Source of the DNA: Candidatus Parcubacteria bacterium
GTDB lineage: Bacteria > Patescibacteriota > Saccharimonadia > UBA4664 > JBIOIQ01
Reading direction: 5' to 3'
Assembly (NCBI GenBank): GCA_963718875.1
Contig: OY970378.1
Location: 132,396 to 196,395 of the forward strand
Length of the DNA: 64,000 bases
The notes under the pieces are model-generated. The model had not been told where the DNA came from, searched no databases, and was given only the letters and a program-made list of their open reading frames with translations. Both the position numbers and the translations under genes were made by a program. Shown in pieces: positions 1 to 64,000 of the stretch. How positions within the stretch are numbered: the first letter of the stretch is position 1; the number at the start of each line of letters is the position of its first letter.

Positions 1-269
1 TTCTGTTGCCATCTCGTAGAGGGTCTTCAAGCCACCCCTGCATGACACATCCATACGGTAGTTCGGTTGTTATAATCTCAAGTGTTCTAGACCAGTCGTG
101 GCGCACACCTATGGGAGAATTCGCTACTTCGTTAGCGGCTTCTTCCGGATTGGGAACTTCTGGGTATGGAACACTGGGGTCTATAAGTTCAGGAAGGTCG
201 TGTTGAGGATTAAACTCTGGATTATTTATAAAAAGGCTCCAATCTAGTCGATATACGATTAAGTCTGTA

Positions 270-359
270 TGGCGGAGAGGGTGGGATTTGAACCCACGAT
301 ACCCTTGCGGGCATACTGCTTTTCGAGAGCAGCGCCTTCAGCCACTCGGCCACCTCTCC
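270..359 (-). tRNA. tRNA-Ser (anticodon CGA)
   Basis: Reverse complement reads GGAGAGGTGGCCGAGTGG...TTCAAATCC...CTCTCCGCCA. Cloverleaf with long variable arm, anticodon loop CTCGAAA, encoded CCA. Confidence 0.85.
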
Positions 360-422
360 ATCTTATGGCTTACCCAATTTAAACAATTATTTTGGTTTAG
401 TACAGCTTGTAATATGGCGTAG

Positions 423-1127
423 TTAAAACTTGAGTGTTCGAGTTAAGCGCTCGACAAGGTCAGGTTCGCGGTCAATGCGGGGCAAATGAGTTGAAAGAAT
501 AGATTCAATATGGGGTAAATCATTGCTTTCAAACATCACGGTTAGGCGGGGTTGAAAACGTTGCAGAGGATCTAGGTCAATGCTGTGCCAGGCTACGTCA
601 TTAAAAATGGCAAATGAGCGAAACTGGTTGTAGTGGTAGAGCTTTTGGTCGATCGTAATTCCGCTCGCGCCGAGGTGGTAGTTGAGTAGACGTGGTTCTT
701 TGTTGGCATAAACCACCAGGGCTACAGCCATGACGGCAAATACGGCCGCACTAAACCATTGGCTGGTCAAAATTGTTATAACTACCAAGGCTATTATGAT
801 GAGGCCAAAAAAGACGTACCACATTGGCTTTTTTTGGTGGTGAATAAACTCAGATGCATGCCAGCTAAACTCGGTAGGTCCGTCGCTAGCCGGTTGGGGT
901 TCGTCTTGAAACTGATGCCCTGGTTCTGATTCGCCTAATTCATAATCTTCTGTAGCCGGCTGCTCGGCGTCGTCTGGCTGGATATCATCATCAGCTTCAA
1001 ACCGGGAAGGGCTTTGTGATAAATTTTCTACCTCTAATTGCGGTTCAGGATAGTTGGATTTATGGCTTGGTTCTGTAGGCTCGTTCATGATGGTCCTGCT
1101 TTTGCTTGAATTATGACTTAAGGACAA
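423..1127 (-). CDS. hypothetical membrane protein (acidic N-terminal region, one long TM span, C-terminal bacterial PH-like domain)
   Basis: 234-aa ORF. Hydrophobic stretch MWYVFFGLIIIALVVITILT. C-terminal segment resembles bPH/YdbT-like domains. Low-GC backbone. Confidence 0.55.
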   Translation of the reverse strand: MSLSHNSSKSRTIMNEPTEPSHKSNYPEPQLEVENLSQSPSRFEADDDIQPDDAEQPATEDYELGESEPGHQFQDEPQPASDGPTEFSWHASEFIHHQKKPMWYVFFGLIIIALVVITILTSQWFSAAVFAVMAVALVVYANKEPRLLNYHLGASGITIDQKLYHYNQFRSFAIFNDVAWHSIDLDPLQRFQPRLTVMFESNDLPHIESILSTHLPRIDREPDLVERLTRTLKF

Positions 1128-1190
1128 GCGAATTACAATGTAGTCACGAGTAGTTCACGTTAGATTTAATCCGAGCTAAAGGTGCGTTAT

Positions 1191-1228
1191 AAAAAAATAA
1201 GCCGGACATTAAGTCCGGATTATTTTTT
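1191..1228. terminator. bidirectional hairpin terminator (GCCGGACATTAAGTCCGGAT flanked by A-run and T-run)
   Basis: Perfect 8-bp stem GCCGGACA/TGTCCGGC-like hairpin at 1201-1220 with AAAAAAATAA upstream and TATTTTTT downstream. Directly abuts the 3' end of the minus-strand tRNA-Ser(GCT). Confidence 0.5.
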
Positions 1229-1320
1229 GGCGGAGAGGGAGAGATTCGAACTCTCGCTAGAGATTACTCCCTACTACAGGTTTAGCAAACCCGCCCCTTC
1301 AGCCACTTGGGTACCTCTCC
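1228..1320 (-). tRNA. tRNA-Ser (anticodon GCT)
   Basis: Reverse complement GGAGAGGTACCCAAGTGGCTGAAGGGGCGGGTTTGCTAAACCTG...GAGAGTTCGAATCTCTCCCTCTCCGCCA. Anticodon loop TTGCTAA, long variable arm. Confidence 0.85.
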
Positions 1321-1388
1321 GCGTCGCAGTTTTATATAACTTTCGCTGCAAACTGTCATGTTGAGCGAAGTCGAAACATCTATTCAAT

Positions 1389-1417
1389 AGATCTCTCCAC
1401 TTTGGTCGAGATGACAT
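1389..1417 (+). repeat. REP-like palindromic element, K-subtype (AGATCTCTCCAC...GTCGAGATGACA)
   Basis: Near-identical copies at 53150-53177 and, in reverse orientation, 6829-6857. Hairpin ATCTC/GAGAT. Confidence 0.6.
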
Positions 1418-1450
1418 TTGGCCTTCCAGACGAAGCTAAAGAGCGTAGCC

Positions 1451-1538
1451 TGGCGGAGGGGGTGGGATTCGAACCCACGGACCCGTGAAGGTCTCCGGTT
1501 TTCAAGACCGGTGCACTCGGCCGCTATGCGACCCCTCC
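1451..1538 (-). tRNA. tRNA-Ser (anticodon TGA)
   Basis: Reverse complement GGAGGGGTCGCATAGCGGCCGAGTGCACCGGTCTTGAAAACCGG...GGGTTCGAATCCCACCCCTCCGCCA. Anticodon loop CTTGAAA. Confidence 0.85.
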
Positions 1539-1734
1539 ATCGTCAACCGGCGCCCTCGCTAACTTTGTGAGTATAGTGCTCAAGAGGACTTTTTTCAAGT
1601 AGGGTTGCCGGGTGAGAGACTAACCATAGTCAACGTAACACCAGCTAAACTGGACATTCTTTTTATTTCGTGATATAATAATTTTAGCTTAGTACCAGTT
1701 CGACAACATGCATTTTGACGACAGGAGCATTCTC

Positions 1735-2136
1735 ATGATTCTTCTACCTTTCGATAACCACCCCATTCGCCCTACCTCTATCAACACGGAGGCAGGGCCT
1801 GATCAAAACAGGAAGTTCAGTAGTTTTCCAACGCTCAAGATGAACCGTGCAGCTTTCCTGATCGTCATGATGCTGACCTCGGCAGACGAGTGGATCGAGT
1901 TTACGGTTGCCGATCTCGAAGCCTTTGCCGAGGCGCACGGCTTCCCTTGGAGGGACGCGTCGTACTCGCAGGGGTTCGCCCAGTTGCTCGACAAGACCCA
2001 TCTCGACCGGGAACCCTTTGTGGTCGAGGTTGAGGGCTACTACAGAGTGACGCACATGTTCGTTGCGCTCTGCTTCGCCTCTGCACCCCGAAAGGAGTTC
2101 GTACGGAGGTTCGAGCCCTCGCCGGTTCGTTCCTGA
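1735..2136 (+). CDS. hypothetical protein (GC-rich islet gene)
   Basis: ORF 1708-2136. Preferred start is ATG at 1735, preceded by CAGGAG RBS. TATAAT at 1672-1677 upstream. GC about 58% versus backbone about 45%. Confidence 0.4.
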   Translation: MILLPFDNHPIRPTSINTEAGPDQNRKFSSFPTLKMNRAAFLIVMMLTSADEWIEFTVADLEAFAEAHGFPWRDASYSQGFAQLLDKTHLDREPFVVEVEGYYRVTHMFVALCFASAPRKEFVRRFEPSPVRS

Positions 2137-2282
2137 TCTCGCGATTCAACAATGCTACAAGCGCCATAGGGCGCCGGCCTCACGGTCGGCGCCCTGCTTC
2201 TTTTAAGCGGATTATTGTTGATTGTTTTCTTCCAGACTGCTTTAATGGTGAAACCAAACGACATTTCGAGTGGGAGGTTGCT

Positions 2283-2801
2283 ATGTCGAGAAAGTTTGTA
2301 CACTGGTACCTGCACGGTCTTCGAAATGGCGACCCTGAAGGTTGGCCTTACATCAAGATGGTTGCAATCCCAAGTGGTTGGGTCGAGGTGTCCGAGCAGG
2401 AACAGTATGCGTTTGAAATGGCATACCGTGTTTGGGATGCCAAGAGAATGATTGCTCGGTGCCGTCGAGGTTGCGACCTGTTCTTGTGTTACTACTTGCT
2501 CCAGAGCATTTACCTTGGAAAAGATGACTCGCATCCTCTTTCGCTAAGACAACTCGGGACTTCTTTGCTAGAGGTTGACGGCTTCGTTGCTGCTTACGAG
2601 GAGCAGGAGAGGTCTGAACGGATCAGACATCTCCTGGGAATGCTCGAACGGTGGCGACAAGGCGCTGAGCTACGTTGTGAAGATTTGCTCGGATGTGTAA
2701 AAAAAACGGCTCATACAATGGCGGCTTACTCCAGAGGACATCGGCGCTGCCGCCGAAGAACAAGCTCTATTGGTCTAGCCCTTCTGACCAGCGGAATATA
2801 G
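2283..2801 (+). CDS. hypothetical protein
   Basis: 172-aa ORF with GTGGGAGG RBS 6 nt upstream of ATG. Followed by a hairpin terminator. Confidence 0.5.
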   Translation: MSRKFVHWYLHGLRNGDPEGWPYIKMVAIPSGWVEVSEQEQYAFEMAYRVWDAKRMIARCRRGCDLFLCYYLLQSIYLGKDDSHPLSLRQLGTSLLEVDGFVAAYEEQERSERIRHLLGMLERWRQGAELRCEDLLGCVKKTAHTMAAYSRGHRRCRRRTSSIGLALLTSGI

Positions 2802-2812
2802 CCACTTAGTGG

Positions 2813-2842
2813 CCCCCGCCGGTCGGCGGGGCGTTTCGCTTT
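2813..2842 (+). terminator. rho-independent terminator (CCCCGCC-GGTC-GGCGGGG then TTTCGCTTT)
   Basis: 7-bp GC stem plus T-rich tail immediately after the stop of the 2283-2801 gene. Confidence 0.5.
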
Positions 2843-2844
2843 AT

Positions 2845-2940
2845 AGGAGCTAAGGGAGCCTCCCTCTAAGCGCTAATGCTACATATTTATACTTAAATAC
2901 AATTTAAAGGGAGCCTCCCTCGAAGAGCTAACGCTTAAAT
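2845..2940. repeat. paired palindromic motif element (2x AAGGGAGCCTCCCT about 45 nt apart)
   Basis: GGGAG-C-CTCCC palindromes at 2857-2867 and 2911-2921 with GCTAATGCTA/GCTAACGCT between. The same two-copy arrangement recurs at 32675-32765. Confidence 0.55.
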
Positions 2941-3882
2941 TTTTCCTGTCTCCAATTGATTAATTAAGTCAGCTTGGTGGAGGGCAGCAGCGGTGTTTTG
3001 CTGTCTTAGGTAAACTTCGCGCAGTAGCTTGTGGCTCTCTAGGTTGGCGGGGTCGGTTTGAGCTGCTTTAGCTAAGGCTGTTTCGGCTTCTTTAAGTTTG
3101 GGTGGGTCGTTGGGGGCCAAAATAAGGTTGATTCGGCCTAAAAGGACTTGATCGGGAACCATTAGTTGAGGCTGATTTATTAAAATGGCTCTAGAGCTGC
3201 GTATAAGCCCGCTAGAGTAGAGTTGGTATGCCAGCGCTGGTTTCCCTTGCTTGGCTTGTTTAAGCGTGTGTAGGGCTCGAGGTGAGGTTACAGAGCCTAT
3301 CAAATCGTTCAAACGCACAGTCATGTTGTTAACGGCATAACATAAGCCAAGTTGCACTTGAGCTTCTGGGTTGTGAGTGTCTATGGCTAGGGCAGTTCGA
3401 GCGGCTATTATTGCACTATCCCCTCTCCCCTGTTCTAGCTCAAGCTCGGATTTGGCTATCAGGGCTGCTTGGGATTTATTGGCCTGAAGTACGTCTTCGA
3501 GTACCTTTCCAGCTTGCTTTAGCTGCCCTGATTGACGGTAGATGGTGACAATCTGCATGCCACTCTCCCCTATCGGTAATGTTTTCAGCTCGCGAGCGGC
3601 ATCATTTGGTCGATTAGCCTTAAGGTAGGCGCTGGCTAACAACTGCTTGTAGTTGTGGTTGGCTGGAGCCAGAATAGTAGCTACCTGAAAATCAGCGATG
3701 GCCTGAGTAGTGTCACCCTGACTTAGTCTGGTTTGTGCTTGGGCTACAAGTTTGGCAGCCCGAGCATTAGATATGGGCGTAGCTACAATTATCAGGAGAG
3801 CTATTAGTGCGCTGACTCCGATTATTATGTACCACATATGGGCTTTATTTTTGGGCTTGGCTGATTGCTTGGATTTGCTCAT
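2935..3882 (-). CDS. membrane-anchored tetratricopeptide (TPR) repeat protein
   Basis: 315 aa. N-terminal TM helix WYIIIGVSALIALLIIVA, then repeated A/L/Y-rich TPR-like helices. Confidence 0.6.
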   Translation of the reverse strand: MSKSKQSAKPKNKAHMWYIIIGVSALIALLIIVATPISNARAAKLVAQAQTRLSQGDTTQAIADFQVATILAPANHNYKQLLASAYLKANRPNDAARELKTLPIGESGMQIVTIYRQSGQLKQAGKVLEDVLQANKSQAALIAKSELELEQGRGDSAIIAARTALAIDTHNPEAQVQLGLCYAVNNMTVRLNDLIGSVTSPRALHTLKQAKQGKPALAYQLYSSGLIRSSRAILINQPQLMVPDQVLLGRINLILAPNDPPKLKEAETALAKAAQTDPANLESHKLLREVYLRQQNTAAALHQADLINQLETGKI

Positions 3883-6496
3883 CTAACTTTGATAGTAACA
3901 ATTTGGCCTCGACTTGGCTATCACGAGTTTCTTGAACTACGCTGGCGGGGGCGGAAGAAACGTAACGCTCGTTGGCCAGGCGGGCGTCTAAACTATCTAG
4001 GTAAGCCTGCTTATCTGCCCTCATTTTTGACAACCTGGCTTTTCGGGCACTAATCAACGCATCGTCGGCTTGAATCCATGCTGGAGCGCTACTCCCGAGG
4101 TACAGACCACTCCCCTGCTCCACTAGTTTGATCTCTGTTACCCTTGCAAGATGTTTAATTAAATCTGCGTATTGAACCAGTTTTGGCTCAGTTGTGAGGA
4201 TGGTGGGCCTATCTAGCTTTTCTTCCGTTGCAATGGCTCTGATTTGGAGGGTTGTTTCTTGAATACGGTTAAAATCTTCAACTAAGCTTATATTAGCCGA
4301 ATTGTTAGAATCCGATTCCGGCCAAGGGCTAACAATCAGATCTGCTTTTTGCCACGGCATATTTTGCCAAATGGCCTCTGTTACGAAAGGCGCGGTGGGA
4401 TGAAGCAGTTTTAAAACTGTCTCTAACCCGTAAACTAAGAGGTCGTGATTAGGTGAAATCTTGGATGCCTCAACATACCAGTCGGCAAAATCGTCCCAAA
4501 GCAGAGCGTAAACCATCTGGCCGGCTTCGGAAAAGCGGTAGCTATCGATTGCTTTGGTAACATTCTGGACTGCTTGGTCGAGTTGGTATTTGATCCAGTG
4601 GTCGGCTGGGGCGTTGAGCTGTGGTTCGGCAGGTGTGTAATCGGCTGGCAGTTTGGCCAAGATGAACCTGGCAACATTCCATAGTTTGTTACAAAAATTG
4701 CGGTAGCCTTCAATTTTTTCTTTTCCGAGTGAGCCATTATTCCCGGGTGTAATCCCAATGGTTAGTGCTAAACGAAGAGCATCGGTGCCGTATGTGGCGG
4801 TGTATTCCAGAGGATTAATAACGTTTCCTTTAGATTTACTCATTTTTTTACCTTGTGCATCGTTGACCATGCCCCATAGGTAGACGGTTTTAAAGGGAGG
4901 CAGTTTAAAGCGATAATAACTAAACATCACCATCCGGCTCACCCATAAAAATATAATGTCGCGAGCAGTAGCCATTACGCTGGTGGGGTAAAACTGCTCA
5001 AAATCACCGGTGGCCATGAGGGTAGCGTAAGGCCATTGACCGCTAGAAAACCAAGTATCGAAGGTATCGGTTTCGGTCTCGTAATTATTTTTGCCATAGT
5101 AATCAATGGCTTCATCCTCATTGAAGGCAATGATGTAGGGTTTTTTGGTGGTATCAGAAGAGGCATTGTAATAGATGGGGATAGTTATTCCAAACCAGTT
5201 TTGGCGGCTAATGTTCCAATCGCGTAGGTTTTCCATCCAATCCAAGTAGACTTTTTCGTAACGCTTGGGGACTATTTTGATCTCACCATCCTTAACGGCC
5301 TTGATGGCTGGCTGTTTGAGTTCGGCCACCTTAAGCCACCACTGCTCAGTAACTAGTGGCTCTATTAGGGTGCCACAGCGGTCGTGAAAGGAAACGCTAT
5401 GCTTGTAATCCATTTCAACATGGTCAATTAACCCCCTTTCCTCAAGGTCATGGGCAACTTGCTCTCTAGCTTCGGCTACAGGCATGCCGGCGTATTTACC
5501 TGTTAGGTTGGTTAGCAGTCCGTCTGTCCCAATGGCTTGTTTGACCTCCAGGTCGTGACGTAACCCCATTTCCCAGTCGTTGGGGTCATGTGCAGGAGTA
5601 ACCTTAACTACACCTGTACCAAAGGCTGGGTCAACAAAGTCGTCTGCAATAACCTTGAGCTTGAATTTTCCAAGCAGGCCTTCGGCTTCAATCTCTTGGC
5701 CAATATACTGCGTGTAGCGCTCGTCCTTGGGGTTTACAGCAATGGCGGTATCACCAAATTTTGTTTCAGGCCGGACAGTAGCAAGTATAAACGGGCCGTA
5801 TTTGATGTAATATAACGGGTCAATTTGCTCACGATACTTGATTTCTAGGTCGCTAAAGCCGGAGCGGCAATGAGGGCACCAGTTAACTATGCGATTGCCG
5901 CGGTAAATTAAGCCATCATCGTGCATTTGCTTGAAGGTTTCATAGACGGTACGGACGATGTCGTCGTCCAAGGTGAACTTAAAACGGCTCCAATCGACGC
6001 TAAAGCCCAGGCTGCGGAGTTGAGCTGTTACATTGGCCATGTTCTTTTTTGTAAAAGCTAAGGCACTTTGATAAAACTGCTCACGACCGAGGTCAAATCG
6101 ACTTTTACCCTCTTTGGCCAGCTCGCGCTCGTAGACCACTTGAGTTTCGATACCAGCGTGGTCAGCTCCAGGGAGCCACAAGGTTGGATCCCCTTTCATG
6201 CGGTGGTATCTAGCCATAATGTCCTCGACCACATACATAACGTGGCCAGTGTGCAGGTCGCCGTTGGCATTAGGCGGTGGCATGATTACACTAAACGGCT
6301 CTCGATCAGGTATTGAGTTGTGAGTTGTGAGTTGTGAGTCATTTGTGCTTATCTCTCGACTCGCTTGAACTGAGCCTGTCGAATGGTCGACTCTTGACTC
6401 TTGACTCGAGGTGGGCTTGAAGGCGCCAGAATCTTCCCACATTTTATAAATGTCGGCCTCGTATTTGGCCGGTTCGTAACTTTTTGGTAACTCCAT
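3845..6496 (-). CDS. valS: valine--tRNA ligase (ValRS)
   Basis: 883 aa. HIGH motif (PPPNANGDLHTGH), KMSKS motif (KMSKSKGN), class I aaRS editing and anticodon-binding regions, C-terminal coiled coil. The N-terminus carries an extra ~30-aa low-complexity insert encoded by a tandem-heptamer palindromic segment (6300-6420). Confidence 0.92.
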   Translation of the reverse strand: MELPKSYEPAKYEADIYKMWEDSGAFKPTSSQESRVDHSTGSVQASREISTNDSQLTTHNSIPDREPFSVIMPPPNANGDLHTGHVMYVVEDIMARYHRMKGDPTLWLPGADHAGIETQVVYERELAKEGKSRFDLGREQFYQSALAFTKKNMANVTAQLRSLGFSVDWSRFKFTLDDDIVRTVYETFKQMHDDGLIYRGNRIVNWCPHCRSGFSDLEIKYREQIDPLYYIKYGPFILATVRPETKFGDTAIAVNPKDERYTQYIGQEIEAEGLLGKFKLKVIADDFVDPAFGTGVVKVTPAHDPNDWEMGLRHDLEVKQAIGTDGLLTNLTGKYAGMPVAEAREQVAHDLEERGLIDHVEMDYKHSVSFHDRCGTLIEPLVTEQWWLKVAELKQPAIKAVKDGEIKIVPKRYEKVYLDWMENLRDWNISRQNWFGITIPIYYNASSDTTKKPYIIAFNEDEAIDYYGKNNYETETDTFDTWFSSGQWPYATLMATGDFEQFYPTSVMATARDIIFLWVSRMVMFSYYRFKLPPFKTVYLWGMVNDAQGKKMSKSKGNVINPLEYTATYGTDALRLALTIGITPGNNGSLGKEKIEGYRNFCNKLWNVARFILAKLPADYTPAEPQLNAPADHWIKYQLDQAVQNVTKAIDSYRFSEAGQMVYALLWDDFADWYVEASKISPNHDLLVYGLETVLKLLHPTAPFVTEAIWQNMPWQKADLIVSPWPESDSNNSANISLVEDFNRIQETTLQIRAIATEEKLDRPTILTTEPKLVQYADLIKHLARVTEIKLVEQGSGLYLGSSAPAWIQADDALISARKARLSKMRADKQAYLDSLDARLANERYVSSAPASVVQETRDSQVEAKLLLSKLDEQIQAISQAQK

Positions 6497-6588
6497 AGTC
6501 AGTTAAGTATAGCTAAGTAAGGCCTTAGGCTGCAAATGAACGCAAGCTAATTTTCATTTGATCAAGTTTAAGCCTCCATTGCCTACTT

Positions 6589-6630
6589 GTCATCCTGAAC
6601 CGTCAGCTGATGGTTGTTTCAGGATCTCTT
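6589..6630 (-). repeat. REP/RPE-like palindromic element (family 1, AGATCC-hairpin-GGATGAC)
   Basis: GTCATCCTGAAC...GTTTCAGGATCTCTT is the reverse complement of AAGAGATCCTGAAAC...GTTCAGGATGAC. Matches copies at 26768, 32790, 36929 and others. Confidence 0.6.
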
Positions 6631-6654
6631 AAACTAATTTTTTACATGTTCAAC

Positions 6655-6790
6655 AGATCCAAAAGCGCAGTTATGTTTCAAAATGCTGAAAGCGTTTTTT
6701 CTGCGTGAAAACATAAGCGTTATGCAAATTGGCTAACTTTTAATCTTTGAATTTTGGAACTTTTTGCTTGTGAACTAATTTGATGGTTGG
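6655..6790 (+). repeat. direct repeat copy 1 (about 110 bp, terminator-like hairpin AAACGCT-CAA-AGCGTTT plus CATAA-GCG-TTATG)
   Basis: About 85% identical to 7141-7270 (shared ...GTGAAAACATAAGCGTTATGCAAAYTGGCTAA...). Confidence 0.6.
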
Positions 6791-7140
6791 TGTGCTACTT
6801 AGATTAGATTTAAGTATGTTGTCATCTCGACTCACGTGGAGAGATCTTTCTGGATGGGTTTTTGCACCGGTGCCTCCCGTGCAATGCAAATTAGCCTCAT
6901 TCTGCAATTATCGAGGAGGGGTTTGTGCGCCAAAATGATGTATTCTGGCTTATTTTATACTTAAGAGTATACATGCACGGGAGGCACCCGTGTCTTGACC
7001 GAGAAGCCGAAAGAAAGTTACGAACGCATCTGGGAAAAACACAGCATAGCAATAGCGTACTTGATCGGTGGGTTAGAGATAATTTAAGGGATGAAGCGCG
7101 TCGAGTTGCGGCAGAAAGAGGTGAAGCGGCGTAGAGCTTG

Positions 7141-7270
7141 CAACAGATTTAAAATAGCCATTATGTTTTAAAACGCTCAAAGCGTTTTTTTAGTGTGAAA
7201 ACATAAGCGTTATGCAAACTGGCTAAATTATAATCATTGAGTTTTGTAAGTTTTGTTTGTTGACCTGATC
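7141..7270 (+). repeat. direct repeat copy 2 (partner of 6655-6790)
   Basis: See copy 1. Together they bracket an about 350-bp segment containing a K-type REP (6829-6857) and an 18-bp inverted repeat (6861-6879 / 6977-6995). Confidence 0.6.
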
Positions 7271-7544
7271 TAAGGTTTCAACCAGCATTTTTTGTAACTT
7301 CAAGACCTGGTCTTGACTAACGCGTTTAAAACTTGGGTCAGGCCTCAGGCCCGCCCGCGGGGGTCGTGGACCCCTACGGACGGACACTGAGGGTTTCTCA
7401 CCGAGCGCAGTAGAGCCACGTTCGGCAAGATTGGAGCCCGCAGGCCCTGGTTCGGAAGATGGGGGTTCCTTGCCTGGGCCTGCGGGGGAATTGCCGGTCG
7501 AGTCACGCATAGTGTGTACCCGCCGGCAAGATGGTTGCGCCGGA

Positions 7545-7949
7545 CTAGGCGGGGTTGGAGATGATGCTGAAGCGTAGCTTGACCTTTCGGTCGCCAGCCA
7601 CGGCTTCAACCTCCCACAACAGGCTCCGCGGACGGCTCTCGCCATCTCCGTGGATCAAGAGAGAGTTGAAGAAGCTTTCGCAAAGGCTGCCGACCGAGAA
7701 GTCGGCGGTCAGAAGTGCTTCGCCGATGGAGTCGCCGACGAATCGGAGGGCTTCGCCGAGAGAGCCGCAGGCTTGACGCTGACGCCACACCCCATTGACC
7801 GTATCGTCCGCGAAAACCATGGCTCCGGTTACGCCTTGGTAGGCATCAACGAGCCATGCCCACTCTGTGTCGGTGAGCTCTTGGTACTTCAGCAGCTCGC
7901 TGATTTTCGGCGTGACTACTTTGATGGGCTTTACTGCGACAGCTACCAT
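7545..7949 (-). CDS. hypothetical protein (GC-rich islet)
   Basis: 134-aa ORF with AAGGAGG RBS 5 nt upstream of ATG. Non-repetitive composition, unlike the overlapping alternative-frame ORFs. Confidence 0.5.
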   Translation of the reverse strand: MVAVAVKPIKVVTPKISELLKYQELTDTEWAWLVDAYQGVTGAMVFADDTVNGVWRQRQACGSLGEALRFVGDSIGEALLTADFSVGSLCESFFNSLLIHGDGESRPRSLLWEVEAVAGDRKVKLRFSIISNPA

Positions 7950-8219
7950 TGCATGTGCCTCCTTGAAGGCCTATCGTCCGATGGATTCGGGCGGGGCTTG
8001 CGACTCACATTGCTTGTGAAGCACAAAACCCGACCGAATTTGAATCTGGTGAATCCTAGCCCGATATTTAAAGAGCAATCAACCTAAGATTGAATGTCTA
8101 ACATATTAGCATAAGTGGCATGGAAAGTCAATGGCTGCATCTGGGATATTAAGGATTTGAGATTAGTAGATGGTAGGCAGGGTTCTGAAGCGATCCTCCT
8201 ATCTACTACCTACCAGTCC

Positions 8220-9401
8220 CTAGTCCCTTATTGAATGCGAGTGCATTTGCATGCTCGAGTCAGCCACCAGGAGCTTAGGGTCGGTAGTCATGCCATCGTG
8301 TGCATACCAGTAACCCAGCGCGGCGATCATGGCGGCGTTATCCGTGCAGAGGTTCATAGCGGCATAATTAATTTCTATAGGTAAACGCTTTTTGAGCTCG
8401 GTGCGTAAGGCTTGGCTGGCCGCCACGCCACCAGCAATGACAACAGATTTAGGGCTGTGTCGCTCGTAGGCCACCATCATGCGGTCAACCAGGGTGTCGA
8501 TGACAGTTTTTTGAAATGAAGCAGCCACGTCGTTTTTTTGCTGATCGTTTAAAAGGGGAGCGAGGGTGTGGGAGGCAGCAGTTTGGTCGAGACCGAGCAT
8601 GGTTTGAACTTGACGCAACACGGCGGTTTTAACTCCGCTAAAGCTGTAATCTAGACTATCTTTACCAAGCTTGGCTTTGGGGAAAGTAAAAGCATTGGGG
8701 TCGCCATTTAAGGCAGCTTTTTCTAGCGCCGGTCCACCTGGAAATCCTAGCCCGAGTAATTTAGCAATTTTGTCGAACGCTTCGCCAGCGGCGTCGTCGC
8801 GAGTTTGACCTAAAACTTGGTAGTTGTGGTGGCCATGGAACAGAACGATTTGCGAGTGTCCGCCAGATACAATCATAGCTAGCAGTGGGAAGTCGGGCGG
8901 CTGCCATTCGGATTTAACATTTAACATTTGACCTTTGATGTGTGACGAGTCTAAGAAGTTTGCATAAACGTGGGCTTCTACATGGTTGATGGCATAAAGT
9001 GGTTTGTGGTGGAGCTCGGCCAGGGTTCGTGCTGTCAATGTTCCGATTAAGAGTGACCCGAGTAATCCCGGTCCGGCTGTGACGGCAATTCCGTCAATTT
9101 GATCCCACAGAGTGTTGTCATTCCTGCGAAGGCGGGGATCTAGATCGCTGGATCCTCGATCCGGAGCGCTATGGCTTCCGGTCAAGGATGACAATTGGGG
9201 GAAAGCCTGCTCGAAGGCTTTTTCTACCACGGGAAGCATAGCCTCAATGTGGCTACGGGCGGCAATTTCGGGTACGACACCTCCAAATTGCGCGTGAATG
9301 TCAATTTGCGAAGCCACAATGTTGGATAAAATGTGGCGCCCATCTTTTACGACAGCGGCAGCGGTTTCGTCACAACTGGTTTCAATCCCAAGGATATTCA
9401 T
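8220..9401 (-). CDS. tsaD: tRNA N6-adenosine threonylcarbamoyltransferase TsaD (Kae1/Gcp family)
   Basis: MNILGIETSCDETAAAVV N-terminus, AVTAGPGLLGSLLIG, HVEAH metal-binding motif. Contains an extra ~27-aa insert (PQLSSLTGSHSAPDRGSSDLDPRLRRNDNT) not present in typical TsaD. Confidence 0.9.
   Translation of the reverse strand: MNILGIETSCDETAAAVVKDGRHILSNIVASQIDIHAQFGGVVPEIAARSHIEAMLPVVEKAFEQAFPQLSSLTGSHSAPDRGSSDLDPRLRRNDNTLWDQIDGIAVTAGPGLLGSLLIGTLTARTLAELHHKPLYAINHVEAHVYANFLDSSHIKGQMLNVKSEWQPPDFPLLAMIVSGGHSQIVLFHGHHNYQVLGQTRDDAAGEAFDKIAKLLGLGFPGGPALEKAALNGDPNAFTFPKAKLGKDSLDYSFSGVKTAVLRQVQTMLGLDQTAASHTLAPLLNDQQKNDVAASFQKTVIDTLVDRMMVAYERHSPKSVVIAGGVAASQALRTELKKRLPIEINYAAMNLCTDNAAMIAALGYWYAHDGMTTDPKLLVADSSMQMHSHSIRD
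9124..9184 (+). repeat. REP/RPE-like element inserted in frame inside tsaD
   Basis: GGATCC-TCGATCCGGAGCGCTATGGCTTCCGGTCAA-GGATGACAA matches the intergenic family-1 elements (for example 50672-50736, 32843-32873). It coincides with the TsaD insert. Confidence 0.6.
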
Positions 9402-9575
9402 TGGGTTAGTTTAACCCTTCGATTTCACTCAGGGCAAGCATTTACCTTCCATTTGTGTCATTTAATCATGCTGAGTTGCTTTAGAAGGGCAGACATAAAA
9501 GTGGTTGTGGTTGCTATCTGGGGTTGAGGCTAAAGAAGTCGTACTTTTTTAGCCTCAATAAAGTACGACTTCTTT

Positions 9576-10643
9576 TTAGTCAATGTGTTTGCGCTTAACA
9601 TCGAGCTTTTCTTTGGCGTGAACCAGGCTATAAGGGAGTGGTTTAAAAACATAGTCTTGAACGGGCATATAGAGCTCAATATAGCCCCCAAAGCTTTTTT
9701 TAAACGCGGAGTAGCCGTAGCCATAGTGGCCGGGGTGAAAGTTGGAGTCGCCTACAACGCCCCAAAAGTTGTACTTAGTAGCGCCGTGATCACGAGCGAA
9801 TTTCATAATCTCAATGTGCATGAACTGGGGAGCGTGCAGTTCGCGCTCAATGTCATAGGATGCACCATGGAGGTAAGAGGCTTCTTGCCCGAAAGAAGCA
9901 ATTAAAGCACATGCTAGCGGTTGGCCGTTAAGTTCGGCTACAAAGACCTTTTCAAGTCCGGCCGGAGCCGTGACGGCAAACTGTTTGCGATAATAGTCGG
10001 GAGAAAAAGTACCGATGCCGCCTTTGCGAGCGTCGAGAGCGGCCAGCATTGTAAGAAATAGTTCCAAATCCTTAGGTTTATCAGATGAGCGGACTGTAAC
10101 TCCGGCTTTGGCGGCTTTGCGGAGGTAGCGGGGGACGTTACTACGCATGCCGTGTTCGCCAAGCCACTGCAGCAACTGGTCGTCAGATTTGTCTGCAATA
10201 TCGACTACCCAGGCTCGTCCGACCTGGACAAACCAACGCCCGCCAGGCTTAAACCCCAATTCTGGGAAAAGAGCAGCTTCGGAACTGTCGTGGAGTAGAG
10301 CTGGATCAAGCCGTAGGTAAGCGATACCGGGCTGGGTTTGGCAGTAAGTAGTAAGGGTGGTGAGTACATTACGCATCAGTTCCTGGTCGGAATAGTTTAG
10401 TAACGGACCGCGCGGCGAATAGTAGAATTGACTGAAACGATTACGCTCATGTATTAGCAAAACAGTGGCCACAAGCTGAGCTTGATTGTATAAGCCCAAA
10501 CGCTGGATTGATTTGCCTAAGCTCTCTTGAAACGTGCCCCACTCCCAGGTGTGGTAGAACTTGGCGTAAGCTGCTACCTCAGGTCGAGCTAGGAACTGTC
10601 CCAGCTCCGTTGGTGAACTCAAAGGCTGCAGTGTTAACTTCAT
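9576..10643 (-). CDS. FemXAB-family peptidoglycan bridge aminoacyltransferase
   Basis: 355 aa. Fem/MurM-like core (GATKYNFWGV, GYGYSAFKKSFGG). Confidence 0.75.
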   Translation of the reverse strand: MKLTLQPLSSPTELGQFLARPEVAAYAKFYHTWEWGTFQESLGKSIQRLGLYNQAQLVATVLLIHERNRFSQFYYSPRGPLLNYSDQELMRNVLTTLTTYCQTQPGIAYLRLDPALLHDSSEAALFPELGFKPGGRWFVQVGRAWVVDIADKSDDQLLQWLGEHGMRSNVPRYLRKAAKAGVTVRSSDKPKDLELFLTMLAALDARKGGIGTFSPDYYRKQFAVTAPAGLEKVFVAELNGQPLACALIASFGQEASYLHGASYDIERELHAPQFMHIEIMKFARDHGATKYNFWGVVGDSNFHPGHYGYGYSAFKKSFGGYIELYMPVQDYVFKPLPYSLVHAKEKLDVKRKHID

Positions 10644-11901
10644 TTGCGATCATTGTAGCATGGGATTCAGTAATGTTTGGGCCTGTTGGTAGGTTAATAA
10701 TACGGCTAGCAACAGATTCAGCTATAGGGCAACCGCTCGGCTGATAATTGATAGTAATGTAGTCAACCCCTGCCGGATAAATGGGCGGTGAGTACCAATT
10801 GCTAACGTAAATTGCTTTGGCTGCTAGGGTAGCGACCAAATAATCGCGTAGTTCTGTCGATTGGCAGATTACTGGGTATTTGATATAGGCGGTAGATTGC
10901 TTGGCAGGAGTGAGTCCGGGGTTAGCTTCAATTTTTGATTGGTATAGCTCAGCCAACTTGAGTCGGTGGTTGAGGTTGGGGTTGATATGATTTAAGGCAT
11001 CTAAAACAATTTTGGCGTGTACCCCTGGAAGCGTGGCGAGGGTATGGCTGGGTATCCCGCCGGCGTACTCGGGTTTGGCAACTGCCTGTTTGAGTAATCG
11101 CAGAACTTGTAACAAACGTCGCAAGGGGTTGCTGAGCAAGGTAGGGATTTTGCGTAAAAGCTGGCGTAAAGCAGGATATATCAACCACAAAAAGCTTTGC
11201 CAGCGAGGTAGCTCAGGCAGATCGTGGTAATCTGACTCGACCTCACGAATCAGATGGGGGTTATTAACCAATAAGGCGCCACCCAGTTTGGTTGAAAGGC
11301 TTTTTTCTATGCCAAAACTAATAATGGCTGCATCGCCAAATGTGCCTAGAGCTTGATTGTTTATATTTAGTCCAAGAGCATGAGCACAGTCCTCGATTAA
11401 AAGGAGGCCATGTTTTTTGGCAAGCTCCTGAACGTGTTCTAAGGCTCCTGGAAGGCCGAACGTATGTTGAAGCATAATTACTTTGGTTCGAGGCGTGATG
11501 TGGCTTGTAAGGCTTTCTAGCGAGGCTGAGAGGGTATCTGGATCTATGTCGACGTATACTGGTACTAATCCGGCCCACAAAATTGGGTTAATAGCTGTTA
11601 CACAAGTAAAGCTTTGGACAAGCACTTCGCTACCAGTAGTTAGGTTGAGCGATTTTAAAAACAAGTAAATAGCGGTGCGACCGTTGGCGGTTAAAAACCA
11701 TTGGTGTGGTTTATGGCTATTGGCGAAATAGAGGTCGTCTAAGGCCTTTTTGAGCTGGTTAAATGGCCGCGAGTTGTTGAAGCCCGGAAAGTTGAGGGTA
11801 AGGCCAATGTAGGTTGAGTTGCGCATAAAGTTAACTATAGCAAAGAAGTCAGACTTGGTTGAACGGAAAGAAGTACGACTTGTGAGCGTGTACATAAGCA
11901 T
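10579..11901 (-). CDS. DegT/DnrJ/EryC1/StrS-family PLP-dependent aminotransferase (start uncertain)
   Basis: Conserved aminotransferase core including IEDCAHALG-type motif. The long N-terminal extension suggests the true start is an internal Met. Overlaps the downstream fem gene by 65 nt. Confidence 0.7.
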   Translation of the reverse strand: MLMYTLTSRTSFRSTKSDFFAIVNFMRNSTYIGLTLNFPGFNNSRPFNQLKKALDDLYFANSHKPHQWFLTANGRTAIYLFLKSLNLTTGSEVLVQSFTCVTAINPILWAGLVPVYVDIDPDTLSASLESLTSHITPRTKVIMLQHTFGLPGALEHVQELAKKHGLLLIEDCAHALGLNINNQALGTFGDAAIISFGIEKSLSTKLGGALLVNNPHLIREVESDYHDLPELPRWQSFLWLIYPALRQLLRKIPTLLSNPLRRLLQVLRLLKQAVAKPEYAGGIPSHTLATLPGVHAKIVLDALNHINPNLNHRLKLAELYQSKIEANPGLTPAKQSTAYIKYPVICQSTELRDYLVATLAAKAIYVSNWYSPPIYPAGVDYITINYQPSGCPIAESVASRIINLPTGPNITESHATMIANEVNTAAFEFTNGAGTVPSST

Positions 11902-11938
11902 TAAAGTTACTTAATTAGTCGGATGCTACAATACGAGC

Positions 11939-12928
11939 ATGAATATGCACCCGGGGCTGCCCGAAATTAGTTGGGATAAGTTGCTTGTAACTCAAAATGG
12001 TCATTTTTTGCAGTCTAGAGAGTGGATGCAGTTTCAGATTGAGCTTGGGCGGACAGTTTTCTCGGATCACGGGGACGTATGGAGCTGGATTGCGACAGCT
12101 AGACAGACGTTGCAATTTCGGTATTTAGCTTCAGCCTATGGGCCAACTGCTACCCCGCTATCTTTAGCCGATGCATTAGATTCAATAGTTGTAGCGGCTA
12201 AGAAGCAAAAGGTCGATTTTGTGCGGATTGAACCACTAGGGGTGACAAAAGAGGAGCTCAGGGTAAGCGGCTATAAGCTGGTAGCGCTAGAAGAGATTGA
12301 GCCGGAAATAACTTCATTAATTGATTTAAGCTTGAGCGAGGAAGAATTAAGACATAATTTGAGCTCGGGTCACCGCAATGCCATTAATGGTGCTGAACGG
12401 CGCGGAATTGTTATCCGCGAGGGAAAGTTGAGTTCGGATATCGACGAGTTTAATCGCTTGATGCGTCAAACTGCCCAAAAAGCCGGCATTCGAGTGCATG
12501 ATGCCAGTTATTTTAAAACCATGATGAGAGTGTTGAGTCCAGCGGGCAGAGCAAAACTATATTTGGCTGAAGCCGAGGGAAAGGCGATTGCGGCGACGAT
12601 TATTTATAGCCATAACAAGATTTGGTACTATGCGCATGCGGCGAGCGATCCAGAATTTGTAAAACTTCAGGCTGGAGTACCGTTGCTATGGCGGGCAATT
12701 ATGGACGCTAAGGCAGCTGGAGCAGGTGAATTTGACTTGTGGGGGGTAGTGCCTGTTGACGATGCACATAGTTCAAAATCAGGGTACAGTCGATTTAAGC
12801 GAGCTTTTGGTGGAGTTGACAGGGTATACGCGGGTACTTGGGATTTGATAATAAACCCGGGTCGATATCGGTTGTTTAAGTTAGCGCGCAATGCTTCAAG
12901 AGTAGTGCGCAAACTGAGACGAACGTGA
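11939..12928 (+). CDS. FemXAB-family aminoacyltransferase (paralog 2)
   Basis: 329 aa. LWGVVPVDDAHSSKSGYSRFKRAFGG motif shared with the other Fem paralogs. Confidence 0.75.
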   Translation: MNMHPGLPEISWDKLLVTQNGHFLQSREWMQFQIELGRTVFSDHGDVWSWIATARQTLQFRYLASAYGPTATPLSLADALDSIVVAAKKQKVDFVRIEPLGVTKEELRVSGYKLVALEEIEPEITSLIDLSLSEEELRHNLSSGHRNAINGAERRGIVIREGKLSSDIDEFNRLMRQTAQKAGIRVHDASYFKTMMRVLSPAGRAKLYLAEAEGKAIAATIIYSHNKIWYYAHAASDPEFVKLQAGVPLLWRAIMDAKAAGAGEFDLWGVVPVDDAHSSKSGYSRFKRAFGGVDRVYAGTWDLIINPGRYRLFKLARNASRVVRKLRRT

Positions 12929-13962
12929 GGCAGGCAACTGCAGAGGAGTTAGCGCGGTGGGATGAGTTGGTTTTGGCTAATCCGGACGGTGGGCATGTTT
13001 TTCAGACGCGAGCGTGGGGTGAATTCAAGTCCGGATGCGGTTGGAAGCCACAATTTATGATTCATGATCTGGGGGGAGTGCAGCTAGCGGTGATGTATTT
13101 GGTGCGCAGATTTAGTTACTTTGGTGAATTATGGTGGGTGCCCAAAGGGCCCGGAGTAGCTAGTCAAGCTCAAATAGCCAGCTATGTTGCATCGCTAGAC
13201 CTACCAAAAACAGCTTTTATGCTACGTATAAATCCGGTTTTGAGCGTGGATGGAATTGACCAACCGCTTTTTAAATCCATTGGGTTGATGGAGGCAAAGC
13301 GTGATGTACAGCCGGATAAGGCGACGATTTTGATTGATTTAAGTCGAAATGAGGAGGAAATTTTAGCTGCATTTAAACAAAAGACGCGCTACAATGTGCG
13401 CTTGGCAGCTAAAAAGGGCGTAGTAGTTGAGGCTGTTTCAGCAACAGATGAAAATCTTGAGTTGATGTACCAGTTGATGCACGAAACTAGCTCGCGAGCC
13501 CAATATTACATGCGGGAGCGGAGCTATTATTTAAATTACTGGCGCAAACTGAGTGAGGTTGGTCACGGGCAGTTGATGTTTGCCAGCTTTGAGGGTGAGT
13601 TGCTAGCCGGGTTGTTTGCAACGTATTTTGGTCAAAAAGGCTGGTACAAAGACGGAGGGTCGTTTAAGAAGCATCCGGAAGTAATGGCGCCATATCTGTT
13701 GCAATGGGAGACAATGCGTTGGTTGAGGGGACGAGGCGTGACAGTTTATGACCTGGTGGGCGTGCCGTCACGGCGGGATTTAAACCCAGAAAGTAAGATT
13801 TATAGCTTGTACCAGTTCAAATCTGGCTTTAACGACGAAATTATAGAGTACATCAACTCCTACGACTTGCCGCTGTCATCTAAATTTAGTCAATGGGATG
13901 CTTGGGGTGAGCGGTTAACGAGCAAGTACTATATGCGGATCAAGCGTGAACTTCTGTATTAG
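12925..13962 (+). CDS. FemXAB-family aminoacyltransferase (paralog 3)
   Basis: 345 aa. YDLVGVP...YQFKSGFN motif. The 4-nt overlap with the upstream paralog indicates an operon. Confidence 0.75.
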   Translation: MRQATAEELARWDELVLANPDGGHVFQTRAWGEFKSGCGWKPQFMIHDLGGVQLAVMYLVRRFSYFGELWWVPKGPGVASQAQIASYVASLDLPKTAFMLRINPVLSVDGIDQPLFKSIGLMEAKRDVQPDKATILIDLSRNEEEILAAFKQKTRYNVRLAAKKGVVVEAVSATDENLELMYQLMHETSSRAQYYMRERSYYLNYWRKLSEVGHGQLMFASFEGELLAGLFATYFGQKGWYKDGGSFKKHPEVMAPYLLQWETMRWLRGRGVTVYDLVGVPSRRDLNPESKIYSLYQFKSGFNDEIIEYINSYDLPLSSKFSQWDAWGERLTSKYYMRIKRELLY

Positions 13963-14033
13963 TGACAAGAGATGTGTAGATAGTAGATAGGTAGGGTAAT
14001 CCCAAATTATTGGTTAAATGTTAGACTAGGATT

Positions 14034-15338
14034 ATGTTTCGTAATCTTGTAAAAGCTTTAATCCCGCGGCAGCTTTTCAAGCAAATTGAGCCGTACGGCC
14101 ATTGGGTTGAGGCGCTGCTGGCTAATATTTGGTATGGTTTTCCAGCTCGGAACTTACATGTGATTGGAGTAACTGGAACAGATGGCAAGACTACAACAAC
14201 TACGCTGATTTGGCAGATGTTAGTCGAGGCTGGGTATAAAGCTGGGTTTATGACCACAGTAGGTTATGGCACGCATATGTATCAAAAGGTTCAGCACATA
14301 CACATTACAACTTTGCAAAGTTTTCCTTTGATGAAGCGGATACAGGAGCTAAAACGTGATGGAATTGAATGGTTGGTTCTGGAAACCAGTAGCCACTCTC
14401 TGGCACAAAATCGTACGTTTGGAATTCCTTACGAAGTAGCAGTAATGACAAACGTAACGCTTGATCATCTCGATTATCATGGGACGTTTGAGCGTTATCG
14501 TGATGCCAAAAAACGGTTGTTTAGTTTGGCCAATAAGCGTGGGTTACGAGCAGGAGTTGCTAATGCTGACGACCCATCAGGTGAGTTGTTTACGGCCGAA
14601 GTAGCGCATTCCATTTTATACGGAGTAAATGAGGGAACGTTAAGAGCCGATAAAGTCAAAAGTACTTCGAAGGGGAATCAGTTTGTGGCTGCCTATCAAG
14701 ATCGCCGGATTGAGATTCAGTCATTTTTGCCAGGTAGCTTCAATGTTTATAATGTTCTGGCGGCTGTAGGAACTGGAATAAGCCTGGGATTAACTGATGG
14801 TCAGATTACCGATGGCATTGCGGCGCTCAAAAGTGTGGAAGGCCGGATGAATACAATCGATGAGGGGCAGGATTTTACAGTGATTGTTGATTATGCTTCT
14901 ACCCCGGGCGGGTTTGAGGCAGTGCTTCCGGGCGTCAAAAAAGGGACTAAAGGCCGCGTAATAGCAGTGTTTGGCTCGGCCGGTGGACAGCGAGATCCGG
15001 CTAAACGTCCAGTCCAAGGTAGGGTGGCCGCTACTTATTGCGATGAGGTGGTCATTACTGAAGAAGATGATCGGGATACCGATGGCGTAATGATTATGGA
15101 TCAGATTGCGGCAGGAGCAGAAAGTGCCGGCAAAAAGCGAGATAAAAATCTGTTTTTGGTACACGACAGGCGCGAAGCGATTAAGTTTGCAATTGGTCGA
15201 GCACGTTCAGGGGACACAGTTTTGTTGTTGGGCAAAGGGCATGAACGTACGATTGAGCGCGCCAGTGGTGACGTTCCTTGGAATGAGGCTGGCGAAGCTC
15301 GGATAGCGCTAAGGGCGCGATTAAATACCAGGTCTTAA
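14034..15338 (+). CDS. murE: Mur ligase, UDP-N-acetylmuramoyl-tripeptide synthetase (MurE-like)
   Basis: IGVTGTDGKTTTT P-loop, central Mur ligase domain, C-terminal LLGKGHE. Confidence 0.85.
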   Translation: MFRNLVKALIPRQLFKQIEPYGHWVEALLANIWYGFPARNLHVIGVTGTDGKTTTTTLIWQMLVEAGYKAGFMTTVGYGTHMYQKVQHIHITTLQSFPLMKRIQELKRDGIEWLVLETSSHSLAQNRTFGIPYEVAVMTNVTLDHLDYHGTFERYRDAKKRLFSLANKRGLRAGVANADDPSGELFTAEVAHSILYGVNEGTLRADKVKSTSKGNQFVAAYQDRRIEIQSFLPGSFNVYNVLAAVGTGISLGLTDGQITDGIAALKSVEGRMNTIDEGQDFTVIVDYASTPGGFEAVLPGVKKGTKGRVIAVFGSAGGQRDPAKRPVQGRVAATYCDEVVITEEDDRDTDGVMIMDQIAAGAESAGKKRDKNLFLVHDRREAIKFAIGRARSGDTVLLLGKGHERTIERASGDVPWNEAGEARIALRARLNTRS

Positions 15339-15482
15339 AATCTAGATTTCTTAGGCATTAAGTATCAAGACCTGGTCTTGGAAATACGGCAAATATCAGA
15401 TCTGGTCTTGCAGGAAACTGCCTATGCTTGCATTCGGTATTTGTTCGGTTACACTAAGAAGTGTAATAAGGAGAATGGAGTG

Positions 15483-15653
15483 ATGGAGCAAAGTAATTTG
15501 AGCGTACCAATGACGCCTGCACAGAAAATTTTTTTAAAAGACCTAGCCAAGCAAACGGGTGAAAAGTTTTACGAAGATTTAAGTAAAGCTCAAGCATCGA
15601 AAAAGATTGAAGAGTTGCAGGCAAAGCGAAGAGCTAAGGCTGCTAAGGTTTAA
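15483..15653 (+). CDS. small hypothetical protein (DUF3072-like)
   Basis: Internal Met of ORF 15378-15653 with AAGGAGA RBS. 56 aa, charged helical. Confidence 0.4.
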   Translation: MEQSNLSVPMTPAQKIFLKDLAKQTGEKFYEDLSKAQASKKIEELQAKRRAKAAKV

Positions 15654-15708
15654 GACCAAAGTCAGACTTTTAAATCTAGACTAGCTGAGCCATGACTGAA
15701 GGCTGACT

Positions 15709-16359
15709 TTACTTAAGTCCGATTACCACCAACATTCGTCCCGCCCGATCTCCATCACGACGATAGCTCTGCAAGGATTGGTCGTGGATGGTGCAGCGAG
15801 GATCTAATTCTAGCTGGCTGGCAGGTATACCGACTGTGGATAGCTGGTCTTGAATAATGGCTTGATTGTTGAAATACAGTTTGTCGTCTCGTGTTTCAAA
15901 GAATTTTGACGCAAAGTTAGCTTGAAAGTCGGGCAGGACTTCGTAACAACACTTTTGCGCTAATGGACTTACGTAACCCCAGATGTTTTTAGGCTTGCTA
16001 CCAAACTGATCTACAAGTCGGGTAATGGTTTTTGAAACAATATCCAGTTTGCTGCCGCGCCAACCTGAGTGAATAGCTGCAACTACACTATGTTCGGGAT
16101 CATAAAGCAAAATAGTGGCACAGTCGGCTACGCGCATTCCAATTAACCAGCCAAGTTGGTGGGTGATTAGTGCATCTCCGGAGGTTGGTTCTAGCCCTTG
16201 CTCAGTTTCATTAATGGTGTCGCCGTGAACTTGATGCTGGACAATAATGCGTTTAAAACCAAGAGTTTGTGCGCCGGCATCATCAAACGCATCATGCGAC
16301 AAGCCAGCTAGAATATTTGGAAACTGGTTAAAGATGTTTGGTGGCTCAAGCTGGATCAT
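15709..16359 (-). CDS. pgeF: peptidoglycan editing factor PgeF / YfiH (DUF152) family protein
   Basis: HGDTI...ADCATILLYDPEHSVVAAIHSGWRG motifs typical of YfiH/LACC1 family. Confidence 0.8.
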   Translation of the reverse strand: MIQLEPPNIFNQFPNILAGLSHDAFDDAGAQTLGFKRIIVQHQVHGDTINETEQGLEPTSGDALITHQLGWLIGMRVADCATILLYDPEHSVVAAIHSGWRGSKLDIVSKTITRLVDQFGSKPKNIWGYVSPLAQKCCYEVLPDFQANFASKFFETRDDKLYFNNQAIIQDQLSTVGIPASQLELDPRCTIHDQSLQSYRRDGDRAGRMLVVIGLK

Positions 16360-16557
16360 GTTTTAAGATTGCCATGTCTGTGATGGTGTTGCAATTGATT
16401 TTGATTAGTCTCTGGCTGTCCAAGCGGAACTAATCGAACAATAAGGGGATGCGCATGGATATTGAAATACTTATTCGCAGTTCCAGTAGAAAATTTTATT
16501 GTTCGATCCTGCCTACCGAAGGAAGGCGACAGCGAAAGGTGCCTAGTTGACTCAAGC

Positions 16558-17361
16558 TTAAATCGGCAAATCTAGCCCTAGGCAACGGACTCCACCACCG
16601 GAAAAAACAAATTGGTTGATATTAATCGGAAAGACATTAAAGCCTCGGCTTTCCAACTCTTTGATAAGTCCTGGAGCCCTGAAGGGGAGTATGACATTTG
16701 TGCCGTCGCTCTGAAGGTTGCAGCCAAAACCCAAAGCATCGCGTAAAGAAACTTCTATGAGCTCTACCCCCGGCAAGGCTTTGAGCTTAATTTGACTAGG
16801 CTCGTCTAATGCATCGGGACTATAAGCTATTAAGTCTGGGCGTAACACGCCGACCGACATATCTAGGTCATAAAAACGGGGATCTTTGGCGTGGAGGCTT
16901 ACAACCTCAACGTTAAAATAATCGGATAGTTCTCGGTGGACCTCAATGTCGCTGGCGCGACGATCCCTTTCGCCATAACCCGCTAGCAGCACGTCGCCAA
17001 TCCATAATGCATCACCACCACCACCAAACCTATAATTGGTTTCTTTAACTGCAAAGCCGTGAGACTCGAACCAGTTCTTGTGATAAGGATGTTCTGGTTG
17101 ACGCTCGGCGGGTAAGTTGGATAAAAATACTTTAGAGTCTTTTACAACGCCAGCATTGGCTGTAAAACACAAATCAGGGCAGTTTGGCACTGGTTCAATA
17201 AACTCGAGCTGGTGTCCCTGTGACTTGAGTGTATGAGCTAGCTCATTTTGCTGACTCAAAGCCTTTTCGAGGTTTGGTTGGTGCTCAACGTGCATCCAGG
17301 GGTTAATTTCAAAATTAACCCCAAAATAGTTGGCTTTGCACATAAGAATACGTTTGGTCAT
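16558..17361 (-). CDS. amidinotransferase/DDAH-superfamily hydrolase
   Basis: 267 aa. NYFGVNFEINPWM N-terminus, FGGGGDALWIG, C-terminal GGGVRCLGL (catalytic Cys motif of the amidinotransferase fold). Confidence 0.6.
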   Translation of the reverse strand: MTKRILMCKANYFGVNFEINPWMHVEHQPNLEKALSQQNELAHTLKSQGHQLEFIEPVPNCPDLCFTANAGVVKDSKVFLSNLPAERQPEHPYHKNWFESHGFAVKETNYRFGGGGDALWIGDVLLAGYGERDRRASDIEVHRELSDYFNVEVVSLHAKDPRFYDLDMSVGVLRPDLIAYSPDALDEPSQIKLKALPGVELIEVSLRDALGFGCNLQSDGTNVILPFRAPGLIKELESRGFNVFPININQFVFSGGGVRCLGLDLPI

Positions 17362-17387
17362 AAGAACTATATTAACCCTTGCAAATT

Positions 17388-17951
17388 TTACTTAGTAAAA
17401 AGTAAGAATGAAGTGATGTTGTACTTAAGGTCTTGAATACCGGCTTCTAGAATTTCCAATTCAAATAACTTGGCAGCTTGGGCAGAGGCAATGACGGCGA
17501 CAGTGGATGAAAGCTTACCGTGGCGTAAATCTTGAGCTGCGAGTGCAGTATCTGGGTAATCTTTTAGCGGTGTGCTTCCAAATTCCCGTTTTAAGAATTG
17601 TCGGCATTGGGCAAGGGCTTGAGGGTGAGATGTGATAGATTCTATATCAGTTATTTTTGTTCCAGGTAGAACCATCAGGTTTTGTTGGACATCCAGTTGA
17701 AGTACTTTTTTGATTGTAAAGACATAGTTGGCCATGGCAAAAAGAGTTTCGTTAACCATGCCGCCGGCAGAGTTTTCGAGCGGTACGATTCCGTGGGTTG
17801 CGTTGCCTGACATTACAGTTTGAAAGGTACGTTCAGCGGTAACAGCGTAAAATATGTCGCCATTAAGTTGATTATTGGCCAAATATTTTTGAGCAGCTTC
17901 GTCGTCGAATGATCCAGCAATGCCTGAAACTGCAATTGTTACGTGGTCCAT
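17388..17951 (-). CDS. pheA: prephenate dehydratase (PDT domain only)
   Basis: IAVSGIAGSFDDEAAQKY...IVPLENSAGGMVNETL motifs. 187 aa with no ACT domain. Confidence 0.7.
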   Translation of the reverse strand: MDHVTIAVSGIAGSFDDEAAQKYLANNQLNGDIFYAVTAERTFQTVMSGNATHGIVPLENSAGGMVNETLFAMANYVFTIKKVLQLDVQQNLMVLPGTKITDIESITSHPQALAQCRQFLKREFGSTPLKDYPDTALAAQDLRHGKLSSTVAVIASAQAAKLFELEILEAGIQDLKYNITSFLLFTK

Positions 17952-18093
17952 AAGTGCCTAGCTTACACGATTTTTGTGCTTTGCGCATTTCAAATCAATC
18001 GATCTTTAGCGAGGTTCATACATTTTGCATTGCGGAACTTAGGCGTCAGTGTCAAAAGTTAAATGTTTTTGGTTAGAGTGGTAGAATGAACTC

Positions 18094-18813
18094 ATGAAGC
18101 TTGATGTTGAATTTCAGCCAGTCCGAGTATTGTGCGTTGCTGCTCATCCCGATGACTTAGAGTTTTCAGTCGCTGGTAGTGTAGCAAAATGGACTGCGGC
18201 CGGAGCAGAAGTTTTTTACCTTGTTTGTACGGATGGGGGCAAAGGGTCGGCTGATCGTAATGCAGAAGCCGAGCAATTGGTGGAGGTGCGCCGTCAGGAA
18301 CAGCGAGCTGCTGCTAAAATTTTGGGCGTCAAGGACGTAACTTTTTTAGACTACGAAGATGGTGCTACAGACGTTACGATGGAATTAAAGCGTGATATTG
18401 CCCGCGAAATTCGTCGTCGCAAGCCCGAAGCAGTTTTTTGTTTTGATCCGACTATGGTTTATTCGGCTAAATACAATTTTATTAACCACCCTGATCATCG
18501 CGCGGTGGGTCAAGCTACCCTTGAAGCCGTTTACCCCTTGGCCCGGGATCATTTAACTTTTCCAGAGTTGCTGGGAGAAGGGTTTGAGCCGCATAAAACG
18601 CCCGTGCTTTTGATGCATAATTTTGATGATAACAACTTTGCCATTGATATTACTGAGACTTTTGCGACAAAACTGGAATCATTGGCTGCACATGTAAGTC
18701 AAATCCCAGGGATGAACCAGGCTGAAAAGCTGGTTCGAGAAATGGCAGAAGAGTGCGGTGAGAAGGTAGGAGTGTTGTTAGCTGAAGGTTTTATACGCAT
18801 AAATATCAATTAG
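18094..18813 (+). CDS. PIG-L/LmbE-family N-acetylglucosaminyl deacetylase
   Basis: VLCVAAHPDDLEF and HPDHRAVG zinc-binding motifs. Confidence 0.8.
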   Translation: MKLDVEFQPVRVLCVAAHPDDLEFSVAGSVAKWTAAGAEVFYLVCTDGGKGSADRNAEAEQLVEVRRQEQRAAAKILGVKDVTFLDYEDGATDVTMELKRDIAREIRRRKPEAVFCFDPTMVYSAKYNFINHPDHRAVGQATLEAVYPLARDHLTFPELLGEGFEPHKTPVLLMHNFDDNNFAIDITETFATKLESLAAHVSQIPGMNQAEKLVREMAEECGEKVGVLLAEGFIRININ

Positions 18814-18872
18814 ATCGTAGGCGTGGGCTCAAATAAGTAGGAATGTTTGGATAATAAGTAAAAAGGTGGTGT

Positions 18873-20301
18873 ATGAAGGTTAATCCGGAAATTTTTCGTG
18901 GTTATGATTTAAGAGGGTTGGTGGGCGATGATTTAAACCCGGAGCTGGTAGAACATATAGGCAAGGCCTTTGGAACATACTTAACTAGACGAGGGATGAA
19001 GGAGGCTGTAGTAGCCCGTGACTGTCGGGCAACTAGTCCCGAGTATAGCCAGTGTTTAATTAAGGGATTGACTGCGGTTGGTGTGGACGTTGTGGATATT
19101 GGGATGAACTTGATAGGGACTTTTTACTGGGCTCAGTATTTTTTAAACCGGCCAGCTGGAGTTTTTGTAAGCGCCTCGCATAATCCGCCGGAGTACAACG
19201 GCTTTAAGTTTGCGGATGGCCTGTCTGAAACACTTGTGAGTGATGGAATGAATGAGCTTAAGCGGATGGTACAGGAAGAAGATTATGATTTAGTTCAAGC
19301 TACTGCACCCGTCAGCCAGCAGGATATTCGTCAAGCTTATTTTGATGATGTTATCAAGCGGCTTTCCGCTTAAGCGCGGCGTGAAAGTATTGGTGGATCC
19401 AAGCTGTACTACGGCCGGTGATATTGCGCCCGATATGTTACGTCAGGCAGGGTGCGAGGTGATAGAAAAAAACACCACGGTGGACCCGTCCTTTCCGCTA
19501 GGCATTGCGGATCCTACTGAAACAAAGGTAGTGGAGAGATTAAGCCAAGAAGTACTAGATGCAGGTGCAGAGGTTGGACTTACCTATGACGCCGACGGTG
19601 ACAGGATTGGGATTGTAGACGAAAAAGGTGGGATTATTTGGAATGATGTACTGGTGGCGCTTTTTGCCATTGATGTGTTACGTGATCACCCGGGTGCGAC
19701 AATAATGTATAACACTTTGTGCTCAAAGGTGGTAGCAGAAACTATTTTAAAGCATGGCGGCAAACCATTTATGTGGCGAACTGGTCATTCGTTTTTAAAG
19801 AAAAAGAACCAGTATATAAAAGCCGCATTTATTGGTGAACTGTCAGGCCATTTCTTTTTTTCGGCTGATTTTCACAACCATGATGATGGTTTGTATTCGA
19901 CAATGCGTTTATTAAGATTGTTGTCTTCCATAGACAAAACGCTATCAGAGTTAGTAGCTGAATTGCCCCAGTATATTTCTAGCCCAGAAATTAAGTTGTC
20001 ATGTGATGATGATAAAAAAGTCGAGTTGGTAAAGAAACTTAGCCCCTTACTCAAGCGCGATTATCCAGATGCGGAGGTGATTGATGATGCCAGGGCAGGC
20101 GACGGCATTCGCCTTGACTTGCCTGAAGCCATGTTTGTGGTGCGATATTCGCAAAATGGACCTTATCTTACAATAAAGTTTGAGGCTAAAACTCAGCCAA
20201 AGTACGATGAATTAAAGAACTATATTGCAAATTTGTTGCGGCAGTTTCCGGAAGTTGATTGGAAATCTAAGATTGCAACGAACGTTGAAGCTTTAGCTTA
20301 A
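18873..20301 (+). pseudogene. phosphoglucomutase/phosphomannomutase split by a frameshift near 19340-19380
   Basis: ORF 18873-19373 carries the SASHNPPEYNGFKF active site. ORF 19342-20301 in another frame carries the remaining domains. 166+319 aa equals the normal length. The frame change lies between DDVIKR and LKRGVKVLVDPS. Confidence 0.6.
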
Positions 20302-20446
20302 GGCTTGCGTAAGCGAACATCCAAATAATTGATGGAGCCGAGCGTAATGAATTACTAACTTGATAAAAGGTTAAGCGCTATTGACGTTTTATTGACAAGG
20401 CATTATTTTTTAGACACACCAGACCTTGACGAAAGTGAGGATCGAG

Positions 20447-20593
20447 ATGTTTTCGAAGTTGCTCCTGCCTTTGTTGACCGTAACCGGAAGCGTGGGGGTG
20501 CCGGCTGGCATCCTGTGGCTCTTGCACTCTATCGAGGGGCGTATTGCTCGCCCTCTGAACGCAGAAGTTAGCTACCCGAGGACACGGAGGTAG
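20447..20593 (+). CDS. small hydrophobic peptide (48 aa), candidate
   Basis: ATG preceded by AAGTGAGGA RBS. Not in the ORF track (<60 aa). GC-rich. Confidence 0.3.
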   Translation: MFSKLLLPLLTVTGSVGVPAGILWLLHSIEGRIARPLNAEVSYPRTRR

Positions 20594-20595
20594 AA

Positions 20596-20703
20596 GTGCT
20601 GGCGCATTTAATTTTAGTAGGGTTAGTGTTGATAGGTACCGGTGTGACAATCTGGCGTATATGCCAGGTATTTGGCGGCTACAGTGCAGGTGCCAACTGG
20701 TAA
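20596..20703 (+). CDS. small membrane peptide (35 aa), candidate, translationally coupled
   Basis: GTG start 2 nt after the upstream stop, with a GGAGGTAGAA RBS overlapping that stop. Single predicted TM helix. Confidence 0.3.
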   Translation: MLAHLILVGLVLIGTGVTIWRICQVFGGYSAGANW

Positions 20704-20843
20704 CAACCTGTACCGGGCAGTTGATTTTGTTAAATCCATGAAAAAGAGGTGGCGGAGGCAAGGACGACCTTCGCCGGTCTTTAAAAAAGAGGCTTGCCTT
20801 AGTTAGTAGCTAGAGCGGGCTTTTTGCTTTTATGAACCAGGTC

Positions 20844-20872
20844 TTGACAGGTAAGGAAGTTATTTATAGGAT
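20844..20872 (+). promoter_or_regulatory. sigma-70-like promoter of groESL (TTGACA -35)
   Basis: TTGACA at 20844-20849, 17-nt spacer, TAGGAT. Immediately upstream of CIRCE. Confidence 0.5.
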
Positions 20873-20880
20873 GGTAGTAG

Positions 20881-20907
20881 TTAGCACTCGGCAATCGCGA
20901 GTGCTAA
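20881..20907 (+). promoter_or_regulatory. CIRCE operator (HrcA binding site) TTAGCACTC-N9-GAGTGCTAA
   Basis: Perfect match to the CIRCE consensus inverted repeat about 105 nt upstream of groES. Confidence 0.9.
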
Positions 20908-21014
20908 ATGATAGGTGAAAAGCATAAGAATAAAGAGGTATTGTAGTTCGCCGTAGCACGCAAGCAGAAGTTACGGTAAGGGGGAATCTGCAATATTCTA
21001 ATGGAGGATTAAAT

Positions 21015-21278
21015 ATGAAGCTACAACCATTGGCTGATAGAGTGGTAGCCAAAGCAGTCGAGGCAGAGACTAAAACATCCTCGGGATTTTACTTAACAGA
21101 TAGCGCCAAAGAAAAGCCACAGATGGGTGAAGTTTTGGCCGTTGGTAAAGAAGTTAAGGAAGTCTTGGTAGGTGACAAAATTATTTATACCAAGTATGGC
21201 CCCAATGAAATAAAAGTTGATGGCCAAGATATGTTGTTGCTAAAGGAAGAAGACATATTAGCAGTTGTTAGGGACTAA
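21015..21278 (+). CDS. groES: co-chaperonin GroES
   Basis: 87 aa. Cpn10 pattern MKLQPLADRVV...GDKIIYTKYG. Confidence 0.95.
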   Translation: MKLQPLADRVVAKAVEAETKTSSGFYLTDSAKEKPQMGEVLAVGKEVKEVLVGDKIIYTKYGPNEIKVDGQDMLLLKEEDILAVVRD

Positions 21279-21371
21279 ACCAATTTACATTTTGGCAAGT
21301 TTCAATTTTCATTTGATGCTGCTAGAACTTGGAAATTAAAAATAATACTTAAATGACTGAGAGGAATCTAG

Positions 21372-23051
21372 ATGGCTAAAAAAATATTTTACGATGACGA
21401 AGCGCGTACTCGCGTTTTGGCCGGTGCTAAGGAGCTTTACGACGCTGTAAAAGTTACAATGGGGCCTAAAGGACGAAATGTTGTAATTAGTAAAAGCTAT
21501 GGCGGGCCGACCGTAACTCATGATGGTGTAACTGTTGCGAAAGCTGTCGAAATTGATGAAAACAGCAAGGACGCATCAAGCTTGGGTAAGGGCATTGGGG
21601 CGGAGTTGGTAAAACAAGCAGCCAGCAAAACCAATGATGTGGTTGGAGATGGTACGACCACCGCTACAATCTTGACTTACCAAATTTTGGCTGAGGCAAA
21701 TCGCTTAATTGCGGCCGGGCACAACCCAATGGACTTGAAAAAGGGTCTTGATAAGGCATCTACGGATATTTTGTCGCGAATTAATAGCATGGCCGAAAAA
21801 ATTTCTGGGAACAAAGAAAAGATTGCCCAGGTTGCAACTGTGTCAGCTGGTGATCCGGAAATAGGTGAGTTAATTGCCGACGTTATTGAGGCTGTTGGTG
21901 ATGAGGGTTCGGTGACTGTGGAGCAATCTCAAACCACTGGGCTAGAAAAAGAAGTTGTCGAAGGTTTTAAAATTGACCGTGGTTACGTGAGCCCTTACAT
22001 GGTAACTGACGCGACTCGTATGGAGGCAGCTTACGAAAAACCATTAATCTTAGTAACCGACAAGAAAATTAGCTCCATTCAAGAGATTCTGCCATTACTT
22101 GAAAAGCTTGCTCAAAGCGGCAAAAAAGAACTTATCATAATTGCCGAAGATGTTGATGGTGACGCATTGCCGAATTTGGTGTTAAACCGACTTAAAGGCG
22201 TGTTTAATACCCTGGCTATTAAGGCGCCAAGTTTTGGTGACCGGCGCAAGGCTATTATGGAAGACATTGCAGTGCTAACAGGGGCTACGGTGATTTCCGA
22301 AGACCAAGGTTTGACCTTTGAAAACGCCGGCTTGGAAGTGTTAGGAAGCGCCCGCAAAATTATTGCTACTAAAGACGATACAACTCTCATTGAAGGCTAT
22401 GGAGACGAGGGTGAAATTAAGGCCCGCATTGAGCAAATTAAGGCTCAGGCTGAGAATGCCACTAGCGAATTTGAGAAAGAAAAGTTGGAAGAACGCTTGG
22501 CAGCTCTTGCTGGCAAAGTAGCGGTCATAAAAGTGGGTGGGGCAACTGAAACTGAGATTGAGGAGAAGAAGTTTCGCGTAGATGATGCTGTGGCGGCTAC
22601 TAAAGCGGCTGTGGCTGAAGGTATTGTTCCTGGCGGCGGCGTTACACTTGTGGACTTGTCTAAAACCATAAGCTTAGCCGATGCTCGGGTAACCGATAGT
22701 CACGCGGCCGGAGCGATGATACTGAAACAAGCCTTGCTGGCTCCTTTTCGACAGCTAATGGTGAACTCTGGTCTTAATGCTGAAGAAAAACTTGCTCAGG
22801 TGCTAAAGAGCAATTCGTTGGGGATGGGCTTTAATGTCAATGAAGCTGAGGAGTTGATTAATCTTAAGACCCAAGGGATTGTTGACCCCGCTAAAGTTAC
22901 CCGCGAAGCTATCGTCAATGCTGTTTCGATCGCTGGAACGGCCATGACCATGGGAGCGCTGGTGGTTGATCTCCCCGAAGAGAAGTCGGCCATGGGCGGC
23001 GGTGGTGGCGGGATGGGTGGTATGGGCGGCGGAATGGGCATGGACTACTAG
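21372..23051 (+). CDS. groEL: chaperonin GroEL
   Basis: 559 aa. Cpn60 with GDGTTTATIL and C-terminal GGM repeats. Confidence 0.97.
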   Translation: MAKKIFYDDEARTRVLAGAKELYDAVKVTMGPKGRNVVISKSYGGPTVTHDGVTVAKAVEIDENSKDASSLGKGIGAELVKQAASKTNDVVGDGTTTATILTYQILAEANRLIAAGHNPMDLKKGLDKASTDILSRINSMAEKISGNKEKIAQVATVSAGDPEIGELIADVIEAVGDEGSVTVEQSQTTGLEKEVVEGFKIDRGYVSPYMVTDATRMEAAYEKPLILVTDKKISSIQEILPLLEKLAQSGKKELIIIAEDVDGDALPNLVLNRLKGVFNTLAIKAPSFGDRRKAIMEDIAVLTGATVISEDQGLTFENAGLEVLGSARKIIATKDDTTLIEGYGDEGEIKARIEQIKAQAENATSEFEKEKLEERLAALAGKVAVIKVGGATETEIEEKKFRVDDAVAATKAAVAEGIVPGGGVTLVDLSKTISLADARVTDSHAAGAMILKQALLAPFRQLMVNSGLNAEEKLAQVLKSNSLGMGFNVNEAEELINLKTQGIVDPAKVTREAIVNAVSIAGTAMTMGALVVDLPEEKSAMGGGGGGMGGMGGGMGMDY

Positions 23052-23089
23052 ATTCGGGCCGGTCTTTTGGTGCATTACTGCGTTGAGGC

Positions 23090-23290
23090 TTGCGATGCTC
23101 GCTCAACGTACCATTAAGTACGTCTCGCTGTGCTTCTCGCCTCGCCTAGTACTGCATCCAAAATACCAACCCTTGGGGGATTGGATGACTGTGCGAAGTT
23201 TTGCCGTAGGTTTAGATACGGCTCACTCCGGCCTTCAATATCTCCTTGTACTGCATCAAAGTACACCTTTCTTGAAGCTTGCCGTACCAT
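23090..23290. repeat. post-gene repeat R1 (CAACGTACC-ATTAA-GTACGTCTC and GTACTGCATCCAA palindromic modules)
   Basis: Diverged copy of the segment found after rpoD (49480-49600). Confidence 0.5.
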
Positions 23291-23338
23291 TTATTGCCTG
23301 AGCCTGTCGAAGGCCCTTCGACTATGCTCAGGGAGTAA
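23291..23338. repeat. family-2 palindromic element (ATTGCCTGAGC-CTGTCGAAGGCC-CTTCGAC-TATG-CTCAGG)
   Basis: Full palindrome. Half-copies at 36884-36910, 37027-37054, 53104-53131, 55067-55145. Confidence 0.55.
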
Positions 23339-23443
23339 TCGCAAAACACAAAAAGAGGCCACTCGTGGCCTCTTTTTGTGTGCTGATCATAAAGTTGTGA
23401 TGGAGGGCCGCCTGAGTGGCGGCCCTCCATGCGTGGGCGTGGT

Positions 23444-23896
23444 CTAGGCGCAGTGATCGCCGCCTTTAGAAATGGGGTCCGAGACTCCGGATTTGACGAG
23501 GATGAACGGCTGGTTGGCTGCCCGAGCCTCAGCTGTTTCTAACCCGCGAGGGCCGGATCGAGTTTTTTCGTACTCGAGACAGTGTTGGCTGGGGGCGAAG
23601 CGGCTTGGACATCTAGTCGGATCCATGACCGCATCGTTGTCGTCGTTGGCAGCGTTCCACTCACCCAGTGTCATGAGTGGCGCGCCACAGGTCGAGCATC
23701 TCTCGAGCATGGCTACCTTGCCACCCCGTCCGAGAATCGCTCGTTGAGCTTCATTCTCCGAGACAACATGTTCGTCTCCCGAGACAGTGTCTGTCATGAT
23801 CCCTTCTTCCCGCTGACTGGTCAGCTTGGTGGGGGAGCCGATGCTCCCGGTGGTTTGCAGGAGGGGTCGCCGTTGGGCATAACCTTCCTGAGACAT
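23444..23896 (-). CDS. hypothetical protein with CxxC pair (GC-rich islet)
   Basis: 150-aa ORF. Overlapping alternative frames exist (24006 MATQ... ORF with AGGAGA RBS and its own CxxC). Gene model uncertain. Confidence 0.3.
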   Translation of the reverse strand: MSQEGYAQRRPLLQTTGSIGSPTKLTSQREEGIMTDTVSGDEHVVSENEAQRAILGRGGKVAMLERCSTCGAPLMTLGEWNAANDDNDAVMDPTRCPSRFAPSQHCLEYEKTRSGPRGLETAEARAANQPFILVKSGVSDPISKGGDHCA

Positions 23897-24013
23897 CGTG
23901 GCTTACCTGGCTTAGCGGCAAGCATAAAACCGAGACCGCTGTCCGCTACAACGAGTTCTCGGCCGCAGTTTGCACACAACCCTTTGTTGGGTACTTGGGT
24001 AGCCATCACTCTC

Positions 24014-24238
24014 CTAGCTGGCCGGTCCGTATGGCCGGCCGGCGTCGTGGTAGCAGTCGAGGTGGTAGTGCTCGACGCGTTCCCAAACACCGTCGTTATA
24101 GACGTTGCAGATGACCTGCTGGAGCTTGGACTTGGCCCGGAACTTAACCGGGAGCCGGCAGATGGCGCAGGTGGCCGTGTTTCCGGCTTCGATCAGGCGC
24201 GTTACTGCGCGGCTAGTGAAGATTGACTGTACTGCCAT
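24014..24238 (-). CDS. small Cys/His-containing hypothetical protein (74 aa)
   Basis: GGGAGG RBS 5 nt upstream of ATG. CAICRL...HLDCYH suggests a small zinc-binding fold. Confidence 0.4.
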   Translation of the reverse strand: MAVQSIFTSRAVTRLIEAGNTATCAICRLPVKFRAKSKLQQVICNVYNDGVWERVEHYHLDCYHDAGRPYGPAS

Positions 24239-24486
24239 GTATCCTCCCGCTCGGACGTTGGGTGAGCCCAGGATACACTAATTTGACAAAAAAACCAAGT
24301 ACATAGGGGCAAGTACGATACCTGTCGTTTCCGTTTCATTGACAAGAAATTGAATAGCTGATAGGGTTCATATCCAGATTGAATTTAGAAGTCATTAGTT
24401 ATGCTTTAGGTTCCTCAGTGACTCCCTGCCATTCAGAAAGGTGATCCGGTTGCAAGGGAGCCACTGAGGCTTCGAAAAACAAACAC

Positions 24487-25086
24487 ATGAAAAGAGGACA
24501 AGTGAGAATCCGATACGCTCTGATGTCTGTTGCTTTGGTTGTTGCGGCTCTTGCCGTCCAGGCGTCTCCGGCTACGGCTGACACGCTCTGTAACGGTGCT
24601 TCTGTCGTCGCTCGCGTGGGGACGGTTGTGGTACCTGCTGGCGCCAAGTGCGTCTTGGGGGCTTCAGACAAGCCGACCTACATCACTGTGGCTCCCGGCG
24701 GCACTCTGGCTATGCAAGGAACCCACGCCACGCAAGTGGTATCGCGGGGTGCGACGACAATCGCCAACTCCATCGTTTCCGGCACTGTGGTACTAAGTGG
24801 TATTTCCAACGAATCCAGTCGCATTTGCGGCACAATCATTGGCGGTTACTTGGTGGTGAGTAACAACTCATCACCTGTGGATGTGGCCCCAACCGAATCG
24901 GACGAGTGTCCGATAAGCAACTTTGTGGCCGGCGGAGTATTCGTGTCGGGTAACCGAGGGCCGACCTTCTTCAATGCCCTGTCGATCTTTGGGCCCATCT
25001 ATTGTTGGGGTAACAATCCAGCGCCGGTAGTGTGGGCTGCAACTACTCTCCCGCCTCACCAGTTCTACTGGCAGTGTGCCCGGTAG
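24487..25086 (+). CDS. secreted hypothetical protein (signal peptide, Gly/Thr/Val-rich beta-type)
   Basis: N-terminal MSVALVVAALAVQASPATA signal. 199 aa. Followed by a strong terminator. Confidence 0.6.
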   Translation: MKRGQVRIRYALMSVALVVAALAVQASPATADTLCNGASVVARVGTVVVPAGAKCVLGASDKPTYITVAPGGTLAMQGTHATQVVSRGATTIANSIVSGTVVLSGISNESSRICGTIIGGYLVVSNNSSPVDVAPTESDECPISNFVAGGVFVSGNRGPTFFNALSIFGPIYCWGNNPAPVVWAATTLPPHQFYWQCAR

Positions 25087-25105
25087 CACAACGATTTGAT
25101 TGCTG

Positions 25106-25154
25106 CCCGCGTGGAGCCTCCCTTTAAACGGTGGCTCCACGCGGGAGTTTTTTT
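25106..25154 (+). terminator. rho-independent terminator (13-bp stem CCCGCGTGGAGCC plus T9)
   Basis: CCCGCGTGGAGCC...GGCTCCACGCGGG followed by AGTTTTTTT. Confidence 0.8.
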
Positions 25155-25175
25155 AAAGAGGATTTAACCCGAGGG

Positions 25176-25204
25176 TTGACACTCGAACCTAGTAGGCATA
25201 ATAT
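25176..25204 (+). promoter_or_regulatory. strong sigma-70 promoter (TTGACA-17-TAATAT)
   Basis: Consensus -35, 17-nt spacer, near-consensus -10. No ORF with RBS follows. Confidence 0.6.
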
Positions 25205-25210
25205 CAAAAT

Positions 25211-25820
25211 ATCAGTTTTGCTTATGCTAAGCTGCGAGGTTAGAAAGTTTTTTAGCCGTTATTAACAGACAAGAGAGCAATTGTGTGGGCGGGTTATGAG
25301 CTTTAGAGAGCAGCTAAGGTTTATAACCCGTCCACAAGAAACATCGGACGCGGTAGCGGCAGGTCTTCTGCCGCCTCGATCGCCTCCAATACCGGCAGCC
25401 GGAGCCAACTTCTCGTCCAGCGTTGTGCGAGAAGTTGGCGTTCGGTTTCCCTAGGAGGCGCCAGTTCCGACCAATAGCGGCGGAGAAAGAAGGAGGAGCG
25501 CTGACACAGATCAGCTCTGCAGCAACGTTACTCCTGGTTGCGGCGCTGTGCCGTAGCCTGGGGAGCCTACAGCTCGCAGATACCCTCCCGGTCGGCTCAC
25601 AAGCTCACTTCGCTATCGATCACCGGCGTCGGAGGTCATGGCGACGAGTCAGACTCCGCACTGGAGTCCCGTCGAGCGACAAGGGTGGGTAATCGCCATC
25701 AACAGCGGTGGCCCGCAGCGCCTGAGCGGGCCGTTAGTCTGCCCCCTCAACGCTCGCGGGCCACCGCACTAGTTCTCTCGAACTCTGTTTCGCCCCCTTT
25801 ATGGGGGCGCTTTGTTTTTA
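25211..25820 (+). ncRNA. candidate ~600-nt structured ncRNA (promoter to terminator, GC-rich, many nested hairpins)
   Basis: Begins after the promoter at 25176. Contains long hairpins (TGTGGGCGGGTTAT...ATAACCCGTCCACA, CCAACTTCTCG...CGAGAAGTTGG and others). Ends at hairpin GCCCCCTTT-ATGGGGGC plus T-run (25792-25820). Only RBS-less high-GC ORFs overlap. Confidence 0.35.
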
Positions 25821-25841
25821 TTGGGTACGAAAGCAAAAAGG

Positions 25842-25871
25842 TTGACAAGAATGTTGGGCATCATTTAATAT
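25842..25871 (+). promoter_or_regulatory. sigma-70-like promoter (TTGACA-17-TTAATA)
   Basis: Directly after the previous terminator, upstream of the 25978 ORF. Confidence 0.45.
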
Positions 25872-25977
25872 CAGTGCATCGGTTATTAGTTGTTATGCTA
25901 ATACTGTGAGGCGTGGTTAAGAGCAATTTTGGCCAGCCAAATATTGACAAAGCAATAAGAGCAAAAACACCTGGATT

Positions 25978-26262
25978 GTGGAAGGGCTCAAGTTTTCATT
26001 TATTGAAGATTTTAGCTCTTCCGCAATGCCCGGCGGGAGCGGTTTCGGTCGCATTTCGATCGGATCAGCTACTAGGGCGGTCACGTCAACCATCAGAAAC
26101 GAGGACAGCGTGTTCAAGCGAGTCACCCACAACGAGCCGGCCTTCGAGTTCGACCCCGTGGCGACCTTCTTCGACCCCCACGGCGGCGCCGGCGGGATCA
26201 ACAGGGCCATGGCCGGGATGGCCAACAGCGCGACCAACGCCTTCACCGCGCACTCGGGCTAG
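25978..26262 (+). CDS. small Gly/Ala/Ser-rich hypothetical protein (94 aa, GTG start)
   Basis: ORF followed by long hairpin GGCCAGTGTGCCGCCG...CGGCGGCACACTGGCC. Weak RBS, so model uncertain. Confidence 0.3.
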   Translation: MEGLKFSFIEDFSSSAMPGGSGFGRISIGSATRAVTSTIRNEDSVFKRVTHNEPAFEFDPVATFFDPHGGAGGINRAMAGMANSATNAFTAHSG

Positions 26263-26669
26263 CAGCCCCCGGCCAGTGTGCCGCCGCCGACGAGAATACG
26301 GCGGCACACTGGCCTTGAGATCTCAAGATCGCCTGGACGGGCGGCGCCTGAACCGGCTCCGTAGGCGAGAACGGAGCCGGTTCACGGCTTGCCACTCGCT
26401 GCAAAGTGTCGACGTCAACCAAGGAGGTCTATCGGGTAGCGATACCTGACTCCGTTTCAACACCCACCGTCATCTATCGAAGGGAACGCCTCGTGCGGGA
26501 TCCGCCCTAGAAGATGGACCTCGATGGAAGCACCTCGCCGAGGTCGCAGTTACTACAACCTGCTTTGCCGTGAAGGTGAATGCCATGGGGCAGGGAACGT
26601 CCGCGCGAGCAGTGCCACCAGGCCCTCGCGCGGACGTTCTTCACAGCTCTTATTGCCGAGTCCATCGCG

Positions 26670-26698
26670 GACCTCCTTCGGGAGGTTCTTTTCTTTTT
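26670..26698 (+). terminator. rho-independent terminator (GACCTCC-TTCG-GGAGGTT plus T-run)
   Basis: Closes the GC-rich islet just before the REP element and the pgi-like gene. Confidence 0.5.
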
Positions 26699-26767
26699 AT
26701 ATGGGGCCTAATGCCGAATGCAAGTTTGGCGCTGGGATCACTAACTGGTAGCATTCCGGCTTAGTTT

Positions 26768-26798
26768 AAGAGATCCTGAAACAAGTTCAGGATGACAC
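26768..26798 (+). repeat. REP/RPE-like element (family 1, minimal form AAGAGATCCTGAAAC-AAG-TTCAGGATGACA)
   Basis: Perfect 8-bp hairpin flanked by AGATCC and GGATGACA terminal motifs. Confidence 0.65.
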
Positions 26799-26842
26799 TT
26801 AAAATTTATGAGATAATAAACTTTAAGAAACGGAGCTTTTTT

Positions 26843-27457
26843 ATGTCAGACCCCAACTTTGCATACGTCCCTAAGCATCTGGCCACGCGAACCCACGAAG
26901 ACATGAAAGCGGTTTTAATGAGCCCTGACGCGCAAGGTCCAGCCGTACATTATTACATGATTAGAGGTGGGAGCCAGCAGCGTAATGTAACGGTGTGGGA
27001 GCCGGGTAAGGTAGGGGGTGAATATATCAAAACCTTTGGTCATTACCATGTTGGGCCCTTGGATGAAACTTATGAGATTTTGGAGGGTCAGGGGTTTGTA
27101 CTGCAGGAAAGATTGGAGGTTAACGAGGCGGGAGAAATGGTTGCAGATAGGGTAGCCGAGTTTAAAGTCATTCCCATCAAAGCTGGCGACAGCGTGTTTA
27201 TCCCGGCTGGTTCAGGTCATTTAGCTGTTAATACGGGTGATACCTACATGGTAACGACCGACGACAGCCCGGTTAATTTTGATGATTCTGACCCAAGTGG
27301 ACATCCAGGTCATGCTGATTACTCTCTGGTGAGGCAGACGCGAGGATTTGCCTACTATGTGGTGGAGCGTGATGGCGCGCCTGCCTTAGTAAAGAATCCT
27401 CATTACAGTGTTATTGCAAATGAAGACCTTGGCGGCTTATCGGTGGTAGAAGCTTGA
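26843..27457 (+). CDS. cupin-type glucose-6-phosphate isomerase (cPGI-like)
   Basis: Internal Met with GGAG RBS. TFGHYHVG and YMIRGGSQ cupin/PGI motifs. Low-GC backbone composition. Confidence 0.65.
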   Translation: MSDPNFAYVPKHLATRTHEDMKAVLMSPDAQGPAVHYYMIRGGSQQRNVTVWEPGKVGGEYIKTFGHYHVGPLDETYEILEGQGFVLQERLEVNEAGEMVADRVAEFKVIPIKAGDSVFIPAGSGHLAVNTGDTYMVTTDDSPVNFDDSDPSGHPGHADYSLVRQTRGFAYYVVERDGAPALVKNPHYSVIANEDLGGLSVVEA

Positions 27458-28659
27458 GCGGGGGAGCAGAGGATTCGACTCAGTTTAAGCGCCCATATTT
27501 AGTAATACCCAAACTGATTGAGCAACCTACTTGGGGTGGTACTTATATTGCGGAATTCAAGCAATGGGATATAAAACCGTCTTTAGCGGGTTCAAAAATA
27601 GGCCAGTCGTACGAGTTATTTTCTGGGAGTAACCTATCTTTATTGGATTCAAGTAAAGACCCCTTGTTTGAGGGCGAAATTACCGATCGTGATGAGGTGC
27701 AAAACCCTACTAGTCCCGAGAATTCGGTTAGTTTGGCAAGCTTGATCGAGATGTCGGCCAAAGACACTTTGGGGAGCGCTCGAGCAGTGCGCAGCGGCCG
27801 CAAGTTTGATTTGTTGATTAAGTTTACACAGTCATTAGGCAACTCTTTTCAAATTCACATCAAAGATGGGTTGGAAGACCCATGGTGGAAGCCAAAGCCC
27901 GAGTCGTGGTATTACCTGGAGCCCGGGCTGATAACTTTAGGAGTTAAATCGGGGGTTGATTGGGGGGATTATGAGGCGGCAGTGTCGTCTGTGGCCGAAG
28001 CTATGACTGGCTTGGAGCGCCAAATTTCTACTGGAGAGCTAGACTACGACGAGGCGCAAGCTGAAGTTCATAGTTTGCTGGAGCGCTACGATCCTTGGGT
28101 ATATGTTAATACAGTCGAGGTTAAAAAAGATCAGTTGGTGGATCTTTCGGCAGGAGCTCTGCACCATTCTTGGGAAGAAGATTCGGTAAAAATCCCTTTA
28201 GGGAATGTCTTGTATGAATTGCAACTTGAGGCTATGGATGATGTCTCGACTATAAGGGTGTTTGATAAAGGCAAGATGACCAGAGGTGGGTCGCTGCGTA
28301 AGCTTAATATTTCCGATTATTTTCGGCTGATCGATCGAACTCCAGAGGCTAATGATCCTAAGAACCATATGGGGGAACCGACGGATCTAATTAAAACGGC
28401 GGAGTATGGACTATCTAGGTTACTTAGTACCAAATATTACACTTTGAATAAACTATTGCTTTTAACTCCGACGGCCTCTTATAACGAACGGATTGACCAG
28501 TTCCGACATTTGTTTGTGCGCAAAGGCGAAATCCAAGTTTCAACTGAATTGGGGAGTGTCATTGTAAGCCAGGGGCACGCCTGTTTTATCCCAGCTGGAG
28601 CAATGGAATATAGAGTTGAGTGCAAACGCCCAGCTACTGAAGTGCTAATAAGTTACTAG
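27454..28659 (+). CDS. cupin-fold sugar isomerase, type I mannose-6-phosphate isomerase-like (tentative)
   Basis: PTWGGTYI N-terminal motif resembling class I PMI. 401 aa. 4-nt overlap with the upstream pgi-like gene. Confidence 0.45.
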   Translation: MSGGAEDSTQFKRPYLVIPKLIEQPTWGGTYIAEFKQWDIKPSLAGSKIGQSYELFSGSNLSLLDSSKDPLFEGEITDRDEVQNPTSPENSVSLASLIEMSAKDTLGSARAVRSGRKFDLLIKFTQSLGNSFQIHIKDGLEDPWWKPKPESWYYLEPGLITLGVKSGVDWGDYEAAVSSVAEAMTGLERQISTGELDYDEAQAEVHSLLERYDPWVYVNTVEVKKDQLVDLSAGALHHSWEEDSVKIPLGNVLYELQLEAMDDVSTIRVFDKGKMTRGGSLRKLNISDYFRLIDRTPEANDPKNHMGEPTDLIKTAEYGLSRLLSTKYYTLNKLLLLTPTASYNERIDQFRHLFVRKGEIQVSTELGSVIVSQGHACFIPAGAMEYRVECKRPATEVLISY

Positions 28660-28715
28660 TAAAAACTTTTTATATCATTACGACTTTAAGTTTTTAAGTT
28701 TACCGTGAATCTTAC

Positions 28716-28903
28716 AAACCTCCCATCATTGTCATTACCTATCCCCGGATCGTGGTCCGGGGCAGGCTCCAGCCAAACTCCACTATTGCCTAGTTTGGTG
28801 CTCCGGATAGGGAATCTAGCCGAGATCCTCCGATCATCCGTCGATTGACGGACGGAGGATGACAAAAAATTTAAGGGGTTTCAAGATTCACAAATAAGTT
28901 CAT
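28716..28903. repeat. MITE-like composite: 15-bp terminal inverted repeats (GTGAATCTTACAAACC / GGTTTCAAGATTCAC) enclosing REP-like hairpins
   Basis: TIRs match at 14 of 16 positions. The interior contains CCCCGGATCGTGGTCCGGGG and the family-1 copy GAGATCC...GGAGGATGACAA (28822-28865). Confidence 0.45.
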
Positions 28904-29103
28904 ACTCGCCGTAGGACTTTTTTGTTCTATACCAAAGTACAAAAAGTTTTTAAGGATTATAATTTATGGTGCCGACGCTTAAGAGATAGATTGATAGTCG
29001 CTCTTAATGCGTTTGGTGTTCCCGCCGGCGGGGAGGAGCGATTTCTCGCTCCTCCCCGCTTGGCGGCTTAGTTTTGTTAACCGTAAACTAAACGTGTGAA
29101 GAG

Positions 29104-29703
29104 TTACTTGGGCTTTTCGGTGAAGTTGAAAGTGGCTTGTTGAACCACCACTCGCTTATCGGCTGGGTAGGAGTTGATGATCCCGATGGTGGAATCGACG
29201 TAGCCTTCCCAGTACTTGGCGAACTTCTTGCCGTTGTTGTCCAAGCAAAGCGTCCAGGTACCCGATGATTGCCCGATGTACACGCCGGTGGGCTCACCCT
29301 GATCGATGCTGAACAGCTCGCGGCTGTTGTCATCGGGGAGATCCACCCACTGCGTTGAACCAGACAGTTGATAGCTGCTGGGGACTGGTGCTCCTGCGGA
29401 GGGGCACCACCAGATGAGGCCAATGCCTTCGAGGTACCCCGCGGTGGTGCTGGTGGCACCGGTGGCGCGGATGGTTTCGACGTCAATGACTGTCTGCCTC
29501 TCCTGGCTCCAGTCGAAGGTAGGAACTTGCTGGCTGTTACTCAGCCGGTTGAAGCCGGTTTGCACAGCCTTCTGCTCCTCCTTGGCGGTTTTGCCGCCTT
29601 TCTCGGATTCCTCGCTGTTGTTGCTGCATGTGCCAGCAAATGTTCCGAAGAACACCACTAGCACGAATGCAATTATGCTGAACTGCTTGCGGTTCATGAG
29701 CAT
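29104..29703 (-). CDS. lipoprotein (hypothetical)
   Basis: Signal peptide with lipobox FAGTC. 199 aa. GC about 55%. Confidence 0.55.
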   Translation of the reverse strand: MLMNRKQFSIIAFVLVVFFGTFAGTCSNNSEESEKGGKTAKEEQKAVQTGFNRLSNSQQVPTFDWSQERQTVIDVETIRATGATSTTAGYLEGIGLIWWCPSAGAPVPSSYQLSGSTQWVDLPDDNSRELFSIDQGEPTGVYIGQSSGTWTLCLDNNGKKFAKYWEGYVDSTIGIINSYPADKRVVVQQATFNFTEKPK

Positions 29704-30017
29704 TCCTTAGTTTCGAAGCGGACAATGATGGTGTCGCGGTAGGGCGGCGTCAGCCGGGCGATGAGTTCGCACGTCTGGTCGCGTAACGCGCTACGGGCTG
29801 CGGTGTTGGCGGGGTCAACCAGCTCGTAGTCCTTGATGTTCTGGACAGCTTGGTCACGCCACGCGGTCTGCGTGCCCTTGTTGCGGTTGTCGATGTTGAC
29901 CTGGCGGTCAACATTCTTCTCGGTTACAAACCACCCAAATTGCCAGGCGGCGATGCCGAGAATAGCCATCATGACAAAAGCCACGATGGCTACCAAAATG
30001 CCTTTTGCGGTTTCCAT
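29694..30017 (-). CDS. small membrane-anchored hypothetical protein
   Basis: 107 aa with N-terminal TM helix. 10-nt overlap with the downstream lipoprotein gene indicates an operon. Confidence 0.5.
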   Translation of the reverse strand: METAKGILVAIVAFVMMAILGIAAWQFGWFVTEKNVDRQVNIDNRNKGTQTAWRDQAVQNIKDYELVDPANTAARSALRDQTCELIARLTPPYRDTIIVRFETKECS

Positions 30018-30408
30018 TTTTACCTTTCTGGAAGTAACTCTTCAAGTTGTGAAGGGACATACGCGGGGACGGCCCGCGTGGCCGCGAGTGGCTTTTTAGG
30101 GCCTCTCGTCGCCGGGGTGAATTCAAGTTCCCCGGCGATAAGAGGTGATAAGTGCAGGTCATCAACGCCTCCGATTTTTACGGATTGGCGGATTTTCGAG
30201 TATAAAAAAACCAGGGTCATTGTTGGGCTTTAGGCTAAGCACCAGACTCTGGGGAAACGTTTTCGATACCGATAGCTATTTAACTGATGAAACCATTATA
30301 GGACACCATTTTTGATTTGTCAATAGGTAAATCTCGTAATTATAGTTGACTAAGTGAGCCGGAATATATATAGTGTGGCGGCTGTTTCCAACTATCAGGA
30401 GGACAGAA

Positions 30409-31092
30409 GTGCGTGGTATTCGAAAGCTGCCGCTTGCTGCTGCACTACTTGCGGTCGTATTGGTCGCATCGGCTTGCCCAGGTGGAGAGAGCTCCCCGCC
30501 AACCCCAGCGGAACAAGCTCTCGCGAGCCTGACAAACGATCTTGCCGGCGGCTCTTTGACAAAGCAGCATACCCTTGCGGGCGAGAAGTTCAGGTTCATC
30601 ACGAGGTACGACACGACGTACAACGCCAAGTCGTGGCGTATTACCGACTCAAAGACAATTCATTTCCAGGCCGGGATCGAATTGTTGCCTGGTGGCGAAG
30701 GTGTGCTGGTGATGATCGAGCATGTCCATGTGGACGTCAACCTGCAAGGCGATAAGGCAGGGCTCGATGGAATGCCGCAGGATTCAATGGATGACAGCAT
30801 CCATGGCGGCGATCAGCCAGGGTTTCTTGTGACGCCTCAATACATGTACGAGGAAGTGTTTGTGATCGAGGGGCTTTCCCAAACCTTGATCAACGGCTGG
30901 GGTTTTGCCACTGGTGGTACGGGCAGCTCGGACATAAGCGAGGAACGATTGACCGAGAAGCATCTGAGGAAGAACGGAGTGAAGGGTAACAAATTCAGCT
31001 TCGTCTACGATGTGCTTGTCAGGTACCCAGGGGAGCCGGGCTTCCACAAACGCATCGTTGTCGACGAGTTCCTGATTCAAACGGCCGCATAG
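30409..31092 (+). CDS. lipoprotein (hypothetical)
   Basis: GTG start with AGGAGG RBS. Signal plus lipobox VASAC. Two candidate TTGNNN-17/18-TATAGT promoters at 30316-30365. Confidence 0.55.
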   Translation: MRGIRKLPLAAALLAVVLVASACPGGESSPPTPAEQALASLTNDLAGGSLTKQHTLAGEKFRFITRYDTTYNAKSWRITDSKTIHFQAGIELLPGGEGVLVMIEHVHVDVNLQGDKAGLDGMPQDSMDDSIHGGDQPGFLVTPQYMYEEVFVIEGLSQTLINGWGFATGGTGSSDISEERLTEKHLRKNGVKGNKFSFVYDVLVRYPGEPGFHKRIVVDEFLIQTAA

Positions 31093-31214
31093 AAAGTTCT
31101 GCTCGCTGGTGAGGTTGGGGACGAAAATCTCCCAACCTCACCCCCTACAAGTTATAAACTCAATGTTTTATGCCAAACAGAGTTTAAGTAGTACAATGGT
31201 ACGAGCTCAAGCAG

Positions 31215-31305
<91 letters not shown>

Positions 31306-31332
31306 ATATTATTGATCTTAGTTAATTATCAC

Positions 31333-31935
31333 ATGAACCATTCAACCTATTTTGACTTGATGTCGTCCGAATTGATTCTGAAAGGTAACATTGTCGTGTT
31401 GCCTACAAATACTGTGTACGGGCTTGCGGCCAGGGCGGCAGATATATTAGCCGTAAGGCGTTTGTATGGCTTAAAAGATCGTCATCATAAACCAGGTACA
31501 ATTGTGGCAGCTAATTTGGAGCAGCTGGCAAAGCTGGGTTTAGATTTTACGATTCTAAACGATGTTAAACAGTTTTGGCCGGGAGCGGTCAGCGTAGTTG
31601 TTCCAGCTGACAAGAAATTGGATTACTTGCACCAAGGCTTAAACAGCTTGGCTGTGCGCATACCGGCAGATAAAGAATTTAGGGATTTTCTAATGGTTAC
31701 CGGGCCATTACTCACCAGTAGTGCTAATCTGCCCGGCGAGCCAACGGCTAATACGGTGGAAGAAGCCAAAAATTACTTTGGGGATCAGGTAGATTGGTAT
31801 GTGGACGGAGGGGACTTAAGCGGACGATTGCCTTCAGCATTGGTTCGGTTTACCAATGGTCAGTTAAAGGTCTTACGCGGAGAAAAACTTGCTCGAGATC
31901 TTAGGTCAAACGTTGAGAGCTTGGAGTTTATTTAA
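31333..31935 (+). CDS. tsaC: L-threonylcarbamoyladenylate synthase (YrdC/TsaC family)
   Basis: Internal Met start. VLPTNTVYGLAA motif. About 200 aa YrdC domain. Confidence 0.8.
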   Translation: MNHSTYFDLMSSELILKGNIVVLPTNTVYGLAARAADILAVRRLYGLKDRHHKPGTIVAANLEQLAKLGLDFTILNDVKQFWPGAVSVVVPADKKLDYLHQGLNSLAVRIPADKEFRDFLMVTGPLLTSSANLPGEPTANTVEEAKNYFGDQVDWYVDGGDLSGRLPSALVRFTNGQLKVLRGEKLARDLRSNVESLEFI

Positions 31936-31976
31936 GGCAAAAATGTTGTAACTATGCTTTAGGCTGAAAGATCGGA

Positions 31977-32522
31977 TTAGTTTACATAGAGTGTGATTTC
32001 GCTATAAATTCCGGCTTTTACTTCAACCGTAGTAGGTGACCCGGTTGATCCTTGAAGTTCTGCTGTAAAACTGCCTGTACCGGTGCTGACGAGAAAATAA
32101 CCACTTGAGTTAGATTTGACAGCTTGGATGATGCCATTGGGGCCTTTGATGATGACCGTTCCTGCTTGGGTGCGGGGTTGGTTGCAGGAGCTGTTGGGAT
32201 CAGGAGAATAGCAACCAGTAGCCGCACCGGCGTAAATTTGGCCCTTTATCCCAGAACCTCCAAGGGGTGGGGCAGAGTTCAGGTTTTCAGGCGTTGTAGC
32301 GGATTGAGTAGGTGTCGATTGCGGAGACGTTGTTGAGTTAACAGGCTGAGAAATGGATTTTTTCTGCCCGGTTTGAGCTTGATTCGTATTGGACTTGGTT
32401 TTTTCTTTGGATTTGGCCTGCTGGACTTGAGTCAATACAATGCCGGTTGTAACAAGCAGAGCGGCCAGAATCCCCAGCTCCATTATAACAAGACTGCCGC
32501 GTTGATAATTTGGCTTAACCAT
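31977..32522 (-). CDS. prepilin-type N-terminal domain protein (pilin/pseudopilin-like)
   Basis: N-terminus QRGSLVIMELGILAALLVTTGIVL (class III signal-like) followed by a Ser/Thr/Gln-rich low-complexity region and beta domain. Confidence 0.55.
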   Translation of the reverse strand: MVKPNYQRGSLVIMELGILAALLVTTGIVLTQVQQAKSKEKTKSNTNQAQTGQKKSISQPVNSTTSPQSTPTQSATTPENLNSAPPLGGSGIKGQIYAGAATGCYSPDPNSSCNQPRTQAGTVIIKGPNGIIQAVKSNSSGYFLVSTGTGSFTAELQGSTGSPTTVEVKAGIYSEITLYVN

Positions 32523-32564
32523 GAGCTTAATATAAATGTTTACTTATAAGGTGTCAAAGCTTGC

Positions 32565-32584
32565 TAGAGGTTAAACCTCTGGAT
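32565..32584. repeat. family-3 palindrome CTAGAGGTTAAACCTCTGGA
   Basis: Copies at 37846-37864, 43171-43206 (1.5 copies), 61628-61648. Confidence 0.6.
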
Positions 32585-32674
32585 TATAGGCATGATAATC
32601 GAAAGTCCTCAGATAGCTGAGGCCATGCGAGAGTTGTTCCGGCTGGCGCAGCTGGGGGGAGAGGCTCTGCTTTA

Positions 32675-32765
32675 CAAGTAAAGGGAGCCTCCCTTTTAGT
32701 GGTTATGTTAGCATTTCGAGCTCATTTCTTAAGTTAGGGAGCCTCCCTCGAATTTGTTATGCTCC
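32675..32765. repeat. paired palindromic motif element (2x GGGAGCCTCCC), second locus
   Basis: Same arrangement as 2845-2940. Marks the left boundary of the GC-rich cassette array. Confidence 0.55.
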
Positions 32766-32789
32766 GACCCAAGGCTTCAAACTCCACGT

Positions 32790-32873
32790 TGTCACCCTGA
32801 ACCGTCGGCTGACGGTTGTTTCAGGATCTCTTAATCTGGACAAGAGATCCCGGATCGTGGTCCGGGATGACAA
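32790..32873. repeat. inverted pair of family-1 REP/RPE-like elements
   Basis: Reverse copy GTCACCCTGAAC...TCAGGATCTCTT, then forward copy AGAGATCCCGGATCGTGGTCCGGGATGACAA. Confidence 0.6.
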
Positions 32874-32937
32874 GAAGAAGGTTGAAAACTTAGGTCGGGC
32901 CCCGCACCAGCCTTGGTAGACTTGGTGCGGGACGGGG

Positions 32938-33384
32938 TTAGGACGGGTCGGATTCGGGTGCCGGAGGGCGCTTGGCGAGCTCGATTTCGAGCTCGGCGAC
33001 ACATCTTTCGTGGTCTTTAACAACCTCCATGAGTAGCTCAGCTTTTTCCTGATAACGCTGGGCCTCGGCCGCGATGCGCATGTAAAGCGTTTCGATGGTG
33101 CAGTCTTTGGGGAACTGGTCGAACCCTGCGTCAAGGAGTGCGATGAAAGCATCGATAGCCTTTTTGGCTGCTTTGTACTCATGCTTGTAAAACCAACCGG
33201 GCCAGTCGGGATCGGCCTCGCAGTAGGGAACCATGAACTCCTGGAGCAGCTGAGCGTAGGGTCGAATGACGCTCCATGGCTCATTCCACGGATTGTAGAA
33301 CTGGGTGATCCTCTCCAGTGTCCACATTCCGTCTCTGATTCTTTTGAGGACGTCTCGCAGTGCCTGGGTGGGGTGAATGGTCAT
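32938..33384 (-). CDS. cassette-array paralog A1 (hypothetical, C-terminal coiled coil and Pro-rich tail)
   Basis: 148 aa, N-terminal MTIHPTQALRDVL. Shares N-terminal and C-terminal (ELEIELAKRPP...DPS) features with 33395-33811, 35444-35989 and 36119-36628. Confidence 0.6.
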   Translation of the reverse strand: MTIHPTQALRDVLKRIRDGMWTLERITQFYNPWNEPWSVIRPYAQLLQEFMVPYCEADPDWPGWFYKHEYKAAKKAIDAFIALLDAGFDQFPKDCTIETLYMRIAAEAQRYQEKAELLMEVVKDHERCVAELEIELAKRPPAPESDPS

Positions 33385-33394
33385 GGGATCTGTT

Positions 33395-33811
33395 TCAGTT
33401 GGAGTGCGAAGGGGGCGAGGAAGGACGCTTTTTGAGCTCGGTTTCGAGTCCTTTGATGCGGGCGTCCAGTTCTTTAACCTGTGACGCGAGGGACTCAGAC
33501 CAGTTTTTGTAACGGATCCTTTCGCCGGCGATTCTCATGTAGAGATCACCGATGGTAGTACCACTTGGGAGCCGATCGAATCCGGCATCTATTAACTCGA
33601 TGAAGGCGTCAAGTGCCTGTGTGAAAGTGGGCGAGTAAGGAAGTTCATGGTGCTCGCCAAGGAAAGCTTTGATGAGCTCCTGGTAGGGTGAAAACACGCT
33701 GTCGGTTGCCATGCCACCGCCTTGCATTACTGCGGCATATGCGCTACGAGAGTTTGCGTCTCTGGCTGCGACGAGCGCGTCGCGAAGTGCTTGGGTTGGG
33801 GTTAGCGTCAC
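33395..33811 (-). CDS. cassette-array paralog A2
   Basis: 138 aa, MTLTPTQALRDAL... Shares DAFIELIDAGFD...LYMRIAGE block with A1. GTG start with AAAGGAT RBS. Confidence 0.6.
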   Translation of the reverse strand: MTLTPTQALRDALVAARDANSRSAYAAVMQGGGMATDSVFSPYQELIKAFLGEHHELPYSPTFTQALDAFIELIDAGFDRLPSGTTIGDLYMRIAGERIRYKNWSESLASQVKELDARIKGLETELKKRPSSPPSHSN

Positions 33812-33978
33812 GGGTTATCTATCCTTTGGGTTGTGGATCGTGTACACGGGTTGCATCGTTGCTTCCCGACCTAAGGTTTCAAAGCTCTTTTTAAGACCTG
33901 ATCTTCGATAGTTGAAAGCTTGGGTCGGGGTTCCGCCGTGCGCTGGTTAGGGCGCAGGCAGCGGAACCTGTGGATGGG

Positions 33979-34383
33979 CTATACCGGGTGGATCTTGTGC
34001 ATACTGCACTTGAAGATGTCGATCATGGGGAACTCGGCCTGAGGGTGTTCCGCCTCGAGGTAAACTACGCCGGCCAGGTCGGAAGTCAGGTTGAGGCCGG
34101 TGGAGCTGGTAATGAAGTCACTTACCAAGTCGATGGCCATGCTGTCGTCCTGGTCCAGCTCGTACTTGCTGACGCCGAACTTGGCGGCGATCTTGCCGTG
34201 GTCGAGCTCGAACTGCTCGGTGTTGGTGTCGCGGTCGTAGTCGTTGCGAGAGCAGAGCCAGGCGCTGCGGACTCGGACGATGGCTTTGACTTGGACGCCT
34301 TGCTCTTCTCTGAGCTCGCGCTTGACGAGCGTGAGCTGCTTGGCACTGACCTTGCCGATCACCACTAGCGTGGTGGCTGCCAT
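33979..34383 (-). CDS. cassette-array gene B (hypothetical, 134 aa)
   Basis: Own conserved leader with AAAGGAAGA RBS. Flanked by the TTAGGTCGGG/CCCGACCTAAG inverted-repeat boundary elements. Confidence 0.5.
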   Translation of the reverse strand: MAATTLVVIGKVSAKQLTLVKRELREEQGVQVKAIVRVRSAWLCSRNDYDRDTNTEQFELDHGKIAAKFGVSKYELDQDDSMAIDLVSDFITSSTGLNLTSDLAGVVYLEAEHPQAEFPMIDIFKCSMHKIHPV

Positions 34384-34548
34384 GATGTTCTTCCTTTGAT
34401 CGTCGGTACACGGGTAAGCACTGTTGCTTCCCGACCCAAGACTTCAATCTTATTTACACGGGTGGAACCGATGTAGGATTTGAAAACTTAGGTCGGGGTT
34501 CCGCCGCTGTAGCCGGAGCTACAAACGGCGGAACCTGGGAATGGGTGG

Positions 34549-35226
34549 TTAGCTGGATACGCCTTCGGGTGCTGATCCCTCAACGGGTGCATCCTCGAAG
34601 GGATATGCCAAGACTCGAGCGACTTCACTCTCCAAGGTCTCGGTGCTGAAGCCCACCAGGGCACGGTCTAGGGCTTGGCTACGAAGCTTGACCTCAAGTG
34701 CCTTGAGGCGCTCCGGGATCCCGCTGCTTTGCCAGTCCCGGTAGAGGTGTTGAGCGCAGAGCATCTCCATATGGTAGTGGCTTGCAACTGCCGAGCGGAA
34801 GCCATCGGTGCCTACAGGGCTGTTGGGGTAGTTGCCGAAAATGGCGATGATGAGCTCACCGTCCTCGCCGAAGACGGCGAGAGAGAACTCGTCATCGATG
34901 TCGTAGCCAGCACCGTGACGGAATGGGAAGCCGAAGCTGTCACGACCAGGATCCGGCTGCTTGATCTCGTAGTGGAACACGATACCCATCTCGATGCGTA
35001 GCAGCTCGCCGCCCTTGTTTCGAAGGTGGCGGGTGACCACTTTGCCGCTGACAATGAAATCGAGCGTGTTGCCGAGCTTGACGAGCTCATAGGTGGTGCC
35101 ATTGATGTCGGCTGAGTAAATATCCCTCAACACTTCCTCAATGAGGTGGTGCTCAGGGCTGTGGTGGTGAATCGATCGGTAGCCAACTGCTTGGGGGTGA
35201 GCGTGGGCGGGTCGGGTGTAGGCCAT
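34549..35226 (-). CDS. cassette-array gene C (hypothetical, 225 aa)
   Basis: Conserved leader ...CCGAAAAAGGATGG-N7-ATG. Same boundary elements. Confidence 0.5.
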   Translation of the reverse strand: MAYTRPAHAHPQAVGYRSIHHHSPEHHLIEEVLRDIYSADINGTTYELVKLGNTLDFIVSGKVVTRHLRNKGGELLRIEMGIVFHYEIKQPDPGRDSFGFPFRHGAGYDIDDEFSLAVFGEDGELIIAIFGNYPNSPVGTDGFRSAVASHYHMEMLCAQHLYRDWQSSGIPERLKALEVKLRSQALDRALVGFSTETLESEVARVLAYPFEDAPVEGSAPEGVSS

Positions 35227-35349
35227 TGAAAACCATCCTTTTTCGGTTGTCGATCGGGTACACGGGTAAGCACTATTGCTTCCCGACCTAAGACTTCAAA
35301 ACTCTTTGTTGTCACCTTGTACTTGATTCAGGGTCTCTTAATCTGGACA

Positions 35350-35380
35350 AGAGATCCCGGATCGTGGTCCGGGATGACAA
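35350..35380 (+). repeat. family-1 REP/RPE-like element (AGAGATCCCGGATCGTGGTCCGGGATGACAA)
   Basis: Identical to 32843-32873. Preceded by a degenerate reverse copy. Confidence 0.6.
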
Positions 35381-35443
35381 TTTAGGGTTGAAAACTTAGG
35401 TCGGGCCCCGCATCAGCCTTGGAAGACTTGATGCGGGACGGGG

Positions 35444-35989
35444 TTAGGACGGGTTCGGCTTGGATACCGGAGGACGGGTGGCGAGTTCGGCTTCGAGCTC
35501 GGCGATGCGGGCGTTGAGGTCGTCGTTCTGCTGGCAAACCTTGCGGTGCTCGCGAGCGAGGTTGTCGAGTTGGCTGTACCGCTCTTGGAGTGAGATGACA
35601 AGGGAGTCGTGGTCTAGACGTACTGTCGCGAGCTTGGCCTCGAGCTTGGCGACGGTCTCCCTCGTGATGGCGAGCCAGTACTCTGCCTTGAAACGGTATC
35701 CTGCAGCCCACATCAGCCTGTTGTCGATGGGGTTGGTAGGGGAAAGCTCGTCGGCTCCTGAGTTTACCAACCAGATGATGCTGTTGATGGCCGCGATGTT
35801 GCGAGCTTGGGTTCCCGCGAAGTCTACCTGGGCAGCATCGATGAAGGTACGGAAGTGGCCACTGACTGTGCTGAAGATGCTGTGGTTACCCGGGTTGCCA
35901 ATTATCTGCTCAATGTTGGACTCTTGGGGGTCGGAGTCCCTGAGCGCCTTGAGGGCGTCGATGAGGGCCTGGGTAGGGTTGATTGCCAT
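35444..35989 (-). CDS. cassette-array paralog A3
   Basis: Start at internal Met (MAINPTQALIDALKALRD) with AAAAAGGACGG RBS. C-terminus ARIAELEAELATRPPVSKPNPS. Confidence 0.6.
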   Translation of the reverse strand: MAINPTQALIDALKALRDSDPQESNIEQIIGNPGNHSIFSTVSGHFRTFIDAAQVDFAGTQARNIAAINSIIWLVNSGADELSPTNPIDNRLMWAAGYRFKAEYWLAITRETVAKLEAKLATVRLDHDSLVISLQERYSQLDNLAREHRKVCQQNDDLNARIAELEAELATRPPVSKPNPS

Positions 35990-36118
35990 GGTGGCCGTCC
36001 TTTTTGGGTTGTCGGGTACACGGGTAAGCACTGTTGCTTCCCGACCTAGGGCTTCAAACGAGGTTGAAAACTTAGGTCGGGCCCCGCACCAGCTGGGTAG
36101 GCAAGGTGCGGGACGGGG

Positions 36119-36628
36119 TTAGGACGGGTCGGGTTCGGGTGAGTAAGGCTCCTGCAGAGCTGCGACTTTGGCTTCGAGTTCGGCGACGAGGAGCTTCATT
36201 TGATGACCCTCATGCCTGAGAACCTGGTTCTCGTTGCGCTCTTCCCTCAGGTGGTCTAGGTTCTCGCGGATGACCTGTCGGGCTTGGTAGAGCTCGCCGC
36301 CAACCTTCATAGCGAAGTCAGCAACCTGAGAGCCGTCAGGGAGTACCGTCAAGCCGGCCCAGATGAGCTCGAACAGGTGGTTGATGACAGCCTTGCACTG
36401 CGTGTACAGGATGTCCCTCCTGGTTTGCGAGTTCATGCCCTCGAGGTTATCCAGGATCCCACATGCCTTCCTGAACGGCAGGATGAGTTGAGCGACCTCG
36501 TAGAACATGTGGTAGGGGTCGGTGGTGGTAAGGAGCTGAACTGCTTCGGCGACGTCCAGGGTGCCGGTGTTGGCGCCAATGCGCATTTCTTCCAGCTTGG
36601 CCATCAGAGTTACGGTGGGGTTGAGCAT
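36119..36628 (-). CDS. cassette-array paralog A4 (promoter-proximal)
   Basis: 169 aa. C-terminus LVAELEAKVAALQEPYSPEPDPS. AAAGGACGAATACC-ATG leader. Confidence 0.6.
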   Translation of the reverse strand: MLNPTVTLMAKLEEMRIGANTGTLDVAEAVQLLTTTDPYHMFYEVAQLILPFRKACGILDNLEGMNSQTRRDILYTQCKAVINHLFELIWAGLTVLPDGSQVADFAMKVGGELYQARQVIRENLDHLREERNENQVLRHEGHQMKLLVAELEAKVAALQEPYSPEPDPS

Positions 36629-36699
36629 GGTATTCGTCCTTTGGGTTGTGTAGGTGCGAATGTGTCTGATTGGGCTGTTCCCAACTCAGTGCGGACAAG

Positions 36700-36790
36700 T
36701 CTATACTATTTATGCTTAAATGTCAATATAATGTAGGTAAAATGTAATATCTACAGATAGATATTTGTCAAAATGAGAATTGACAAATAC
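36700..36790 (-). promoter_or_regulatory. AT-rich promoter region of the cassette array (TTGACA boxes on minus strand)
   Basis: Reverse complement contains TTGACAAATATCTATCTGTAGATATTACAT and TTGACATTTAAGCATAAATAGTATAGAC. It is the only AT-rich stretch in the array. Confidence 0.35.
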
Positions 36791-36928
36791 AATTTAGCCA
36801 AGTAATCTATGGTTAGCCTCTCTTTCGTCGAACTATAGGAGGCACGGCGCTTTTATCGTTCGAGGTAATCCGAGAGACTCACTGAGGCCTTCGACTACGT
36901 TCAGGCAATGAGCCAGAGAATTTGGTTA

Positions 36929-36986
36929 AGAGTTCCTGAAAGGTAGAAGCGTCCCGCAAGGGCGGGACTTTCTCTTCAGGATGACA
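36929..36986 (+). repeat. family-1 REP/RPE-like element with nested hairpin (GTCCCGC-AAG-GGCGGGAC)
   Basis: AGTTCCTGAAAG...TCTTCAGGATGACAA. Confidence 0.55.
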
Positions 36987-37064
36987 ATGAGGGTTTGTTG
37001 TTCAAAGAGGGAGGACGAAGACTAACCGGGCCTTCGACTCTGCTCAGGCAATAAGGGAGAAAGA

Positions 37065-37844
37065 ATGACAGAAGAACAGCTTCAACAACTAGGATTATCA
37101 CCTACACAAGCTAAGGCGTACCTTTTACTAGTGCTGACGGGTAAGCTGACGCCGGCGGATTTGATGGCTAAGACGGGGGATAGCCGAACCAATGCTTACA
37201 TGGTGCTGGACAGATTAGTTGAGCTGGGGCTGGCGATTAAAGATGAGGTGGGCAAAAAGCTGATTTATCGCTCAAACAGCCCCGTTGGACTGGCCAAGAT
37301 TGCGGAGCGTCAAAGGGAGAAGGCCACCCAAACGGAAGGCAAGATTCGCGATGCCATGCCTGAGCTGGTTAAGTTTTACCATTCTCACCGAACTCAACCC
37401 GGAGTGCGGTTTTTACAAGGGAAAGAGGGGCTACAACAGGTTTATAAAGACCATCTTAAGACCGGTGGAGACGAGGTAATTTTTAGAACTAAGGCGGATA
37501 ACGAGTATTATGGTCAAGGGTTACTGACGTACATGGAGGAGCGGGCAGCAAAGGGAATTAAGACCGATATGATTTCACCCTGGCAGAGGGATATGGTTAA
37601 GTATGCTCCGGTGGAAAACGTGCGGTTAAAACGTGATGTGACTTTTGTACCGCCTGAGGCCTACGATGTGCCTGTGGAGATTGCGGTATATGGTACTAGG
37701 GTTGCGATTACCTCCTTTGGTGAGGAGGCGATTGCAACGATTATTGACAGCCCCCAGGTGGCGGATGCGGTAAGACAAGTATTTGCCATGGCTAAGGCAG
37801 GGGCGGATAAGCTTTGGGTTGAGGCCGGCGGCTTGCCCGAGTAA
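37065..37844 (+). CDS. TrmB-family transcriptional regulator
   Basis: N-terminal winged HTH (LGLSPTQAKAYLLLVLTGKLTPADLMAKTGDSRTNAYMVLDRLVELGL) plus C-terminal TrmB-like domain. Paralog at 53755. Confidence 0.7.
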   Translation: MTEEQLQQLGLSPTQAKAYLLLVLTGKLTPADLMAKTGDSRTNAYMVLDRLVELGLAIKDEVGKKLIYRSNSPVGLAKIAERQREKATQTEGKIRDAMPELVKFYHSHRTQPGVRFLQGKEGLQQVYKDHLKTGGDEVIFRTKADNEYYGQGLLTYMEERAAKGIKTDMISPWQRDMVKYAPVENVRLKRDVTFVPPEAYDVPVEIAVYGTRVAITSFGEEAIATIIDSPQVADAVRQVFAMAKAGADKLWVEAGGLPE

Positions 37845-37905
37845 TCCAGAGGTTAAACCTCTGGCAATGGTAATATGTTGAAATACAAACTTAAGGTGGG
37901 TATTT

Positions 37906-38310
37906 ATGAGCGATATGAAAGATAAACCGGACGAGTATTGGCGGGCTAAGTTGACGCCGGAGCAATATCGGGTGATGCGGGAAAAGGGCACGGAGTATCC
38001 GGGGACGGGTAAGTACATTGAGACGGACGACAAAGGGGTTTATAAATGTGCTGCCTGCGGACAGGAGTTATTTTCCAGTGATACTAAATTTGGTGGAAGC
38101 TGGATGAGTGGTTGGCCTAATTTTACAGACCCCGTAAATACTAAAAATGTAATTCTTTCCCCAGATTATTCTTATGGGATGACCCGTACTGCTGTGGCTT
38201 GTTCGAATTGTGGTGGCCATTTGGGTCATGCGTTTGGGTATGATGTGGGTCATTCGGGAAGTCGGTACTGTATTAACTCGTGCTCTTTGGATTTTGAGTC
38301 TAAAAGTTAG
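37906..38310 (+). CDS. msrB: peptide-methionine (R)-S-oxide reductase MsrB
   Basis: CAACGQELF...CSNCGGHLGHAF Zn-binding and catalytic motifs. Confidence 0.85.
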   Translation: MSDMKDKPDEYWRAKLTPEQYRVMREKGTEYPGTGKYIETDDKGVYKCAACGQELFSSDTKFGGSWMSGWPNFTDPVNTKNVILSPDYSYGMTRTAVACSNCGGHLGHAFGYDVGHSGSRYCINSCSLDFESKS

Positions 38311-38312
38311 GC

Positions 38313-38870
38313 ATGAAGACGCTCTGGTTTCGATACGCAGGTATAGCAGCAATAATATTGGAATATCTGGGCGTGGCTTATTTTGTATTAATTAAAAAAC
38401 ACCCGTTGGGCTTGGGCTACACCGTTAGTGACTTTGGCGCGTCGGAGTCGCCATTAATTTTCTCTTTGGTTTTTTCGATTGCGGGGATTTTGTACGGCTG
38501 CTTTAGCGCTTGGTTATATCGACAACTGTCTTTGGGTCGTAACTTCCGTTTAAGCTATGTCTTGGCTGTTATAGCAGTCGTAATGTTGTCTTGGTTGCCG
38601 GATGCGGGAAATCACATAACGCCGCTTTTACATACTTATTTTGCCGTGATAGTGATGATTGCGACACCCCTAATGATTTACTATTACCGGCAAAAAGTTA
38701 AGAATCAGCTGTATCGCAAGGTACTAAATGTAATTATTTGGTGTGAGGTGCTTGTCTTGGCTTTGTTGCCATTGGCTGTTTATTTGGATGTTACATTGTT
38801 GCCAGAAATCATAGCATCAATAGCTTTTCAGGCTTGGGTGATAATGGCGACATTTAGAGCAAAGAATTGA
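38313..38870 (+). CDS. hypothetical polytopic membrane protein
   Basis: 185 aa with about 5 hydrophobic helices. Confidence 0.5.
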   Translation: MKTLWFRYAGIAAIILEYLGVAYFVLIKKHPLGLGYTVSDFGASESPLIFSLVFSIAGILYGCFSAWLYRQLSLGRNFRLSYVLAVIAVVMLSWLPDAGNHITPLLHTYFAVIVMIATPLMIYYYRQKVKNQLYRKVLNVIIWCEVLVLALLPLAVYLDVTLLPEIIASIAFQAWVIMATFRAKN

Positions 38871-38888
38871 TAAATAAATTAAAGTGGG

Positions 38889-38921
38889 TCCCACCCGACC
38901 CCTTGTGTAGGGGTCGGGTGG
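38889..38921. terminator. GC-rich hairpin (CCCACCCGACCCC-TTGTGTA-GGGGTCGGGTGGG), bidirectional terminator candidate
   Basis: 13-bp perfect stem between convergent genes. Confidence 0.5.
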
Positions 38922-38928
38922 GGAACCG

Positions 38929-38985
38929 TCTAGTGGCCGAAGCTGACGTGGCCGATGTGCCCGTCGAAACGGCAGTTGAAGTTCA
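38929..38985 (-). CDS. tiny ORF (18 aa, MNFNCRFDGHIGHVSFGH) with strong RBS, candidate
   Basis: AGGAGGTGTCAC-ATG. Bracketed by a long upstream hairpin (39007-39070) and the downstream terminator hairpin. Confidence 0.3.
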
Positions 38986-39061
38986 TGTGACACCTCCTTT
39001 TCTTTGCTAGACGGCGGGGTTCTTGCCAACAACTCTGAAGTTGTAAGCAAGAGGGCGCCGT

Positions 39062-40174
39062 CTAGGTTGGACAATAGGTTTTGATGATTTGAACGTACAT
39101 CTCGGTGAGGGCTTGCAGGGAATCAGTATCCACCCACTCATTGGGAGCATGAGCGTTGCCGCCCAAAGGGCCCAGGTAGGCAACGGGAATTTTCCAAGCT
39201 GCTTGAAGTAGTTGGCCATCGCCATAACCCTTGGATGATGCGTCGAGGTAGTTGTTTCCGACTATGCTCTCCAATCGTTTGAGTTTGGTTGGGTTAGTGT
39301 ACAAGGCTCCGAAATCATGCTTGATGGTGGTCTGTGTGACCGTGAGTCCGGCTGACAGTGCTAGCTGGTTGAATTTAGAAACTACATCCTGGGCGCGCAG
39401 CTCTGGCTTGGTAGGGCGAATGTCAAGGACGGCTTCGGCGTAATCGGGGATATTGTTACCGTCTTTTCCTAGGATTGTTCTCCCGCTTTTTTCTCCTTGA
39501 TAGAGGCCACCTTGAAAGTAAGCGACATTGAGCGATGGAGCGCCAAGAGTTGGGCGGCGGAAGGTACTAAGCCAGGCCTTGAGCTTACTAAGGACATCTT
39601 GTAAGCCGGCAATAGCGTTTATGCCTGAGTTAGGATTGGCTGCGTGTCCGCTGATTCCACGAACGGCTACGCTAAGTTCAATTAGTCCGCGGTGCTCGTT
39701 CCATATTTGCAAATCTGTGGGTTCTGCAATCAGGGCAAGTTGGGGCTTGAGCTGGTTCTTGACCTCTAAAAACTTTTTCATGCCGGCAAAATCGTATTCT
39801 TCATCGCAGTAGAACAGCAGAGAGAGACTGGTAGCGGACTCAATCTGGCTGAGGGAGGAGAGGATTGCTGCGATACCGCCTTTCATGTCGTAAGCACCGA
39901 GGCCGTAGAGCTTTTTACCTTCTAAGAAAGGCTCAAGTGGGTCACGATTTGATCCTTCCTTAGGTACAACCGTATCCATGTGGCCGGCTAGCAATAGTTG
40001 GGGTTTGCCGGGCGTGGTTGCCACCACGTTGAATCGGCCGGGGGCTACCCGCTGCTTGGTGACTTTGAGCCAGCTGAACTGTTGCAAGTAATTGTAGATG
40101 TATTGGCCGACCTCACTTTCCCGCTTGTAGCTGGACAGACGGATGAGGTCGCGGGTAATTGCTAGGGGGTCCAT
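39062..40174 (-). CDS. M20-family metallopeptidase (ArgE/DapE/ACY1-like)
   Basis: LLAGHMDTVVP and YGLGAYDMKGGIAA motifs. Confidence 0.8.
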   Translation of the reverse strand: MDPLAITRDLIRLSSYKRESEVGQYIYNYLQQFSWLKVTKQRVAPGRFNVVATTPGKPQLLLAGHMDTVVPKEGSNRDPLEPFLEGKKLYGLGAYDMKGGIAAILSSLSQIESATSLSLLFYCDEEYDFAGMKKFLEVKNQLKPQLALIAEPTDLQIWNEHRGLIELSVAVRGISGHAANPNSGINAIAGLQDVLSKLKAWLSTFRRPTLGAPSLNVAYFQGGLYQGEKSGRTILGKDGNNIPDYAEAVLDIRPTKPELRAQDVVSKFNQLALSAGLTVTQTTIKHDFGALYTNPTKLKRLESIVGNNYLDASSKGYGDGQLLQAAWKIPVAYLGPLGGNAHAPNEWVDTDSLQALTEMYVQIIKTYCPT

Positions 40175-40243
40175 AAATTATTCCTTATTACTAAAAACCT
40201 CCTCTTTGCGAGGAGGGTTAAAGCTTCGATTATGTATCGAAAG

Positions 40244-40576
40244 TTATTCTCTCATCGCAAAACCGGGCTTCCAGTGATGATGAAGCCCCAGGACATGGCG
40301 GTAGCCCTGGCCGTTTTCTAAAAAGCTAGCTACGCGAGTAACGGTCGTAGTACTGGCGCCGACTTTGTCGGTAATGCTGCGGTAGGGGGAACCATTAGCT
40401 AGCTCACGCGCAACATCTAGTCGTTCGCTCATGGCTTGAAGCTCGGAAAGGGTGGCGATGTCACGTAAAAAGTTTTGAACTTGGGATTCGGTTGTGCAGT
40501 CCAAAAACGCTCTACATAAACGCTTAAAAGCCGGGTCTTTGCTCCAAGTGGTTTCATTTAATCGACGTTTACTCAT
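40244..40576 (-). CDS. YerC/YecD (TrpR-like) family DNA-binding protein
   Basis: Internal Met start. Helical TrpR-like fold signature (LCRAFLDCTTESQVQNFLRDI...GASTTTVTRV). Confidence 0.55.
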   Translation of the reverse strand: MSKRRLNETTWSKDPAFKRLCRAFLDCTTESQVQNFLRDIATLSELQAMSERLDVARELANGSPYRSITDKVGASTTTVTRVASFLENGQGYRHVLGLHHHWKPGFAMRE

Positions 40577-40705
40577 GGAAGTGAGCTTAGCACAGATGTT
40601 TGTATGTGTCAACGTTTTAATACGATGATACAGATTAATCAGGATTGTAGGTTTAAGTGAAGGGCACCCTTGCGGGTGCCCTGGTGATCGTCTCGTTTTA
40701 CCTCC

Positions 40706-41386
40706 TTACCCCTCTTGCAGACCGCGAATTTCTTGTTCCAAAACAAGCTGATCATCTACTTGTCTTAAAAGCGTATCGACGCAGACTCCTATTCCAGCAA
40801 TTACGTCAAAGTAATTGCGAATACTGTCGCGCACCTCGATTTCACAGATTCCGTGAGTGCCAACCCTGACAATTACTTGAGGGTACTGATCTGGGCTTGT
40901 AATAGTGGCGAAGCGGTATTCAACCCATTCTGGCTCCGGTGGGACCCAATAATTCTGACTACCCTGGTAATACACCGGGACGACGGAGTTTGCTCTAATA
41001 ACTGTTAGTCCTCTAGAGCTGAACCACTCTGCCAGAAAAATCTTCTTTTCTCTTCGAGTTAGCCTAGGAGGCTGAGAGTTAACTGTAATTTGGATTGAGT
41101 TACCGATGGCTCTTACTCTTGCCTCGTACGTCTTTGGGTTGGCCCATTCAACGACCCGAGTACGACGCACGGCTGCCATAGATCTAGGAAGAAGATTCGC
41201 CAAGTCGTCTATAAGCTGCAAAGGAGAGCGAACGTACTCGATGCCGATGGGACTAGGCTCATTCCAAGGAGGTCGCTTGCCTGCGCGATATGCCTCAGCA
41301 GCAACCAGCTTTTCTAAGGGGAAAATTCCATCTGGGATGTAGGGCGAAGTCACTTTTCGTACAGCAAGTCGATTGTCCTTAAACAC
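40706..41386 (-). CDS. hypothetical protein
   Basis: 226-aa ORF, backbone composition. Confidence 0.5.
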   Translation of the reverse strand: MFKDNRLAVRKVTSPYIPDGIFPLEKLVAAEAYRAGKRPPWNEPSPIGIEYVRSPLQLIDDLANLLPRSMAAVRRTRVVEWANPKTYEARVRAIGNSIQITVNSQPPRLTRREKKIFLAEWFSSRGLTVIRANSVVPVYYQGSQNYWVPPEPEWVEYRFATITSPDQYPQVIVRVGTHGICEIEVRDSIRNYFDVIAGIGVCVDTLLRQVDDQLVLEQEIRGLQEG

Positions 41387-41587
41387 GGGCTCACATCTCC
41401 TTCGTGCGGGTGATCACGAACAAGACCCTATCATAGGATTTTTTTTATTGTCAAACTTGAGAGCAAATTGAGTCTTATCCCTGATCCCTATGCTCATTTT
41501 TGAGACTTTTTGATCGGTTGGGAAGAGGAAGCTCTTCGAAGTTTTTATGCTGAGTTAGCTGACCCGAACGGTAGCTCGTTTAAATTG

Positions 41588-41929
41588 TTAATACCAGGCA
41601 AAAGCCAACATGTAGGCTACAAAAACCAAGACGAGACTTGAGCATATGGATAGTAAGGTTACAATCAACCGGTTTCTGATTAGCTGATAAATTAGGAGCC
41701 AAAGTAAGGCAAATGTTATGCCTGATGCCGCAAACTTTAAGACAGTCGCAAATGCACCTGATGTCAGCGAGTATGAAGGGATGATTTGATGCCAAATAGA
41801 TAAGTTTGAATAATGGTTATCTATTAAAGGGATTAAAGATAAATAACAAACTATAAAAACGGCTAAAAGCAACAAAAAAGGGATTATTTTTGGTTTCTTA
41901 AACATGAGCGTATTGTAGTGGATCAGCAA
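41588..41929 (-). CDS. hypothetical membrane protein
   Basis: 113 aa, 3 predicted TM helices. Confidence 0.45.
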   Translation of the reverse strand: MLIHYNTLMFKKPKIIPFLLLLAVFIVCYLSLIPLIDNHYSNLSIWHQIIPSYSLTSGAFATVLKFAASGITFALLWLLIYQLIRNRLIVTLLSICSSLVLVFVAYMLAFAWY

Positions 41930-41983
41930 GTTTTGGGCTAGAGGAGACCTAGCGTTTTTATTTGATTAGCGAAACGTTACAAT

Positions 41984-42823
41984 ATGGGCATGACAGCGGA
42001 TGACGTAAAGGCTGTATTGCGACAACTGGGGAGTGCTGAAAAAGCCAAGAGTTCCGCTTGGTTTTTTAAGACTGGAGTTGGTCAATACGGTGAAGGAGAT
42101 GTGTTTATTGGCGTAACGGTGCCGGAGCAGCGGGCGGTGGCAAAACGATTTTTGGGTTTATCAATCCATGAGGTTGAAAATTTGTTGCATTCGCCAGAGC
42201 ATGAGTTTCGGCTGACGGCTTTAGTTATTTGGGTGAATCAATACCGGAAAGGCTCGGAGGAGGTTCAGGCTGAGATTTTTAAACGCTATTTGGCTAACAC
42301 CAAGTGGATTAATAATTGGGACTTAGTGGATGCTTCGGCAGATCAGATTGTAGGGGCTTACTTGCAGGGCGAAGATAAAGCTTTGCTTGCTAGGATGGCG
42401 CGATCTAGCGACTTGTGGGAAAGACGGATTGCCATGCTTGCGACCTTTTACTATATAAAAAAGGGTGACGCCGTTGATGCGCTAAAAGTGGCTGCGATTT
42501 TGGTTCATGACCATCACGATTTGATTCAAAAAGCCGTAGGATGGATGTTGCGCGAAGTCGGTAAGAGATGCGGTCAGCTGTCGTCGCAAATTGCTTTGTC
42601 GACAACTCCAGTCCGCATTCGTCGTAGGTCTACTACGGCTCACTTGCGGGCTTCATCGTCTCCTCGCACTTTATCAACGACCGCTGGCCTTGAATCCGGC
42701 GTAGAGATTTTGGAAGGGTTTTTGAAACAGCATTACAAGACTATGCCAAGGACGATGCTACGCTACGCGATTGAGCATTTTGAGCCAGAGCTGCGAACTG
42801 CTTACCTGAAAGGGCAGATATGA
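41984..42823 (+). CDS. DNA alkylation repair enzyme (AlkC/AlkD-like HEAT-repeat glycosylase)
   Basis: WFFKTG...GWMLREVGKR...MPRTMLRYAIEHF motifs. Contains an atypical ~40-aa Ser/Thr/Arg-rich insert (about 42590-42710). Confidence 0.65.
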   Translation: MGMTADDVKAVLRQLGSAEKAKSSAWFFKTGVGQYGEGDVFIGVTVPEQRAVAKRFLGLSIHEVENLLHSPEHEFRLTALVIWVNQYRKGSEEVQAEIFKRYLANTKWINNWDLVDASADQIVGAYLQGEDKALLARMARSSDLWERRIAMLATFYYIKKGDAVDALKVAAILVHDHHDLIQKAVGWMLREVGKRCGQLSSQIALSTTPVRIRRRSTTAHLRASSSPRTLSTTAGLESGVEILEGFLKQHYKTMPRTMLRYAIEHFEPELRTAYLKGQI

Positions 42824-43140
42824 ACGTTGAAGAATATTGTTTGAGTTTGCCGGGAGTGGTCGAAGATTACCCATTTGGCGACGGGGTGGCAGTATTCAAA
42901 GTGGGAGGCAAGATGTTTGCGCTGACAAGTCCGGCCGGAAAACCGACAAGTGTTAACTTGAAATGTGATCCGGCTCTGGCTGTAAGTTTGCGCCAAACTT
43001 ATCCTGCCGTGACTCCTGGCTATCACATGAACAAAACGCATTGGAACACGGTGGAGCTGGATGGGGGTGTGCCGGATGAGGAGCTAGCGCGGTGGATCGA
43101 ACATTCCTATGAGTTGGTGGCACCAGAGCTGAGAAGTTAA
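42820..43140 (+). CDS. MmcQ/YjbR family DNA-binding protein
   Basis: 106 aa. Matches the MmcQ/YjbR pattern (MNVEEYCLSLPGVVEDYPFGDG...FKVGGKMFAL). Confidence 0.7.
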   Translation: MNVEEYCLSLPGVVEDYPFGDGVAVFKVGGKMFALTSPAGKPTSVNLKCDPALAVSLRQTYPAVTPGYHMNKTHWNTVELDGGVPDEELARWIEHSYELVAPELRS

Positions 43141-43217
43141 AGAGCTAATCCGGGCGGAGTCTTTTAATCATCCAGAGGTTAAACCTCTGGATGAAACCTC
43201 TGGATGATCGACGTAGA

Positions 43218-43919
43218 TTAGTGGTCAACTTTTTGTTGTTCGACAACCGTTCTTAAAAGCGGGTGGAGAATAAGATTGCCAGTTTTATGAAGCCATAAGT
43301 CGAGATATTCGTTTTGGAGTCTCCCTTCGTTCGACATTCTTCGAAACTCAAAAACGCCTTCTGGCGTAAAACTAGAAACCTTGGTTGGCGGGTGACCTAA
43401 ATCTGGCAAAACGCCAACAATACCGTCCCAAGCACGGGACATGCTATCCAAATCTGGCTCTAGGGGTCTAAAGGAAATGGAGGTTGTGCCTTGGTCACCG
43501 TCCTCAACTGTTACTTCCAGCGCACGAAGCTTTTCTTTCGTCGCTTGATCCAAAACAAATTCTCCGTCTATACTTTGGATGTCGTGGTTAATACCAGCAA
43601 ACCCCGAAGAAGTTGTAAGATAGCCTTTTCTCCACATTGATAAAACCGCTTGCCTTACTTGCGGTTCAAGACTCTCGATTAACATCCCCATTCCTAGCTC
43701 TTCTTCAGTCGCAGTAGGATTAGTCAAAAGTCTCTCCCGGGTATCATTAAAAGACTGTACATAGGCTTGCTCGCGCAAATCATAAAAACCGGCTAACCTG
43801 TCGGTCATTTCATTAATTTCGTATTGGGTTACTTTTGGCTTAGCAGCCTCCGCTGTATTCCAATTGCTCAAATTAGAATTGATTTGGTCTATGTTGTCCT
43901 GTGAGTTCGATTCGCCCAT
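43218..43919 (-). CDS. hypothetical protein
   Basis: 233-aa ORF, backbone composition. Confidence 0.5.
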   Translation of the reverse strand: MGESNSQDNIDQINSNLSNWNTAEAAKPKVTQYEINEMTDRLAGFYDLREQAYVQSFNDTRERLLTNPTATEEELGMGMLIESLEPQVRQAVLSMWRKGYLTTSSGFAGINHDIQSIDGEFVLDQATKEKLRALEVTVEDGDQGTTSISFRPLEPDLDSMSRAWDGIVGVLPDLGHPPTKVSSFTPEGVFEFRRMSNEGRLQNEYLDLWLHKTGNLILHPLLRTVVEQQKVDH

Positions 43920-44035
43920 ATGCTTAAACTTAGATTAATTTGCTGGTCTGGTTGTAATATAAGGTATTGTTCAGACAAACTCAATTTATAAGATCAAAAA
44001 GCAATGTCCCGCACCGTTGGGCGGTGCGGGACTGG

Positions 44036-44377
44036 TTATGGAGCTAAAGTTCGCTCCTGTGTCGGTTGGCCAGTTTGGCGGGTCGTTAGCGCATCGATGG
44101 CGAAGCTGATGAACGGCTTGGCCGCCGCATAGCCTTCGACATGGGCATCGATCACTTCCATTAGGTCTTGGAAGGTTGGAGCGGTCAATCTTCTGAGTAG
44201 GTTGAAAATGGCATTGATCGGATACAGAACGCTTTCCCCCGTACTGCTCATGTTCGAGATTGTTGCCCACAGTTTGCCGGCTTCTTGGGTTACCGTAGTG
44301 TCACTGGACGTGTCGGGATCCAAGTTGAGCCGTCCCAGGATGGCATGGACAACCGCAGTAGTGTCGGATGTGCTCAC
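44036..44377 (-). CDS. hypothetical protein (GC-rich, IS-adjacent)
   Basis: GTG start with AAGAGG RBS. 113 aa. Confidence 0.45.
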   Translation of the reverse strand: MSTSDTTAVVHAILGRLNLDPDTSSDTTVTQEAGKLWATISNMSSTGESVLYPINAIFNLLRRLTAPTFQDLMEVIDAHVEGYAAAKPFISFAIDALTTRQTGQPTQERTLAP

Positions 44378-44578
44378 CGTTACCTCTTTTCAGTCGAATG
44401 GGTTTTGCTATTATGCCTGAACTGGAGGTGGTTGGCAAACTCTCGGTTCGTCGAGGCTGCCTAACTGAGAGTTGGCGCAAAAAAAGATGTGCGTTTTAAT
44501 CGGAGGGCGTAAAGAAGAAAGCACCCCGGGCCGCTCTGGTGGGAGCGACGCCGGGGTGCGAGACGGGGAGGATGAGGG

Positions 44579-45121
44579 CTAGTCCCTCGGGTTGATGGTG
44601 AGGGTGCCGGTGAATGTCTGGGTGTTGTAGAGGACCCGGACGGGGCTTCCGTCCATGACGAGGTTGCCGGTCAAGATCCAGCTGTTGTTGATTCCCGACT
44701 CCCGATCAACGTGGTTAACGAGCACGGTGACGGTGCGGGACTGCTTCGTGGTGAAGACGATGTTTTGTCCACCGAAGAAGCGGTTCCCGAGATCGTCACG
44801 GATGGGGCTGCGTCCCGGGATGATGTCGAGCTGGCGGGTGGCAGCAGCATTGATGGTGAGCCTTCCATCCCTAGTGTGGGTGTGGTAGTAGCCCGAGAAC
44901 GGAACTTGGGCTCTGGCGGTCACCCCTGCGATGTTCCAGCAGAAGGGGTTTTTGGTGTGCGTGAGGGAGTTCACATACACATTGACTTTACGCCCGGATT
45001 CAGTGATGAAGGTGACCATCTTCCGTGCGTAGGTGCGCTGGAATAGCTCAAGGCCGTCGGGGTTGTCGGAGCCGTCTATCTTGATTTCGTGGCGGGTTGT
45101 TGTAGGTGCGGCAGCGGACAT
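44579..45121 (-). CDS. hypothetical beta-rich protein (GC-rich, IS-adjacent)
   Basis: AGGAGC RBS. 180 aa. Confidence 0.5.
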   Translation of the reverse strand: MSAAAPTTTRHEIKIDGSDNPDGLELFQRTYARKMVTFITESGRKVNVYVNSLTHTKNPFCWNIAGVTARAQVPFSGYYHTHTRDGRLTINAAATRQLDIIPGRSPIRDDLGNRFFGGQNIVFTTKQSRTVTVLVNHVDRESGINNSWILTGNLVMDGSPVRVLYNTQTFTGTLTINPRD

Positions 45122-45149
45122 GAGTGCCTCACGTTCAGCTCCTGAGATA

Positions 45150-46230
45150 GTGCAGGGCCTCCTCCATTCCGTTTTGAATCAGGACAGTCAACCCGTAGAG
45201 TGTCATCATGGTAAAAGCTACTAAACTAACATCGGCAGAGCGTTCGGAAATAGAAATTCTTTTAAATAAAGGTCACACTCTTAGGGCCATTGGTCGGGCT
45301 TTGGGCCGGAGCCTCAATACCATCAGTGATGAGGTGAAGCGTAATAAGACCCCGGAAGGCTACAATGCCCGCATCGCCAAACAAAAAGCCTACGTCAAAC
45401 GCAAGTATGCCAAGTACCAGGGCAAGAAGATCCAGGAGAATGATGATTTGCGCTGGTACATCATTGTGCGCCTCATGGATGGCTGGAATCCCGATGAGAT
45501 AGCGGGACGACTAAAAAAAGATCAGCACGGTTACTATGCCTCTAAGACAGCCATCTACGAATGGCTCGACAGCGCCAGAGGGCAGAAGTACTGTGACTAC
45601 CTGCCCTCCCGTAGGTACAGACCAAAGAAGCGCAAACCAAAGACCGATCGGGTGATGATTCCAGATCGGGTGAGTATTACAGAGCGCCCCCATGAAGCTA
45701 CCGTCCGGAGCGAAGTGGGCCACTATGAGGGGGATACCATCGTTAGCGGCAAGCGGACTGGATCAAAAGCAGCAATCGTAGTGATTCAGGAACGAGTCAC
45801 CAGACTGATTGCTGCTAGACCCATCCCAGACTTGTGTCCGGTGAGCTTTAATGGAGCCATCAGCTCTTCCAAACTGGTCTTGCTCTCATCAGCAGTCTGA
45901 CTCTCGACAACGGTATCGAGAACCGTTGGCACAGATTGCTCGATATGCTCGTTTTTTTCTGTGACCCCTATTCTAGCTGGCAAAAAGGAGGGGTGGAAAA
46001 CGCCAACCGAATGATTCGGCACTACTTGCCCAAAGGCATGGATCTAGCCACCGTGACGAACAAAGAATTGCAGCGTATCATTACGATCATAAACAACAAA
46101 CCCAGGAAGATCCTGGGATATATGTCCGCTATTGAAATGGCTAAAGAGAAAGGAGTTTTACGAGAGACTGTCCTGATTGAGGGGTGAATTCAGGGCAAAC
46201 ACTGTTAATTGATTATAGCACCAATGCTTA
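45150..46230 (+). mobile_element. IS30-family insertion sequence (boundaries approximate)
   Basis: Contains a transposase with N-terminal HTH and C-terminal DDE region (SLTLDNGIENRWH, LVFFCDPYSSWQKGGVENAN). Terminal repeats are only weakly recognisable. Confidence 0.6.
45208..46187 (+). pseudogene. IS30-family transposase interrupted by a frameshift near 45840-45855
   Basis: ORF 45208-45900 (N-terminal two-thirds) and ORF 45936-46187 (C-terminus). The frame-0 continuation upstream of 45936 reads ...SLTLDNGIENRWHRLLDMLVFFCDP, matching the IS30 consensus. Confidence 0.75.
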
Positions 46231-46278
46231 AATAAGTCAAATTTGCGTAATCGTGAATCTAGTCTATTTTCTTTTCTG

Positions 46279-46327
46279 GGTCCCCGATCCGGAGCGGTTG
46301 AGTACAACCTTCCGATCGAGGATGACG
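46279..46327 (+). repeat. family-1 REP/RPE-like element
   Basis: CCCCGATCCGGAGCGGTTGAGTACAACCTTCCGATCGAGGATGACGA. Confidence 0.5.
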
Positions 46328-46444
46328 ATGAGGCTGTTCAGGTTAATGTTATGACAAGTCGGACTTCTCACCGGAAAAGAAGTCCGACTTGTATTGACTT
46401 TTCGGTTTTTGTTTGGTATGCAAGATTAGGGGTATAATACTGCT

Positions 46445-48187
46445 ATGGATGAGGTTGGGGAAATCAAACAAAGGTTGGACGTGGCTGAAGTAGTGGGGGG
46501 ATACATTACCCTTAAACAAGCAGGACGTAACCTAAAGGCACCGTGTCCGTTTCATAATGAAAAATCGGCTAGTTTTATGGTGAGCCCAGAAAAGGGCATT
46601 TGGCACTGTTTTGGCTGTGGAGAAGGCGGCGACATTTTTAAGTTTGTGATGCGCATGGAGGGGTTGGAGTTTAGGTCGGCTCTGGAATTATTGGCAAAAA
46701 AGGCCGGAGTTGAGCTTAAAAACACTGGCCGCAATGATAACTCGAAGGTTAAAGAGCGTTTGATTAAAGCTCATGATTGGGCGGTCAAGTACTTTCAATC
46801 CAGCTTGGTGCGTAATGAAAAGGCTCTCAATTATGTTGTTAAATCACGTGGGCTGACGAGGCAAACTATTATTGATTTTCAGATTGGTTATGCACCGCAA
46901 AGCTGGGAAGGCTTGGTAGGGATATTACGCAAAAAAGGCTTTAGCGATGACGAGCTAGTTAAGAGTGGGTTGGCGGGCCAGCGGACTGCGGGACGAGGAC
47001 TTTATGACAGTTTTCGAGGACGAATTATGTTTACCATTTGCGATGGGCAAGGTCGGCCAATTGGGTTTACAGGGAGGGTGCTGGATGATTCAGTTCCAAA
47101 GTACTTAAATACCCCGCAAACTATGTTGTACGACAAAAGCCGGGCCATATATGGGTTGCACTTAGCCAAAGAAGCTATTCGGTCAAGCGACGAAGTGGTG
47201 CTGGTAGAGGGCAATATGGACGTGGTAGCGAGCCATCAGGCGGGGGTAAAGCAAGTGGTGGCGGCTAGCGGGACAGCTTTGACGCTTGATCAGCTAAAGA
47301 CGCTGGGGCGATTAACCAAAAATGTAAAATTGGCTTTTGACCAAGATTTGGCGGGGTTAGCTGCTACAGAGCGGGCAATTGAACTGGCGCAAAAGCTAGG
47401 CCTGGTTTTAAAAGTTGTGGTAATAAAAGACGCTAAGGACCCAGATGAGCTCATAACACAGTCGGTGAAAGCTTGGGAAAAGTCCATTGCTGAGGCGCCG
47501 TATGTGGTGGATTACTTGTTTGAACGCTTCAAAAGCGAGTATGACTTAACTTCGGCAACGGGCAAGCGTCAGTATAGCGACCGCTTGGCAGCAAACTTGC
47601 GCAGGCTGGCCGATCCGGTGGAGCGTGATCACTACGTACAACTGTTGGCTCGGACAATTGATGTTTCTGTAGAGGCAGTTAAGCAAAAGCTTGAGCAAGC
47701 GCCTACAGAAACAGAGGTTAGACCTGCGGGCAAACCTCAGCATACGCCCGTGCCGACTGTATTAGAGCCCAAGAGTGGCAAACACGTACTAGAAGAGGCA
47801 ATGCTAGCGCTGGTTTTGGCCTATCCTGATACCCGAATTAGTCTAGATGATTTAAAGGAAAGTGATTTTGATATGCCGATGGCTGCGGAAATACTAGTTT
47901 GTATTCGTCAACACGTCTTACGATCTAGTCAAGAAATAGCAGTTCTCTTGCCAAATGCCAGTGACTATGTCAAAATTCTTACATTACGGGGCGAGGAGCA
48001 ATATGCGTCGCTCGCTCCTGCAGATCGAAGCAGTGAAGCCTTCCTGCTTGCTAGACGGCTGCAAATCCGTGCCAACAAGTACAGACGAGAGAATATAAGC
48101 AAACAACTTCGCGAAGCCGAAACCAAGGGTGATGCGGCGTTGGCGTTGCGTTTGCAAAAACAGTTTCAAACGTTGATGGATGAGTAA
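46445..48187 (+). CDS. dnaG: DNA primase DnaG
   Basis: Zinc-ribbon CPFHNEKSASF...CFGCG and TOPRIM domain (EGNMDV). Confidence 0.92.
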   Translation: MDEVGEIKQRLDVAEVVGGYITLKQAGRNLKAPCPFHNEKSASFMVSPEKGIWHCFGCGEGGDIFKFVMRMEGLEFRSALELLAKKAGVELKNTGRNDNSKVKERLIKAHDWAVKYFQSSLVRNEKALNYVVKSRGLTRQTIIDFQIGYAPQSWEGLVGILRKKGFSDDELVKSGLAGQRTAGRGLYDSFRGRIMFTICDGQGRPIGFTGRVLDDSVPKYLNTPQTMLYDKSRAIYGLHLAKEAIRSSDEVVLVEGNMDVVASHQAGVKQVVAASGTALTLDQLKTLGRLTKNVKLAFDQDLAGLAATERAIELAQKLGLVLKVVVIKDAKDPDELITQSVKAWEKSIAEAPYVVDYLFERFKSEYDLTSATGKRQYSDRLAANLRRLADPVERDHYVQLLARTIDVSVEAVKQKLEQAPTETEVRPAGKPQHTPVPTVLEPKSGKHVLEEAMLALVLAYPDTRISLDDLKESDFDMPMAAEILVCIRQHVLRSSQEIAVLLPNASDYVKILTLRGEEQYASLAPADRSSEAFLLARRLQIRANKYRRENISKQLREAETKGDAALALRLQKQFQTLMDE

Positions 48188-48321
48188 ATGAGTTCGCCTA
48201 TTGTTCGAACGTAGTGAGAGACTAACTATTTTTCGGTTAGTCTCTCGGCTGAAGCTTCGAACAATATTTCGGGGACGGTCAGCCAAGTGAAAAAAGTGGT
48301 AATGATTATAAAGGAGTTTTT

Positions 48322-49458
48322 ATGCCTAAAAAAGCCGTACAGCCGAGTGAAAATGATGATGAAAAAGCCCTGCGTCCTTCGGGCGATGGCGCTGACATTG
48401 ACGCTTTAGTAGCCAGAGGGAAAGAACAGGGCTTCTTGAGCCAGCAAGAAATTTTGGCTGCCGTGGGGGATCCTGAGGAAAACGTAGAGGAGCTTGATGA
48501 CATTTATGCTGCTTTACTTGAAAACAGTATTGAAATTGCCGATAGCAAAGAGCTTACCAGCGATTGGGATGATGCGGCAGAAGCGGAGCCAGAAGCGGCC
48601 GCCATCGAGAGTGATGACTACGTTAAAGACATTGCCGACGACTCAGTACGGCTGTATTTACGCGAGATTGGTCGTGTGCCGCTTTTAACCGGCGCCGAAG
48701 AAGTTGAGCTAGCTAAAAAGATTGAGGCAGGCGATAAGATAGCCAAAGACAAGATGGTAGAAGCCAACTTGCGTTTGGTGGTGAGTATTGCCAAAAAATA
48801 CATTGGCCGTGGATTGGATTTGTTAGATCTAATTCAAGAAGGGTCGAGTGGTTTGCTGCGGGCTGTCGAAAAGTTTGATTACACTAAGGGTTATAAGTTT
48901 AGCACCTATGCTACTTGGTGGATTCGTCAGGCTATTACCCGAGCCATTGCCGACCAAGCTCGAACCATTCGTATCCCTGTGCACATGGTGGAAACCATCA
49001 ACAAGCTCATCCGTACGCAACGCCGTTTGGTGCAAGAGCTGGGTCGCGAACCGTTGCCAGAGGAAATTGCCGCTGAAATGGAAATGGATGTCGAGAAAGT
49101 TAACCACATTATCAAGATTAAGCAGGATATTGTGAGTCTAGAAGCGCCTGTGGGAGAAGAAGAAGATTCCAAATTAGGTGATTTTATTGAAGACGAAGAT
49201 AATCCTCGCCCCGAAGAACTTGCGACTTACCAATTGCTAAAGGAGCATGTTAATAACGTGTTGGCATTGCTAACCCCGCGCGAGCAAAAGATTTTGCGCA
49301 TGCGGTTTGGGCTAGAAGATGGCCGGGGTCACACTTTGGAAGAAGTTGGACAAGAATTTGGCGTTACTCGCGAGCGGATACGGCAGATTGAAGCCAAGGC
49401 GTTAGCTAAATTGCGCAAACATCGTGAGAGTAAGAAGCTCAAAGATTATTTGCGCTAG
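48322..49458 (+). CDS. rpoD: RNA polymerase sigma factor RpoD (sigma-70)
   Basis: Regions 1.2-4 present: [56 protein letters not shown]. Confidence 0.95.
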
Positions 49459-49479
49459 GGCGGCTCGCGTACTTGTCTC

Positions 49480-49600
49480 ATTTCGGCGTCAAAGCTTGCG
49501 CTTCGCATTCAACGTACCTATGAGTACGTCTCATTTGCTATGCTCAACTTTTCCTTGAACTGCATCCAAGTACGCAAGCCTTAGGAAAGATGAATGTTAG
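49480..49600. repeat. post-gene repeat R2 (partner of 23090-23290)
   Basis: TTCAACGTACCTATGAGTACGTCTC and CCTTGAACTGCATCCAAGTACGC modules shared with the post-groEL segment. Confidence 0.5.
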
Positions 49601-49602
49601 AT

Positions 49603-49644
49603 TAAAAACAACGAACCCCCGACCAGGCGAGCGGGGGGCTCGTT
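49603..49644 (+). repeat. hairpin direct repeat, copy 1 (AACAACGAACCCCCGACCAGGCGAGCGGGGGGCTCGTTGTT)
   Basis: Near-identical copy at 50746-50790. Together they flank a GC-rich gene plus a REP element. Confidence 0.6.
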
Positions 49645-49681
49645 GTTCCTGGTCGAGGGCTTGGGAGGGTGTGAACCCTGG

Positions 49682-50503
49682 TTAAGCGGAGCGTGAGGCC
49701 GATCTGGCCTGCTTGGTCCAGTACCCCGGGTGGTTCATGTCGTCGGCGGTGTCAAGCAGTCGATGGCCTGGGACTCCGCCTGCTACGACCGCCTGATGGA
49801 GGGCGGTGAATTTCTTGATCAGTGCTCCGAGCGAATCGGGATGCATTGGTTCCTCCCATCTGCGCTGATACTTTTCCAGCAGCCCTATGGCTTCATTCAG
49901 AGCTGATGTGCATGATGACCTGGACATGCGTCCATACTGGATATTGCTCAGGAGCAGTCGGATTCTGGTGTACCATGCAGGGAAGTTGTCTTTGTCAGCT
50001 CCGAACTCGTTGGACACGAAGCCATCTAGCTGGGTTCGCAGAACGGGCATGTGCAGCCGCAGGCGTTCCGGCAGATTGGTGCCATCGCCCACGTCCTCGG
50101 TCAGCCTGGCGGAATCCTTCATGGCCGAAAGAAGACTTAAGAGAAACGTGTTCGGATAGGTTCCGGAAATGAGGATCCTCCAGGCCTCTGCCAAATGGGC
50201 CTCGAGAGCCCTTGCGACGATCTGCCAGTCGGTTGTAAAAAGCGGACGACTGGGGGTAGGGCCTCGCTGGCCGAAGGTGTCTTGAACTTCTTGCAGAGAC
50301 CCCAGAATTCGGGACAATGGTCCATGAAGAGCCGTTTGTGAAGGGTCGTTACTTCCGAGGGGACGCAGGTCGATCACTTGTCTACGCAAGTCTGTTGCTC
50401 CGAAGAAGGCGAACTTCGTTACCCAAGCCAGCGGATCGCCTTCTACTTTGGGGATGGTCAGGAAGATGGAGAGCCGGTCTCCGTCTATCGTGGTCATGGA
50501 CAT
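49682..50503 (-). CDS. hypothetical protein (GC-rich insert between hairpin direct repeats)
   Basis: 273-aa ORF, GC about 60%. Confidence 0.45.
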   Translation of the reverse strand: MSMTTIDGDRLSIFLTIPKVEGDPLAWVTKFAFFGATDLRRQVIDLRPLGSNDPSQTALHGPLSRILGSLQEVQDTFGQRGPTPSRPLFTTDWQIVARALEAHLAEAWRILISGTYPNTFLLSLLSAMKDSARLTEDVGDGTNLPERLRLHMPVLRTQLDGFVSNEFGADKDNFPAWYTRIRLLLSNIQYGRMSRSSCTSALNEAIGLLEKYQRRWEEPMHPDSLGALIKKFTALHQAVVAGGVPGHRLLDTADDMNHPGYWTKQARSASRSA

Positions 50504-50671
50504 GTGCTCCTATCGAGGAGGGTCGGGAACCCGACCAGGTGCAGGCCGACTTGGCCATGGATAAAGTTTGATACTAAATCATGTATTTGTCAATAAAAGC
50601 CTACCTGTCGTATGTTTTTTGGGCCTTTCACTTCGCTCGGAGCGTTGAAAGGGGTCGAAAAAATCAAGATA

Positions 50672-50736
50672 AGAGATCCCGGATCCGGAGCGCCAAGCTA
50701 TGCAATGGTTCGGCTTGGCTTCCGGTCCGGGATGAC
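50672..50736 (+). repeat. family-1 REP/RPE-like element with nested hairpin
   Basis: AAGAGATCCCGGA-TCCGGAGCGCCAAGC...GCTTGGCTTCCGG-TCCGGGATGACG. Closest relative of the copies embedded in tsaD and polA. Confidence 0.65.
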
Positions 50737-50745
50737 GTTTTTTTA

Positions 50746-50790
50746 AAACAACGAGCCCCCGACCAGACGAGCGGAGGCTCGTTGTAGTCG
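50746..50790 (+). repeat. hairpin direct repeat, copy 2
   Basis: AACAACGAGCCCCCGACCAGACGAGCGGAGGCTCGTTG. Confidence 0.6.
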
Positions 50791-50801
50791 GGGGCGGGGC
50801 G

Positions 50802-51473
50802 TCAGTCCGTGAAGCGGAATGACGCCAAGAAGGCGTCGGCGAAGTGGGGCGTTGTGGTGATCAGGCCGCCTGCCCAAATGCTGTAGACAGCTCCATTGTG
50901 CCAGACGTCGATGAAGGGCCCGGAGCCTCCCAGGGGCGTATGGAAGGTGGAGAAAATTGCAGGCTTCCCCATGAAGGTTCCCTGGCGAACGTCCCTATAG
51001 TTCGAATCGAGCATGTCCTTCCGCACCATTGCCAAGACATCGTCGAAAGCTCTATCCGGGTAACGGACGATGATGACCTCGTAGATCTCGTGAGCAAACC
51101 TATTGCAGAGGGAATTGTCGCTGAAAATGTCCGGGCAGATTTTCCCATTGGTTTGGTCTACACTGATTGCGCTGATATAGATTCCGTCTTTGTCGCCGTC
51201 TTGAAGGATAAGTTTCCTTTGAACAGGATCGCCGTCAGTGGGGAAGTCGGCGCAAAACCCTTTGTCGCAGATTGTCAGGATGATTGGTTGAGTGAGTAGA
51301 CCTCGCACGATGGTACTCGAGGCGGACAACTCAGCAATCGGGATTCGGCGTACAGTTGAGGATGGTGCTTCGATAGTTGTGTCGGGCGAAACGGCGGTTG
51401 TGCCGTCGTCGGATGAACATGCATTGACTATGAAGGCCAGTGCGAGGGATAGAATGACGGTGCGGCGGCGCAT
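50802..51473 (-). CDS. lipoprotein (hypothetical)
   Basis: Signal plus lipobox FIVNAC. 223 aa. Confidence 0.55.
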   Translation of the reverse strand: MRRRTVILSLALAFIVNACSSDDGTTAVSPDTTIEAPSSTVRRIPIAELSASSTIVRGLLTQPIILTICDKGFCADFPTDGDPVQRKLILQDGDKDGIYISAISVDQTNGKICPDIFSDNSLCNRFAHEIYEVIIVRYPDRAFDDVLAMVRKDMLDSNYRDVRQGTFMGKPAIFSTFHTPLGGSGPFIDVWHNGAVYSIWAGGLITTTPHFADAFLASFRFTD

Positions 51474-51694
51474 GGCCGGCCTCCTTAGGCTCGAGGATTG
51501 GAACTGATAATACTATACACTAATTCGAGCATTTTTCAATAATCATAAGTACAAAATTTTGTGCTTGCTCTGCTATAATGAAACAGGCTTTTGAGGATGA
51601 GCAAATAATAAATGAGGAAGTATGAATTTTATGAGAACGCTATGAGCCGATCCCATCATACTTTATTCTTAATTCCTGATTCGCGAGGCTTGAA

Positions 51695-52249
51695 ATGATT
51701 ATTGGCGTAGTGGGTACATTTGCATCCGGTAAGGACACGGTGGCGGAATATTTGGCTGATGCTAAGGGATTTTTCCATATATCTACAGCTGATGTTTTGC
51801 GGCAATACATTCGCGACAACGATTTAGGTGGTTTGGATCGTGATAACTTGCGCTTAGTTTCCAACAAAACCCGCAGTGAACGTGGCGGAGATTTTTTTGT
51901 TAAAGAAGCTTTAACCAGGCCAGAAAGGCCAATGGTATTGACGGCCATGAGAAGTCCGCGGGAAATTGAGGCGATTCAGGCGGCCCATGGGCATGTTGTA
52001 GCTGTGGACGCGCCGGTGCAGCAGCGTTACGACTGGGCTGTGGCGAGGGGCAGGATTGACGATGCGGTAACGGCGGAGCAGTTTAAGCACCAGGAGGAGG
52101 CGGAAACGATTAATACTGACCCCAACCACCAACAGCTTACAACTGTGATTAGTATGGCCGATTTTAACATTGCCAATGATGGTAGCCTCCAGGATTTGTA
52201 CGATAAGGTTGACGGTATTTTAGAACGGTTGGGGTTTACTGAATCATGA
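51695..52249 (+). CDS. P-loop NTPase, dephospho-CoA kinase/nucleoside-monophosphate kinase-like
   Basis: Walker A GTFASGKDT. 184 aa. Confidence 0.55.
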   Translation: MIIGVVGTFASGKDTVAEYLADAKGFFHISTADVLRQYIRDNDLGGLDRDNLRLVSNKTRSERGGDFFVKEALTRPERPMVLTAMRSPREIEAIQAAHGHVVAVDAPVQQRYDWAVARGRIDDAVTAEQFKHQEEAETINTDPNHQQLTTVISMADFNIANDGSLQDLYDKVDGILERLGFTES

Positions 52250-52331
52250 ACTATGAATCAATAAACATGGAGAGGCGTTCGGTGGCTATACTTGATTCAT
52301 CATTCGTAATTCATAATTCGCGAGGCGCTGA

Positions 52332-53114
52332 ATGATAGTAGTTGGCCTCACCGGCGGAATGGGGCAGGGTAAAAGCACAGTTGGGCAGATGCTGCGCGAG
52401 CTTGCGAAAGTGGATTATAAGGCTGACCTAGAGTCATCGTATCCCATTACGACGGTGGCCAATCAGTGGCTATCGACGTGGCCGCAGTCGTTGGTGCTTG
52501 CTGCCAATGAGACGCAGATACAGCTGGCAAACCGGCTAATTGAAAGCCTACCACCCATTATCGAGGAAGTTACTGGTAAATCTACAACAGCCAAAGTTTT
52601 ACAAATTAATGAAGCTGATTCTGCGAATGTGACTTTGCATAAGCGTTTACTTGATTACATAGGTCAATGGCTAGAAGAATCCGAGGGTGAACGTCATGAC
52701 CGGCTACCGCTGCCGATTGTGCCACAAAATAAGGCTCTACATAGGGCGCTGTTTCAGTGGTTGGGTGGGATGGCGATTGAACTGATTTATCGCCCAATTT
52801 GGAGCGACTTGCTTGATAAACGGATAAAACAACTAGCTGAGAGGGATTATAAGTTGGTGACGGTTGGTGGAATCCGCTATGACCATGATGCGGACATGAT
52901 TCAGGCTAACAAGGGGGTTATTTTAAAAGTTATGCGGCCGCATTCTGCTCATAGTAGTGATGTGACGGAGACCTCCATGAGTGAAGTTGAGGCTGATATT
53001 GTGCTGCATAATGATGGGACGCTGGCGCAGTTAGAATGGGTTGTGCGGCAGCTATGGCAGGATTTGCAAGTGGGGAAACCACAGGCAGAGTATCGGGCTA
53101 GTCTTATTGCCTGA
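52332..53114 (+). CDS. P-loop kinase, dephospho-CoA kinase-like
   Basis: VGLTGGMGQGKSTV resembles the CoaE GLTGGIGSGKST motif. Confidence 0.55.
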   Translation: MIVVGLTGGMGQGKSTVGQMLRELAKVDYKADLESSYPITTVANQWLSTWPQSLVLAANETQIQLANRLIESLPPIIEEVTGKSTTAKVLQINEADSANVTLHKRLLDYIGQWLEESEGERHDRLPLPIVPQNKALHRALFQWLGGMAIELIYRPIWSDLLDKRIKQLAERDYKLVTVGGIRYDHDADMIQANKGVILKVMRPHSAHSSDVTETSMSEVEADIVLHNDGTLAQLEWVVRQLWQDLQVGKPQAEYRASLIA

Positions 53115-53149
53115 GCGGAGTCGAAGGCTCCTTTTATTAACATCTGGAT

Positions 53150-53177
53150 AGATCTCTCCACAGGGTCGAGATGACAG
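53150..53177 (+). repeat. REP-like K-subtype element
   Basis: AGATCTCTCCACAGGGTCGAGATGACAG, matches 1389-1417. Confidence 0.6.
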
Positions 53178-53754
53178 AGGGGAATAACTTCATTCAAAAA
53201 GAAAGCGGGCCAGCTCTGGGGAGGGGATTCCCAAGAGCTGGCCCGTGGGGGCCGGATATGTGGGGGGCTAGCCAGTGACGGTGGTGATGACACTGATGCC
53301 GAGCGTGAACCCTGCGCCGAGCGCACCATCCTCGATGAGGTCACGACGAGTCAGCGGCTTGGGTTCCCTCGTGGGGAAGATGACGTCGAAGATGACGACA
53401 ATCAGGGTGCAGAGCGTCCAGCGGAAGCCATGACGACGAAGAAACTGGGACATTGGAACTCACTTTCCCGACCGGTTGGTCGTGGATAGAGGCCATGTGA
53501 AGGCCGATTTGGGTGGGCTTGAGATGGCTGAGGCCGAAACCCGCCGTTGTGATGCTTTTGACCCCAGGAGGGAGTCTACTTGTGTCGAGGGTGCTTGCGT
53601 CTTTGAGACGTGGCACGTTCTCGAAACATGAATCGGATTTTAACATAGATTAATATAAATGTCAACTTTTTGTACGCATGATAGCCAGGGTGGTGAATCG
53701 TGTCATAAGACGAATTCTGTTGAAAAAAACTGACAACAATGCTATGTTGAAATT

Positions 53755-54513
53755 ATGCAAATAACAGAGTTGGCCGCTAAGTTACAATCGTTGGGACTAT
53801 CTGACAAAGAAGCCAAGGTATATGTGGCGTCTTTATTTTTGGGGCCTGCAGCTGTACAGAAGATTGCCGAACAGGCTGGGGTTAATCGCGCGACGGCCTA
53901 TGTGATTCTTGATCAATTAGGTGAGATTGGGCTGGTGAGCCAGAGTACGGAAGATAAAAAAACCGTGTTCGTACCGGAAGGGCCTGAGGCGCTGGATCGG
54001 TGGATTGATAGTCAAGAAGAGCTAGTTAAGGGTCGCCGGAACGAGCTTAAGTCGTTGTTACCTGAGCTCAAACAATCTGCCAGAGCTGATACCGAAGACG
54101 CTCCAGTGGTACGATTTTATAAAGGCGCCGAGGGGAGTAGAGCGGTTACCGATTATGCCCGAAAAAAGGCTAAGCCCGGGACAGAAATATACAGCTTGAC
54201 GAATGTAGATGAGATTGAAAGGAAGTTACCTGGGCATCTGGGATCAAACCCCTCTCACAGAGTTAAAAAGAAAATATCTAGCAAAGTTATTTACTCATAC
54301 GTGGGCGATGTGCCAAGTGACCCAAAGTTATTACGCCAGACCTATAAAATAGGTCAACCAGTTATTGCTGACATTGATCTTTATGACGATCGGGCTTCTT
54401 TGGAGACATATGGTGAAAAAAATTCTGTAAGTATTTTGATTGAAAGTAAGGAGATTGTAGGTGCACTTCGACAGCTTTTTGAACTTGCCTGGAAGAACCA
54501 ACTCAAAAAATAA
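53755..54513 (+). CDS. TrmB-family transcriptional regulator (paralog)
   Basis: HTH LGLSDKEAKVYVASLFLGPAAVQKIAEQAGVNRATAYVILDQLGEIGL. Same architecture as 37065-37844. Confidence 0.7.
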   Translation: MQITELAAKLQSLGLSDKEAKVYVASLFLGPAAVQKIAEQAGVNRATAYVILDQLGEIGLVSQSTEDKKTVFVPEGPEALDRWIDSQEELVKGRRNELKSLLPELKQSARADTEDAPVVRFYKGAEGSRAVTDYARKKAKPGTEIYSLTNVDEIERKLPGHLGSNPSHRVKKKISSKVIYSYVGDVPSDPKLLRQTYKIGQPVIADIDLYDDRASLETYGEKNSVSILIESKEIVGALRQLFELAWKNQLKK

Positions 54514-54525
54514 CGTCAGCTTTGG

Positions 54526-54554
54526 TTGACAATAATTTATAAACGTGCTATACT
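54526..54554 (+). promoter_or_regulatory. strong sigma-70 promoter (TTGACA-17-TATACT)
   Basis: Near-consensus elements with optimal spacing. The transcript starts in GC-rich DNA with no RBS-associated ORF. Confidence 0.6.
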
Positions 54555-54560
54555 GCTTAA

Positions 54561-55056
54561 GCTACGTTTGAAGGGTTAAGCCTGTGTTTTACCCTGATTA
54601 CTCCTTCGGACCCTCCAAGGGAGTGCGCAAGCTCGTAGTAGTTTTCCCGAGAAAGGGGAAATCGATGAACCTCCTCATGGGAGGCGGCGGCCTCTAGCCG
54701 TCGTCCAATGCGAGACACCTCCGGCCATCCAGGCTGAGAACCTCGCATCGCAACACCTGGATCTGCCGGTCGGGCATTGGCCCGGTATCGACACGATCGA
54801 GCGATGACCGCGAGTATGGCGGTCAAAAAAAGCCAGATCTGGCGGTGGGCATCAACCCCCACATACCGTCGAGATCGAACAGCACCCGCGTTCAACGCGG
54901 TCGCAGTTGCAAAAGTAATACTTCCAAACATCGGCTCCTTTGGGGCCACACCGTTTGCTGGAGGGCATGGAACCGGGAATCGCCTGGTAACCACCCTCCA
55001 GCAAACGGAACACATTTTATGAAGCTGTATTTGCACGGCAATGGCCGTGTTTTTTA
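54561..55056 (+). ncRNA. candidate ~500-nt structured ncRNA (promoter to terminator)
   Basis: GC-rich and hairpin-dense. Ends at CACGGCAATGGCCGTG plus TTTTTT (55034-55056). The overlapping ORFs are antisense or RBS-less. Confidence 0.35.
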
Positions 55057-55401
55057 TGCATTATTCCCTGAGCCTGAATGACGGCAGTCAGGCTTGTCGA
55101 AAAAAAAGGGGGGGTTAATGGCCTTCGACTAGGCTCAGGCAGTAGCTAAGTTTACTTTTGCCGACATTAATTTTAGTTACTTTAACAGATACGAAACAAA
55201 GAATTTTAATAAAAACTGTAAAAAAGTATTGACATAAATATATTATGTATGCTAGGCTTGTGAAGTTGTGAAAATAACGTCAAATGTTATGGACACAATA
55301 GTACATTTACTTTTTGTTCTTGCTTACTATTGCATTAACTTTCCGTCAATTGAGCTAAACATTTAACTTAGTTGTCGGAAAGCTATGGGAGGGGGTGAGC
55401 A

Positions 55402-55560
55402 ATGGACGAGTTCGAATACATTCTCTTGCTTGCGCTGTTGATGGGCTATTCGCCCTTCGACATCTGCATGTTCTTCTTTGGGCTGGGCTGCGAGAGCGGC
55501 CACGCCTGTGCGAGGGAGCAGCAGGAGCGCGAGTGGGAGCAGGCCCGGATCGGCTACTAG
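55402..55560 (+). CDS. small membrane protein (52 aa), candidate
   Basis: GGAGGGGGTGAGCA-ATG RBS. Hydrophobic core plus Cys-containing tail. Immediately upstream of the tRNA-like element. Confidence 0.35.
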   Translation: MDEFEYILLLALLMGYSPFDICMFFFGLGCESGHACAREQQEREWEQARIGY

Positions 55561-55590
55561 TCGGTGGAGTGGTCGCCCTAAGCGACTAAG

Positions 55591-55665
55591 AGGGCTGATT
55601 GGTTTCGCTTGGAATGGTCGCATTTGCGAACTGACCAAGCCCGGGTTCGATTCCCGGCAGCTCTA
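55591..55665 (+). ncRNA. tRNA-like element resembling the tmRNA tRNA-like domain (Ala identity features), no tag ORF
   Basis: 7-bp acceptor stem AGGGCTG/CAGCTCT with a G3:U70 wobble and A73 discriminator. Canonical T-arm CCGGG-TTCGATT-CCCGG. No D-stem. 5' AGGGCUGAUU and 3' GGGUUCGAUUCCCGGCAGCUC mimic the tmRNA ends, but only a short hairpin sits between them. Confidence 0.45.
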
Positions 55666-56037
55666 CTTATGGCGAAAAACAGCAGGAAAACGTTACGAGT
55701 TGGCCGAGCCAGCTCATCCTCCCAGAGGTTCGTCTGGGGCGTAATCTTCGGCCCAGACGCCGAACGATACGTCGAGATCACGTCTGATCTGCTTTTTCCT
55801 CCTACGGAGGCAGAAGCACGATGGAGGCTTGGCCTCCCTGACGGCACTCCGGTGTTGGTCGGCTGCCCCTAAGGCAGATCTGCGGCGTTCGGCTACGCCA
55901 AGAACCTTGAAGGAGCATAGCTCCAAGTTGCGCTCTGGGCTAGAGCGAAAACAAAAGCTGGCCAATAGGTGTGGCCATCAAGCTCGGTTCAGAGCAACCT
56001 GTAACCCATTCAAGCGTTAATTTTTTCGCGCTTGAAT

Positions 56038-56124
56038 GGGAGCTGTCATCCACTAAGTAGTGGATCTGATGAGTCCTTCGATTCGTCCTGCGGGTGCGGG
56101 ACTCGCTCAGGACGAAACGGCTGC
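56038..56124 (+). ncRNA. hammerhead ribozyme, type III (copy 1)
   Basis: Stem III 5' strand GGAGCUGUC^A. Stem I hairpin TCCACT-AAGT-AGTGGA. Core CUGAUGA. Stem II GUCC...GGAC with an internal hairpin. Then GAAAC and stem III 3' strand GGCUGC. Predicted cleavage after C56047. Confidence 0.8.
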
Positions 56125-56897
56125 ATATTTAACATTTGGGAGTCGACTTTCGAAACTGGCGCAGATAGTCTGCTTCGGTTTCGGAAGTCGCAAACTTCCA
56201 GCCAAGTCCCATACCAGAAAAACTCAAAAGGTTCCCGGGCCAATCGGGCGCGCTCCTGAGCGTGGTACCCAAAATGGGTGAGAGTAAGAGATAAAAGTCC
56301 GCGCCATCCTTAATAGGGCTGGTTAAGAAAGTCGGACTGGGGTAACTCTACTGGTTTAAAGTGCGTCTCTCTTCCCCAGGAGGTGTTGGGTGGAACCAGC
56401 AACTTCTTTTATAAGAGAACGCAATGTCTAAAAAGGATGATGCCTCTTTGGCAGTACGCCAAAGCAAGGCTCTCCCAAGTTCGCCACCAGAAACCAGTCG
56501 GTATCGCGTACGTCCGCGACTCGCGAGTGCGGCCCGCACTGTCATCCCCAGTAGGGAAGACAATATCCTCTCCCATCGTGGGAAAGGAAGGGTACTGGCA
56601 GTAATGTGAAAAGACCAAACCCGGACGATAACCCGTCCACGCTAGTCCAGGGGAAAAGCTCCTGGGATGCGGTCGCGAGAGTGGCGGGGGATGAACAAAT
56701 TGGTCTGGGGGAATCACTGGTGAAATTGCGGGTTCGGTCCCCAGAGTTGTTGGCCTGAAAAACCAATAATCTTCACATCCGAACTCGTAGGCTCGACGGC
56801 ACAGGAGTAAGCCATGGCGCAGGTTAAACCGCGACAAAAACTCCTTCTCGAAGAGAGAGCTCCTTGATCGCTTTAAGTGACCGAGTGAGACCTCTTC

Positions 56898-56984
56898 GAG
56901 GCAGTTCCTCCGATGTGTGTCGGAGCTGATGAGTCCTTCGATTCTTCCCATCTAAGTGGGATCGCTCAGGACGAAAACTGCGGG
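56898..56984 (+). ncRNA. hammerhead ribozyme, type III (copy 2)
   Basis: GAGGCAGUUC^ then stem I CTCCGA-TGTGTG-TCGGAG, CUGAUGAGUCC...GGACGAAA, stem III ACUGC. Stem I and the stem II insert differ from copy 1 but remain hairpins (compensatory changes). About 50 nt upstream of the RBS of the 57035 lipoprotein gene. Confidence 0.8.
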
Positions 56985-57034
56985 TTGCAACGGTTGGTTT
57001 GCGCTCTTTGTCTTTGTGAGAAAGGAGGCAGGGA

Positions 57035-57403
57035 ATGCAAACCAAAAGCAATACCCACCGGAGCCGCACGGTCATCGCGGCAGTCACATTTGCTCTGTTC
57101 GTCGCAGTCTCGACGTCGGCTTGTGCCAGCTCGCTGTGGAGCGTAACGCCTCTCCCCAGGATGTACGCCTGCAGCTACACGAGCCAGCCGACGCAGGGCC
57201 AGACACTGTCGGCCGTTGCCGTCGCGACCTACAACCGTCAAGGACAAGGGGTTGACGACTGGAAGGCACTGATTCGTGAGCGCAGCCACTACATTGGGGC
57301 TGACACAGCTGTTCTGGATCCCAACCTGACTCTCGTCATCCCGCGCATCTGTGAGGAGGGGGAGCAGTCGGGTTCGGTCAGCAGCGACGTTCCGGCGTCT
57401 TAG
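57035..57403 (+). CDS. lipoprotein (hypothetical, weak LysM-like C-terminus)
   Basis: AAAGGAGG RBS. Signal plus lipobox STSAC. 122 aa. Confidence 0.55.
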   Translation: MQTKSNTHRSRTVIAAVTFALFVAVSTSACASSLWSVTPLPRMYACSYTSQPTQGQTLSAVAVATYNRQGQGVDDWKALIRERSHYIGADTAVLDPNLTLVIPRICEEGEQSGSVSSDVPAS

Positions 57404-57608
57404 GCAGCCCAGTAGACGAGCAAAATGGTTAGCGCGACCAACCCGCATCAAGCGGACAACGCGTCACAATATCACTTCCCTTCGATCGACTTAATGGCTG
57501 ATCGAAGGCCAACCCAGCGCTTCAAAAGTTGAATTTGAAGTTTTAGGCTGGCTATTAAAGCCTATTCAGACATCCCAGAATCAAGACCTCGGTCAGCAGC
57601 GCCATTAT

Positions 57609-57995
57609 TTACATAAATGGGCGGGTTGCTTGGGCGAGGTTTTTGGTTTTATGACTGGATTTTAAGTGCAACCTATACTCGACCTGAGATACTAATTCTT
57701 TTAGACGCTTTAGTTCTTCTCCCAGGAACTCCTGCCCAAAGCCAGCAATAGAGTAGGTTCTAGAAGTGTGGCCGGGGTGATGACTCTCCGAGCTTTCAAC
57801 CATGTAAAATTTTTCAAGCCTGTTTAAGGTGCGGGATATTGATCCATAACTGAACTTCGGCTCGTCTACGGCATCTTTTTGGCACAGTTTGACTAGTTCG
57901 TAAGCGTTGGCTCTTCGCTTTAACAAGACGCTTAAGATTCTTATATCCAATAAGCTGAGTCTGATTTGATCGTCATGCTTCAGAGACTTTACCAT
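57609..57995 (-). CDS. PadR-family transcriptional regulator (start uncertain)
   Basis: Winged-helix PadR pattern (YELVKLCQKD...GSISRTLNRLEKFYMVES). Upstream palindromes TTGAGATA/TATCTCAA are likely operators. Confidence 0.55.
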   Translation of the reverse strand: MVKSLKHDDQIRLSLLDIRILSVLLKRRANAYELVKLCQKDAVDEPKFSYGSISRTLNRLEKFYMVESSESHHPGHTSRTYSIAGFGQEFLGEELKRLKELVSQVEYRLHLKSSHKTKNLAQATRPFM

Positions 57996-58225
57996 GGTTT
58001 TATTATATATCTTATTGAGATACATGGAAATATATTGTTTGAGCTCAACTACTTGATATACGATATATCTCAATGAGATATATGTGAAAAGAGGAAGGGG
58101 TTAGGTAGTACTACGAATGATGAATCGAGGATGCCAAAAAAAGTTATCAGTGTCGAGGGTTACAAAATGTAAGAGACAAGAGATCTATTAAAAGAGGTCG
58201 GCTGAGTTACGCTATACTATAGGGC

Positions 58226-61033
58226 ATGGCTCAAAAGAAACTAATATTAGTTGACGGAAATGCATTGTTCCACCGGGCGTATCACGCTATTCCACATTTA
58301 ACGAACTCTGAAGGGTTGCCGACTAATGCAGTGTATGGGTTTACTAATATTTTGCTCAAAGTTTTTAATGATTTAAAGCCAGATTACGCTATTGTGGCTT
58401 GGGACAAATCAAGTAAAACCTTTCGAGATGAGTTGTATCCACAATATAAAGCGACTCGTACAAAACAGCCGGATGATCTGTATGCCCAAATACCCTTGGT
58501 AAAAGAGCTAGTGGCAGCGCTTAATTTACCCTTTGTAGAACTCGAAAACTATGAAGCCGATGACGTTATAGGGACGCTGGCTGCTCAAGCCAAAGGAGTT
58601 GAGACGATTGTGGTTACAGGCGATCGCGATGAATTACAGCTTGTGAGTGATACTACCAAAGTGGATCTGTATAACCCTATGACAGGGGCGAGCGTGCTGT
58701 ATGATCTTCCGGCGATGCAAGAGCGTTATGGGATGACGCCGGCTCAGTTTATTGACCTCAAGGCGCTTAAGGGCGATGCGAGCGATAATATTCCGGGGGT
58801 GCCCGGAGTCGGTGAAAAAACGGCTATGGATCTAATCCAGCGTTATGGCAGTTTGGACGGCGTCTATGAGCATTTGGATGAGAACAAGGGTAAGCTCTTA
58901 GAACGATTAACCGATAACAAAGAACTAGCTTACTTGAGTCAAAAACTTTCAACTATTGTTTGCGACGCACCAGTGACTTTAGAGCTGGATAAAGCGGAAG
59001 TGGGCCGTTATAACCGTGAAGCTACACATGAACTGTTTCGGAGACTGGGTTTTAAAAGCTTGTTGGCAAAACTGCCAGCTGAACTAGCCATGGCAGAGGT
59101 TGGTGCTCCGCCAAGTTTGTTTGACTCAAAAACACCGCAAAAGTTGCGCTCACACATAGACGATACCAAATACATTTGCGTTAAAAGCGTGCAGCAGCTG
59201 GATGATCTGCTGAAAAAAATGACTACAGTTAGTGAGTTTGCGGTAGATACTGAAACGGATGATATAGCTGTAATATCGGCCAAGTTGGTGGGGATAGCAG
59301 TGTCCTTTAAAGAGGCGGAAGCTTACTACATACCGGTTGGGCATGAAACAAGTGAGGGGGGCAAGGATAAATCCCAGCTTGATCTAGAACTGGTGATTAC
59401 AAAGCTTAAGCCAGTGCTAGAAAACGAAAAAATTGGAAAAATTGGACATAATCTAAAGTTCGATTATCAGGTACTTGCGACTCATGGTGTTGTTCTCAAA
59501 CCAATAGTCTTTGATACTATGATTGCGGCGTTTTTGATGAATCCGTTAATGAGATCGCAAACTTTGGGTGACTTAGCATATTCCGAACTAGGGATAGACA
59601 TGATACCGATTGAGGAAATGATAGGTAAAGGCAAAGGGCAGGTTTCGTTTGACCGCGTAACAGTAGAAGATGCTACGCGTTATGCTGCAGAGGATGCTGA
59701 TATAAGCTGGCGGCTGTACCAAAAAATGCAACCAGAATTGGTTAAAACCGGATTCGATGATTTAGCACGTCAAATGGAGTGGCCGTTGATACCACTTTTG
59801 GGAGACATGGAGCTGGCCGGTATTACACTTGATAAAGACTTTTTAAAACACTTCAATAAAAGCATTAGCGCTCGGATTTTGGAACTGGAGGAAGAAATTT
59901 GGAAAGTGGCAGGGGAAAAGTTCAACATTGCTTCTCCAGGGCAGTTGGCCAGAATCTTATTTGAAAATTTAGGGATTGATCCCCAGGGCATTAAAAAAGG
60001 TAAAACGGCTTATTCAACAGCTGCAACTGAGTTGGAGAAAATGCGCCATTTGCACCCCATTATTGAGATGATCTTTGAGTATCGTGAGTTAGTAAAGCTT
60101 AAGAACACTTACGTAGATGCACTGCCGGAGATGGTAAGTTCTGTAGATCATCGGATTCATACCAGTTTTAGCCAAACAATTGCCCAGACTGGTCGGTTGA
60201 GTTCATCAAATCCGAATTTGCAAAATATTCCGGTAAGGACGGAGTTGGGTCGGGAAATTCGCAAGGCTTTTGTGACGCCACCTGGGCGTGTGTTTGTGGG
60301 AGCAGACTATTCCCAAATTGAGTTGCGAGTGGCAGCAGCACTTTCTAAGGATGAGGCCATGATAGAAACCTTTAAAAGTGGCGTTGATTTGCATCAACAA
60401 ACAGCAGCCGAGTTGTATGGTGTGTCTCTTGATAAAGTTACCAAAGACCAACGGAGTGCCTCCAAAACAATTAATTTTGGAGTTCTGTATGGGATGAGTG
60501 CCCATGGGTTGAGCGTCGCTACAGGGATGGCTCGCGATGAGGCACTAGGATTTATAAAACGCTATTTTGAAGTCAGACCAAAACTAGCTCAATATATAGA
60601 GGAGACCAAGGAGTTTGCACGCAAAAACGAGTACACAGAAACCCTGTTTGGGCGCAAGCGGCCATGTCCAGAAATTAACTCGAACAATCACATTGTGGCG
60701 GCTGCAGCCGAAAGAATGGCAGTAAATGTGCCAATTCAGGGAACGGCAGCTGATATTTATAAGCTGGCTATGATTGCACTTGTGCCAAAGCTGGGGATGG
60801 CGGGTTTGTCATCCCCGATCGGAAGCGATAGCGCTCCGGATCCGGGATCCACCACCCGCCTTGGAACTCAACTGCTGTTGCAAATCCATGATGAACTGAT
60901 AGCTGAAACCGATGAGGATAAGGGAGTTGAGGTGGCCAAAGTTATGAAAGAGGTCATGGAAAATGTTTACGATATCGGCGTCCCTTTGGCGGTTGATACA
61001 GCTGTAGGTAAAAGCTGGGGACAGCTAAAATAA
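58226..61033 (+). CDS. polA: DNA polymerase I
   Basis: 935 aa. 5'-3' exonuclease N-terminus, 3'-5' exonuclease, polymerase motifs A/B/C (DYSQIELR, RSASKTINFGVLYG, QIHDEL). Contains an extra ~20-aa insert (GMAGLSSPIGSDSAPDPGSTTRL) before motif C. Confidence 0.95.
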   Translation: MAQKKLILVDGNALFHRAYHAIPHLTNSEGLPTNAVYGFTNILLKVFNDLKPDYAIVAWDKSSKTFRDELYPQYKATRTKQPDDLYAQIPLVKELVAALNLPFVELENYEADDVIGTLAAQAKGVETIVVTGDRDELQLVSDTTKVDLYNPMTGASVLYDLPAMQERYGMTPAQFIDLKALKGDASDNIPGVPGVGEKTAMDLIQRYGSLDGVYEHLDENKGKLLERLTDNKELAYLSQKLSTIVCDAPVTLELDKAEVGRYNREATHELFRRLGFKSLLAKLPAELAMAEVGAPPSLFDSKTPQKLRSHIDDTKYICVKSVQQLDDLLKKMTTVSEFAVDTETDDIAVISAKLVGIAVSFKEAEAYYIPVGHETSEGGKDKSQLDLELVITKLKPVLENEKIGKIGHNLKFDYQVLATHGVVLKPIVFDTMIAAFLMNPLMRSQTLGDLAYSELGIDMIPIEEMIGKGKGQVSFDRVTVEDATRYAAEDADISWRLYQKMQPELVKTGFDDLARQMEWPLIPLLGDMELAGITLDKDFLKHFNKSISARILELEEEIWKVAGEKFNIASPGQLARILFENLGIDPQGIKKGKTAYSTAATELEKMRHLHPIIEMIFEYRELVKLKNTYVDALPEMVSSVDHRIHTSFSQTIAQTGRLSSSNPNLQNIPVRTELGREIRKAFVTPPGRVFVGADYSQIELRVAAALSKDEAMIETFKSGVDLHQQTAAELYGVSLDKVTKDQRSASKTINFGVLYGMSAHGLSVATGMARDEALGFIKRYFEVRPKLAQYIEETKEFARKNEYTETLFGRKRPCPEINSNNHIVAAAAERMAVNVPIQGTAADIYKLAMIALVPKLGMAGLSSPIGSDSAPDPGSTTRLGTQLLLQIHDELIAETDEDKGVEVAKVMKEVMENVYDIGVPLAVDTAVGKSWGQLK
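60806..60850 (-). repeat. family-1 REP/RPE-like element inserted in frame inside polA (reverse orientation)
   Basis: Plus strand TTGTCATCCCCGATCGGAAGCGATAGCGCTCCGGATCCGGGATCC is the reverse complement of GGATCCCGGATCCGGAGCGCTATCGCTTCCGATCGGGGATGACAA. Confidence 0.6.
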
Positions 61034-61168
61034 GTAGCTTAAACTCCTTTTTAGCTAAATTTAGAATTTTTTAAAAATTTTTGTTGGGTTTTTAACCAAT
61101 GACCTAAGTTAGTGGTTGCGGTTATAATTTGGAAGTCCAAAACTCGATTGGCGATGTAAGGGAGATTC

Positions 61169-61549
61169 ATGAGACAAATCTCAGCTAATCTCAGCACCGT
61201 CCTTCGAACGACGGCTGAGAACTTGATACGGCGAGGAACTCAAGCTGGTGCAGACGGTCGACTGTGGGCGGCCATCGGTGCGGCCCGTGTTGTGGCTGAT
61301 ACCAACCCCTTGCGGGCTACGGCTGTAGCACGTGAGCTGAAGGCGCTGGGGTGCGATATTGATCCGCGAGGTTTTGCAAGCCAGTTGTTACGATCAAGCC
61401 GCCTCATAACTCCAGCAGAACTTGCTCTCCCGAGCTTGTGGACTCCTCTGGCTCAGGCAATCTTGGAAATGCTAGAGCGACCAGACGTCAGCAAGGAATA
61501 CGGGCTGTGTGATCTTTGGGCAGGTACCTCGTCTGCGGCAAACGAATAA
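61169..61549 (+). CDS. hypothetical protein (GC-rich)
   Basis: AAGGGAGA RBS. 126 aa. Followed by hairpin GGGGCTGACGAC...GTCGGCCCC. Confidence 0.5.
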   Translation: MRQISANLSTVLRTTAENLIRRGTQAGADGRLWAAIGAARVVADTNPLRATAVARELKALGCDIDPRGFASQLLRSSRLITPAELALPSLWTPLAQAILEMLERPDVSKEYGLCDLWAGTSSAANE

Positions 61550-61582
61550 GCCCAGGGCGTATGATGCGCCTTGCGGTGCGGT

Positions 61583-61623
61583 GGGGCTGACGACTTTGAT
61601 CGTCGGCCCCATCCTCCTTTATG
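61583..61623 (+). terminator. hairpin terminator candidate (GGGGCTGACGAC-TTTGAT-CGTCGGCCCC)
   Basis: 10-bp stem. The downstream tail is only moderately T-rich. Confidence 0.4.
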
Positions 61624-61749
61624 AATTGCTAGAGGTTTAACCTCTAGCGTCACAAAATTGGTTATAAATGGTGAGGCGCCCCGGTTGCAGCAGGTAAGCT
61701 GCGAACCGGGGCGCCAGAGGCGCGGTTGAGAGATGTGGTTGATCAGGTG

Positions 61750-61956
61750 CTAGCGGTTGAGGGCCCAGTGGAGGGTCAGTGCGATGGTGGCGCCGAGGCA
61801 GGCGCAGGCTCCGCTCAGGATGATCTCGAACGTGTCGTCATCGTTGAGCTGGCGGGGGTTGCCACTGGCATCGGTGGCGCACATGTACGTGACCGCACCC
61901 GTGACCAGGCCAGCGGGGATGAGGACGGGGGCGACCCGCCGGAAAATCGTACGCAT
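61750..61956 (-). CDS. small membrane protein (68 aa), candidate
   Basis: Internal Met start with GAAGGGA RBS. The reverse complement upstream contains TTGCAA-17-TATTAT. GC-rich. Confidence 0.4.
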   Translation of the reverse strand: MRTIFRRVAPVLIPAGLVTGAVTYMCATDASGNPRQLNDDDTFEIILSGACACLGATIALTLHWALNR

Positions 61957-62054
61957 CGGATGATCCCTTCGTAGTAGTATGAGACGATTTGTATAATAAC
62001 ATACTTTTGTTTGTTTTGCAATAGAAGAACACATATTCAGGTATAATAAATCGT

Positions 62055-62927
62055 ATGCCTGAATTACCGGAAGTGGAAACAATTCGAGCTGGCTTGGAAC
62101 TAGGAATCGTGGGTCAAACCATCCAAAGGGTGGAAGTTTTAAACCCATCTACTTTTATGGCGTCGACAGATATGATTGGACAAGCCGTCGAAAAGAGCGT
62201 CGTTAAACATGTAAACCGGCGCGGTAAGGTGCTGATCTGGGACTTGGATAATGGTTATAGCTTGTTATTTCATCTTAAAATGACGGGGCAAGTAGTGCTA
62301 ATAAAGGGCGATGGTGAGCGCTTTGCGGGTGGCCATCCTACTGGTTCAATGGCTGGGGATTTGCCGGATAGATCAACCCGGGCGGTATTTAACCTAGCGT
62401 CCGGTGACCAAGTGTATTACAACGACCAACGCAAGTTTGGCTGGATTAAATTGGTAGAAACGGCCAACATAGAACTTGATTCGTTGATAGGGCGGATGGG
62501 GCCGGAGCCTCTAAGTAGTGCGTTCAAAGTTGAGGAGTTTTCAGCTAAGCTCAAAAGACACGCTCGAGCGCCAATAAAAGCGGTTATTTTGGATCAATCA
62601 ACCGTGGCGGGAGTGGGCAATATTTATGCCGATGAATCACTGCATTTAGCAAGGATTCATCCTGCGCGATCGGCAGGGAGCCTTAACGGGGCCGAAATTA
62701 AGCGGTTATTTCAAGCCATTCGAGATATTTTAACGTTGGGGGTGCAGCACGGGGGAACTAGCTTTACGCATTATGTGAACGCTTTGGGAGGTAAGGGGGA
62801 CTATCTTGAGCATGCCCGTGTGTTTCGGAGGCAAGGGCAAGCCTGTCCAGCTTGCAAAAGGGTGATTCAAAAAATCCGGGTAACTGGACGCGGTACGCAT
62901 ATGTGCCCGAAATGCCAGGTTTTATAA
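62055..62927 (+). CDS. mutM: formamidopyrimidine-DNA glycosylase (MutM/Fpg)
   Basis: MPELPEVE N-terminus (catalytic Pro2), H2TH, C-terminal zinc finger CPAC...CPKC. A TATAAT box 7 nt before the ATG suggests a leaderless mRNA. Confidence 0.9.
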   Translation: MPELPEVETIRAGLELGIVGQTIQRVEVLNPSTFMASTDMIGQAVEKSVVKHVNRRGKVLIWDLDNGYSLLFHLKMTGQVVLIKGDGERFAGGHPTGSMAGDLPDRSTRAVFNLASGDQVYYNDQRKFGWIKLVETANIELDSLIGRMGPEPLSSAFKVEEFSAKLKRHARAPIKAVILDQSTVAGVGNIYADESLHLARIHPARSAGSLNGAEIKRLFQAIRDILTLGVQHGGTSFTHYVNALGGKGDYLEHARVFRRQGQACPACKRVIQKIRVTGRGTHMCPKCQVL

Positions 62928-63057
62928 AGATAAAATATATTTTACGTCTTTTGACAGGTTGATTTAGCTAAGAAATTATACTTAATTTTTTTTGCTAAAA
63001 ACAACATGTCGATGTCTCGACTTCCAACTTTACAGATTCACCTCTAAACTATAAGCT

Positions 63058-63984
63058 ATGATATTTTTCTTTTATGGTCCCAATACCTTCGCGGCTAAAC
63101 AAAAAATTCGCGACATGGCTAAAGCTTACATAACTAAGACCGGTAGCAATTTTGGGTTGGAACGGTTTGATGGGTCGGTTGCGTTCGAAGTATTAGGAGG
63201 AGCCTTAACCGCTATGCCTTTTTTAGCAACTAGCAGGTTGGTGATAATAGACCGATTAAGCGAGAACAAAGTTACATCGGAGCAAATTCATGGGTTGTTG
63301 GTACAGGTGCCAGATTCGACCGTAGCGGTGTTTTATGAGCCTGGAGTAGATCAGCGTACCATCTATTTTAAGACCATGTCTAAGAGCGTTGATAAGAGCG
63401 TAAAGTTTGAAAATTTAAATTCGGCACAGTTAGCTGCCTGGGTTAGGCGCGAAGTGGTAAGGCTTGAGGGTACGATTGATGCCGACGCTGTCGTTTGGTT
63501 AATAGATAATGTGGGCGAAGACCAATGGCGAATGGAGCAAGAGCTTATGAAGTTAGTTAACTATGATTCTCACATAAGCATTGATTCAGCCAAAAAAATG
63601 GTGGCTACGAGTCCTACCCAGAGCATTTTCGATTTAGTGGATGCGATGTCGGCGCGGCGAGTGGGCAAAGCCTTATTGATTTTTCGCGAACTAATTGGTG
63701 AACGAACAAGCGAGCTATATATATTGACCATGATAACATGGCAGCTCAGAAATTTATTGTTGGCTAAAACGGCTGGTTTAGGCAGCTCAAGTGAGTTGGC
63801 AAAACAAGCAGGGCTTTCCCCGTATGTCGCCGGCAAAGCTTTAGCCCTGCAGAAGACAATGAGTAAAGATTACCTCAAAACGGCTTATTTGGCGGCGGTT
63901 GAAACGGATTATGCGATAAAAACCGGCAAGGGCAAGCCTGAGCAGCTAGTGGAGCAACTTATTTACGAGATAGCTGCAGTTTAG
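63058..63984 (+). CDS. holA: DNA polymerase III subunit delta (HolA)
   Basis: 308 aa. HolA N-terminal pattern (IFFFYGPNTFAAKQKI) and C-terminal helical domain. Confidence 0.75.
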   Translation: MIFFFYGPNTFAAKQKIRDMAKAYITKTGSNFGLERFDGSVAFEVLGGALTAMPFLATSRLVIIDRLSENKVTSEQIHGLLVQVPDSTVAVFYEPGVDQRTIYFKTMSKSVDKSVKFENLNSAQLAAWVRREVVRLEGTIDADAVVWLIDNVGEDQWRMEQELMKLVNYDSHISIDSAKKMVATSPTQSIFDLVDAMSARRVGKALLIFRELIGERTSELYILTMITWQLRNLLLAKTAGLGSSSELAKQAGLSPYVAGKALALQKTMSKDYLKTAYLAAVETDYAIKTGKGKPEQLVEQLIYEIAAV

Positions 63985-64000
63985 AATAATATGCCTTTAA

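What the first reader, a model, noticed from the sequence alone, without database searches (positions are those of the whole stretch)
32766..36800. Tandem array of six gene cassettes, each bounded by the same inverted repeat, leader and terminator
Six minus-strand genes (A4, A3, C, B, A2, A1) follow one AT-rich promoter region. Five of them share a conserved 5' leader: ...GTACACGGGTAAGCACTGTTGCTTCCCGACCTAAG...ACAACCCAAAAAGGAYGG-N6-ATG with a hairpin. Only the promoter-proximal A4 has a different upstream sequence, and it lacks the CCCGACCTAAG boundary repeat. Each is followed by a conserved hairpin terminator (CCCGCACCAG...TTGGTGCGGG then GACCTAAGTTTTCAAC). As a result every cassette is flanked by the inverted repeat TTAGGTCGGG...CCCGACCTAAG. 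The four A genes are diverged paralogs. They share an N-terminal M-T/A-I-x-P-T-Q-A-L-R/I-D-A-L and a C-terminal coiled coil ending in a Pro/Ser-rich tail (RPPAPESDPS and similar), with variable middles. B and C are unrelated proteins using the same cassette framing. The array is GC-rich (about 60%) and bounded by REP elements and the GGGAGCCTCCC boundary motif. This could be a modular, recombination-prone variable-effector or immunity cassette system.
Basis: seen in the sequence. Interest (0 to 1): 0.8.

Follow-up and report, generated by a model that had tools for sequence, protein, structure and literature searches.

The report
Orphan-gene operon punctuated by repeated three-hairpin modules
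A GC-rich, probably foreign operon of six genes with no known relatives sits in a small bacterial genome, and its genes are separated by copies of one three-hairpin spacer; this spacer most likely punctuates the messenger RNA and lets gene cassettes recombine, and it is not a classical integron.

Summary
The repeats are real and far above chance. The details differ from the finding: six minus-strand genes form five cassettes, because A2 and A1 are 10 nt apart with nothing between them. There are four conserved leaders, not five. There are five 3' modules with two different first hairpins. Each intergenic module is three abutting hairpins: H1 is a variable GC stem just after the stop codon; H2 is the 18-bp inverted repeat CCCGACCTAAGTTTTCAA/TTGAAGNCTTAGGTCGG with a 6 to 101 nt loop; H3 is the leader hairpin. 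Only one promoter-like site, upstream of A4, faces the array. The array is compositionally foreign (GC3 0.58-0.85 against 0.43-0.53 for host genes). It ends at the last base of the final H2 arm. All six proteins are orphans. Relatives occur only on two tiny metagenome contigs. One of these lacks the 134-aa cassette. In the other, the non-coding module is 93% identical but the gene only 77%. No integrase was found among the ORFs of 150 aa or more that were scanned, no AAC/GTT core, and no bulged bases, so it is not a canonical integron. Best reading: RNA punctuation modules that also act as recombination substrates, like PeSL cassettes of T4-type phages. Protein functions are unknown.

The parts
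36698..36726 (-). Only sigma-70-like promoter facing the array (TTGACA-17-TAGACT). It lies in an AT-rich divergent control region that also holds palindromes and a plus-strand promoter-like site pointing towards the TrmB gene.
   Evidence: sequence
37065..37844 (+). Divergently transcribed TrmB-family HTH regulator; candidate regulator of the array (inference).
   Evidence: Pfam PF01978, E 4.9e-11. The same neighbour is present in the JGI relative.
36119..36628 (-). A4, 169 aa, the most divergent A paralog. Its leader has a different hairpin (TTGGGAACAGCCCAA) but shares CACAACCCAAAGGA with the other leaders.
35990..36118 (-). Module 1. H1 at about 36082-36114. H2 arms at 36064-36081 and 36040-36057 with a 6-nt loop. 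H3 at 36022-36042, followed by GTGTAC..ACAACCCAAAAAGGA and the ATG.
   Evidence: fold z-score -3.2
35444..35989 (-). A3, 181 aa, A paralog with a longer coiled coil.
35227..35443 (-). Module 2. H1 (CCCGCATC/GATGCGGG) has one compensatory pair change relative to module 1. H2 arms at 35388-35405 and 35282-35299. The loop holds a host-type MITE, of which the 58-nt block 35323-35380 is shared with module 5. H3 at 35264-35284.
34549..35226 (-). C, 225 aa orphan. Its only relative is the JGI protein P0007 (69% identity).
34384..34548 (-). Module 3. H1 is of the second type (GGTTCCGCCG/CGGCGGAACC). H2 arms at 34480-34497 and 34430-34447. The loop contains a leader-like fragment, ACCCGTGTAA. H3 at 34412-34432.
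   Evidence: fold z-score -8.3
33979..34383 (-). B, 134 aa orphan. Its only relative is the ENA protein P0008 (67% identity). It is absent from the JGI relative's array.
33812..33978 (-). Module 4. H1 is of the second type. H2 arms at 33912-33929 and 33865-33882. H3 carries a 1-nt deletion.
   Evidence: fold z-score -4.6
32938..33811 (-). Bicistronic cassette A2 (33811-33395, GTG start) plus A1 (33384-32938), 10 nt apart with no module between them. The same pair is 5 nt apart in the JGI relative.
32763..32937 (-). Terminal module 5. H1 matches module 1. H2 arms at 32882-32899 and 32763-32780. The loop holds the MITE (about 32789-32873). There is no H3: the array ends at ...GGTCGG.
32683..32747 (.). 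Host doublet element (two GGGAGCCTCCC motifs 54 nt apart) that abuts the last base of the array. A second copy at 2854-2919 shows it is host sequence and so marks the insertion boundary.
7264..8030 (-). Second locus, a single cassette: GC-rich orphan ORF 7949-7545 (134 aa), a 3' GC hairpin at about 7345-7395, diverged H2 arms at 7325-7342 and 7264-7281, and an upstream GGTCGGG plus hairpin.

Best explanation
**What it is.** This is a horizontally acquired, GC-rich operon in a small-genome bacterium (the contig is 1.19 Mb). It holds five promoterless cassettes encoding six fast-evolving orphan proteins. A single promoter next to a divergent TrmB-type regulator gene most likely drives all of them.

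**The module.** Cassettes are joined by one repeated module that folds on the transcript into three abutting hairpins.
- H1 sits 2-15 nt after the stop codon. It would act as a 3' stabiliser or a leaky U-less attenuator.
- H2 is an 18-bp stem with a conserved 1x1 mismatch. It tolerates any loop from 6 to 101 nt. It is a plausible double-strand RNase processing site, of the RNase III kind.
- H3 and the conserved ribosome-binding box form the 5' leader of the next gene.

**Role at the DNA level.** The same 100-200 bp direct repeats serve as substrates for ordinary homologous recombination and gene conversion. This homogenises cassette ends and deletes, adds or moves whole cassettes.

**Shown:** the anatomy, the folding potential, the foreign composition, stronger conservation of the module than of the gene, conversion tracts, and one cassette-level difference between strains.

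**Inferred:** transcription as one unit, RNA processing, the recombination mechanism, and regulation by TrmB.

**Unknown:** what the six proteins do.
For: - **Repeats are non-random**.
- **One module architecture in all junctions**.
- **Stems are kept through paired changes.** H1 shows CCCGCACC/GGTGCGGG against CCCGCATC/GATGCGGG. H2 at locus 2 shows C-G changed to T-A.
- **No internal promoters and no canonical terminators**.
- **Foreign composition.** GC3 is 0.58-0.85 in the array and 0.43-0.53 in host genes.
- **Comparison with the ENA contig.** The coding region is 77% identical with dN/dS 0.63 and no indels. The H1 plus H2 left arm region is about 93% identical.
- **Comparison with the JGI relative.** TrmB is 91% identical. 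Array proteins are 69-75% identical. The 134-aa cassette is missing.
- **Conversion tracts.** A tract of about 75-100% identity runs across the A4, A3 and A1 3' ends and their modules. A2 has no module and is not homogenised in this way.
- **Shared host MITE.** Two modules carry the same MITE at 97% identity.
- **Sharp end.** The array stops at the outer end of the last H2 arm, against a host repeat.
- **Documented precedent.** PeSL cassettes of T4-type phages are a known case of regulatory repeats that shuffle orphan genes.
Against: - No transcript data are available. Processing and co-transcription are therefore inferred.
- G-U pairs do not favour the transcribed strand over its complement (8 against 7). 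The H2 stem could equally be a DNA-level signal.
- Homologous recombination alone does not explain how unrelated ORFs first acquired identical framing.
- It also does not explain why a single diverged cassette sits at a second locus.
- Only two short contigs were available for comparison, and the DNA of one could not be read.
Confidence: 0.5

Rival explanations
1. This is an integron-like, site-specific cassette-capture platform. H2 would be an attC-like folded recombination site, and an unidentified recombinase encoded elsewhere in the genome would insert and excise promoterless cassettes downstream of one promoter.
For: - The cassettes are promoterless and co-oriented behind a single promoter.
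- H2 is an imperfect stem of about 18 bp with a central mismatch and a highly variable loop of 6 to 101 nt. This resembles the variable terminal structure of attC.
- The first cassette lacks the site upstream, and the last cassette ends with a complete site that abuts host DNA.
- Unrelated ORFs share the same framing.
- A single cassette with a related site sits at a second locus.
- One cassette is present in this genome and absent in a relative.
Against: - None of the ORFs of 150 aa or more that were scanned in the 64-kb window has a recombinase domain.
- The conserved AAC/GTT triplet is replaced by GAC/GTC.
- The arms are equal in length, so there are no extrahelical bases.
- A 55-nt conserved leader lies beyond the putative crossover point. 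Integron cassettes do not have this.
- The gradual conversion tracts are the signature of homologous exchange, not site-specific exchange.
- The site was not found in the species-representative genomes, the viral contigs, or the plasmid and phage records, nor the right-arm/leader junction in the metagenome contigs.
Confidence: 0.12
2. This is a relic of tandem duplication with no present function. An ancestral A cassette, with its flanks, was duplicated several times. Gene conversion keeps the flanks alike, and the hairpins are only the original terminator and leader.
For: - Four of the six genes are paralogs.
- A2 and A1 are a tandem pair.
- The conversion tracts are evident.
Against: - C and B are unrelated to A and to each other, yet carry the same H2, H3 and leader.
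- C and B share a second H1 type.
- The module is more conserved between strains than the B coding sequence (93% against 77%).
- The stems are kept through paired changes, and a diverged copy exists at locus 2.
Confidence: 0.2
3. H2 is a small mobile element, a MITE with 18-bp terminal inverted repeats, that inserted secondarily into the spacers of an ordinary operon, much as Correia or REP/BIME elements do.
For: - H2 has terminal inverted repeats with a variable interior, and its shortest form is 42 bp.
- The host genome does carry other MITE families.
Against: - No target-site duplication is visible.
- H2 always abuts H1 and H3 at the same nucleotide.
- In 64 kb the copies occur only next to GC-rich orphan cassettes.
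- None was found in the public collections searched.
- The composition of H2 matches the island, not the host.
Confidence: 0.1
4. The array is a set of invertible on/off cassettes. A recombinase would flip each gene between the inverted arms that flank it, giving phase variation.
For: The arms on either side of each gene are inverted copies of each other, 80-95% complementary.
Against: - No invertase lies nearby.
- All genes have the same orientation on the JGI contig.
Confidence: 0.03

Closest known systems
PeSL (promoter-early stem-loop) mobile regulatory cassettes of T4-type phages (Arbiol et al. 2010, PMC2839356; Comeau et al. 2014, PMC4122927)
   Same: - Short composite regulatory repeats containing stem-loops frame unrelated orphan genes in a hyperplastic region.
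- Homologous recombination between the repeats produces insertions, deletions and replacements of whole genes between close relatives.
   Different: - PeSLs contain a strong sigma-70 promoter and an effective terminator. Here there is no promoter in the module and no U-tract terminator.
- This locus is on a bacterial chromosome, not in a phage.
- This module has three hairpins, including a long inverted repeat.
- Mini-circles were not tested here.
Integron gene-cassette arrays with attC sites, including integrase-less attC clusters (CALINs)
   Same: - Promoterless, co-oriented cassettes lie behind one promoter.
- Each cassette ends in an imperfect folded repeat with a variable loop.
- The last cassette ends with a complete site.
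- The cargo consists of small orphan ORFs.
   Different: - No IntI was found in the window.
- The core is GAC/GTC in place of the conserved AAC/GTT.
- There are no extrahelical bases.
- Each cassette carries a conserved long leader and an extra H1 hairpin.
- The exchange tracts look homologous rather than site-specific.
RNase III processing hairpins between the early genes of phage T7 (from my own knowledge, not tested here)
   Same: Homologous hairpins with an internal loop recur between co-transcribed genes. Cleavage leaves a 3' stem on the upstream message and a defined 5' leader on the downstream message.
   Different: No cleavage data exist for this locus, and there is no sequence similarity. 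T7 sites are not known to mediate cassette exchange.
REP/BIME and Correia-type intergenic repeats
   Same: These are inverted-repeat elements located in transcribed spacers. They stabilise or process mRNA and act as recombination hot spots.
   Different: - Those families are dispersed in tens to hundreds of copies across a genome and are independent of the neighbouring gene.
- Here the repeat is confined to two GC-rich islands in 64 kb and is fused in register to a 3' hairpin and a 5' leader.
pdif modules of Acinetobacter plasmids (from my own knowledge)
   Same: Discrete gene modules are bounded by inverted pairs of short recombination sites and arranged in arrays.
   Different: - pdif sites are 28 bp with a fixed 6-bp centre and are bound by XerC/XerD.
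- Here the spacing between arms varies from 6 to 101 nt, and the arms do not resemble dif.

Membership tests
Integron / attC cassette array | A tyrosine recombinase IntI next to the array. (A CALIN lacks one nearby, but one is expected somewhere in the genome or lineage.) | tested here: not met
   Pfam scans of most window ORFs of 150 aa or more found no integrase or recombinase domain. The only related hit is an HTH_38 domain at 45208-45900. Four host-region ORFs of that size (TsaD 8220-9401, 58226-61033, 62055-62927, 63058-63984) and smaller ORFs were not scanned. The rest of the 1.19-Mb genome was not available.
Integron / attC cassette array | Conserved 5'-AAC-3'/5'-GTT-3' triplets within RYYYAAC and GTTRRRY at the outer ends of the site (PMC5027507). 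| tested here: not met
   The outer ends read [G/C]CCCGAC and GTCGGGA in all five array copies.
Integron / attC cassette array | Extrahelical (bulged) bases on one arm and an unpaired central spacer, which together give strand selectivity. | tested here: not met
   The arms are of equal length. There is only a symmetric 1x1 mismatch at position 12 and an adjacent G-T pair. G-T counts are 8 on one strand and 7 on the other.
Integron / attC cassette array | A variable terminal structure (loop) of very different lengths among sites. | tested here: met
   Loops are 6, 29, 32, 88 and 101 nt.
Integron / attC cassette array | A match to the IntegronFinder attC covariance model. | not testable with these tools
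   The model is not in Rfam. Rfam gave no match at all, even at E up to 1.
PeSL-type regulatory cassettes | A composite of an early sigma-70 promoter and a terminator stem-loop. | tested here: not met
   There is no promoter-like site on the minus strand in any spacer, and no stem followed by a T-run.
PeSL-type regulatory cassettes | Repeats frame orphan genes, and gene-level indels between close relatives map to the repeats. | tested here: inconclusive
   The framing was shown. One cassette is absent in the JGI relative according to the gene table only. The junction DNA could not be read.
Intrinsic (Rho-independent) terminators | A GC-rich stem immediately followed by a U-tract. | tested here: not met
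   None of the five H1 hairpins was called. The TTTT run lies 11 nt downstream, inside the H2 left arm.
Known protein families (effector, immunity, defence, phage) | Significant sequence or fold similarity of A, B or C to a described family. | tested here: not met

The most novel reading that the evidence does not exclude
The three-hairpin module is the recombination site of an undescribed cassette-capture system that does not use a classical integron integrase. It would operate in a reduced-genome, possibly episymbiotic bacterium. It would stockpile foreign GC-rich orphan genes behind one regulated promoter and also seed single cassettes at other loci, such as 7264-8030. The same element would double as RNA punctuation.
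Probability: 0.12. Interest if true: 0.8.

Novelty: new variant of a known kind. Interest (0 to 1): 0.5.

Why it matters
- If the modules both punctuate the transcript and shuffle cassettes, this would be a chromosomal counterpart of phage PeSL regions. It would show how a very small genome can hold and turn over a pool of fast-evolving foreign orphan genes without an integron integrase.
- The six proteins have no relatives among about 5.8 billion protein clusters apart from two tiny contigs. They evolve about three times faster than the neighbouring regulator. Such genes are candidates for host-interaction or conflict functions.
- The locus is directly testable with long reads and end-mapping RNA-seq.
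- If the modules turn out to be only stabilising hairpins, the locus is just an unusual operon.

Tried and rejected
**Searches for the element elsewhere**
- Metagenome scan for the junction pattern TTGAARYCYTRGGTCGGGAAGCAA: 0 hits.
- Protein-guided metagenome scan: 600 pattern matches, none confirmed. An earlier attempt failed for lack of conserved columns. The JGI contig DNA therefore stayed unreadable.
- Species-representative genome scan for CCCGACCYAAGYTTTCAAC: 3 single hits with no partner arm, so these are chance matches. The source genome is not in that collection.
- Viral contigs: one exact pattern gave 0 hits. Two shorter patterns gave only single chance hits, and profile screening of all 241 fetched loci rejected them. 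A protein scan found nothing.
- blastn against phage and plasmid records: no match.
- Rfam at gathering threshold and at E up to 1: nothing in the array.

**Searches on the proteins**
- The deep HMM search with the A profile returned two long tandem-repeat proteins and one coiled-coil protein. I judged these compositional artefacts.
- AlphaFold2 gave a mediocre model for A1 (pLDDT 67) and a useless one for C (pLDDT 35). The afdb50 fold library was unavailable. Weak top Foldseek hits to winged-helix regulators (E 0.25 or worse) are not significant and are not used.

**Tests on the repeat**
- Does an arm pair better with its in-module partner or with the arm across the gene? No discrimination.
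- Do G-U pairs show strand asymmetry? No.
- Do other GC-rich islets, such as 22900-31200, carry an analogous repeated framing? None was found.

**Literature**
- Searches for integrons or attC sites in Saccharibacteria or Patescibacteria found nothing relevant.

Full report
**Naming.** A4 is 36628-36119 (169 aa). A3 is 35989-35444 (181 aa). C is 35226-34549 (225 aa). B is 34383-33979 (134 aa). A2 is 33811-33395 (138 aa, GTG start). A1 is 33384-32938 (148 aa).

Yes, with corrections.
- The 18-nt boundary repeat CCCGACCTAAGTTTTCAA occurs 11 times in the window at up to 3 mismatches. Chance expectation is 0.06.
- The 27-nt leader hairpin box matches three times at up to 3 mismatches, against 0 expected. 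A fourth copy has a 1-nt deletion.
- The region is 55-60% GC in a 48.9% GC window.
- A sigma-70-like site, TTGACA-17-TAGACT, at 36726..36698 is the only promoter-like match facing the array between 36800 and 32700. None of the post-gene hairpins qualifies as an intrinsic terminator.

The aligned spacers give the following corrections.
- Only four genes (A3, C, B, A2) carry the leader.
- A1 begins 10 nt after the A2 stop with nothing between them, so there are five cassettes.
- The CCCGCACC/GGTGCGGG hairpin follows A4, A3 and A1. C and B carry a different stem, GGTTCCGCCG/CGGCGGAACC.
- A4's own leader still ends in CACAACCCAAAGGA.

**2. Anatomy of the module**

Read on the transcribed strand, each spacer has five parts.
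- H1 is a GC-rich hairpin starting 2-15 nt after the stop codon.
- The left arm of the inverted repeat follows.
- A loop of 6, 88, 32, 29 or 101 nt comes next.
- The right arm, TTGAAGNCTTAGGTCGG(G), follows the loop.
- H3 (GGGAAGCA-ACAG-TGCTTaCCC) comes last, followed by GTGTAC, ACAACCCAAAAAGGA and the start codon.

The two arms sit in the same spacer and pair with each other to form H2. H2 is an 18-bp stem with a conserved 1x1 mismatch at position 12, usually with a G-T pair next to it.

Stems are kept through paired changes.
- H1 of A3 differs from H1 of A4 and A1 by a C-G to T-A swap.
- The diverged H2 at the second locus has a C-G to T-A swap.

G-T counts do not separate the two strands (8 against 7). 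The stem could therefore matter as RNA or as DNA.

**3. Boundaries and origin**
- The array genes have GC3 of 0.58-0.85. Nine host genes in the window have 0.43-0.53.
- The last module has H1 and a complete H2 but no H3. It ends ...GGTCGG and immediately meets a host element made of two GGGAGCCTCCC motifs. That element has a second copy at 2854-2919.
- At the other end, GC content drops at about 36690, just downstream of the promoter.
- The island is therefore a discrete insert. Its 3' edge is the outer end of an H2 arm.
- Two H2 loops (after A3 and after A1) contain a MITE-like insert. Its terminal motif, TTGTCATCC, recurs at about eight sites in the window. The ENA relative has a similar insert at the same position.

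**4. A second locus**

A diverged H2 (arms 7325-7342 and 7264-7281) lies 3' of another GC-rich orphan ORF (7949-7545, 134 aa, GC3 0.72). This ORF sits between the ValRS and TsaD genes. It has its own 3' GC hairpin and an upstream GGTCGGG followed by a small hairpin.

Profile searches found no further copies in the window. Other GC-rich orphan islets in the window lack this framing.

**5. The proteins**
- The four A proteins are paralogs. They share the N-terminal motif M-T-[IL]-x-P-T-Q-A-L-R-D-x-L, a helical body, a C-terminal coiled coil and a Pro/Ser tail.
- C and B are unrelated to A and to each other.
- Pfam, PHROGs, PADLOC and NCBIfam gave only coiled-coil noise.
- In about 5.8 billion protein clusters, the A profile found only the window's own proteins plus two proteins on one 2419-bp JGI contig. 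C found one JGI protein. B found one ENA protein.
- A full HMMER pass over 1.84 billion representatives added only compositional artefacts.
- PDB sequence searches were negative.
- Function is therefore unknown.
- The ORFs look real. B and its ENA homolog differ at 23% of nucleotides with no indel or stop codon, and dN/dS is 0.63.

**6. Comparative evidence**

Three observations bear on mechanism.

(a) *The non-coding module is better conserved than the gene.* In the ENA contig, the B coding sequence is 77% identical to the window. The 60 nt covering H1 and the H2 left arm are about 93% identical.

(b) *A related strain lacks one cassette.* JGI sample 3300071358 holds a relative with the same synteny: MsrB, then TrmB, then a divergent gene cut at 141 aa. 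A second contig reads [gene cut at 137 aa]-[226 aa, C]-[139 aa, A2]-[148 aa, A1].
- No 134-aa B lies between C and A2. The spacer there is 230 nt.
- TrmB is 91% identical between the two strains.
- C is 69% identical, A2 69% and A1 75%.
- The array therefore evolves much faster than its neighbour and differs by a whole cassette.
- I could not read that contig's DNA, so the junction is not resolved.

(c) *Conversion tracts within the window.* The 3' ends of A4, A3 and A1 are about 75-100% identical. The tract runs from about 70 nt inside the coding region, through H1 and the left arm, through the shared MITE for A3 and A1, to the right arm. The gene bodies are 25-50% identical, which is essentially unalignable.
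- A2 has no module, and its 3' end is only 53-59% identical to the others.
- Because the A3 and A1 modules share a MITE-like insert at 97% identity, this exchange probably happened in this host lineage.

**7. Best explanation (confidence about 0.5)**

The island is one transcription unit, probably controlled from the divergent TrmB promoter region. The repeated module would act on the RNA.
- H1 would be a 3' protective or leaky attenuating hairpin. U-less hairpins of this kind are common in high-GC actinobacteria (my own knowledge).
- H2 would be a double-stranded processing site.
- H3 and the ribosome-binding box would be a protected 5' leader.

At the DNA level, the 100-200 bp direct repeats undergo homologous recombination and gene conversion. 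This homogenises cassette ends and removes or adds cassettes.

The anatomy, folding potential, composition, conservation pattern, conversion tracts and one cassette difference are shown. Co-transcription, processing and the recombination mechanism are inferred.

**8. Rival explanations**
- *Integron-like capture platform (0.12).* It fits the promoterless co-oriented cassettes, the variable loop, the complete terminal site, the unrelated cargo and the second locus. It fails three defining attC features (for the definitions): GAC/GTC replaces AAC/GTT; there are no bulged bases; no recombinase is present among the ORFs of 150 aa or more that were scanned. It also does not predict a 55-nt conserved leader or graded conversion tracts.
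- *Duplication relic with no function (0.2).* It does not explain why C and B share the framing. It also does not explain why the module is more conserved than the gene.
- *H2 as a MITE (0.1).* It lacks target duplications and dispersal. It also does not explain the exact register of H2 with H1 and H3.
- *Invertible cassettes (0.03).* There is no invertase nearby and no inverted copy.

**9. Comparison with known systems**
- The closest in behaviour are the PeSL regulatory cassettes of T4-type phages. These frame orphan genes and mediate their shuffling by homologous recombination. PeSLs carry a promoter and a true terminator, which this module lacks.
- The closest in layout are integron arrays. 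Membership is rejected on the tested features.
- T7-type RNase III sites, REP/BIME and Correia elements, and pdif modules each share one aspect only.
- I rate the locus as a new variant of a known kind: a repeated intergenic regulatory and recombinogenic cassette.

**10. Limits**
- The element was not found in species-representative genomes, viral contigs, plasmids or phages, and its right-arm/leader junction was not found in metagenome contigs. It is therefore rare, and the comparative base is thin.
- The host was not identified. A 1.19-Mb contig, FemAB, Mur ligase and a pilin-like gene suggest a reduced-genome, possibly Patescibacteria-like bacterium. This is an inference only.

**11. Verdict**

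This is a real, unusual and well-delimited structure. 'Effector or immunity' and 'terminator' are not supported. Interest is 0.5.

The most novel reading still open is a non-integron cassette-capture system. I give it a probability of 0.12 and an interest of 0.8 if true.

Noticed in passing
window 7264-8030: A single GC-rich orphan cassette (ORF 7949-7545, 134 aa) lies between the ValRS and TsaD genes. It carries a diverged copy of the same inverted repeat downstream and a GGTCGGG plus hairpin upstream. In that hairpin the pairing partner of GTGCTT lies downstream, not upstream as in the array.
   Followed up: partly
window 7251-8000, 23001-26750, 29001-31000, 44251-45250, 49501-51250, 54501-57500, 61251-62000: Many short GC-rich islets (54-63% GC) are interspersed among about 47% GC housekeeping genes. 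Their ORFs have no Pfam family. The genome looks mosaic with foreign or fast-evolving orphan DNA.
   Followed up: partly
window 2854-2919 and 32683-32747: A host repeat made of two GGGAGCCTCCC palindromes 54-55 nt apart occurs twice in the window. One copy abuts the 3' end of the array.
   Followed up: partly
window 6587, 9182, 26786, 32789, 32861, 35368, 36975, 60806: A MITE-like family has ends TTGTCATCCYGRA (8 matches against 0.3 expected). Copies sit inside two H2 loops, in the TrmB-array control region, and in the H2 loop of the ENA relative L004.
   Followed up: partly
window 34449-34479 (loop of H2 in module 3): The loop contains GGTTCC followed by ACCCGTGTAA. These are fragments resembling the start of the second H1 type and the leader box. 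They may be a scar of an earlier recombination or a collapsed module (D18, 42).
   Followed up: no
window 270-1538 and 31215-31304: All four tRNA genes in the window are tRNA-Ser (anticodons cga, gct, tga, gga). Three are clustered, and the fourth lies 1.4 kb from the array next to another GC-rich islet.
   Followed up: no
window 18873-20301: Phosphoglucomutase domains I and II-III are split over two overlapping ORFs (18873-19373 and 19342-20301). This could be a frameshift, a pseudogene or a sequencing error.
   Followed up: no
window 53755-54513 and 45208-45900: A second TrmB-family regulator lies next to another GC-rich orphan islet. A 230-aa ORF has only the HTH_38 domain typical of IS30 transposase N-termini.
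   Followed up: no
window 33325-33384: The public annotation appears to start A1 at an internal Met (P0015, 129 aa). The JGI ortholog conserves the upstream MTIHPTQALRDVL, so the longer 148-aa ORF is the likely true gene. The exact sequences of B and the 148-aa A1 are absent from the protein collection.
   Followed up: partly

What the first reader, a model, noticed from the sequence alone, without database searches (positions are those of the whole stretch)
54526..55056. Second promoter-to-terminator ~500-nt GC-rich non-coding transcript
TTGACA-17-TATACT is the best promoter match in the window. It is followed by about 495 nt with dense hairpins (CTCCTCATGGGAGGCGGCGGCC and others). It ends with CACGGCAATGGCCGTG-TTTTTT. 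There is no RBS-linked ORF. It sits immediately upstream of the tRNA-like element and the hammerhead ribozymes, so the whole 54.5-57.0 kb stretch may be an RNA-centric element.
Basis: inference. Interest (0 to 1): 0.6.

Follow-up and report, generated by a model that had tools for sequence, protein, structure and literature searches.

The report
TrmB-linked structured RNA with micro-ORF
This is a real, separately transcribed, heavily folded RNA gene of about 500 bases next to a TrmB-type regulator in ultra-small Saccharimonadia bacteria; it matches no known RNA family and carries a conserved 10-codon glycine-rich mini-gene, so it is more likely a new regulator-controlled RNA device than a purely non-coding transcript.

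Summary
The promoter (TTGACA-17-TATACT with an extended -10 TG), the ~496-nt GC-rich hairpin-dense body and the terminator are all present at 54526-55056. The unit is not chance. A TrmB-like gene is followed by the same promoter, a GC-rich RNA of 400-550 nt and a terminator in 15 related Saccharimonadia loci, three of them fetched afterwards as a test. In the 11 loci tested on both strands, the sense strand folds far better than shuffles.

No Rfam family, phage, plasmid or conserved protein matches. Against the closest relative (TrmB 91% identical, synonymous sites ~saturated), the 5' and 3' thirds are 74% identical with conserved folding. The middle is unalignable.

The promoter is not the best in the window. 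There is an RBS-linked ORF: a conserved micro-ORF at 54665-54697 (MNLLMGGGGL), whose stop codon sits in a hairpin loop in six lineages.

The promoter overlaps a fixed-spacing palindrome (TGTCA-N8-TGACA). The next promoter and the TrmB promoter carry it too, so this looks like a local TrmB regulon.

Best reading: a new TrmB-controlled, translation-gated structured RNA that works like a dual-function RNA. Its function is unknown. It is independent of the hammerhead block.

The parts
53755..54513 (+). TrmB-like wHTH regulator gene (252 aa); the invariant neighbour of the RNA
   Evidence: Pfam TrmB 1.9e-13. Orthologues at 55-91% identity are always followed by the RNA.
54514..54531 (.). Operator-like palindrome CGTCA-N8-TGACA overlapping the -35 box (putative TrmB binding site; weak hairpin alternative)
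   Evidence: The spacing is always 8 nt in 12 of 12 loci, plus 3 out-of-sample loci. The same motif sits at P2 (55217-55234) and in the TrmB promoter (53718-53735).
54526..54554 (+). Sigma-70 type promoter P1: TTGACA, 17 nt, TGn, TATACT
   Evidence: Conserved position, 17-nt spacing and TGn in relatives.
54561..55056 (+). Inferred transcript (RNA#1), ~496 nt, GC 0.56. The 5' end is inferred from the -10 box and the 3' end from the terminator.
   Evidence: Fold z-score -6.0 to -6.8.
54561..54752 (+). Conserved 5' domain: closing stem, two hairpins, then the SD hairpin, the micro-ORF and the stop-codon hairpin
   Evidence: 74% identical to L097 while 4-fold synonymous sites are 41% identical. 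Consensus-fold column-shuffle z = -4.65, SCI 0.72.
54654..54658 (+). Shine-Dalgarno-like AGGGG, sequestered in hairpin 54641-54662
   Evidence: An SD-like motif 4-8 nt before the start codon in all six W-type lineages.
54665..54697 (+). Micro-ORF MNLLMGGGGL*
   Evidence: Translation. Conserved as MSMTSGGGGL, MSFISGGGA, MCDFNGGGA, MICNFGGGGA and MGGGL in L097, L090, L091, L092 and L102. Shuffle probability 0.02-0.05 per lineage. It is the only such ORF in the window.
54683..54705 (+). Hairpin whose 5' arm is the Gly-Gly-Gly-Leu codons and whose loop and 3' arm boundary holds the stop codon UAG (54695-54697)
   Evidence: Same arrangement in six lineages.
54753..54936 (+). Hypervariable but still hairpin-rich central region
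   Evidence: 47% identity (unalignable) to L097. It includes the UGACCGCG...GCGGUCA hairpin at 54807-54827, which recurs in L097, L090 and L091.
54954..55017 (+). Long 3' hairpin (15-bp outer stem plus inner hairpin)
   Evidence: The outer stem is conserved with L097. Equivalent long hairpins lie at the 3' end in L090, L091 (where they double as the terminator) and L092. 3' domain z = -8.57, SCI 0.80.
55033..55056 (+). Intrinsic terminator GCACGGCAATGGCCGTGT followed by T6
   Evidence: Identical in L097.

Best explanation
54526-55056 is a free-standing gene for a ~0.5-kb, GC-rich, multi-hairpin RNA belonging to a previously undescribed Saccharimonadia family. That family is physically and probably regulatorily coupled to the upstream TrmB-like transcription factor.

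Shown:
- The unit (promoter, structured body, terminator) is conserved in position.
- The 5' and 3' domains are under purifying selection.
- The body is far more stable than shuffled sequence.
- A 9-10-codon (5-codon in L102), SD-linked, glycine-run micro-ORF is conserved, with its stop codon in a hairpin loop.

Inferred:
- The TrmB-like protein binds the fixed-spacing palindrome TGTCA-N8-TGACA that overlaps the -35 box. It thereby co-controls this RNA, the next promoter (P2, 55229) and its own gene.
- Once the RNA is made, the masked SD and start site are opened under some condition. A ribosome reads the Gly run and terminates inside the hairpin, melting it and re-setting the fold or stability of the downstream RNA.

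On this reading the transcript works like a dual-function, translation-gated regulatory RNA. The closest analogy is the 514-nt RNAIII of Staphylococcus with its embedded hld ORF. The Gly run would make it sensitive to Gly-tRNA charging or to ribosome availability. The downstream target or partner is unknown.
For: Synteny and regulatory signals:
- 12 of 12 loci with TrmB at 55% identity or more have TTGAC[AG]-17-TAnnnT 4-28 nt after the TrmB stop. 11 of 12 have TGn, and all have the N8 palindrome.
- Three loci fetched afterwards (L098/99, L100, L102/103) show the same features, with GC 0.60-0.61 against 0.48-0.52 for the locus and z from -3.5 to -6.8.

Structure:
- Sense-strand fold z runs from -3.0 to -8.4 in 11 of 11 loci and is never weaker than the antisense strand.
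- The hairpin loops are rich in UUCG and GNRA tetraloops.

Selection (against L097):
- TrmB is 91% identical in amino acids, while 4-fold sites are only 41% identical.
- The RNA's 5' part (1-195) and 3' part (385-505) are 74% identical.
- Consensus folding beats column shuffles: z = -8.55 overall, -4.65 for the 5' part and -8.57 for the 3' part.
- Helix changes in the conserved parts are mostly pair-preserving.
- A W+L097 nhmmer profile finds the L090 RNA at E = 1e-3 in the right place and strand.

Micro-ORF:
- Six lineages keep an SD, an in-frame start, a GGN run, Ala or Leu, and a stop.
- Variation in the Gly, Ala and stop codons is at third positions or synonymous (listing).
- Shuffle probability is 0.02-0.05 per lineage.
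- The stop codon is in a hairpin loop in all six.
- It is unique in the 64-kb window.
- A similar anti-SD/SD hairpin plus a 3-8-codon Gly-rich ORF lies behind the same operator-promoter in distant Patescibacteria. L020 MGGH differs from L094 MGGH only by synonymous changes.

Regulon:
- The palindrome occurs at P1, at P2 and 36-50 nt upstream of TrmB starts.
- In the window the full operator-promoter pattern occurs only at P1, P2 and one other site, 20369, with a weaker left half-site.

Background and negatives:
- Gly-tRNA charging drops quickly under stress and causes A-site pauses at Gly codons in E. coli (PMC6377232).
- There is no Rfam match even at E<=10.
Against: - No expression, 5'/3'-end or ribosome-profiling data exist. 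The TSS is inferred.
- A covariance model built from the window's 5' domain alone found none of the syntenic homologues, even with filters off. The detailed secondary structure is therefore not conserved beyond close relatives.
- Real covariation evidence rests on one alignable pair. Across all W MFE pairs, 45 are broken against 13 double-compensatory, and most of both lie in the unalignable middle.
- The micro-ORF is clear in the W-type clade but weak or different in L098 (18 aa), L100 (MRVRGF), L095 and L096. Very short ORFs behind an SD can arise by chance.
- The conserved GGNGGNGG could be an RNA-level motif rather than Gly codons.
- TrmB binding to the palindrome is inferred from position and conservation only.
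- No target for a trans-acting function was found.
Confidence: 0.5

Rival explanations
1. It is a purely structural, protein-binding or scaffold non-coding RNA. The G-rich motif and its hairpin are an RNA or protein recognition site, and the apparent micro-ORF is incidental.
For: - Strong folding z-scores everywhere.
- Stable tetraloops.
- Conserved 5' and 3' domains with a variable middle, as in many RNP RNAs.
- GGNGGNGG is also readable as an RNA motif.
- The micro-ORF is inconsistent outside the W-type clade.
Against: - An in-frame start, an SD at the proper spacing and an in-frame stop are retained in six lineages whose upstream sequence is otherwise unalignable (P about 0.02-0.05 each).
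- Variation is confined to third codon positions and synonymous stop and Ala codons.
- MGGH is encoded with all-synonymous differences in L094 and the distant L020.
Confidence: 0.2
2. It is a ribosome-mediated attenuator or leader. Stalling in the Gly run when Gly-tRNA is scarce decides between termination at 55033-55055 and read-through into the P2 unit (small ORF, tmRNA-like element, hammerhead RNAs).
For: - A tandem run of one amino acid's codons in a short SD-linked leader ORF followed by hairpins is the hallmark of trp/his-type attenuation (established knowledge).
- The stop codon lies in a hairpin.
- A terminator is present at the end.
- Gly-tRNA charging is stress-sensitive (PMC6377232).
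Against: - The terminator lies ~335 nt after the ORF stop, not within the usual few tens of nucleotides.
- The 175-nt AT-rich spacer and an independent strong promoter P2 follow the terminator.
- No glycine-related genes lie downstream.
- Relatives with 3-5-codon ORFs lacking a Gly run (MQTS, MGPT, MDGI) cannot sense Gly.
- No mutually exclusive anti-terminator pairing was identified.
Confidence: 0.12
3. The transcript is chiefly an mRNA for a bioactive micro-peptide (C-terminal GGG[G][A/L]; elsewhere GGH-type peptides). The long structured flanks only stabilise it or gate its translation.
For: - The peptide end is conserved.
- Distant Patescibacteria have a well-conserved 24-26-aa ORF, M[YF]WG..WLQK.RTEHCGGEGG, in the equivalent transcript.
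Against: - The N-terminal halves are unrelated (MNLLM, MSFIS, MCDFN, MICNF).
- Length collapses to 3-5 residues in sister lineages.
- No Pfam or NCBIfam family matches the distant 24-26-aa micro-ORF peptides; the window's own 10-aa peptide is too short for these scans.
- 5' and 3' RNA domains well outside the ORF are under purifying selection.
Confidence: 0.08
4. It is a non-functional or selfish sequence: a decaying gene, a mobile-element remnant, part of the hammerhead element, or the coding piece of a split tmRNA.
For: - The middle is unalignable even between close relatives.
- It neighbours hammerheads and a tmRNA-like tRNA-like domain.
- The ~10-codon ORF with its stop in a hairpin loop superficially recalls the tmRNA tag frame (own knowledge).
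Against: - The position, promoter and terminator are conserved in 15 loci from streamlined ~1-Mb genomes.
- The 5' and 3' domains are conserved above saturated synonymous sites.
- There are no repeats or paralogues in the window and no phage or plasmid match.
- It is present where there is no hammerhead or tRNA-like domain, and in L003 alongside a complete one-piece tmRNA.
- The ORF has its own SD and AUG, which a tmRNA tag frame lacks.
- The Rfam tmRNA and permuted-tmRNA models do not hit it.
Confidence: 0.05

Closest known systems
Dual-function regulatory RNAs, especially Staphylococcus RNAIII (514 nt, embedded hld ORF, controlled by the adjacent agr regulator) and SgrS/SgrT next to SgrR
   Same: - Size of about 0.5 kb with many hairpins.
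- Own promoter and terminator.
- The gene lies beside the transcription factor presumed to control it.
- A very small ORF is embedded in a mostly non-coding structured RNA.
- The 5' and 3' parts are conserved and the middle is variable.
- C-rich/anti-SD-like (CCUCC) segments are present.
   Different: - No sequence or Rfam relationship.
- The ORF is only 5-10 codons and glycine-rich.
- No target mRNAs are known.
- The regulator is of TrmB type, not a two-component response regulator.
- The host is a Patescibacteria lineage.
Ribosome-mediated attenuation leaders (trpL, hisL, pheL and similar)
   Same: A short SD-linked leader ORF with a run of identical codons, followed by hairpins and a terminator.
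   Different: - The terminator is ~335 nt away.
- No co-transcribed biosynthetic operon follows.
- An independent promoter follows the terminator.
- Sister lineages lack the codon run.
Large 'ornate' bacterial ncRNAs found as long GC-rich intergenic regions (GOLLD, ROOL, OLE, raiA)
   Same: - Hundreds of nucleotides long and GC-rich relative to the genome.
- Dense in hairpins.
- Own transcription unit, unknown function, and tRNA-like genes nearby.
- It belongs to the class of object that GC-rich-IGR searches recover (PMC8723152, PMC6429828).
   Different: - No match to their Rfam models.
- Primary sequence and helices are much less conserved.
- It contains a translated-looking micro-ORF.
- It is tied to a transcription-factor gene rather than to phage.
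tmRNA mRNA-like domain
   Same: A ~10-codon frame whose stop codon lies in a hairpin loop. It lies within 0.6 kb of a tmRNA-like tRNA-like domain.
   Different: - It has its own SD and AUG.
- It has no tRNA-like domain, no pseudoknot pattern and no Rfam hit.
- The peptide ends in GGGGL or GGGA, not a hydrophobic degron.
- It coexists with a full tmRNA in L003.
Type I toxin mRNAs and RNA thermometers (SD masked by an anti-SD hairpin)
   Same: The SD (and in relatives the SD plus AUG) is sequestered by an upstream CCUCC-type strand.
   Different: - The peptide is not hydrophobic or toxin-like.
- No antisense RNA gene is present.
- The RNA is far longer than a thermometer.

Membership tests
Any Rfam 15 family (RNase P, 6S, SRP, tmRNA, T-box, riboswitches, GOLLD/ROOL/OLE/raiA, ribozymes) | Covariance-model match at or near the family's gathering score | tested here: not met
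   No hit overlapping 54526-55056 at gathering score or at E<=10 with permissive filters. None was found in the homologous RNAs of relatives.
tmRNA (one-piece or two-piece coding piece) | tRNA-like domain halves, pseudoknots, and a tag frame without SD or AUG that ends in a hydrophobic degron | tested here: not met
   The Rfam tmRNA and tmRNA_permuted models hit only 55591-55745, not this RNA. The ORF has an SD and an AUG. L003 has this RNA plus a complete tmRNA.
Ribosome-mediated transcription attenuator | Leader ORF with tandem regulatory codons | tested here: met
   GGA GGC GGC GGC in a 10-codon SD-linked ORF. It is conserved in the W-type clade only.
Ribosome-mediated transcription attenuator | Terminator and mutually exclusive anti-terminator immediately after the leader ORF, followed by co-transcribed structural genes | tested here: not met
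   The terminator lies ~335 nt after the stop. It is followed by an AT-rich spacer and an independent promoter. No anti-terminator alternative was identified.
Dual-function (coding plus regulatory) sRNA, RNAIII-like | Discrete structured transcript that carries a translated small ORF | tested here: inconclusive
   The transcript is inferred from a conserved promoter and terminator. ORF conservation supports translation. No expression or ribosome data are available.
Dual-function (coding plus regulatory) sRNA, RNAIII-like | Base-pairing or protein-titrating regulatory activity on other genes | not testable with these tools
   No target was identified, and only a 64-kb window of the genome is available.
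Protein-coding gene (either strand) | Conserved reading frame detectable by translated comparison | tested here: not met
   tblastx all-against-all of 11 homologous regions gives nothing consistent. The antisense 159-aa ORF has no Pfam hit and no counterpart ORF was called in L090 or L092.
Dispersed repeat or mobile element (REP/MITE-like), phage or plasmid DNA | Further copies in the genome, or similarity to phage or plasmid records | tested here: not met
   No second copy in the window. No blastn match in 50,697 phage or 72,556 plasmid records.
TrmB-regulated promoter (operator occupancy) | Palindromic site of fixed spacing at the promoter, shared with the regulator's own promoter | tested here: met
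   TGTCA-N8-TGACA with invariant 8-nt spacing at P1 in all loci, at P2, and upstream of TrmB starts. Actual binding is not testable here.

The most novel reading that the evidence does not exclude
The window shows one instance of a module conserved across Patescibacteria. A TrmB-like factor autoregulates and drives, from TGTyA-N8-TGACA promoters, a fast-evolving GC-rich RNA. The only deeply conserved feature of that RNA is a masked-SD micro-ORF of 3-10, mostly glycine, codons that ends in a hairpin. That would make it a ribosome- or Gly-tRNA-sensing RNA switch acting as a central stress or translation-status regulator in bacteria that have very few regulators. In some lineages it would be co-regulated with tmRNA and hammerhead-processed RNAs.
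Probability: 0.3. Interest if true: 0.8.

Novelty: new variant of a known kind. Interest (0 to 1): 0.62.

Why it matters
Patescibacteria (CPR) make up a large share of bacterial diversity, have ~1-Mb genomes and very few transcription factors, and almost nothing is known about their RNA-based regulation.

A 0.5-kb RNA gene kept next to one of those few regulators, under purifying selection in a streamlined genome, is unlikely to be idle. It would add a new large structured RNA class from a lineage missing from the RNA-family catalogues.

It also gives a concrete, testable regulon: the operator sequence, two target promoters and autoregulation. It offers an unusually small conserved ORF whose geometry (masked SD, Gly run, stop in a hairpin loop) suggests a translation-coupled switch.

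Saccharimonadia can now be cultured with hosts and genetically manipulated (own knowledge), so the predictions are directly testable.

Tried and rejected
- **Rfam.** Searches at gathering score and at E<=10 on the window and 30 related loci found nothing for this RNA.
- **blastn and tblastx.** The RNA against the window and against all loci gave no paralogue and no conserved frame. Only L090-L091 share 120 nt at the 3' end.
- **MAFFT.** Alignments of 4 RNAs were unreliable. MAFFT Q-INS-i was unavailable.
- **Single-sequence covariance model.** The model of the 5' domain (R1) found no true homologue with default filters or with filters off. I did not build further models.
- **Repeated loop motifs.** A search for CsrA-type GGA or similar motifs found none.
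- **RNase P, 6S, SRP and T-box.** These were considered from size and context and rejected on the Rfam results and the absence of their signature sequences.
- **Phage or plasmid origin.** No match.
- **Small peptides.** Pfam and NCBIfam gave nothing.
- **Literature.** Searches on Saccharibacteria/Patescibacteria ncRNA, TrmB and large ornate RNAs found no description of this element.
- **RNA#2 of relatives.** It has no counterpart in the window.
- **Closest relatives without DNA.** The DNA of P0002 (87% TrmB identity) and of the Logan contig identical to the window could not be fetched.
Full report
**1. The observation**

The sequence at 54526-55056 is as described.
- The -35 TTGACA is at 54526-54531. 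A 17-nt spacer with an extended -10 TG follows, then TATACT at 54549-54554.
- A 7-bp GC-rich hairpin at 55033-50 is followed by six T.
- Between them lie about 496 nt with GC 0.56, against 0.49 for the window.
- The sense strand folds to -212.4 kcal/mol, z = -6.8 against dinucleotide-preserving shuffles. The antisense strand gives z = -4.4.
- Perfect TTGACA-N16-18-TANNNT sites are ten-fold over-represented in the window (13 found, 1.3 expected), so this organism uses canonical sigma-70 promoters.

- The promoter is not the best in the window. 30295-30323(-) is a perfect 12/12 match.
- There is an RBS-linked ORF (section 5).

**2. Organism and neighbourhood**

The flanking genes (DnaG, RpoD, two kinases, a TrmB-family regulator, PadR, PolA) and the best genome matches place the window in Candidatus Saccharimonadia (Patescibacteria/CPR).

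The RNA lies immediately 3' of the TrmB-like gene (53755-54513). Downstream, after an AT-rich spacer, comes a second strong promoter (P2, 55229) and then:
- a conserved 52-aa ORF;
- an ~80-nt tmRNA-like tRNA-like domain;
- two type III hammerheads.

**3. Known families**

Rfam 15 gives nothing for this RNA at gathering thresholds or at E<=10, in the window or in the homologous regions of relatives.

There is no second copy in the window. There is no similarity to phage or plasmid records. Translated comparison of eleven homologous regions finds no conserved frame on either strand. The 159-aa antisense ORF has no Pfam match and no ORF was called at the equivalent position in L090 or L092. Literature searches found no description of the element.

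**4. Relatives**

I used the TrmB-like protein as an anchor, via genome and metagenome scans and exact-protein look-ups. This collected 12 Saccharimonadia loci with TrmB 55-91% identical.

- All twelve have, 4-28 nt after the TrmB stop, a TTGAC[AG]-17-TAnnnT promoter. Eleven have TGn.
- Every locus with enough downstream sequence then has a 400-550-nt segment richer in G+C than its locus in all but L092 (0.49-0.62 against 0.42-0.53) and an intrinsic terminator. L012 ends within the RNA.
- In all eleven full-length cases the sense strand folds better than shuffles (z from -3.0 to -8.4) and at least as well as the antisense strand.
- Hairpin loops are rich in UUCG and GNRA tetraloops, and no repeated loop motif is present.
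- Three further lineages were fetched afterwards as an out-of-sample test (L098/99, L100, L102/103). They show the same promoter, a GC 0.60-0.61 body, a terminator and z from -3.5 to -6.8.
- A locus at 47% TrmB identity (L013) lacks the RNA.

Flanking genes differ between loci (GroEL, PGI, Nramp, HhH-GPD and others). Only the TrmB-RNA pair is constant. The hammerhead and tRNA-like block is absent from about half of these loci. The RNA therefore belongs with TrmB, not with the ribozymes.

**5. How it evolves**

Primary sequence is lost quickly. Among loci with TrmB at 83% identity or less, only L090 and L091 share 120 nt at the 3' end.

One close relative could be aligned: L097, with TrmB 91% identical in amino acids.
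- Four-fold synonymous sites in TrmB are only 41% identical, which is near saturation.
- The RNA's first ~195 nt and last ~120 nt are 74% identical.
- The central ~185 nt (54753-54936) is 47% identical, i.e. unalignable.
- The 5' and 3' domains are therefore under purifying selection.
- The consensus fold of the pair is much better than column-shuffled alignments: z = -8.55 overall, -4.65 for the 5' part and -8.57 for the 3' part, with SCI 0.72 and 0.80.
- In the conserved parts most helix changes preserve pairing (G-U to G-C or A-U). One clean double change (U-A to C-G) closes the UGACCGCG hairpin.
- A profile built from the pair finds the L090 RNA at E = 1e-3.

On the negative side, a covariance model built from the window's 5' domain alone recovered none of the syntenic homologues, even without filters. 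The exact helices are not conserved across the clade, and covariation support is limited to one pair.

**6. The micro-ORF**

The one motif shared by the window and its nearer relatives is GG(A/U)GGCGGCG. It turns out to be the end of a tiny reading frame.

| Locus | Peptide |
|---|---|
| Window, 54665-54697 | MNLLMGGGGL* |
| L097 | MSMTSGGGGL* |
| L090 | MSFISGGGA* |
| L091 | MCDFNGGGA* |
| L092 | MICNFGGGGA* |
| L102/103 (out-of-sample, TrmB 60%) | MGGGL* |

- Each frame has an SD-like motif 4-8 nt before its start codon, although the upstream sequence is otherwise unrelated. With the upstream 45 nt shuffled, this happens in 2-5% of trials per lineage.
- Differences within the Gly, Ala and stop codons are third-position or synonymous (GGA/GGU/GGC, GCC/GCG, UAG/UAA).
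- In all six lineages the last codons form the 5' arm of a hairpin and the stop codon lies in its loop.
- The SD, and often the AUG, is itself buried in a hairpin.
- No other SD-linked ORF of 14 codons or fewer with a Gly run exists anywhere in the 64-kb window.

Sister lineages have a CCUCC/GGAGG (anti-SD/SD) hairpin followed after 4-5 nt by AUG and only 3-5 codons: MGGH, MGGAS, MGPT, MQTS, MDGI.

The same arrangement lies behind the same kind of promoter next to TrmB orthologues of only 35-40% identity in other Patescibacteria:
- MGGH in L020, differing from L094's MGGH only by synonymous changes;
- MNGG, MGGDG, MMIGGFGG and MGG;
- a conserved 24-26-aa frame ending in HCGGEGG.

I regard translation of the frame as likely, but not shown. 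Outside the W-type clade the evidence is weaker: L098 has 18 aa, L100 has MRVRGF, and L095 and L096 are unclear.

**7. Regulation**

The -35 box is the right half of a palindrome. It reads CGTCA-N8-TGACA in the window (54514-54531) and TGTCA-N8-TGACA in most relatives, always with 8-nt spacing.

- P2 carries TGTAA-N8-TGACA (55217-55234) in the window and its relatives.
- The TrmB gene's own promoter carries TGTTG-N8-TGACA (53718-53735). A matching site lies 36-50 nt upstream of the TrmB start in at least twelve loci.
- In the window the full operator-plus-promoter pattern occurs only at P1, at P2 and at one other site, 20369, whose left half-site (GGTTA) departs further from TGTCA.
- A fixed spacing and a 5-bp half-site suit a dimeric helix-turn-helix protein better than a terminator hairpin.

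I infer, without a binding test, that the TrmB-like protein autoregulates and co-controls this RNA and the P2 unit.

**8. Most likely mechanism**

Shown:
- a conserved, separately transcribable, highly structured RNA gene coupled to TrmB;
- purifying selection on its ends;
- a conserved micro-ORF geometry.

Inferred:
- TrmB gates transcription.
- The masked SD gates initiation.
- A ribosome reading the Gly run and terminating in the hairpin remodels the RNA.

The transcript would thus act like a dual-function, translation-gated regulatory RNA. RNAIII (514 nt, embedded hld, next to its regulator) is the closest working analogy. Sensitivity to Gly-tRNA charging is plausible, because that charging falls rapidly under stress in E. 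coli (PMC6377232). The downstream partner is unknown.

The rivals are set out with their tests in the rival-explanations section:
- a purely structural RNP RNA with an incidental frame;
- a long-range attenuator feeding into P2;
- a micro-peptide mRNA;
- a selfish or tmRNA-related remnant.

**9. Verdict**

The feature is real and non-random. It is not a member of any catalogued RNA family, and it is only loosely connected to the hammerhead block.

It is a new family that behaves like a known kind (a regulator-linked, dual-function structured RNA). There is a reasonable chance that it represents a module conserved across Patescibacteria.

Noticed in passing
window 55591-55668 (+); L090 2244-2325, L091 4668-4748, L092 4250-4329; L003 9444-9789: An ~80-nt tmRNA-like tRNA-like domain, with a G3:U70 acceptor stem and a T-arm, in which the whole mRNA-like part is replaced by a short hairpin. 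It is conserved in relatives (Rfam tmRNA 44.8, 56.7, 36.5 and 68.8 bits). L003 has a full 346-nt tmRNA (109.7 bits) at the same position after the same small ORF.
   Followed up: partly
window 55402-55560 (+); L003 9090-9282; L091 ~4475-4640; L092 4064-4234: A conserved 52-63-aa ORF (motif SP.EICM.FF..G.ESGHACA) lies directly upstream of the tmRNA or tmRNA-like element. It has no Pfam or NCBIfam family.
   Followed up: partly
window 56040-56123 and ~56900-56982 (+): Two type III hammerheads in the same orientation lie about 865 nt apart. Their Rfam scores are below the gathering score because of a long stem II. They flank a stretch conserved at 70-78% in relatives, with equal tblastx signal in all six frames, so it is non-coding. 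The excised piece could be a circular RNA. Relatives have 1-3 such hammerheads.
   Followed up: partly
window 55217-55258 (+): The second promoter, P2, carries the same N8 palindrome (TGTAA-N8-TGACA) as the RNA's promoter. It is conserved in all relatives, where it drives either the small-ORF/tmRNA-like/hammerhead unit or a different ~350-nt RNA.
   Followed up: partly
L001 7350-7746, L002 7372-7682, L011 5374-5753, L094 5368-5701, L095 5336-5647, L096 5436-5773: A second non-coding RNA ('RNA#2', ~300-400 nt, motif CCAGCGCUAnCUAUCUAAAA..GAGCGGnUUGAGA) follows the first in about half of the relatives. It has no Rfam hit and no counterpart in the window. In L096 the P2 transcript begins with a hammerhead that has a CUGAAGA core.
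   Followed up: partly
L026 ~4815-5364 (-), L058 ~4790-5242 (-), L062 (-), L020, L061, L063, L071, L032, L053, L054, L056: Distant Patescibacteria TrmB loci carry TGTyA-N8-TGACA promoters that drive GC-rich transcripts with an anti-SD/SD hairpin and tiny ORFs: MGGH, MNGG, MGGDG, MMIGGFGG, MGG, or M[YF]WG..WLQK.RTEHCGGEGG.
   Followed up: partly
window 36766-36785 and 37065-37844 (+): A second TrmB-family gene (N-terminus MTEEQLQQLGLSPTQAKA...) lies behind a perfect palindrome, TTGTCAA-N6-TTGACAA, that overlaps divergent promoters. The half-site spacing is different (N10), suggesting a paralogous regulator with its own operator.
   Followed up: no
window 23315-23337, 36886-36907, 37029-37053, 53105-53128 (-), 55122-55144: A dispersed ~25-nt repeat, GGCCTTCGACTnnGCTCAGGCAnTA, occurs five times. 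One copy sits between this RNA's terminator and P2 and is conserved in L097. Two sit in the leader of the TrmB paralogue.
   Followed up: no
window 57035-57403 (+): A 122-aa ORF with a signal-peptide-like N-terminus follows the second hammerhead. It is present in L092 (6341-6670) but absent from L091 and L097, so this end of the locus is variable.
   Followed up: no
window 30295-30323 (-): A perfect consensus promoter, TTGACA-17-TATAAT, which is the best sigma-70 match in the window.
   Followed up: no

What the first reader, a model, noticed from the sequence alone, without database searches (positions are those of the whole stretch)
55591..55665. 75-nt tRNA-like element that mimics the tmRNA tRNA-like domain (alanine identity) without an mRNA domain
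The 5' end AGGGCUGAUU... and 3' end ...GGGUUCGAUUCCCGGCAGCUCUA resemble the two termini of tmRNA (GGGGCUGAUU... / ...GGGUUCxAxUCCCxxCAGCUCCACCA). The acceptor stem is 7 bp with a G:U pair at position 3:70 and an A73 discriminator, which are the AlaRS identity elements. The T-arm is canonical and there is no D-stem, as in tmRNA. However only about 25 nt, a GGUCG/UGACC hairpin with an 11-nt loop, separate the halves. It is not a normal tRNA, since it lacks a 7-nt anticodon loop, and not a full ssrA. It lies in the same GC-rich island as the hammerheads, just after a 52-aa ORF with a strong RBS.
Basis: partly seen in the sequence, partly recalled or inferred. Interest (0 to 1): 0.7.

Follow-up and report, generated by a model that had tools for sequence, protein, structure and literature searches.

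The report
Tag-less mini-tmRNA gene in a Saccharibacterium
A 75-nt gene encodes only the tRNA-like half of the ribosome-rescue RNA tmRNA, with no tag-coding part; it is a real, conserved member of a rare, already reported "TLD-only" class (first noted in mycobacteriophage DS6A) that I find to be common in uncultured phages, and it probably modulates or simplifies ribosome rescue.

Summary
Window 55591-55665(+) folds into a 7-bp acceptor stem with G3:U70 and A73, a D-stem-less loop, a short closed P2 helix and a canonical T arm. Rfam's tmRNA model spans it end to end with a 314-nt deletion (44.8 bits; cut-off 47). ARAGORN and the tRNA model do not call it.

It is conserved at the same locus in three other Saccharimonadales contigs, with compensatory acceptor-stem changes. 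Pattern scans found about 52 further copies in uncultured phage contigs. On 45 distinct sequences, 96% of cells pair against 72% after shuffling.

The class is not new. The tmRNA database lists "Mycobacterium phage DS6A (TLD only)" and nine "Standard, no CDS" sequences, three of them from Patescibacteria genomes. My model hits the DS6A element at 52 bits. A similar TLD-only molecule is reported to inhibit E. coli tmRNA, perhaps by titrating SmpB.

Here it lies in a lineage-specific operon between two small conserved ORFs, upstream of two hammerheads that bracket an 860-nt conserved RNA. It is not an att remnant.

Most likely it is excised as a small SmpB-binding RNA, possibly alanyl-charged, that cannot tag. 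Whether it is accessory or the genome's only ssrA could not be tested.

Verdict: new member of a known kind; moderate interest.

The parts
55229..55258 (+). Promoter of the operon: TTGACA (55229-55234), 18-nt spacer whose last three bases are an extended -10 TGC, then TAGGCT (55253-55258).
   Evidence: Read from the sequence. The same TTGACA..TGCTAnnnT arrangement is conserved in L002, L003 and L062. The generic promoter scan did not list it because the -10 hexamer is weak.
55402..55560 (+). ORF1, 52 aa, behind a strong ribosome-binding site (GGGAGGGGGTGA). Small hydrophobic, Cys/His-containing protein with no Pfam family.
   Evidence: ORF list. tblastn gives 43-46% identity to the syntenic ORFs in L002 and L003. 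L062 has a 54-aa ORF at the same position. The only database homologue is a JGI protein at 81% identity. No Pfam hit.
55591..55665 (+). TLD-only tmRNA homologue (mini-ssrA), 75 nt, ending at discriminator A73. No CCA is encoded; the next bases are CUU.
   Evidence: RF00023 44.8 bits; family model R1 58.6 bits; fold; family covariation.
55591..55597 (+). 5' strand of the acceptor stem (AGGGCUG). It pairs with 55658-55664 (CAGCUCU) and contains G3:U70.
   Evidence: Compared with L062 (GGGGGUG/CACCUCC) there are two compensatory double changes, at 1:72 and 5:68.
55607..55640 (+). P2-like helix GCUUGG/CCAAGC enclosing a small hairpin CGCA-UUUG-UGCG (55618-55629). It stands in place of the roughly 300-nt pseudoknot and mRNA-like region of a standard tmRNA.
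   Evidence: Minimum-free-energy fold. All 7 P2 pairs covary in the family alignment.
55641..55657 (+). T arm: CCGGG UUCGAUU CCCGG.
55669..55872 (+). ORF2, 67 aa. Its ATG lies only 3 nt after A73 and has no ribosome-binding site of its own.
   Evidence: Translation and tblastn: 49% identity to L002 over residues 17-67. L062 has an in-frame 61-aa homologue with its own ribosome-binding site, starting 48 nt after its TLD. No Pfam hit.
56040..56123 (+). Hammerhead 1 (type III). Predicted cleavage after GUC, between 56047 and 56048.
   Evidence: RF00008 30.1 bits, below its gathering score of 48.5. Core motif found by pattern. Conserved in L002, L003 and L062.
56048..56907 (+). 860-nt conserved non-coding RNA that the two hammerheads would release.
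   Evidence: Three-way alignment with long blocks of identity. All six reading frames score alike in tblastx. No Rfam hit at E <= 10.
56901..56981 (+). Hammerhead 2. Predicted cleavage after UUC, between 56907 and 56908. It sits about 50 nt upstream of the next ORF.
   Evidence: Core motif CUGAUGA..GAAA with stems.
57035..57403 (+). ORF3, 122 aa, with a ribosome-binding site (AAAGGAGG). It is the last recognisable cistron of the unit.
   Evidence: ORF list. 39% identity to the L003 ORF at 6341-6670, which is itself preceded by a hammerhead. No Pfam hit.

Best explanation
The element is a gene for a "TLD-only" tmRNA homologue, the form the tmRNA database calls "Standard, no CDS". It has a tRNA-Ala-like acceptor/T-arm module, a tmRNA-type D-loop, and a short closed P2 hairpin where the pseudoknots and tag reading frame would normally be.

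It is transcribed from the promoter at 55229 as part of a polycistronic RNA: ORF1, TLD, ORF2, hammerhead, 860-nt RNA, hammerhead, ORF3.

Inferred steps. RNase P cuts at its 5' end. An endonuclease such as RNase Z, or exonucleases, trims after A73, and the CCA-adding enzyme completes the 3' end. The freed 75-nt RNA binds SmpB and can probably be charged by AlaRS through G3:U70 and A73.

Having no resume codon, tag or stop codon, it cannot complete trans-translation. It would therefore compete with a standard tmRNA for SmpB (and for AlaRS, EF-Tu and stalled ribosomes), damping tagging, as reported for a similar TLD-only molecule in E. coli. At most it would donate a single alanine.

As a by-product, its excision separates the ORF1 and ORF2 messages and leaves ORF2 with a 3-nt leader.

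The module looks acquired, in line with the family's abundance in phages, and then inherited vertically in a small Saccharimonadales clade.

Shown: identity, structure, conservation, family membership, operon context. Inferred: processing, SmpB binding, charging, the inhibitory role, and the origin.
For: Identity and structure:
- RF00023 aligns end to end with the mRNA-like region deleted.
- Family model R1 scores the element 58.6 bits (it was a training sequence) against 18 bits or less for the window's true tRNAs.
- In the 45-sequence alignment, 96.1% of cells are paired against 71.6% after shuffling (0 of 500 shuffles reach it). The covariation score is 0.60 against 0.13, and slid-register controls reach at most 0.10. 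All 7 P2 pairs covary.

Selection in this lineage:
- The element is present at the same locus in L002, L003/L004 and L062.
- The window differs from L062 by two compensatory double changes in the acceptor stem.
- TLD nucleotide identity among the four genomes is 69-91%. That is similar to or above the flanking TrmB gene (70-75%) and above ORF1 and ORF2 (49-72%).

Alanine identity:
- G3:U70 and A73 are present in all four synteny-derived copies.
- With the 3' strand left free, the viral scan gave 56 hits, of which 2 are false positives. Of the 54 real hits, 52 keep G3:U70 and A73.

Precedent and mechanism:
- R1 hits phage DS6A at 28478-28557 with 52.1 bits. RF00023 scores that element 43.2 bits with a 312-nt deletion, the same picture as in the window.
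- Hudson et al. 2014 list "DS6A (TLD only)" and state that a similar molecule, chargeable or not, strongly inhibits tmRNA, perhaps by titrating SmpB (citing Mao et al. 2009).

Accessory and acquired:
- The island is absent from the same locus in relatives whose TrmB is 63-65% identical.
- About 78% of Patescibacteria assemblies carry a standard tmRNA.
- Phage copies sit next to exonuclease, portal, capsid, ribonucleotide reductase and ParB-like genes, not integrases.

Operon:
- No + strand intrinsic terminator lies between 55250 and 57000 apart from two weak hairpin matches that I do not regard as terminators.
Against: - No transcript, processing, charging or SmpB-binding data exist for this element.
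- It does not encode CCA, although 4 of 4 tRNA genes in the window and 4 of 4 in L005 do.
- The window copy is among the more divergent members. It has A1:U72 instead of G1:C72, G in place of a family position that is A in at least 90% of sequences (the A of GGAC before the T stem), and low scores.
- L002 has a G2-A71 mismatch.
- Whether this genome has a standard ssrA or smpB could not be checked. None is in the window.
- The inhibition experiment was done in E. coli with a similar molecule, not this one. I know it only through two citing papers, because the original paper was not available.
Confidence: 0.5

Rival explanations
1. It is the organism's only ssrA: a reduced tmRNA that rescues stalled ribosomes without tagging. 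Ala-TLD with SmpB accepts the nascent chain, and release depends on a codon-independent factor or on repeated alanine addition. This is the role proposed for jakobid mitochondrial tmRNA and perhaps for the WWE3 "no CDS" group.
For: - Jakobid mt-tmRNAs lack the mRNA-like domain, keep G3:U70 and A73, and are thought to be restricted to freeing ribosomes.
- No standard tmRNA lies in the 64-kb window.
- The alanine identity elements are under selection.
Against: - The element sits in a lineage-specific island, not at an ancestral ssrA locus. Relatives with 63-65% TrmB identity have neither a tmRNA nor a TLD there.
- Most Patescibacteria assemblies have a standard tmRNA.
- Phages carry the same form although their hosts have full tmRNAs.
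- The window copy is somewhat degenerate.
- 64 kb of a 1.19-Mb genome says little about absence elsewhere.
Confidence: 0.2
2. It acts only in cis, as an RNA-processing punctuation mark. A tRNA-like shape recruits RNase P and 3' tRNA-processing enzymes to cut the polycistronic transcript between ORF1 and ORF2, just as the hammerheads cut further downstream. The excised RNA has no function of its own.
For: - The operon is punctuated by self-cleaving ribozymes placed between cistrons: window hammerheads 1 and 2, and a third hammerhead in L003 about 20 nt before an ORF.
- The window's ORF2 starts 3 nt after A73 without a ribosome-binding site, and L007, L011 and L032 have an ATG 2 nt after A73.
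- In eight phage contigs (exonuclease, portal, ParB-like and one unannotated 89-codon ORF) the upstream gene's stop codon abuts or overlaps TLD nucleotides 1-8.
Against: - RNase P needs only an acceptor/T-arm minihelix (established knowledge). Yet the family keeps tmRNA-specific features that processing does not need: G3:U70 and A73 in 52 of 54, the GG.UU.GAC D-loop, GGAC before the T stem, and a covarying P2 helix with an AAA(A/G)CC-hairpin motif.
- L062 and L003 have 48-78-nt spacers and their own ribosome-binding sites before ORF2, so the tight junction is peculiar to the window.
Confidence: 0.2
3. It is a decaying remnant: the joined ends of an ssrA gene after internal deletion, or an att-site scar of an element that integrated into ssrA.
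For: - It scores below the Rfam gathering cut-off.
- The window copy has A1:U72 and a change at a conserved A.
- L002 has an acceptor mismatch and an apparently frameshifted ORF2.
- No CCA is encoded.
Against: - The changes in the acceptor stem are compensatory.
- The TLD is as conserved as, or more conserved than, its protein-coding neighbours.
- No integrase is nearby and neither half is repeated in the window.
- The neighbours are housekeeping genes.
- The same compact architecture recurs in about 52 phage contigs with strong covariation.
Confidence: 0.05

Closest known systems
Mycobacteriophage DS6A "TLD only" tmRNA (tmRNA Website ID 11587; Mao et al. 2009, RNA Biol 6:355; Hudson et al. 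2014, PMC4131195)
   Same: - About 80 nt, with a 7-bp acceptor stem carrying G3:U70 and A73, and C74 but no CCA.
- tmRNA-type D-loop, a short closed P2 helix with an AAAACCGC..GCGG hairpin, and a T arm.
- Same behaviour with Rfam: 43.2 bits for DS6A against 44.8 for the window, both with a deletion of about 312 nt.
- Hit by my family model at 52 bits.
   Different: - DS6A is a temperate actinophage and its element lies between gp33 and a DNA polymerase III gene.
- The window element is chromosomal, in a Saccharimonadales genome, between two small ORFs in a hammerhead-containing operon.
- The window copy has A1:U72 and a one-nucleotide-shorter D-loop.
Jakobid and oomycete mitochondrial tmRNA lacking the mRNA-like region (Jacob et al. 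2004; Burger et al. 2013, PMC3590771; Rfam RF02544)
   Same: - No tag reading frame.
- Keeps G3:U70 and A73.
- CCA is added after transcription.
- The Jakoba libera gene is contiguous.
   Different: - Mostly circularly permuted two-piece genes of alphaproteobacterial descent.
- They are the only ssrA of the organelle and have a nucleus-encoded SmpB.
- No RF02544 hit was listed at this locus at E <= 10.
Other "Standard, no CDS" entries of the 2025 tmRNA database (PMC11915505): ~65-bp plastid genes of Mallomonadaceae, Nasuia, and 9FT-COMBO-53-11 sp001772805 (Patescibacteria)
   Same: - CDS-less, standard gene order.
- One group belongs to the same phylum as the window.
   Different: - By its name, the Patescibacteria group corresponds to candidate division WWE3 bacterium RBG_19FT_COMBO_53_11, not Saccharimonadales. 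This link is an inference from the name.
Standard one-piece bacterial tmRNA (Rfam RF00023)
   Same: - The tRNA-like domain is homologous: termini, G3:U70, A73, D-loop, T arm, and the start of P2.
   Different: - No pseudoknots, resume codon, tag ORF or stop codon. Only 22 nt lie between the P2 strands.
- Score below the gathering cut-off.
- Not called by ARAGORN.
tRNA punctuation and hammerhead-punctuated bacterial or phage operons
   Same: - Structured RNAs placed between cistrons of one transcript, which would be cleaved by RNase P or would self-cleave.
   Different: - The family keeps tmRNA-specific and AlaRS-specific features that mere punctuation would not require.

Membership tests
tmRNA, standard form (RF00023) | tRNA-like domain: 7-bp acceptor stem with G3:U70, discriminator A73, T arm GGUUCGAnUCC, and a D-loop without a stem. 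| tested here: met
   Sequence and fold. Rfam alignment of both termini with posterior probabilities marked '*'.
tmRNA, standard form (RF00023) | Reaches the Rfam gathering score (47 bits). | tested here: not met
   The window scores 44.8 bits and L002 36.5. Relatives pass: L003 68.8, L009 72.0 and L007 65.4.
tmRNA, standard form (RF00023) | mRNA-like domain: resume codon, tag reading frame and in-frame stop. | tested here: not met
   Only 22 nt lie between the P2 strands. ARAGORN finds no tag peptide. My own reading of the frames from GCC in the printed sequences of several family members shows no conserved reading frame.
tmRNA, standard form (RF00023) | Pseudoknots PK1-PK4. | tested here: not met
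   314 model positions are deleted in the alignment.
tmRNA, standard form (RF00023) | Partner protein SmpB encoded in the genome. | not testable with these tools
   tblastn with E. coli SmpB finds nothing in the window or in any locus. Only 64 kb of a 1.19-Mb genome is available.
TLD-only tmRNA ("Standard, no CDS"; type example phage DS6A) | A complete tmRNA TLD in standard gene order, with P2 closed by a short hairpin, total length about 65-90 nt. | tested here: met
   The family ranges from 66 to 92 nt.
TLD-only tmRNA ("Standard, no CDS"; type example phage DS6A) | Homology to the DS6A element. | tested here: met
   Model R1, built without DS6A and including the window element, hits DS6A at 28478-28557 with 52.1 bits, E = 4e-9. 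It is the only hit in the 60.6-kb genome. The shared inner motif AAAACCGC..GCGG is seen in L062 and DS6A.
TLD-only tmRNA ("Standard, no CDS"; type example phage DS6A) | Inhibits trans-translation or titrates SmpB. | not testable with these tools
   Known only from the literature, for a similar molecule in E. coli.
tRNA (RF00005) | Cloverleaf with a D stem and an anticodon arm carrying a 7-nt loop. | tested here: not met
   No RF00005 hit at the site, whether at gathering score or at E <= 10. ARAGORN is negative. The fold has no such arms.
Mitochondrial tmRNA (RF02544) and permuted tmRNA (RF04321) | Match to the family model; permuted gene order (3' half upstream of 5' half). | tested here: not met
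   No RF02544 hit at E <= 10. RF04321 scores only 16.8 bits, on the T arm alone. The gene order is standard.
att-site or ssrA fragment of an integrated element | An adjacent integrase and a direct repeat of the ssrA 3' segment at the other end of the element. | tested here: not met
   With up to 3 mismatches, no second copy of either half exists in the window. The flanks are TrmB-like, PadR-like and PolA genes. Phage copies lie next to non-integrase genes.

The most novel reading that the evidence does not exclude
In this Saccharimonadales clade the TLD-only RNA is the sole ssrA, or a domesticated phage anti-trans-translation RNA placed under the cell's own control. Ribosome rescue in a free bacterial lineage would then run without a tag, by single or repeated template-free alanine addition followed by codon-independent release. 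More broadly, TLD-only tmRNAs would be a widespread phage tool for switching off or bypassing host protein tagging, here embedded in an operon processed entirely by ribozymes (RNase P plus hammerheads).
Probability: 0.2. Interest if true: 0.75.

Novelty: new member of a known kind. Interest (0 to 1): 0.5.

Why it matters
TLD-only tmRNAs have so far been a footnote: one phage (DS6A), a few organelles, and nine "no CDS" entries among 97,179 database sequences.

This window adds a chromosomal Saccharimonadales lineage. Following it up shows about 52 further copies in uncultured phage contigs, with conserved alanine identity elements and a strongly covarying structure. ARAGORN did not recognise any of them as such.

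If these RNAs titrate SmpB, or deliver alanine without a tag, they are a common phage-borne handle on bacterial ribosome rescue. Trans-translation is being pursued as an antibiotic target, so that would be of practical interest.

For genome annotation, the practical point is that such genes fall just below the Rfam tmRNA cut-off and go unannotated. The DS6A GenBank record carries no feature for its copy.

Tried and rejected
- Genome-collection scan with an exact 21-mer from the 5' half. The only hit was a chance match inside a coding region of a MAG labelled Neisseria, with no RNA there.
- Viral scan with only the D-loop and T-arm motif. Apart from two re-hits of known copies (L012, L013), the matches in the new loci were ordinary tRNAs or chance matches: model R1 found none, and none had acceptor complementarity in register.
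- blastn of two phage TLDs and two flanking regions against 50,697 cultured phage genomes found no TLD-bearing relative.
- The closest cultured relative of the exonuclease-TLD clade, Pontimonas phage phiPsal1, has no TLD.
- att-site remnant hypothesis: rejected.
- Permuted two-piece tmRNA: rejected, because the gene order is 5' half then 3' half. ARAGORN's two "tmRNA*" calls on L027 and L032 carry implausible tags.
- Hidden mini reading frame inside the P2 loop: my own reading of the frames from GCC in the printed sequences shows they are not conserved. Rejected.
- Hammerheads near the phage TLDs: a crude motif search found none adjacent to them, so the hammerhead association is specific to the Saccharimonadales island.
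- A conserved block of the 860-nt RNA was not found in viral contigs.
- An ORF1 homologue search returned only the window protein itself and one JGI protein.
- The original paper by Mao et al. 2009 could not be retrieved.
- Whether a standard ssrA or smpB exists elsewhere in the genome could not be tested.
Full report
**1. The observation**

Window 55591-55665(+) reads AGGGCUGAUUGGUUUCGCUUGGAAUGGUCGCAUUUGCGAACUGACCAAGCCCGGGUUCGAUUCCCGGCAGCUCUA.

It folds at -31.4 kcal/mol (z = -2.86 against shuffles) into four parts:
- a 7-bp acceptor stem containing G3:U70, followed by A73;
- nine unpaired nucleotides where a D arm would be;
- a 6-bp helix, GCUUGG/CCAAGC, capped by a small CGCA/UGCG hairpin;
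- a canonical T arm, CCGGG-UUCGAUU-CCCGG.

ARAGORN reports only four tRNA-Ser genes in the window and nothing at this site. At gathering thresholds Rfam also reports only those tRNAs.

In a permissive 4-kb search, the Rfam tmRNA model RF00023 aligns from model position 1 to 374 with 314 positions deleted. It scores 44.8 bits against a cut-off of 47, E = 1e-15. The same search finds a type III hammerhead at 56040-56123 at 30.1 bits.

**2. The organism and the locus**

The flanking genes are DnaG, RpoD, two nucleotide kinases, a TrmB-like regulator, a PadR-like regulator and PolA. Homologues of the TrmB-like protein carry names such as "Candidatus Saccharimonadales bacterium" and "Patescibacteria group bacterium". 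The exact protein sits on a 1.19-Mb contig. The window is thus chromosomal DNA of a Saccharimonadales (Patescibacteria, CPR) bacterium.

The stretch from about 54520 to 57030 between the TrmB and PadR genes holds only two short conserved ORFs (ORF1 and ORF2) and is otherwise non-coding.

**3. Conservation at the same locus**

I fetched the contigs that encode close TrmB homologues.

| Locus | TrmB identity | TLD position | Score |
|---|---|---|---|
| L062 | 83% | 2244-2322 | R1 73.2 bits |
| L002 | 78% | 4668-4748 | RF00023 36.5 bits |
| L003 (and L004) | 76% | 4250-4329 | RF00023 68.8 bits, above the cut-off |

 All share one architecture:
- a TTGACA promoter with an extended -10;
- a conserved 5' UTR;
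- ORF1 of 52-56 aa behind a strong ribosome-binding site;
- the TLD;
- ORF2;
- a hammerhead, a conserved RNA of about 690-860 nt, and a second hammerhead (the 2.9-kb L062 contig ends soon after the first hammerhead).

A JGI contig whose TrmB is 87% identical also has a 52-aa ORF at the right distance, and that ORF is 81% identical to ORF1.

Relatives at 63-65% TrmB identity (L005, L006, L063, L064) have no TLD at the locus.

The acceptor stem in L062 is GGGGGUG/CACCUCC, while the window has AGGGCUG/CAGCUCU. That amounts to two compensatory double substitutions, at pairs 1:72 and 5:68.

TLD nucleotide identity among the four genomes is 69-91%. The TrmB gene is 70-75% and ORF1 and ORF2 are 49-72%.

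All four copies keep G3:U70 and A73. None encodes CCA: the following bases are CUU, CCG, CUG and CAA. By contrast, all four tRNA genes in the window and all four in L005 do encode CCA.

**4. A wider family**

A strict pattern scan of JGI metagenomes returned five loci, three of them distinct TLD-only elements:
- L007 and L011 are GC-rich; an ATG follows 2 nt after A73.
- L009 and L010 are the same element, phage-like, with CCA encoded; RF00023 gives 72 bits.
- L008 was a false positive.

A scan of IMG/VR for GGGG.UGA...GG.U, then 25-55 nt, then the T arm and CA.CUCCA, returned 50 viral contigs. Each carries a 66-92-nt element of this shape.

ARAGORN did not recognise any of them as such. It made two implausible "permuted tmRNA" calls.

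RNAalifold on 39 sequences predicts the acceptor stem, P2 and T arm, and 11 of the 19 pairs show compensatory changes.

I built a covariance model, R1, and used it to align 45 distinct sequences. On that alignment:
- 96.1% of cells form standard pairs, against 71.6% after shuffling (0 of 500 shuffles reach the observed value).
- The covariation score is 0.60, against 0.13 after shuffling and at most 0.10 when the 3' partners are slid by 1-3 columns.
- All seven P2 pairs covary, as do acceptor pair 5:68 and the two outer T-stem pairs.

My search pattern had fixed the 3' strand, so I repeated the viral scan with that strand left free. This gave 56 hits:
- the 50 found before;
- two more copies (the same element on two contigs) with U6-G67 that still have G3:U70, A73 and CCA;
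- one with G3:C70 (L182);
- one odd variant (L186);
- two false positives.

So 52 of the 54 real hits keep the AlaRS identity elements although nothing in the search required it. C follows A73 in 42 of 45 sequences, but a full CCA is present in only 8.

**5. Context in phages**

The neighbouring genes are an Mre11/SbcD-like exonuclease (phrog_284), portal protein, major head protein, ribonucleotide reductase and ParB-like genes. None is an integrase.

In eight contigs the stop codon of the upstream same-strand ORF abuts or overlaps the start of the TLD:
- five in the exonuclease clade, where the stop is a TAA ending at position 0 or a TAG whose G is TLD nucleotide 1;
- one with a portal gene;
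- one with a ParB-like gene, where the stop is the TGA at TLD positions 6-8;
- one with an unannotated 89-codon ORF (L051).

No SmpB homologue was found in any locus. The crude motif search found no hammerhead adjacent to the phage copies.

**6. What is already known**

My first literature searches found only the jakobid precedent. Following citations of Jacob et al. 2004 then led to the tmRNA database papers.

Hudson, Lau and Williams 2014 list "Mycobacterium phage DS6A (TLD only)". [quoted passage not shown] 2009.

The 2025 database paper gives further numbers:
- It counts 9 unique "Standard, no CDS" sequences among 97,179.
- It mentions ~65-bp plastid genes, DS6A, Nasuia and "9FT-COMBO-53-11 sp001772805".
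- Its Supplementary Table 2 gives, for Patescibacteria, 6,765 genomes, 5,252 standard tmRNAs and 3 "Standard NoCDS".

NCBI taxonomy holds "candidate division WWE3 bacterium RBG_19FT_COMBO_53_11". By its name, that group is WWE3 rather than Saccharimonadales; this is an inference.

Model R1, built without DS6A, gives one hit in the DS6A genome: 28478-28557(+), 52.1 bits. The site lies between gp33 and gp34 and is not annotated in GenBank. RF00023 treats it exactly as it treats the window element, at 43.2 bits with a 312-nt deletion. It shares the inner AAAACCGC..GCGG motif with L062.

The window element is therefore a member of an already recognised, rare class.

**7. Mechanism**

Shown:
- a tmRNA TLD with no coding part;
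- purifying selection on its helices and on the alanine identity elements;
- placement inside a polycistronic unit with no convincing internal terminator.

Inferred from established tmRNA biology:
- RNase P makes the 5' end.
- The 3' end is trimmed and CCA is added.
- SmpB binds the D-loop and P2 region.
- AlaRS charges the RNA through G3:U70 and A73.
- With no resume codon, the RNA cannot complete trans-translation.

The reported behaviour of a similar molecule in E. coli makes competition for SmpB the best-supported effect. For a phage this would block tagging and degradation of products made from damaged messages.

For this bacterium I favour an acquired accessory modulator, with confidence 0.5, for three reasons:
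- The island is lineage-specific.
- It is not at an ancestral ssrA locus.
- Standard tmRNAs are the rule in the phylum.

The alternatives are listed here with their confidences:
- The element is the genome's only, reduced ssrA, as in jakobids (0.2).
- It serves only as an RNase P punctuation mark in an operon otherwise cut by hammerheads (0.2). The 3-nt gap between A73 and the ORF2 start codon, and the stop-codon overlaps in phages, speak for this. The retention of AlaRS-specific and tmRNA-specific features speaks against punctuation being the only role.
- It is a decaying remnant (0.05). This is contradicted by the compensatory changes and by the absence of integrases and repeats.

**8. Caveats**

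- The window copy is among the more divergent members. It has A1:U72, a G where at least 90% of the family has A before the T stem, and a D-loop one nucleotide shorter.
- L002 has a G2-A71 mismatch and an apparent frameshift in ORF2. These may be assembly errors.
- There are no expression data.
- The rest of the genome could not be inspected.
- Mao et al. 2009 was not readable here.

**9. Verdict**

The element is a new member of a known kind: a new bacterial lineage, a new operon context, and evidence that the class is far more common in phages than the literature suggests.

Interest is moderate, at 0.5.

The hammerhead-bracketed 860-nt conserved RNA next door may be the more novel object. 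It is recorded under things noticed in passing.

Noticed in passing
window 56048-56907 (+), bracketed by hammerheads at 56040-56123 and 56901-56981: Two same-strand type III hammerheads would release an 860-nt RNA with 5'-OH and 2',3'-cyclic phosphate ends, which makes it a candidate circular RNA. Its sequence has long blocks conserved in L002 and L003 (for example GGGGnAAUCACUGGU and UUCGGUCCCCnGAGUUG...GCCUGAAA). All six frames score alike in tblastx. There is no Rfam hit at E <= 10, and one conserved block is absent from IMG/VR.
   Followed up: partly
window 54526-55056 (+): Directly after the TrmB stop codon lies a near-consensus promoter (TTGACA, 17 nt, TATACT with an upstream TG; 11 of 12 matches). 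About 500 nt of GC-rich sequence with no convincing ORF follows, ending in a hairpin plus U-tract terminator at 55033-55056. The promoter is conserved after TrmB in all six Saccharimonadales loci compared, but the body evolves fast. There is no Rfam hit. It may be an unknown non-coding RNA.
   Followed up: partly
L003 6262-6320 (+): A third hammerhead (CCCGACUC^CUCCGAUGUGUAUCGGGG CUGACGA UGGCUCAAAAGAGCC GAAA GUCGG) lies about 20 nt upstream of ORF 6341-6670. That ORF is homologous (39%) to window ORF 57035-57403, which is itself preceded by window hammerhead 2. In this clade hammerheads recur as leaders between cistrons.
   Followed up: partly
L014, L015, L018, L019, L055 (exonuclease), L054 (portal), L058 (ParB-like), L051 (unannotated 89-codon ORF): In these phage contigs the upstream gene's stop codon ends at or inside the TLD: a TAA ending at position 0, a TAG whose G is TLD nucleotide 1, or the TGA at TLD nucleotides 6-8. 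RNase P cleavage at the TLD 5' end would then leave the upstream mRNA with no 3' UTR, or without a stop codon.
   Followed up: partly
L188 (Mycobacterium phage DS6A, JN698994) 28478-28557 (+): The published TLD-only tmRNA of DS6A has no feature in the GenBank record. It lies between gp33 and gp34 (annotated DNA polymerase III). The same phage encodes an RtcB-like RNA ligase (gp76).
   Followed up: yes
L182 2371-2460 (-); L186 4693-4763 (-): L182 is a family member with G3:C70 instead of G3:U70, so it may not be an AlaRS substrate. L186 is an aberrant copy that directly follows another ...CUCCACCA 3' end, which suggests tandem tRNA-like genes.
   Followed up: no
window 270-359, 1228-1320, 1451-1538 (all -) and 31215-31304 (+): The only tRNA genes in 64 kb are four tRNA-Ser isoacceptors (CGA, GCU, UGA, GGA). 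Three are clustered at the start of the window, and all encode CCA. L005 shows a similar tRNA-Ser cluster next to its TrmB gene.
   Followed up: no
L002 4745-4960: The ORF2 start (ATGGCTCGT...) is out of frame with the conserved ...WGV...LVGCP* part, and the L002 TLD has a G2-A71 mismatch. These are either assembly errors in this Logan contig or early decay of the module in that lineage.
   Followed up: no
L008 5449-5712 and 5729-5929: This was a false-positive locus (tRNA-Ile and tRNA-Ala in an rRNA operon). Its 23S rRNA gene carries two adjacent group I intron matches (33.6 and 55.7 bits).
   Followed up: no
L007 9734-9811 (-), L011 8831-8908 (-), L032 9953-10030 (-): In this GC-rich TLD subgroup, a ~55-66-codon ORF starts at an ATG 2 nt after A73. 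In L007 a small Cys-rich ORF ends about 100 nt upstream of the TLD; L011 is cut off at the contig end just upstream. The small ORF - TLD - small ORF layout recalls the window, but the proteins are unrelated.
   Followed up: partly
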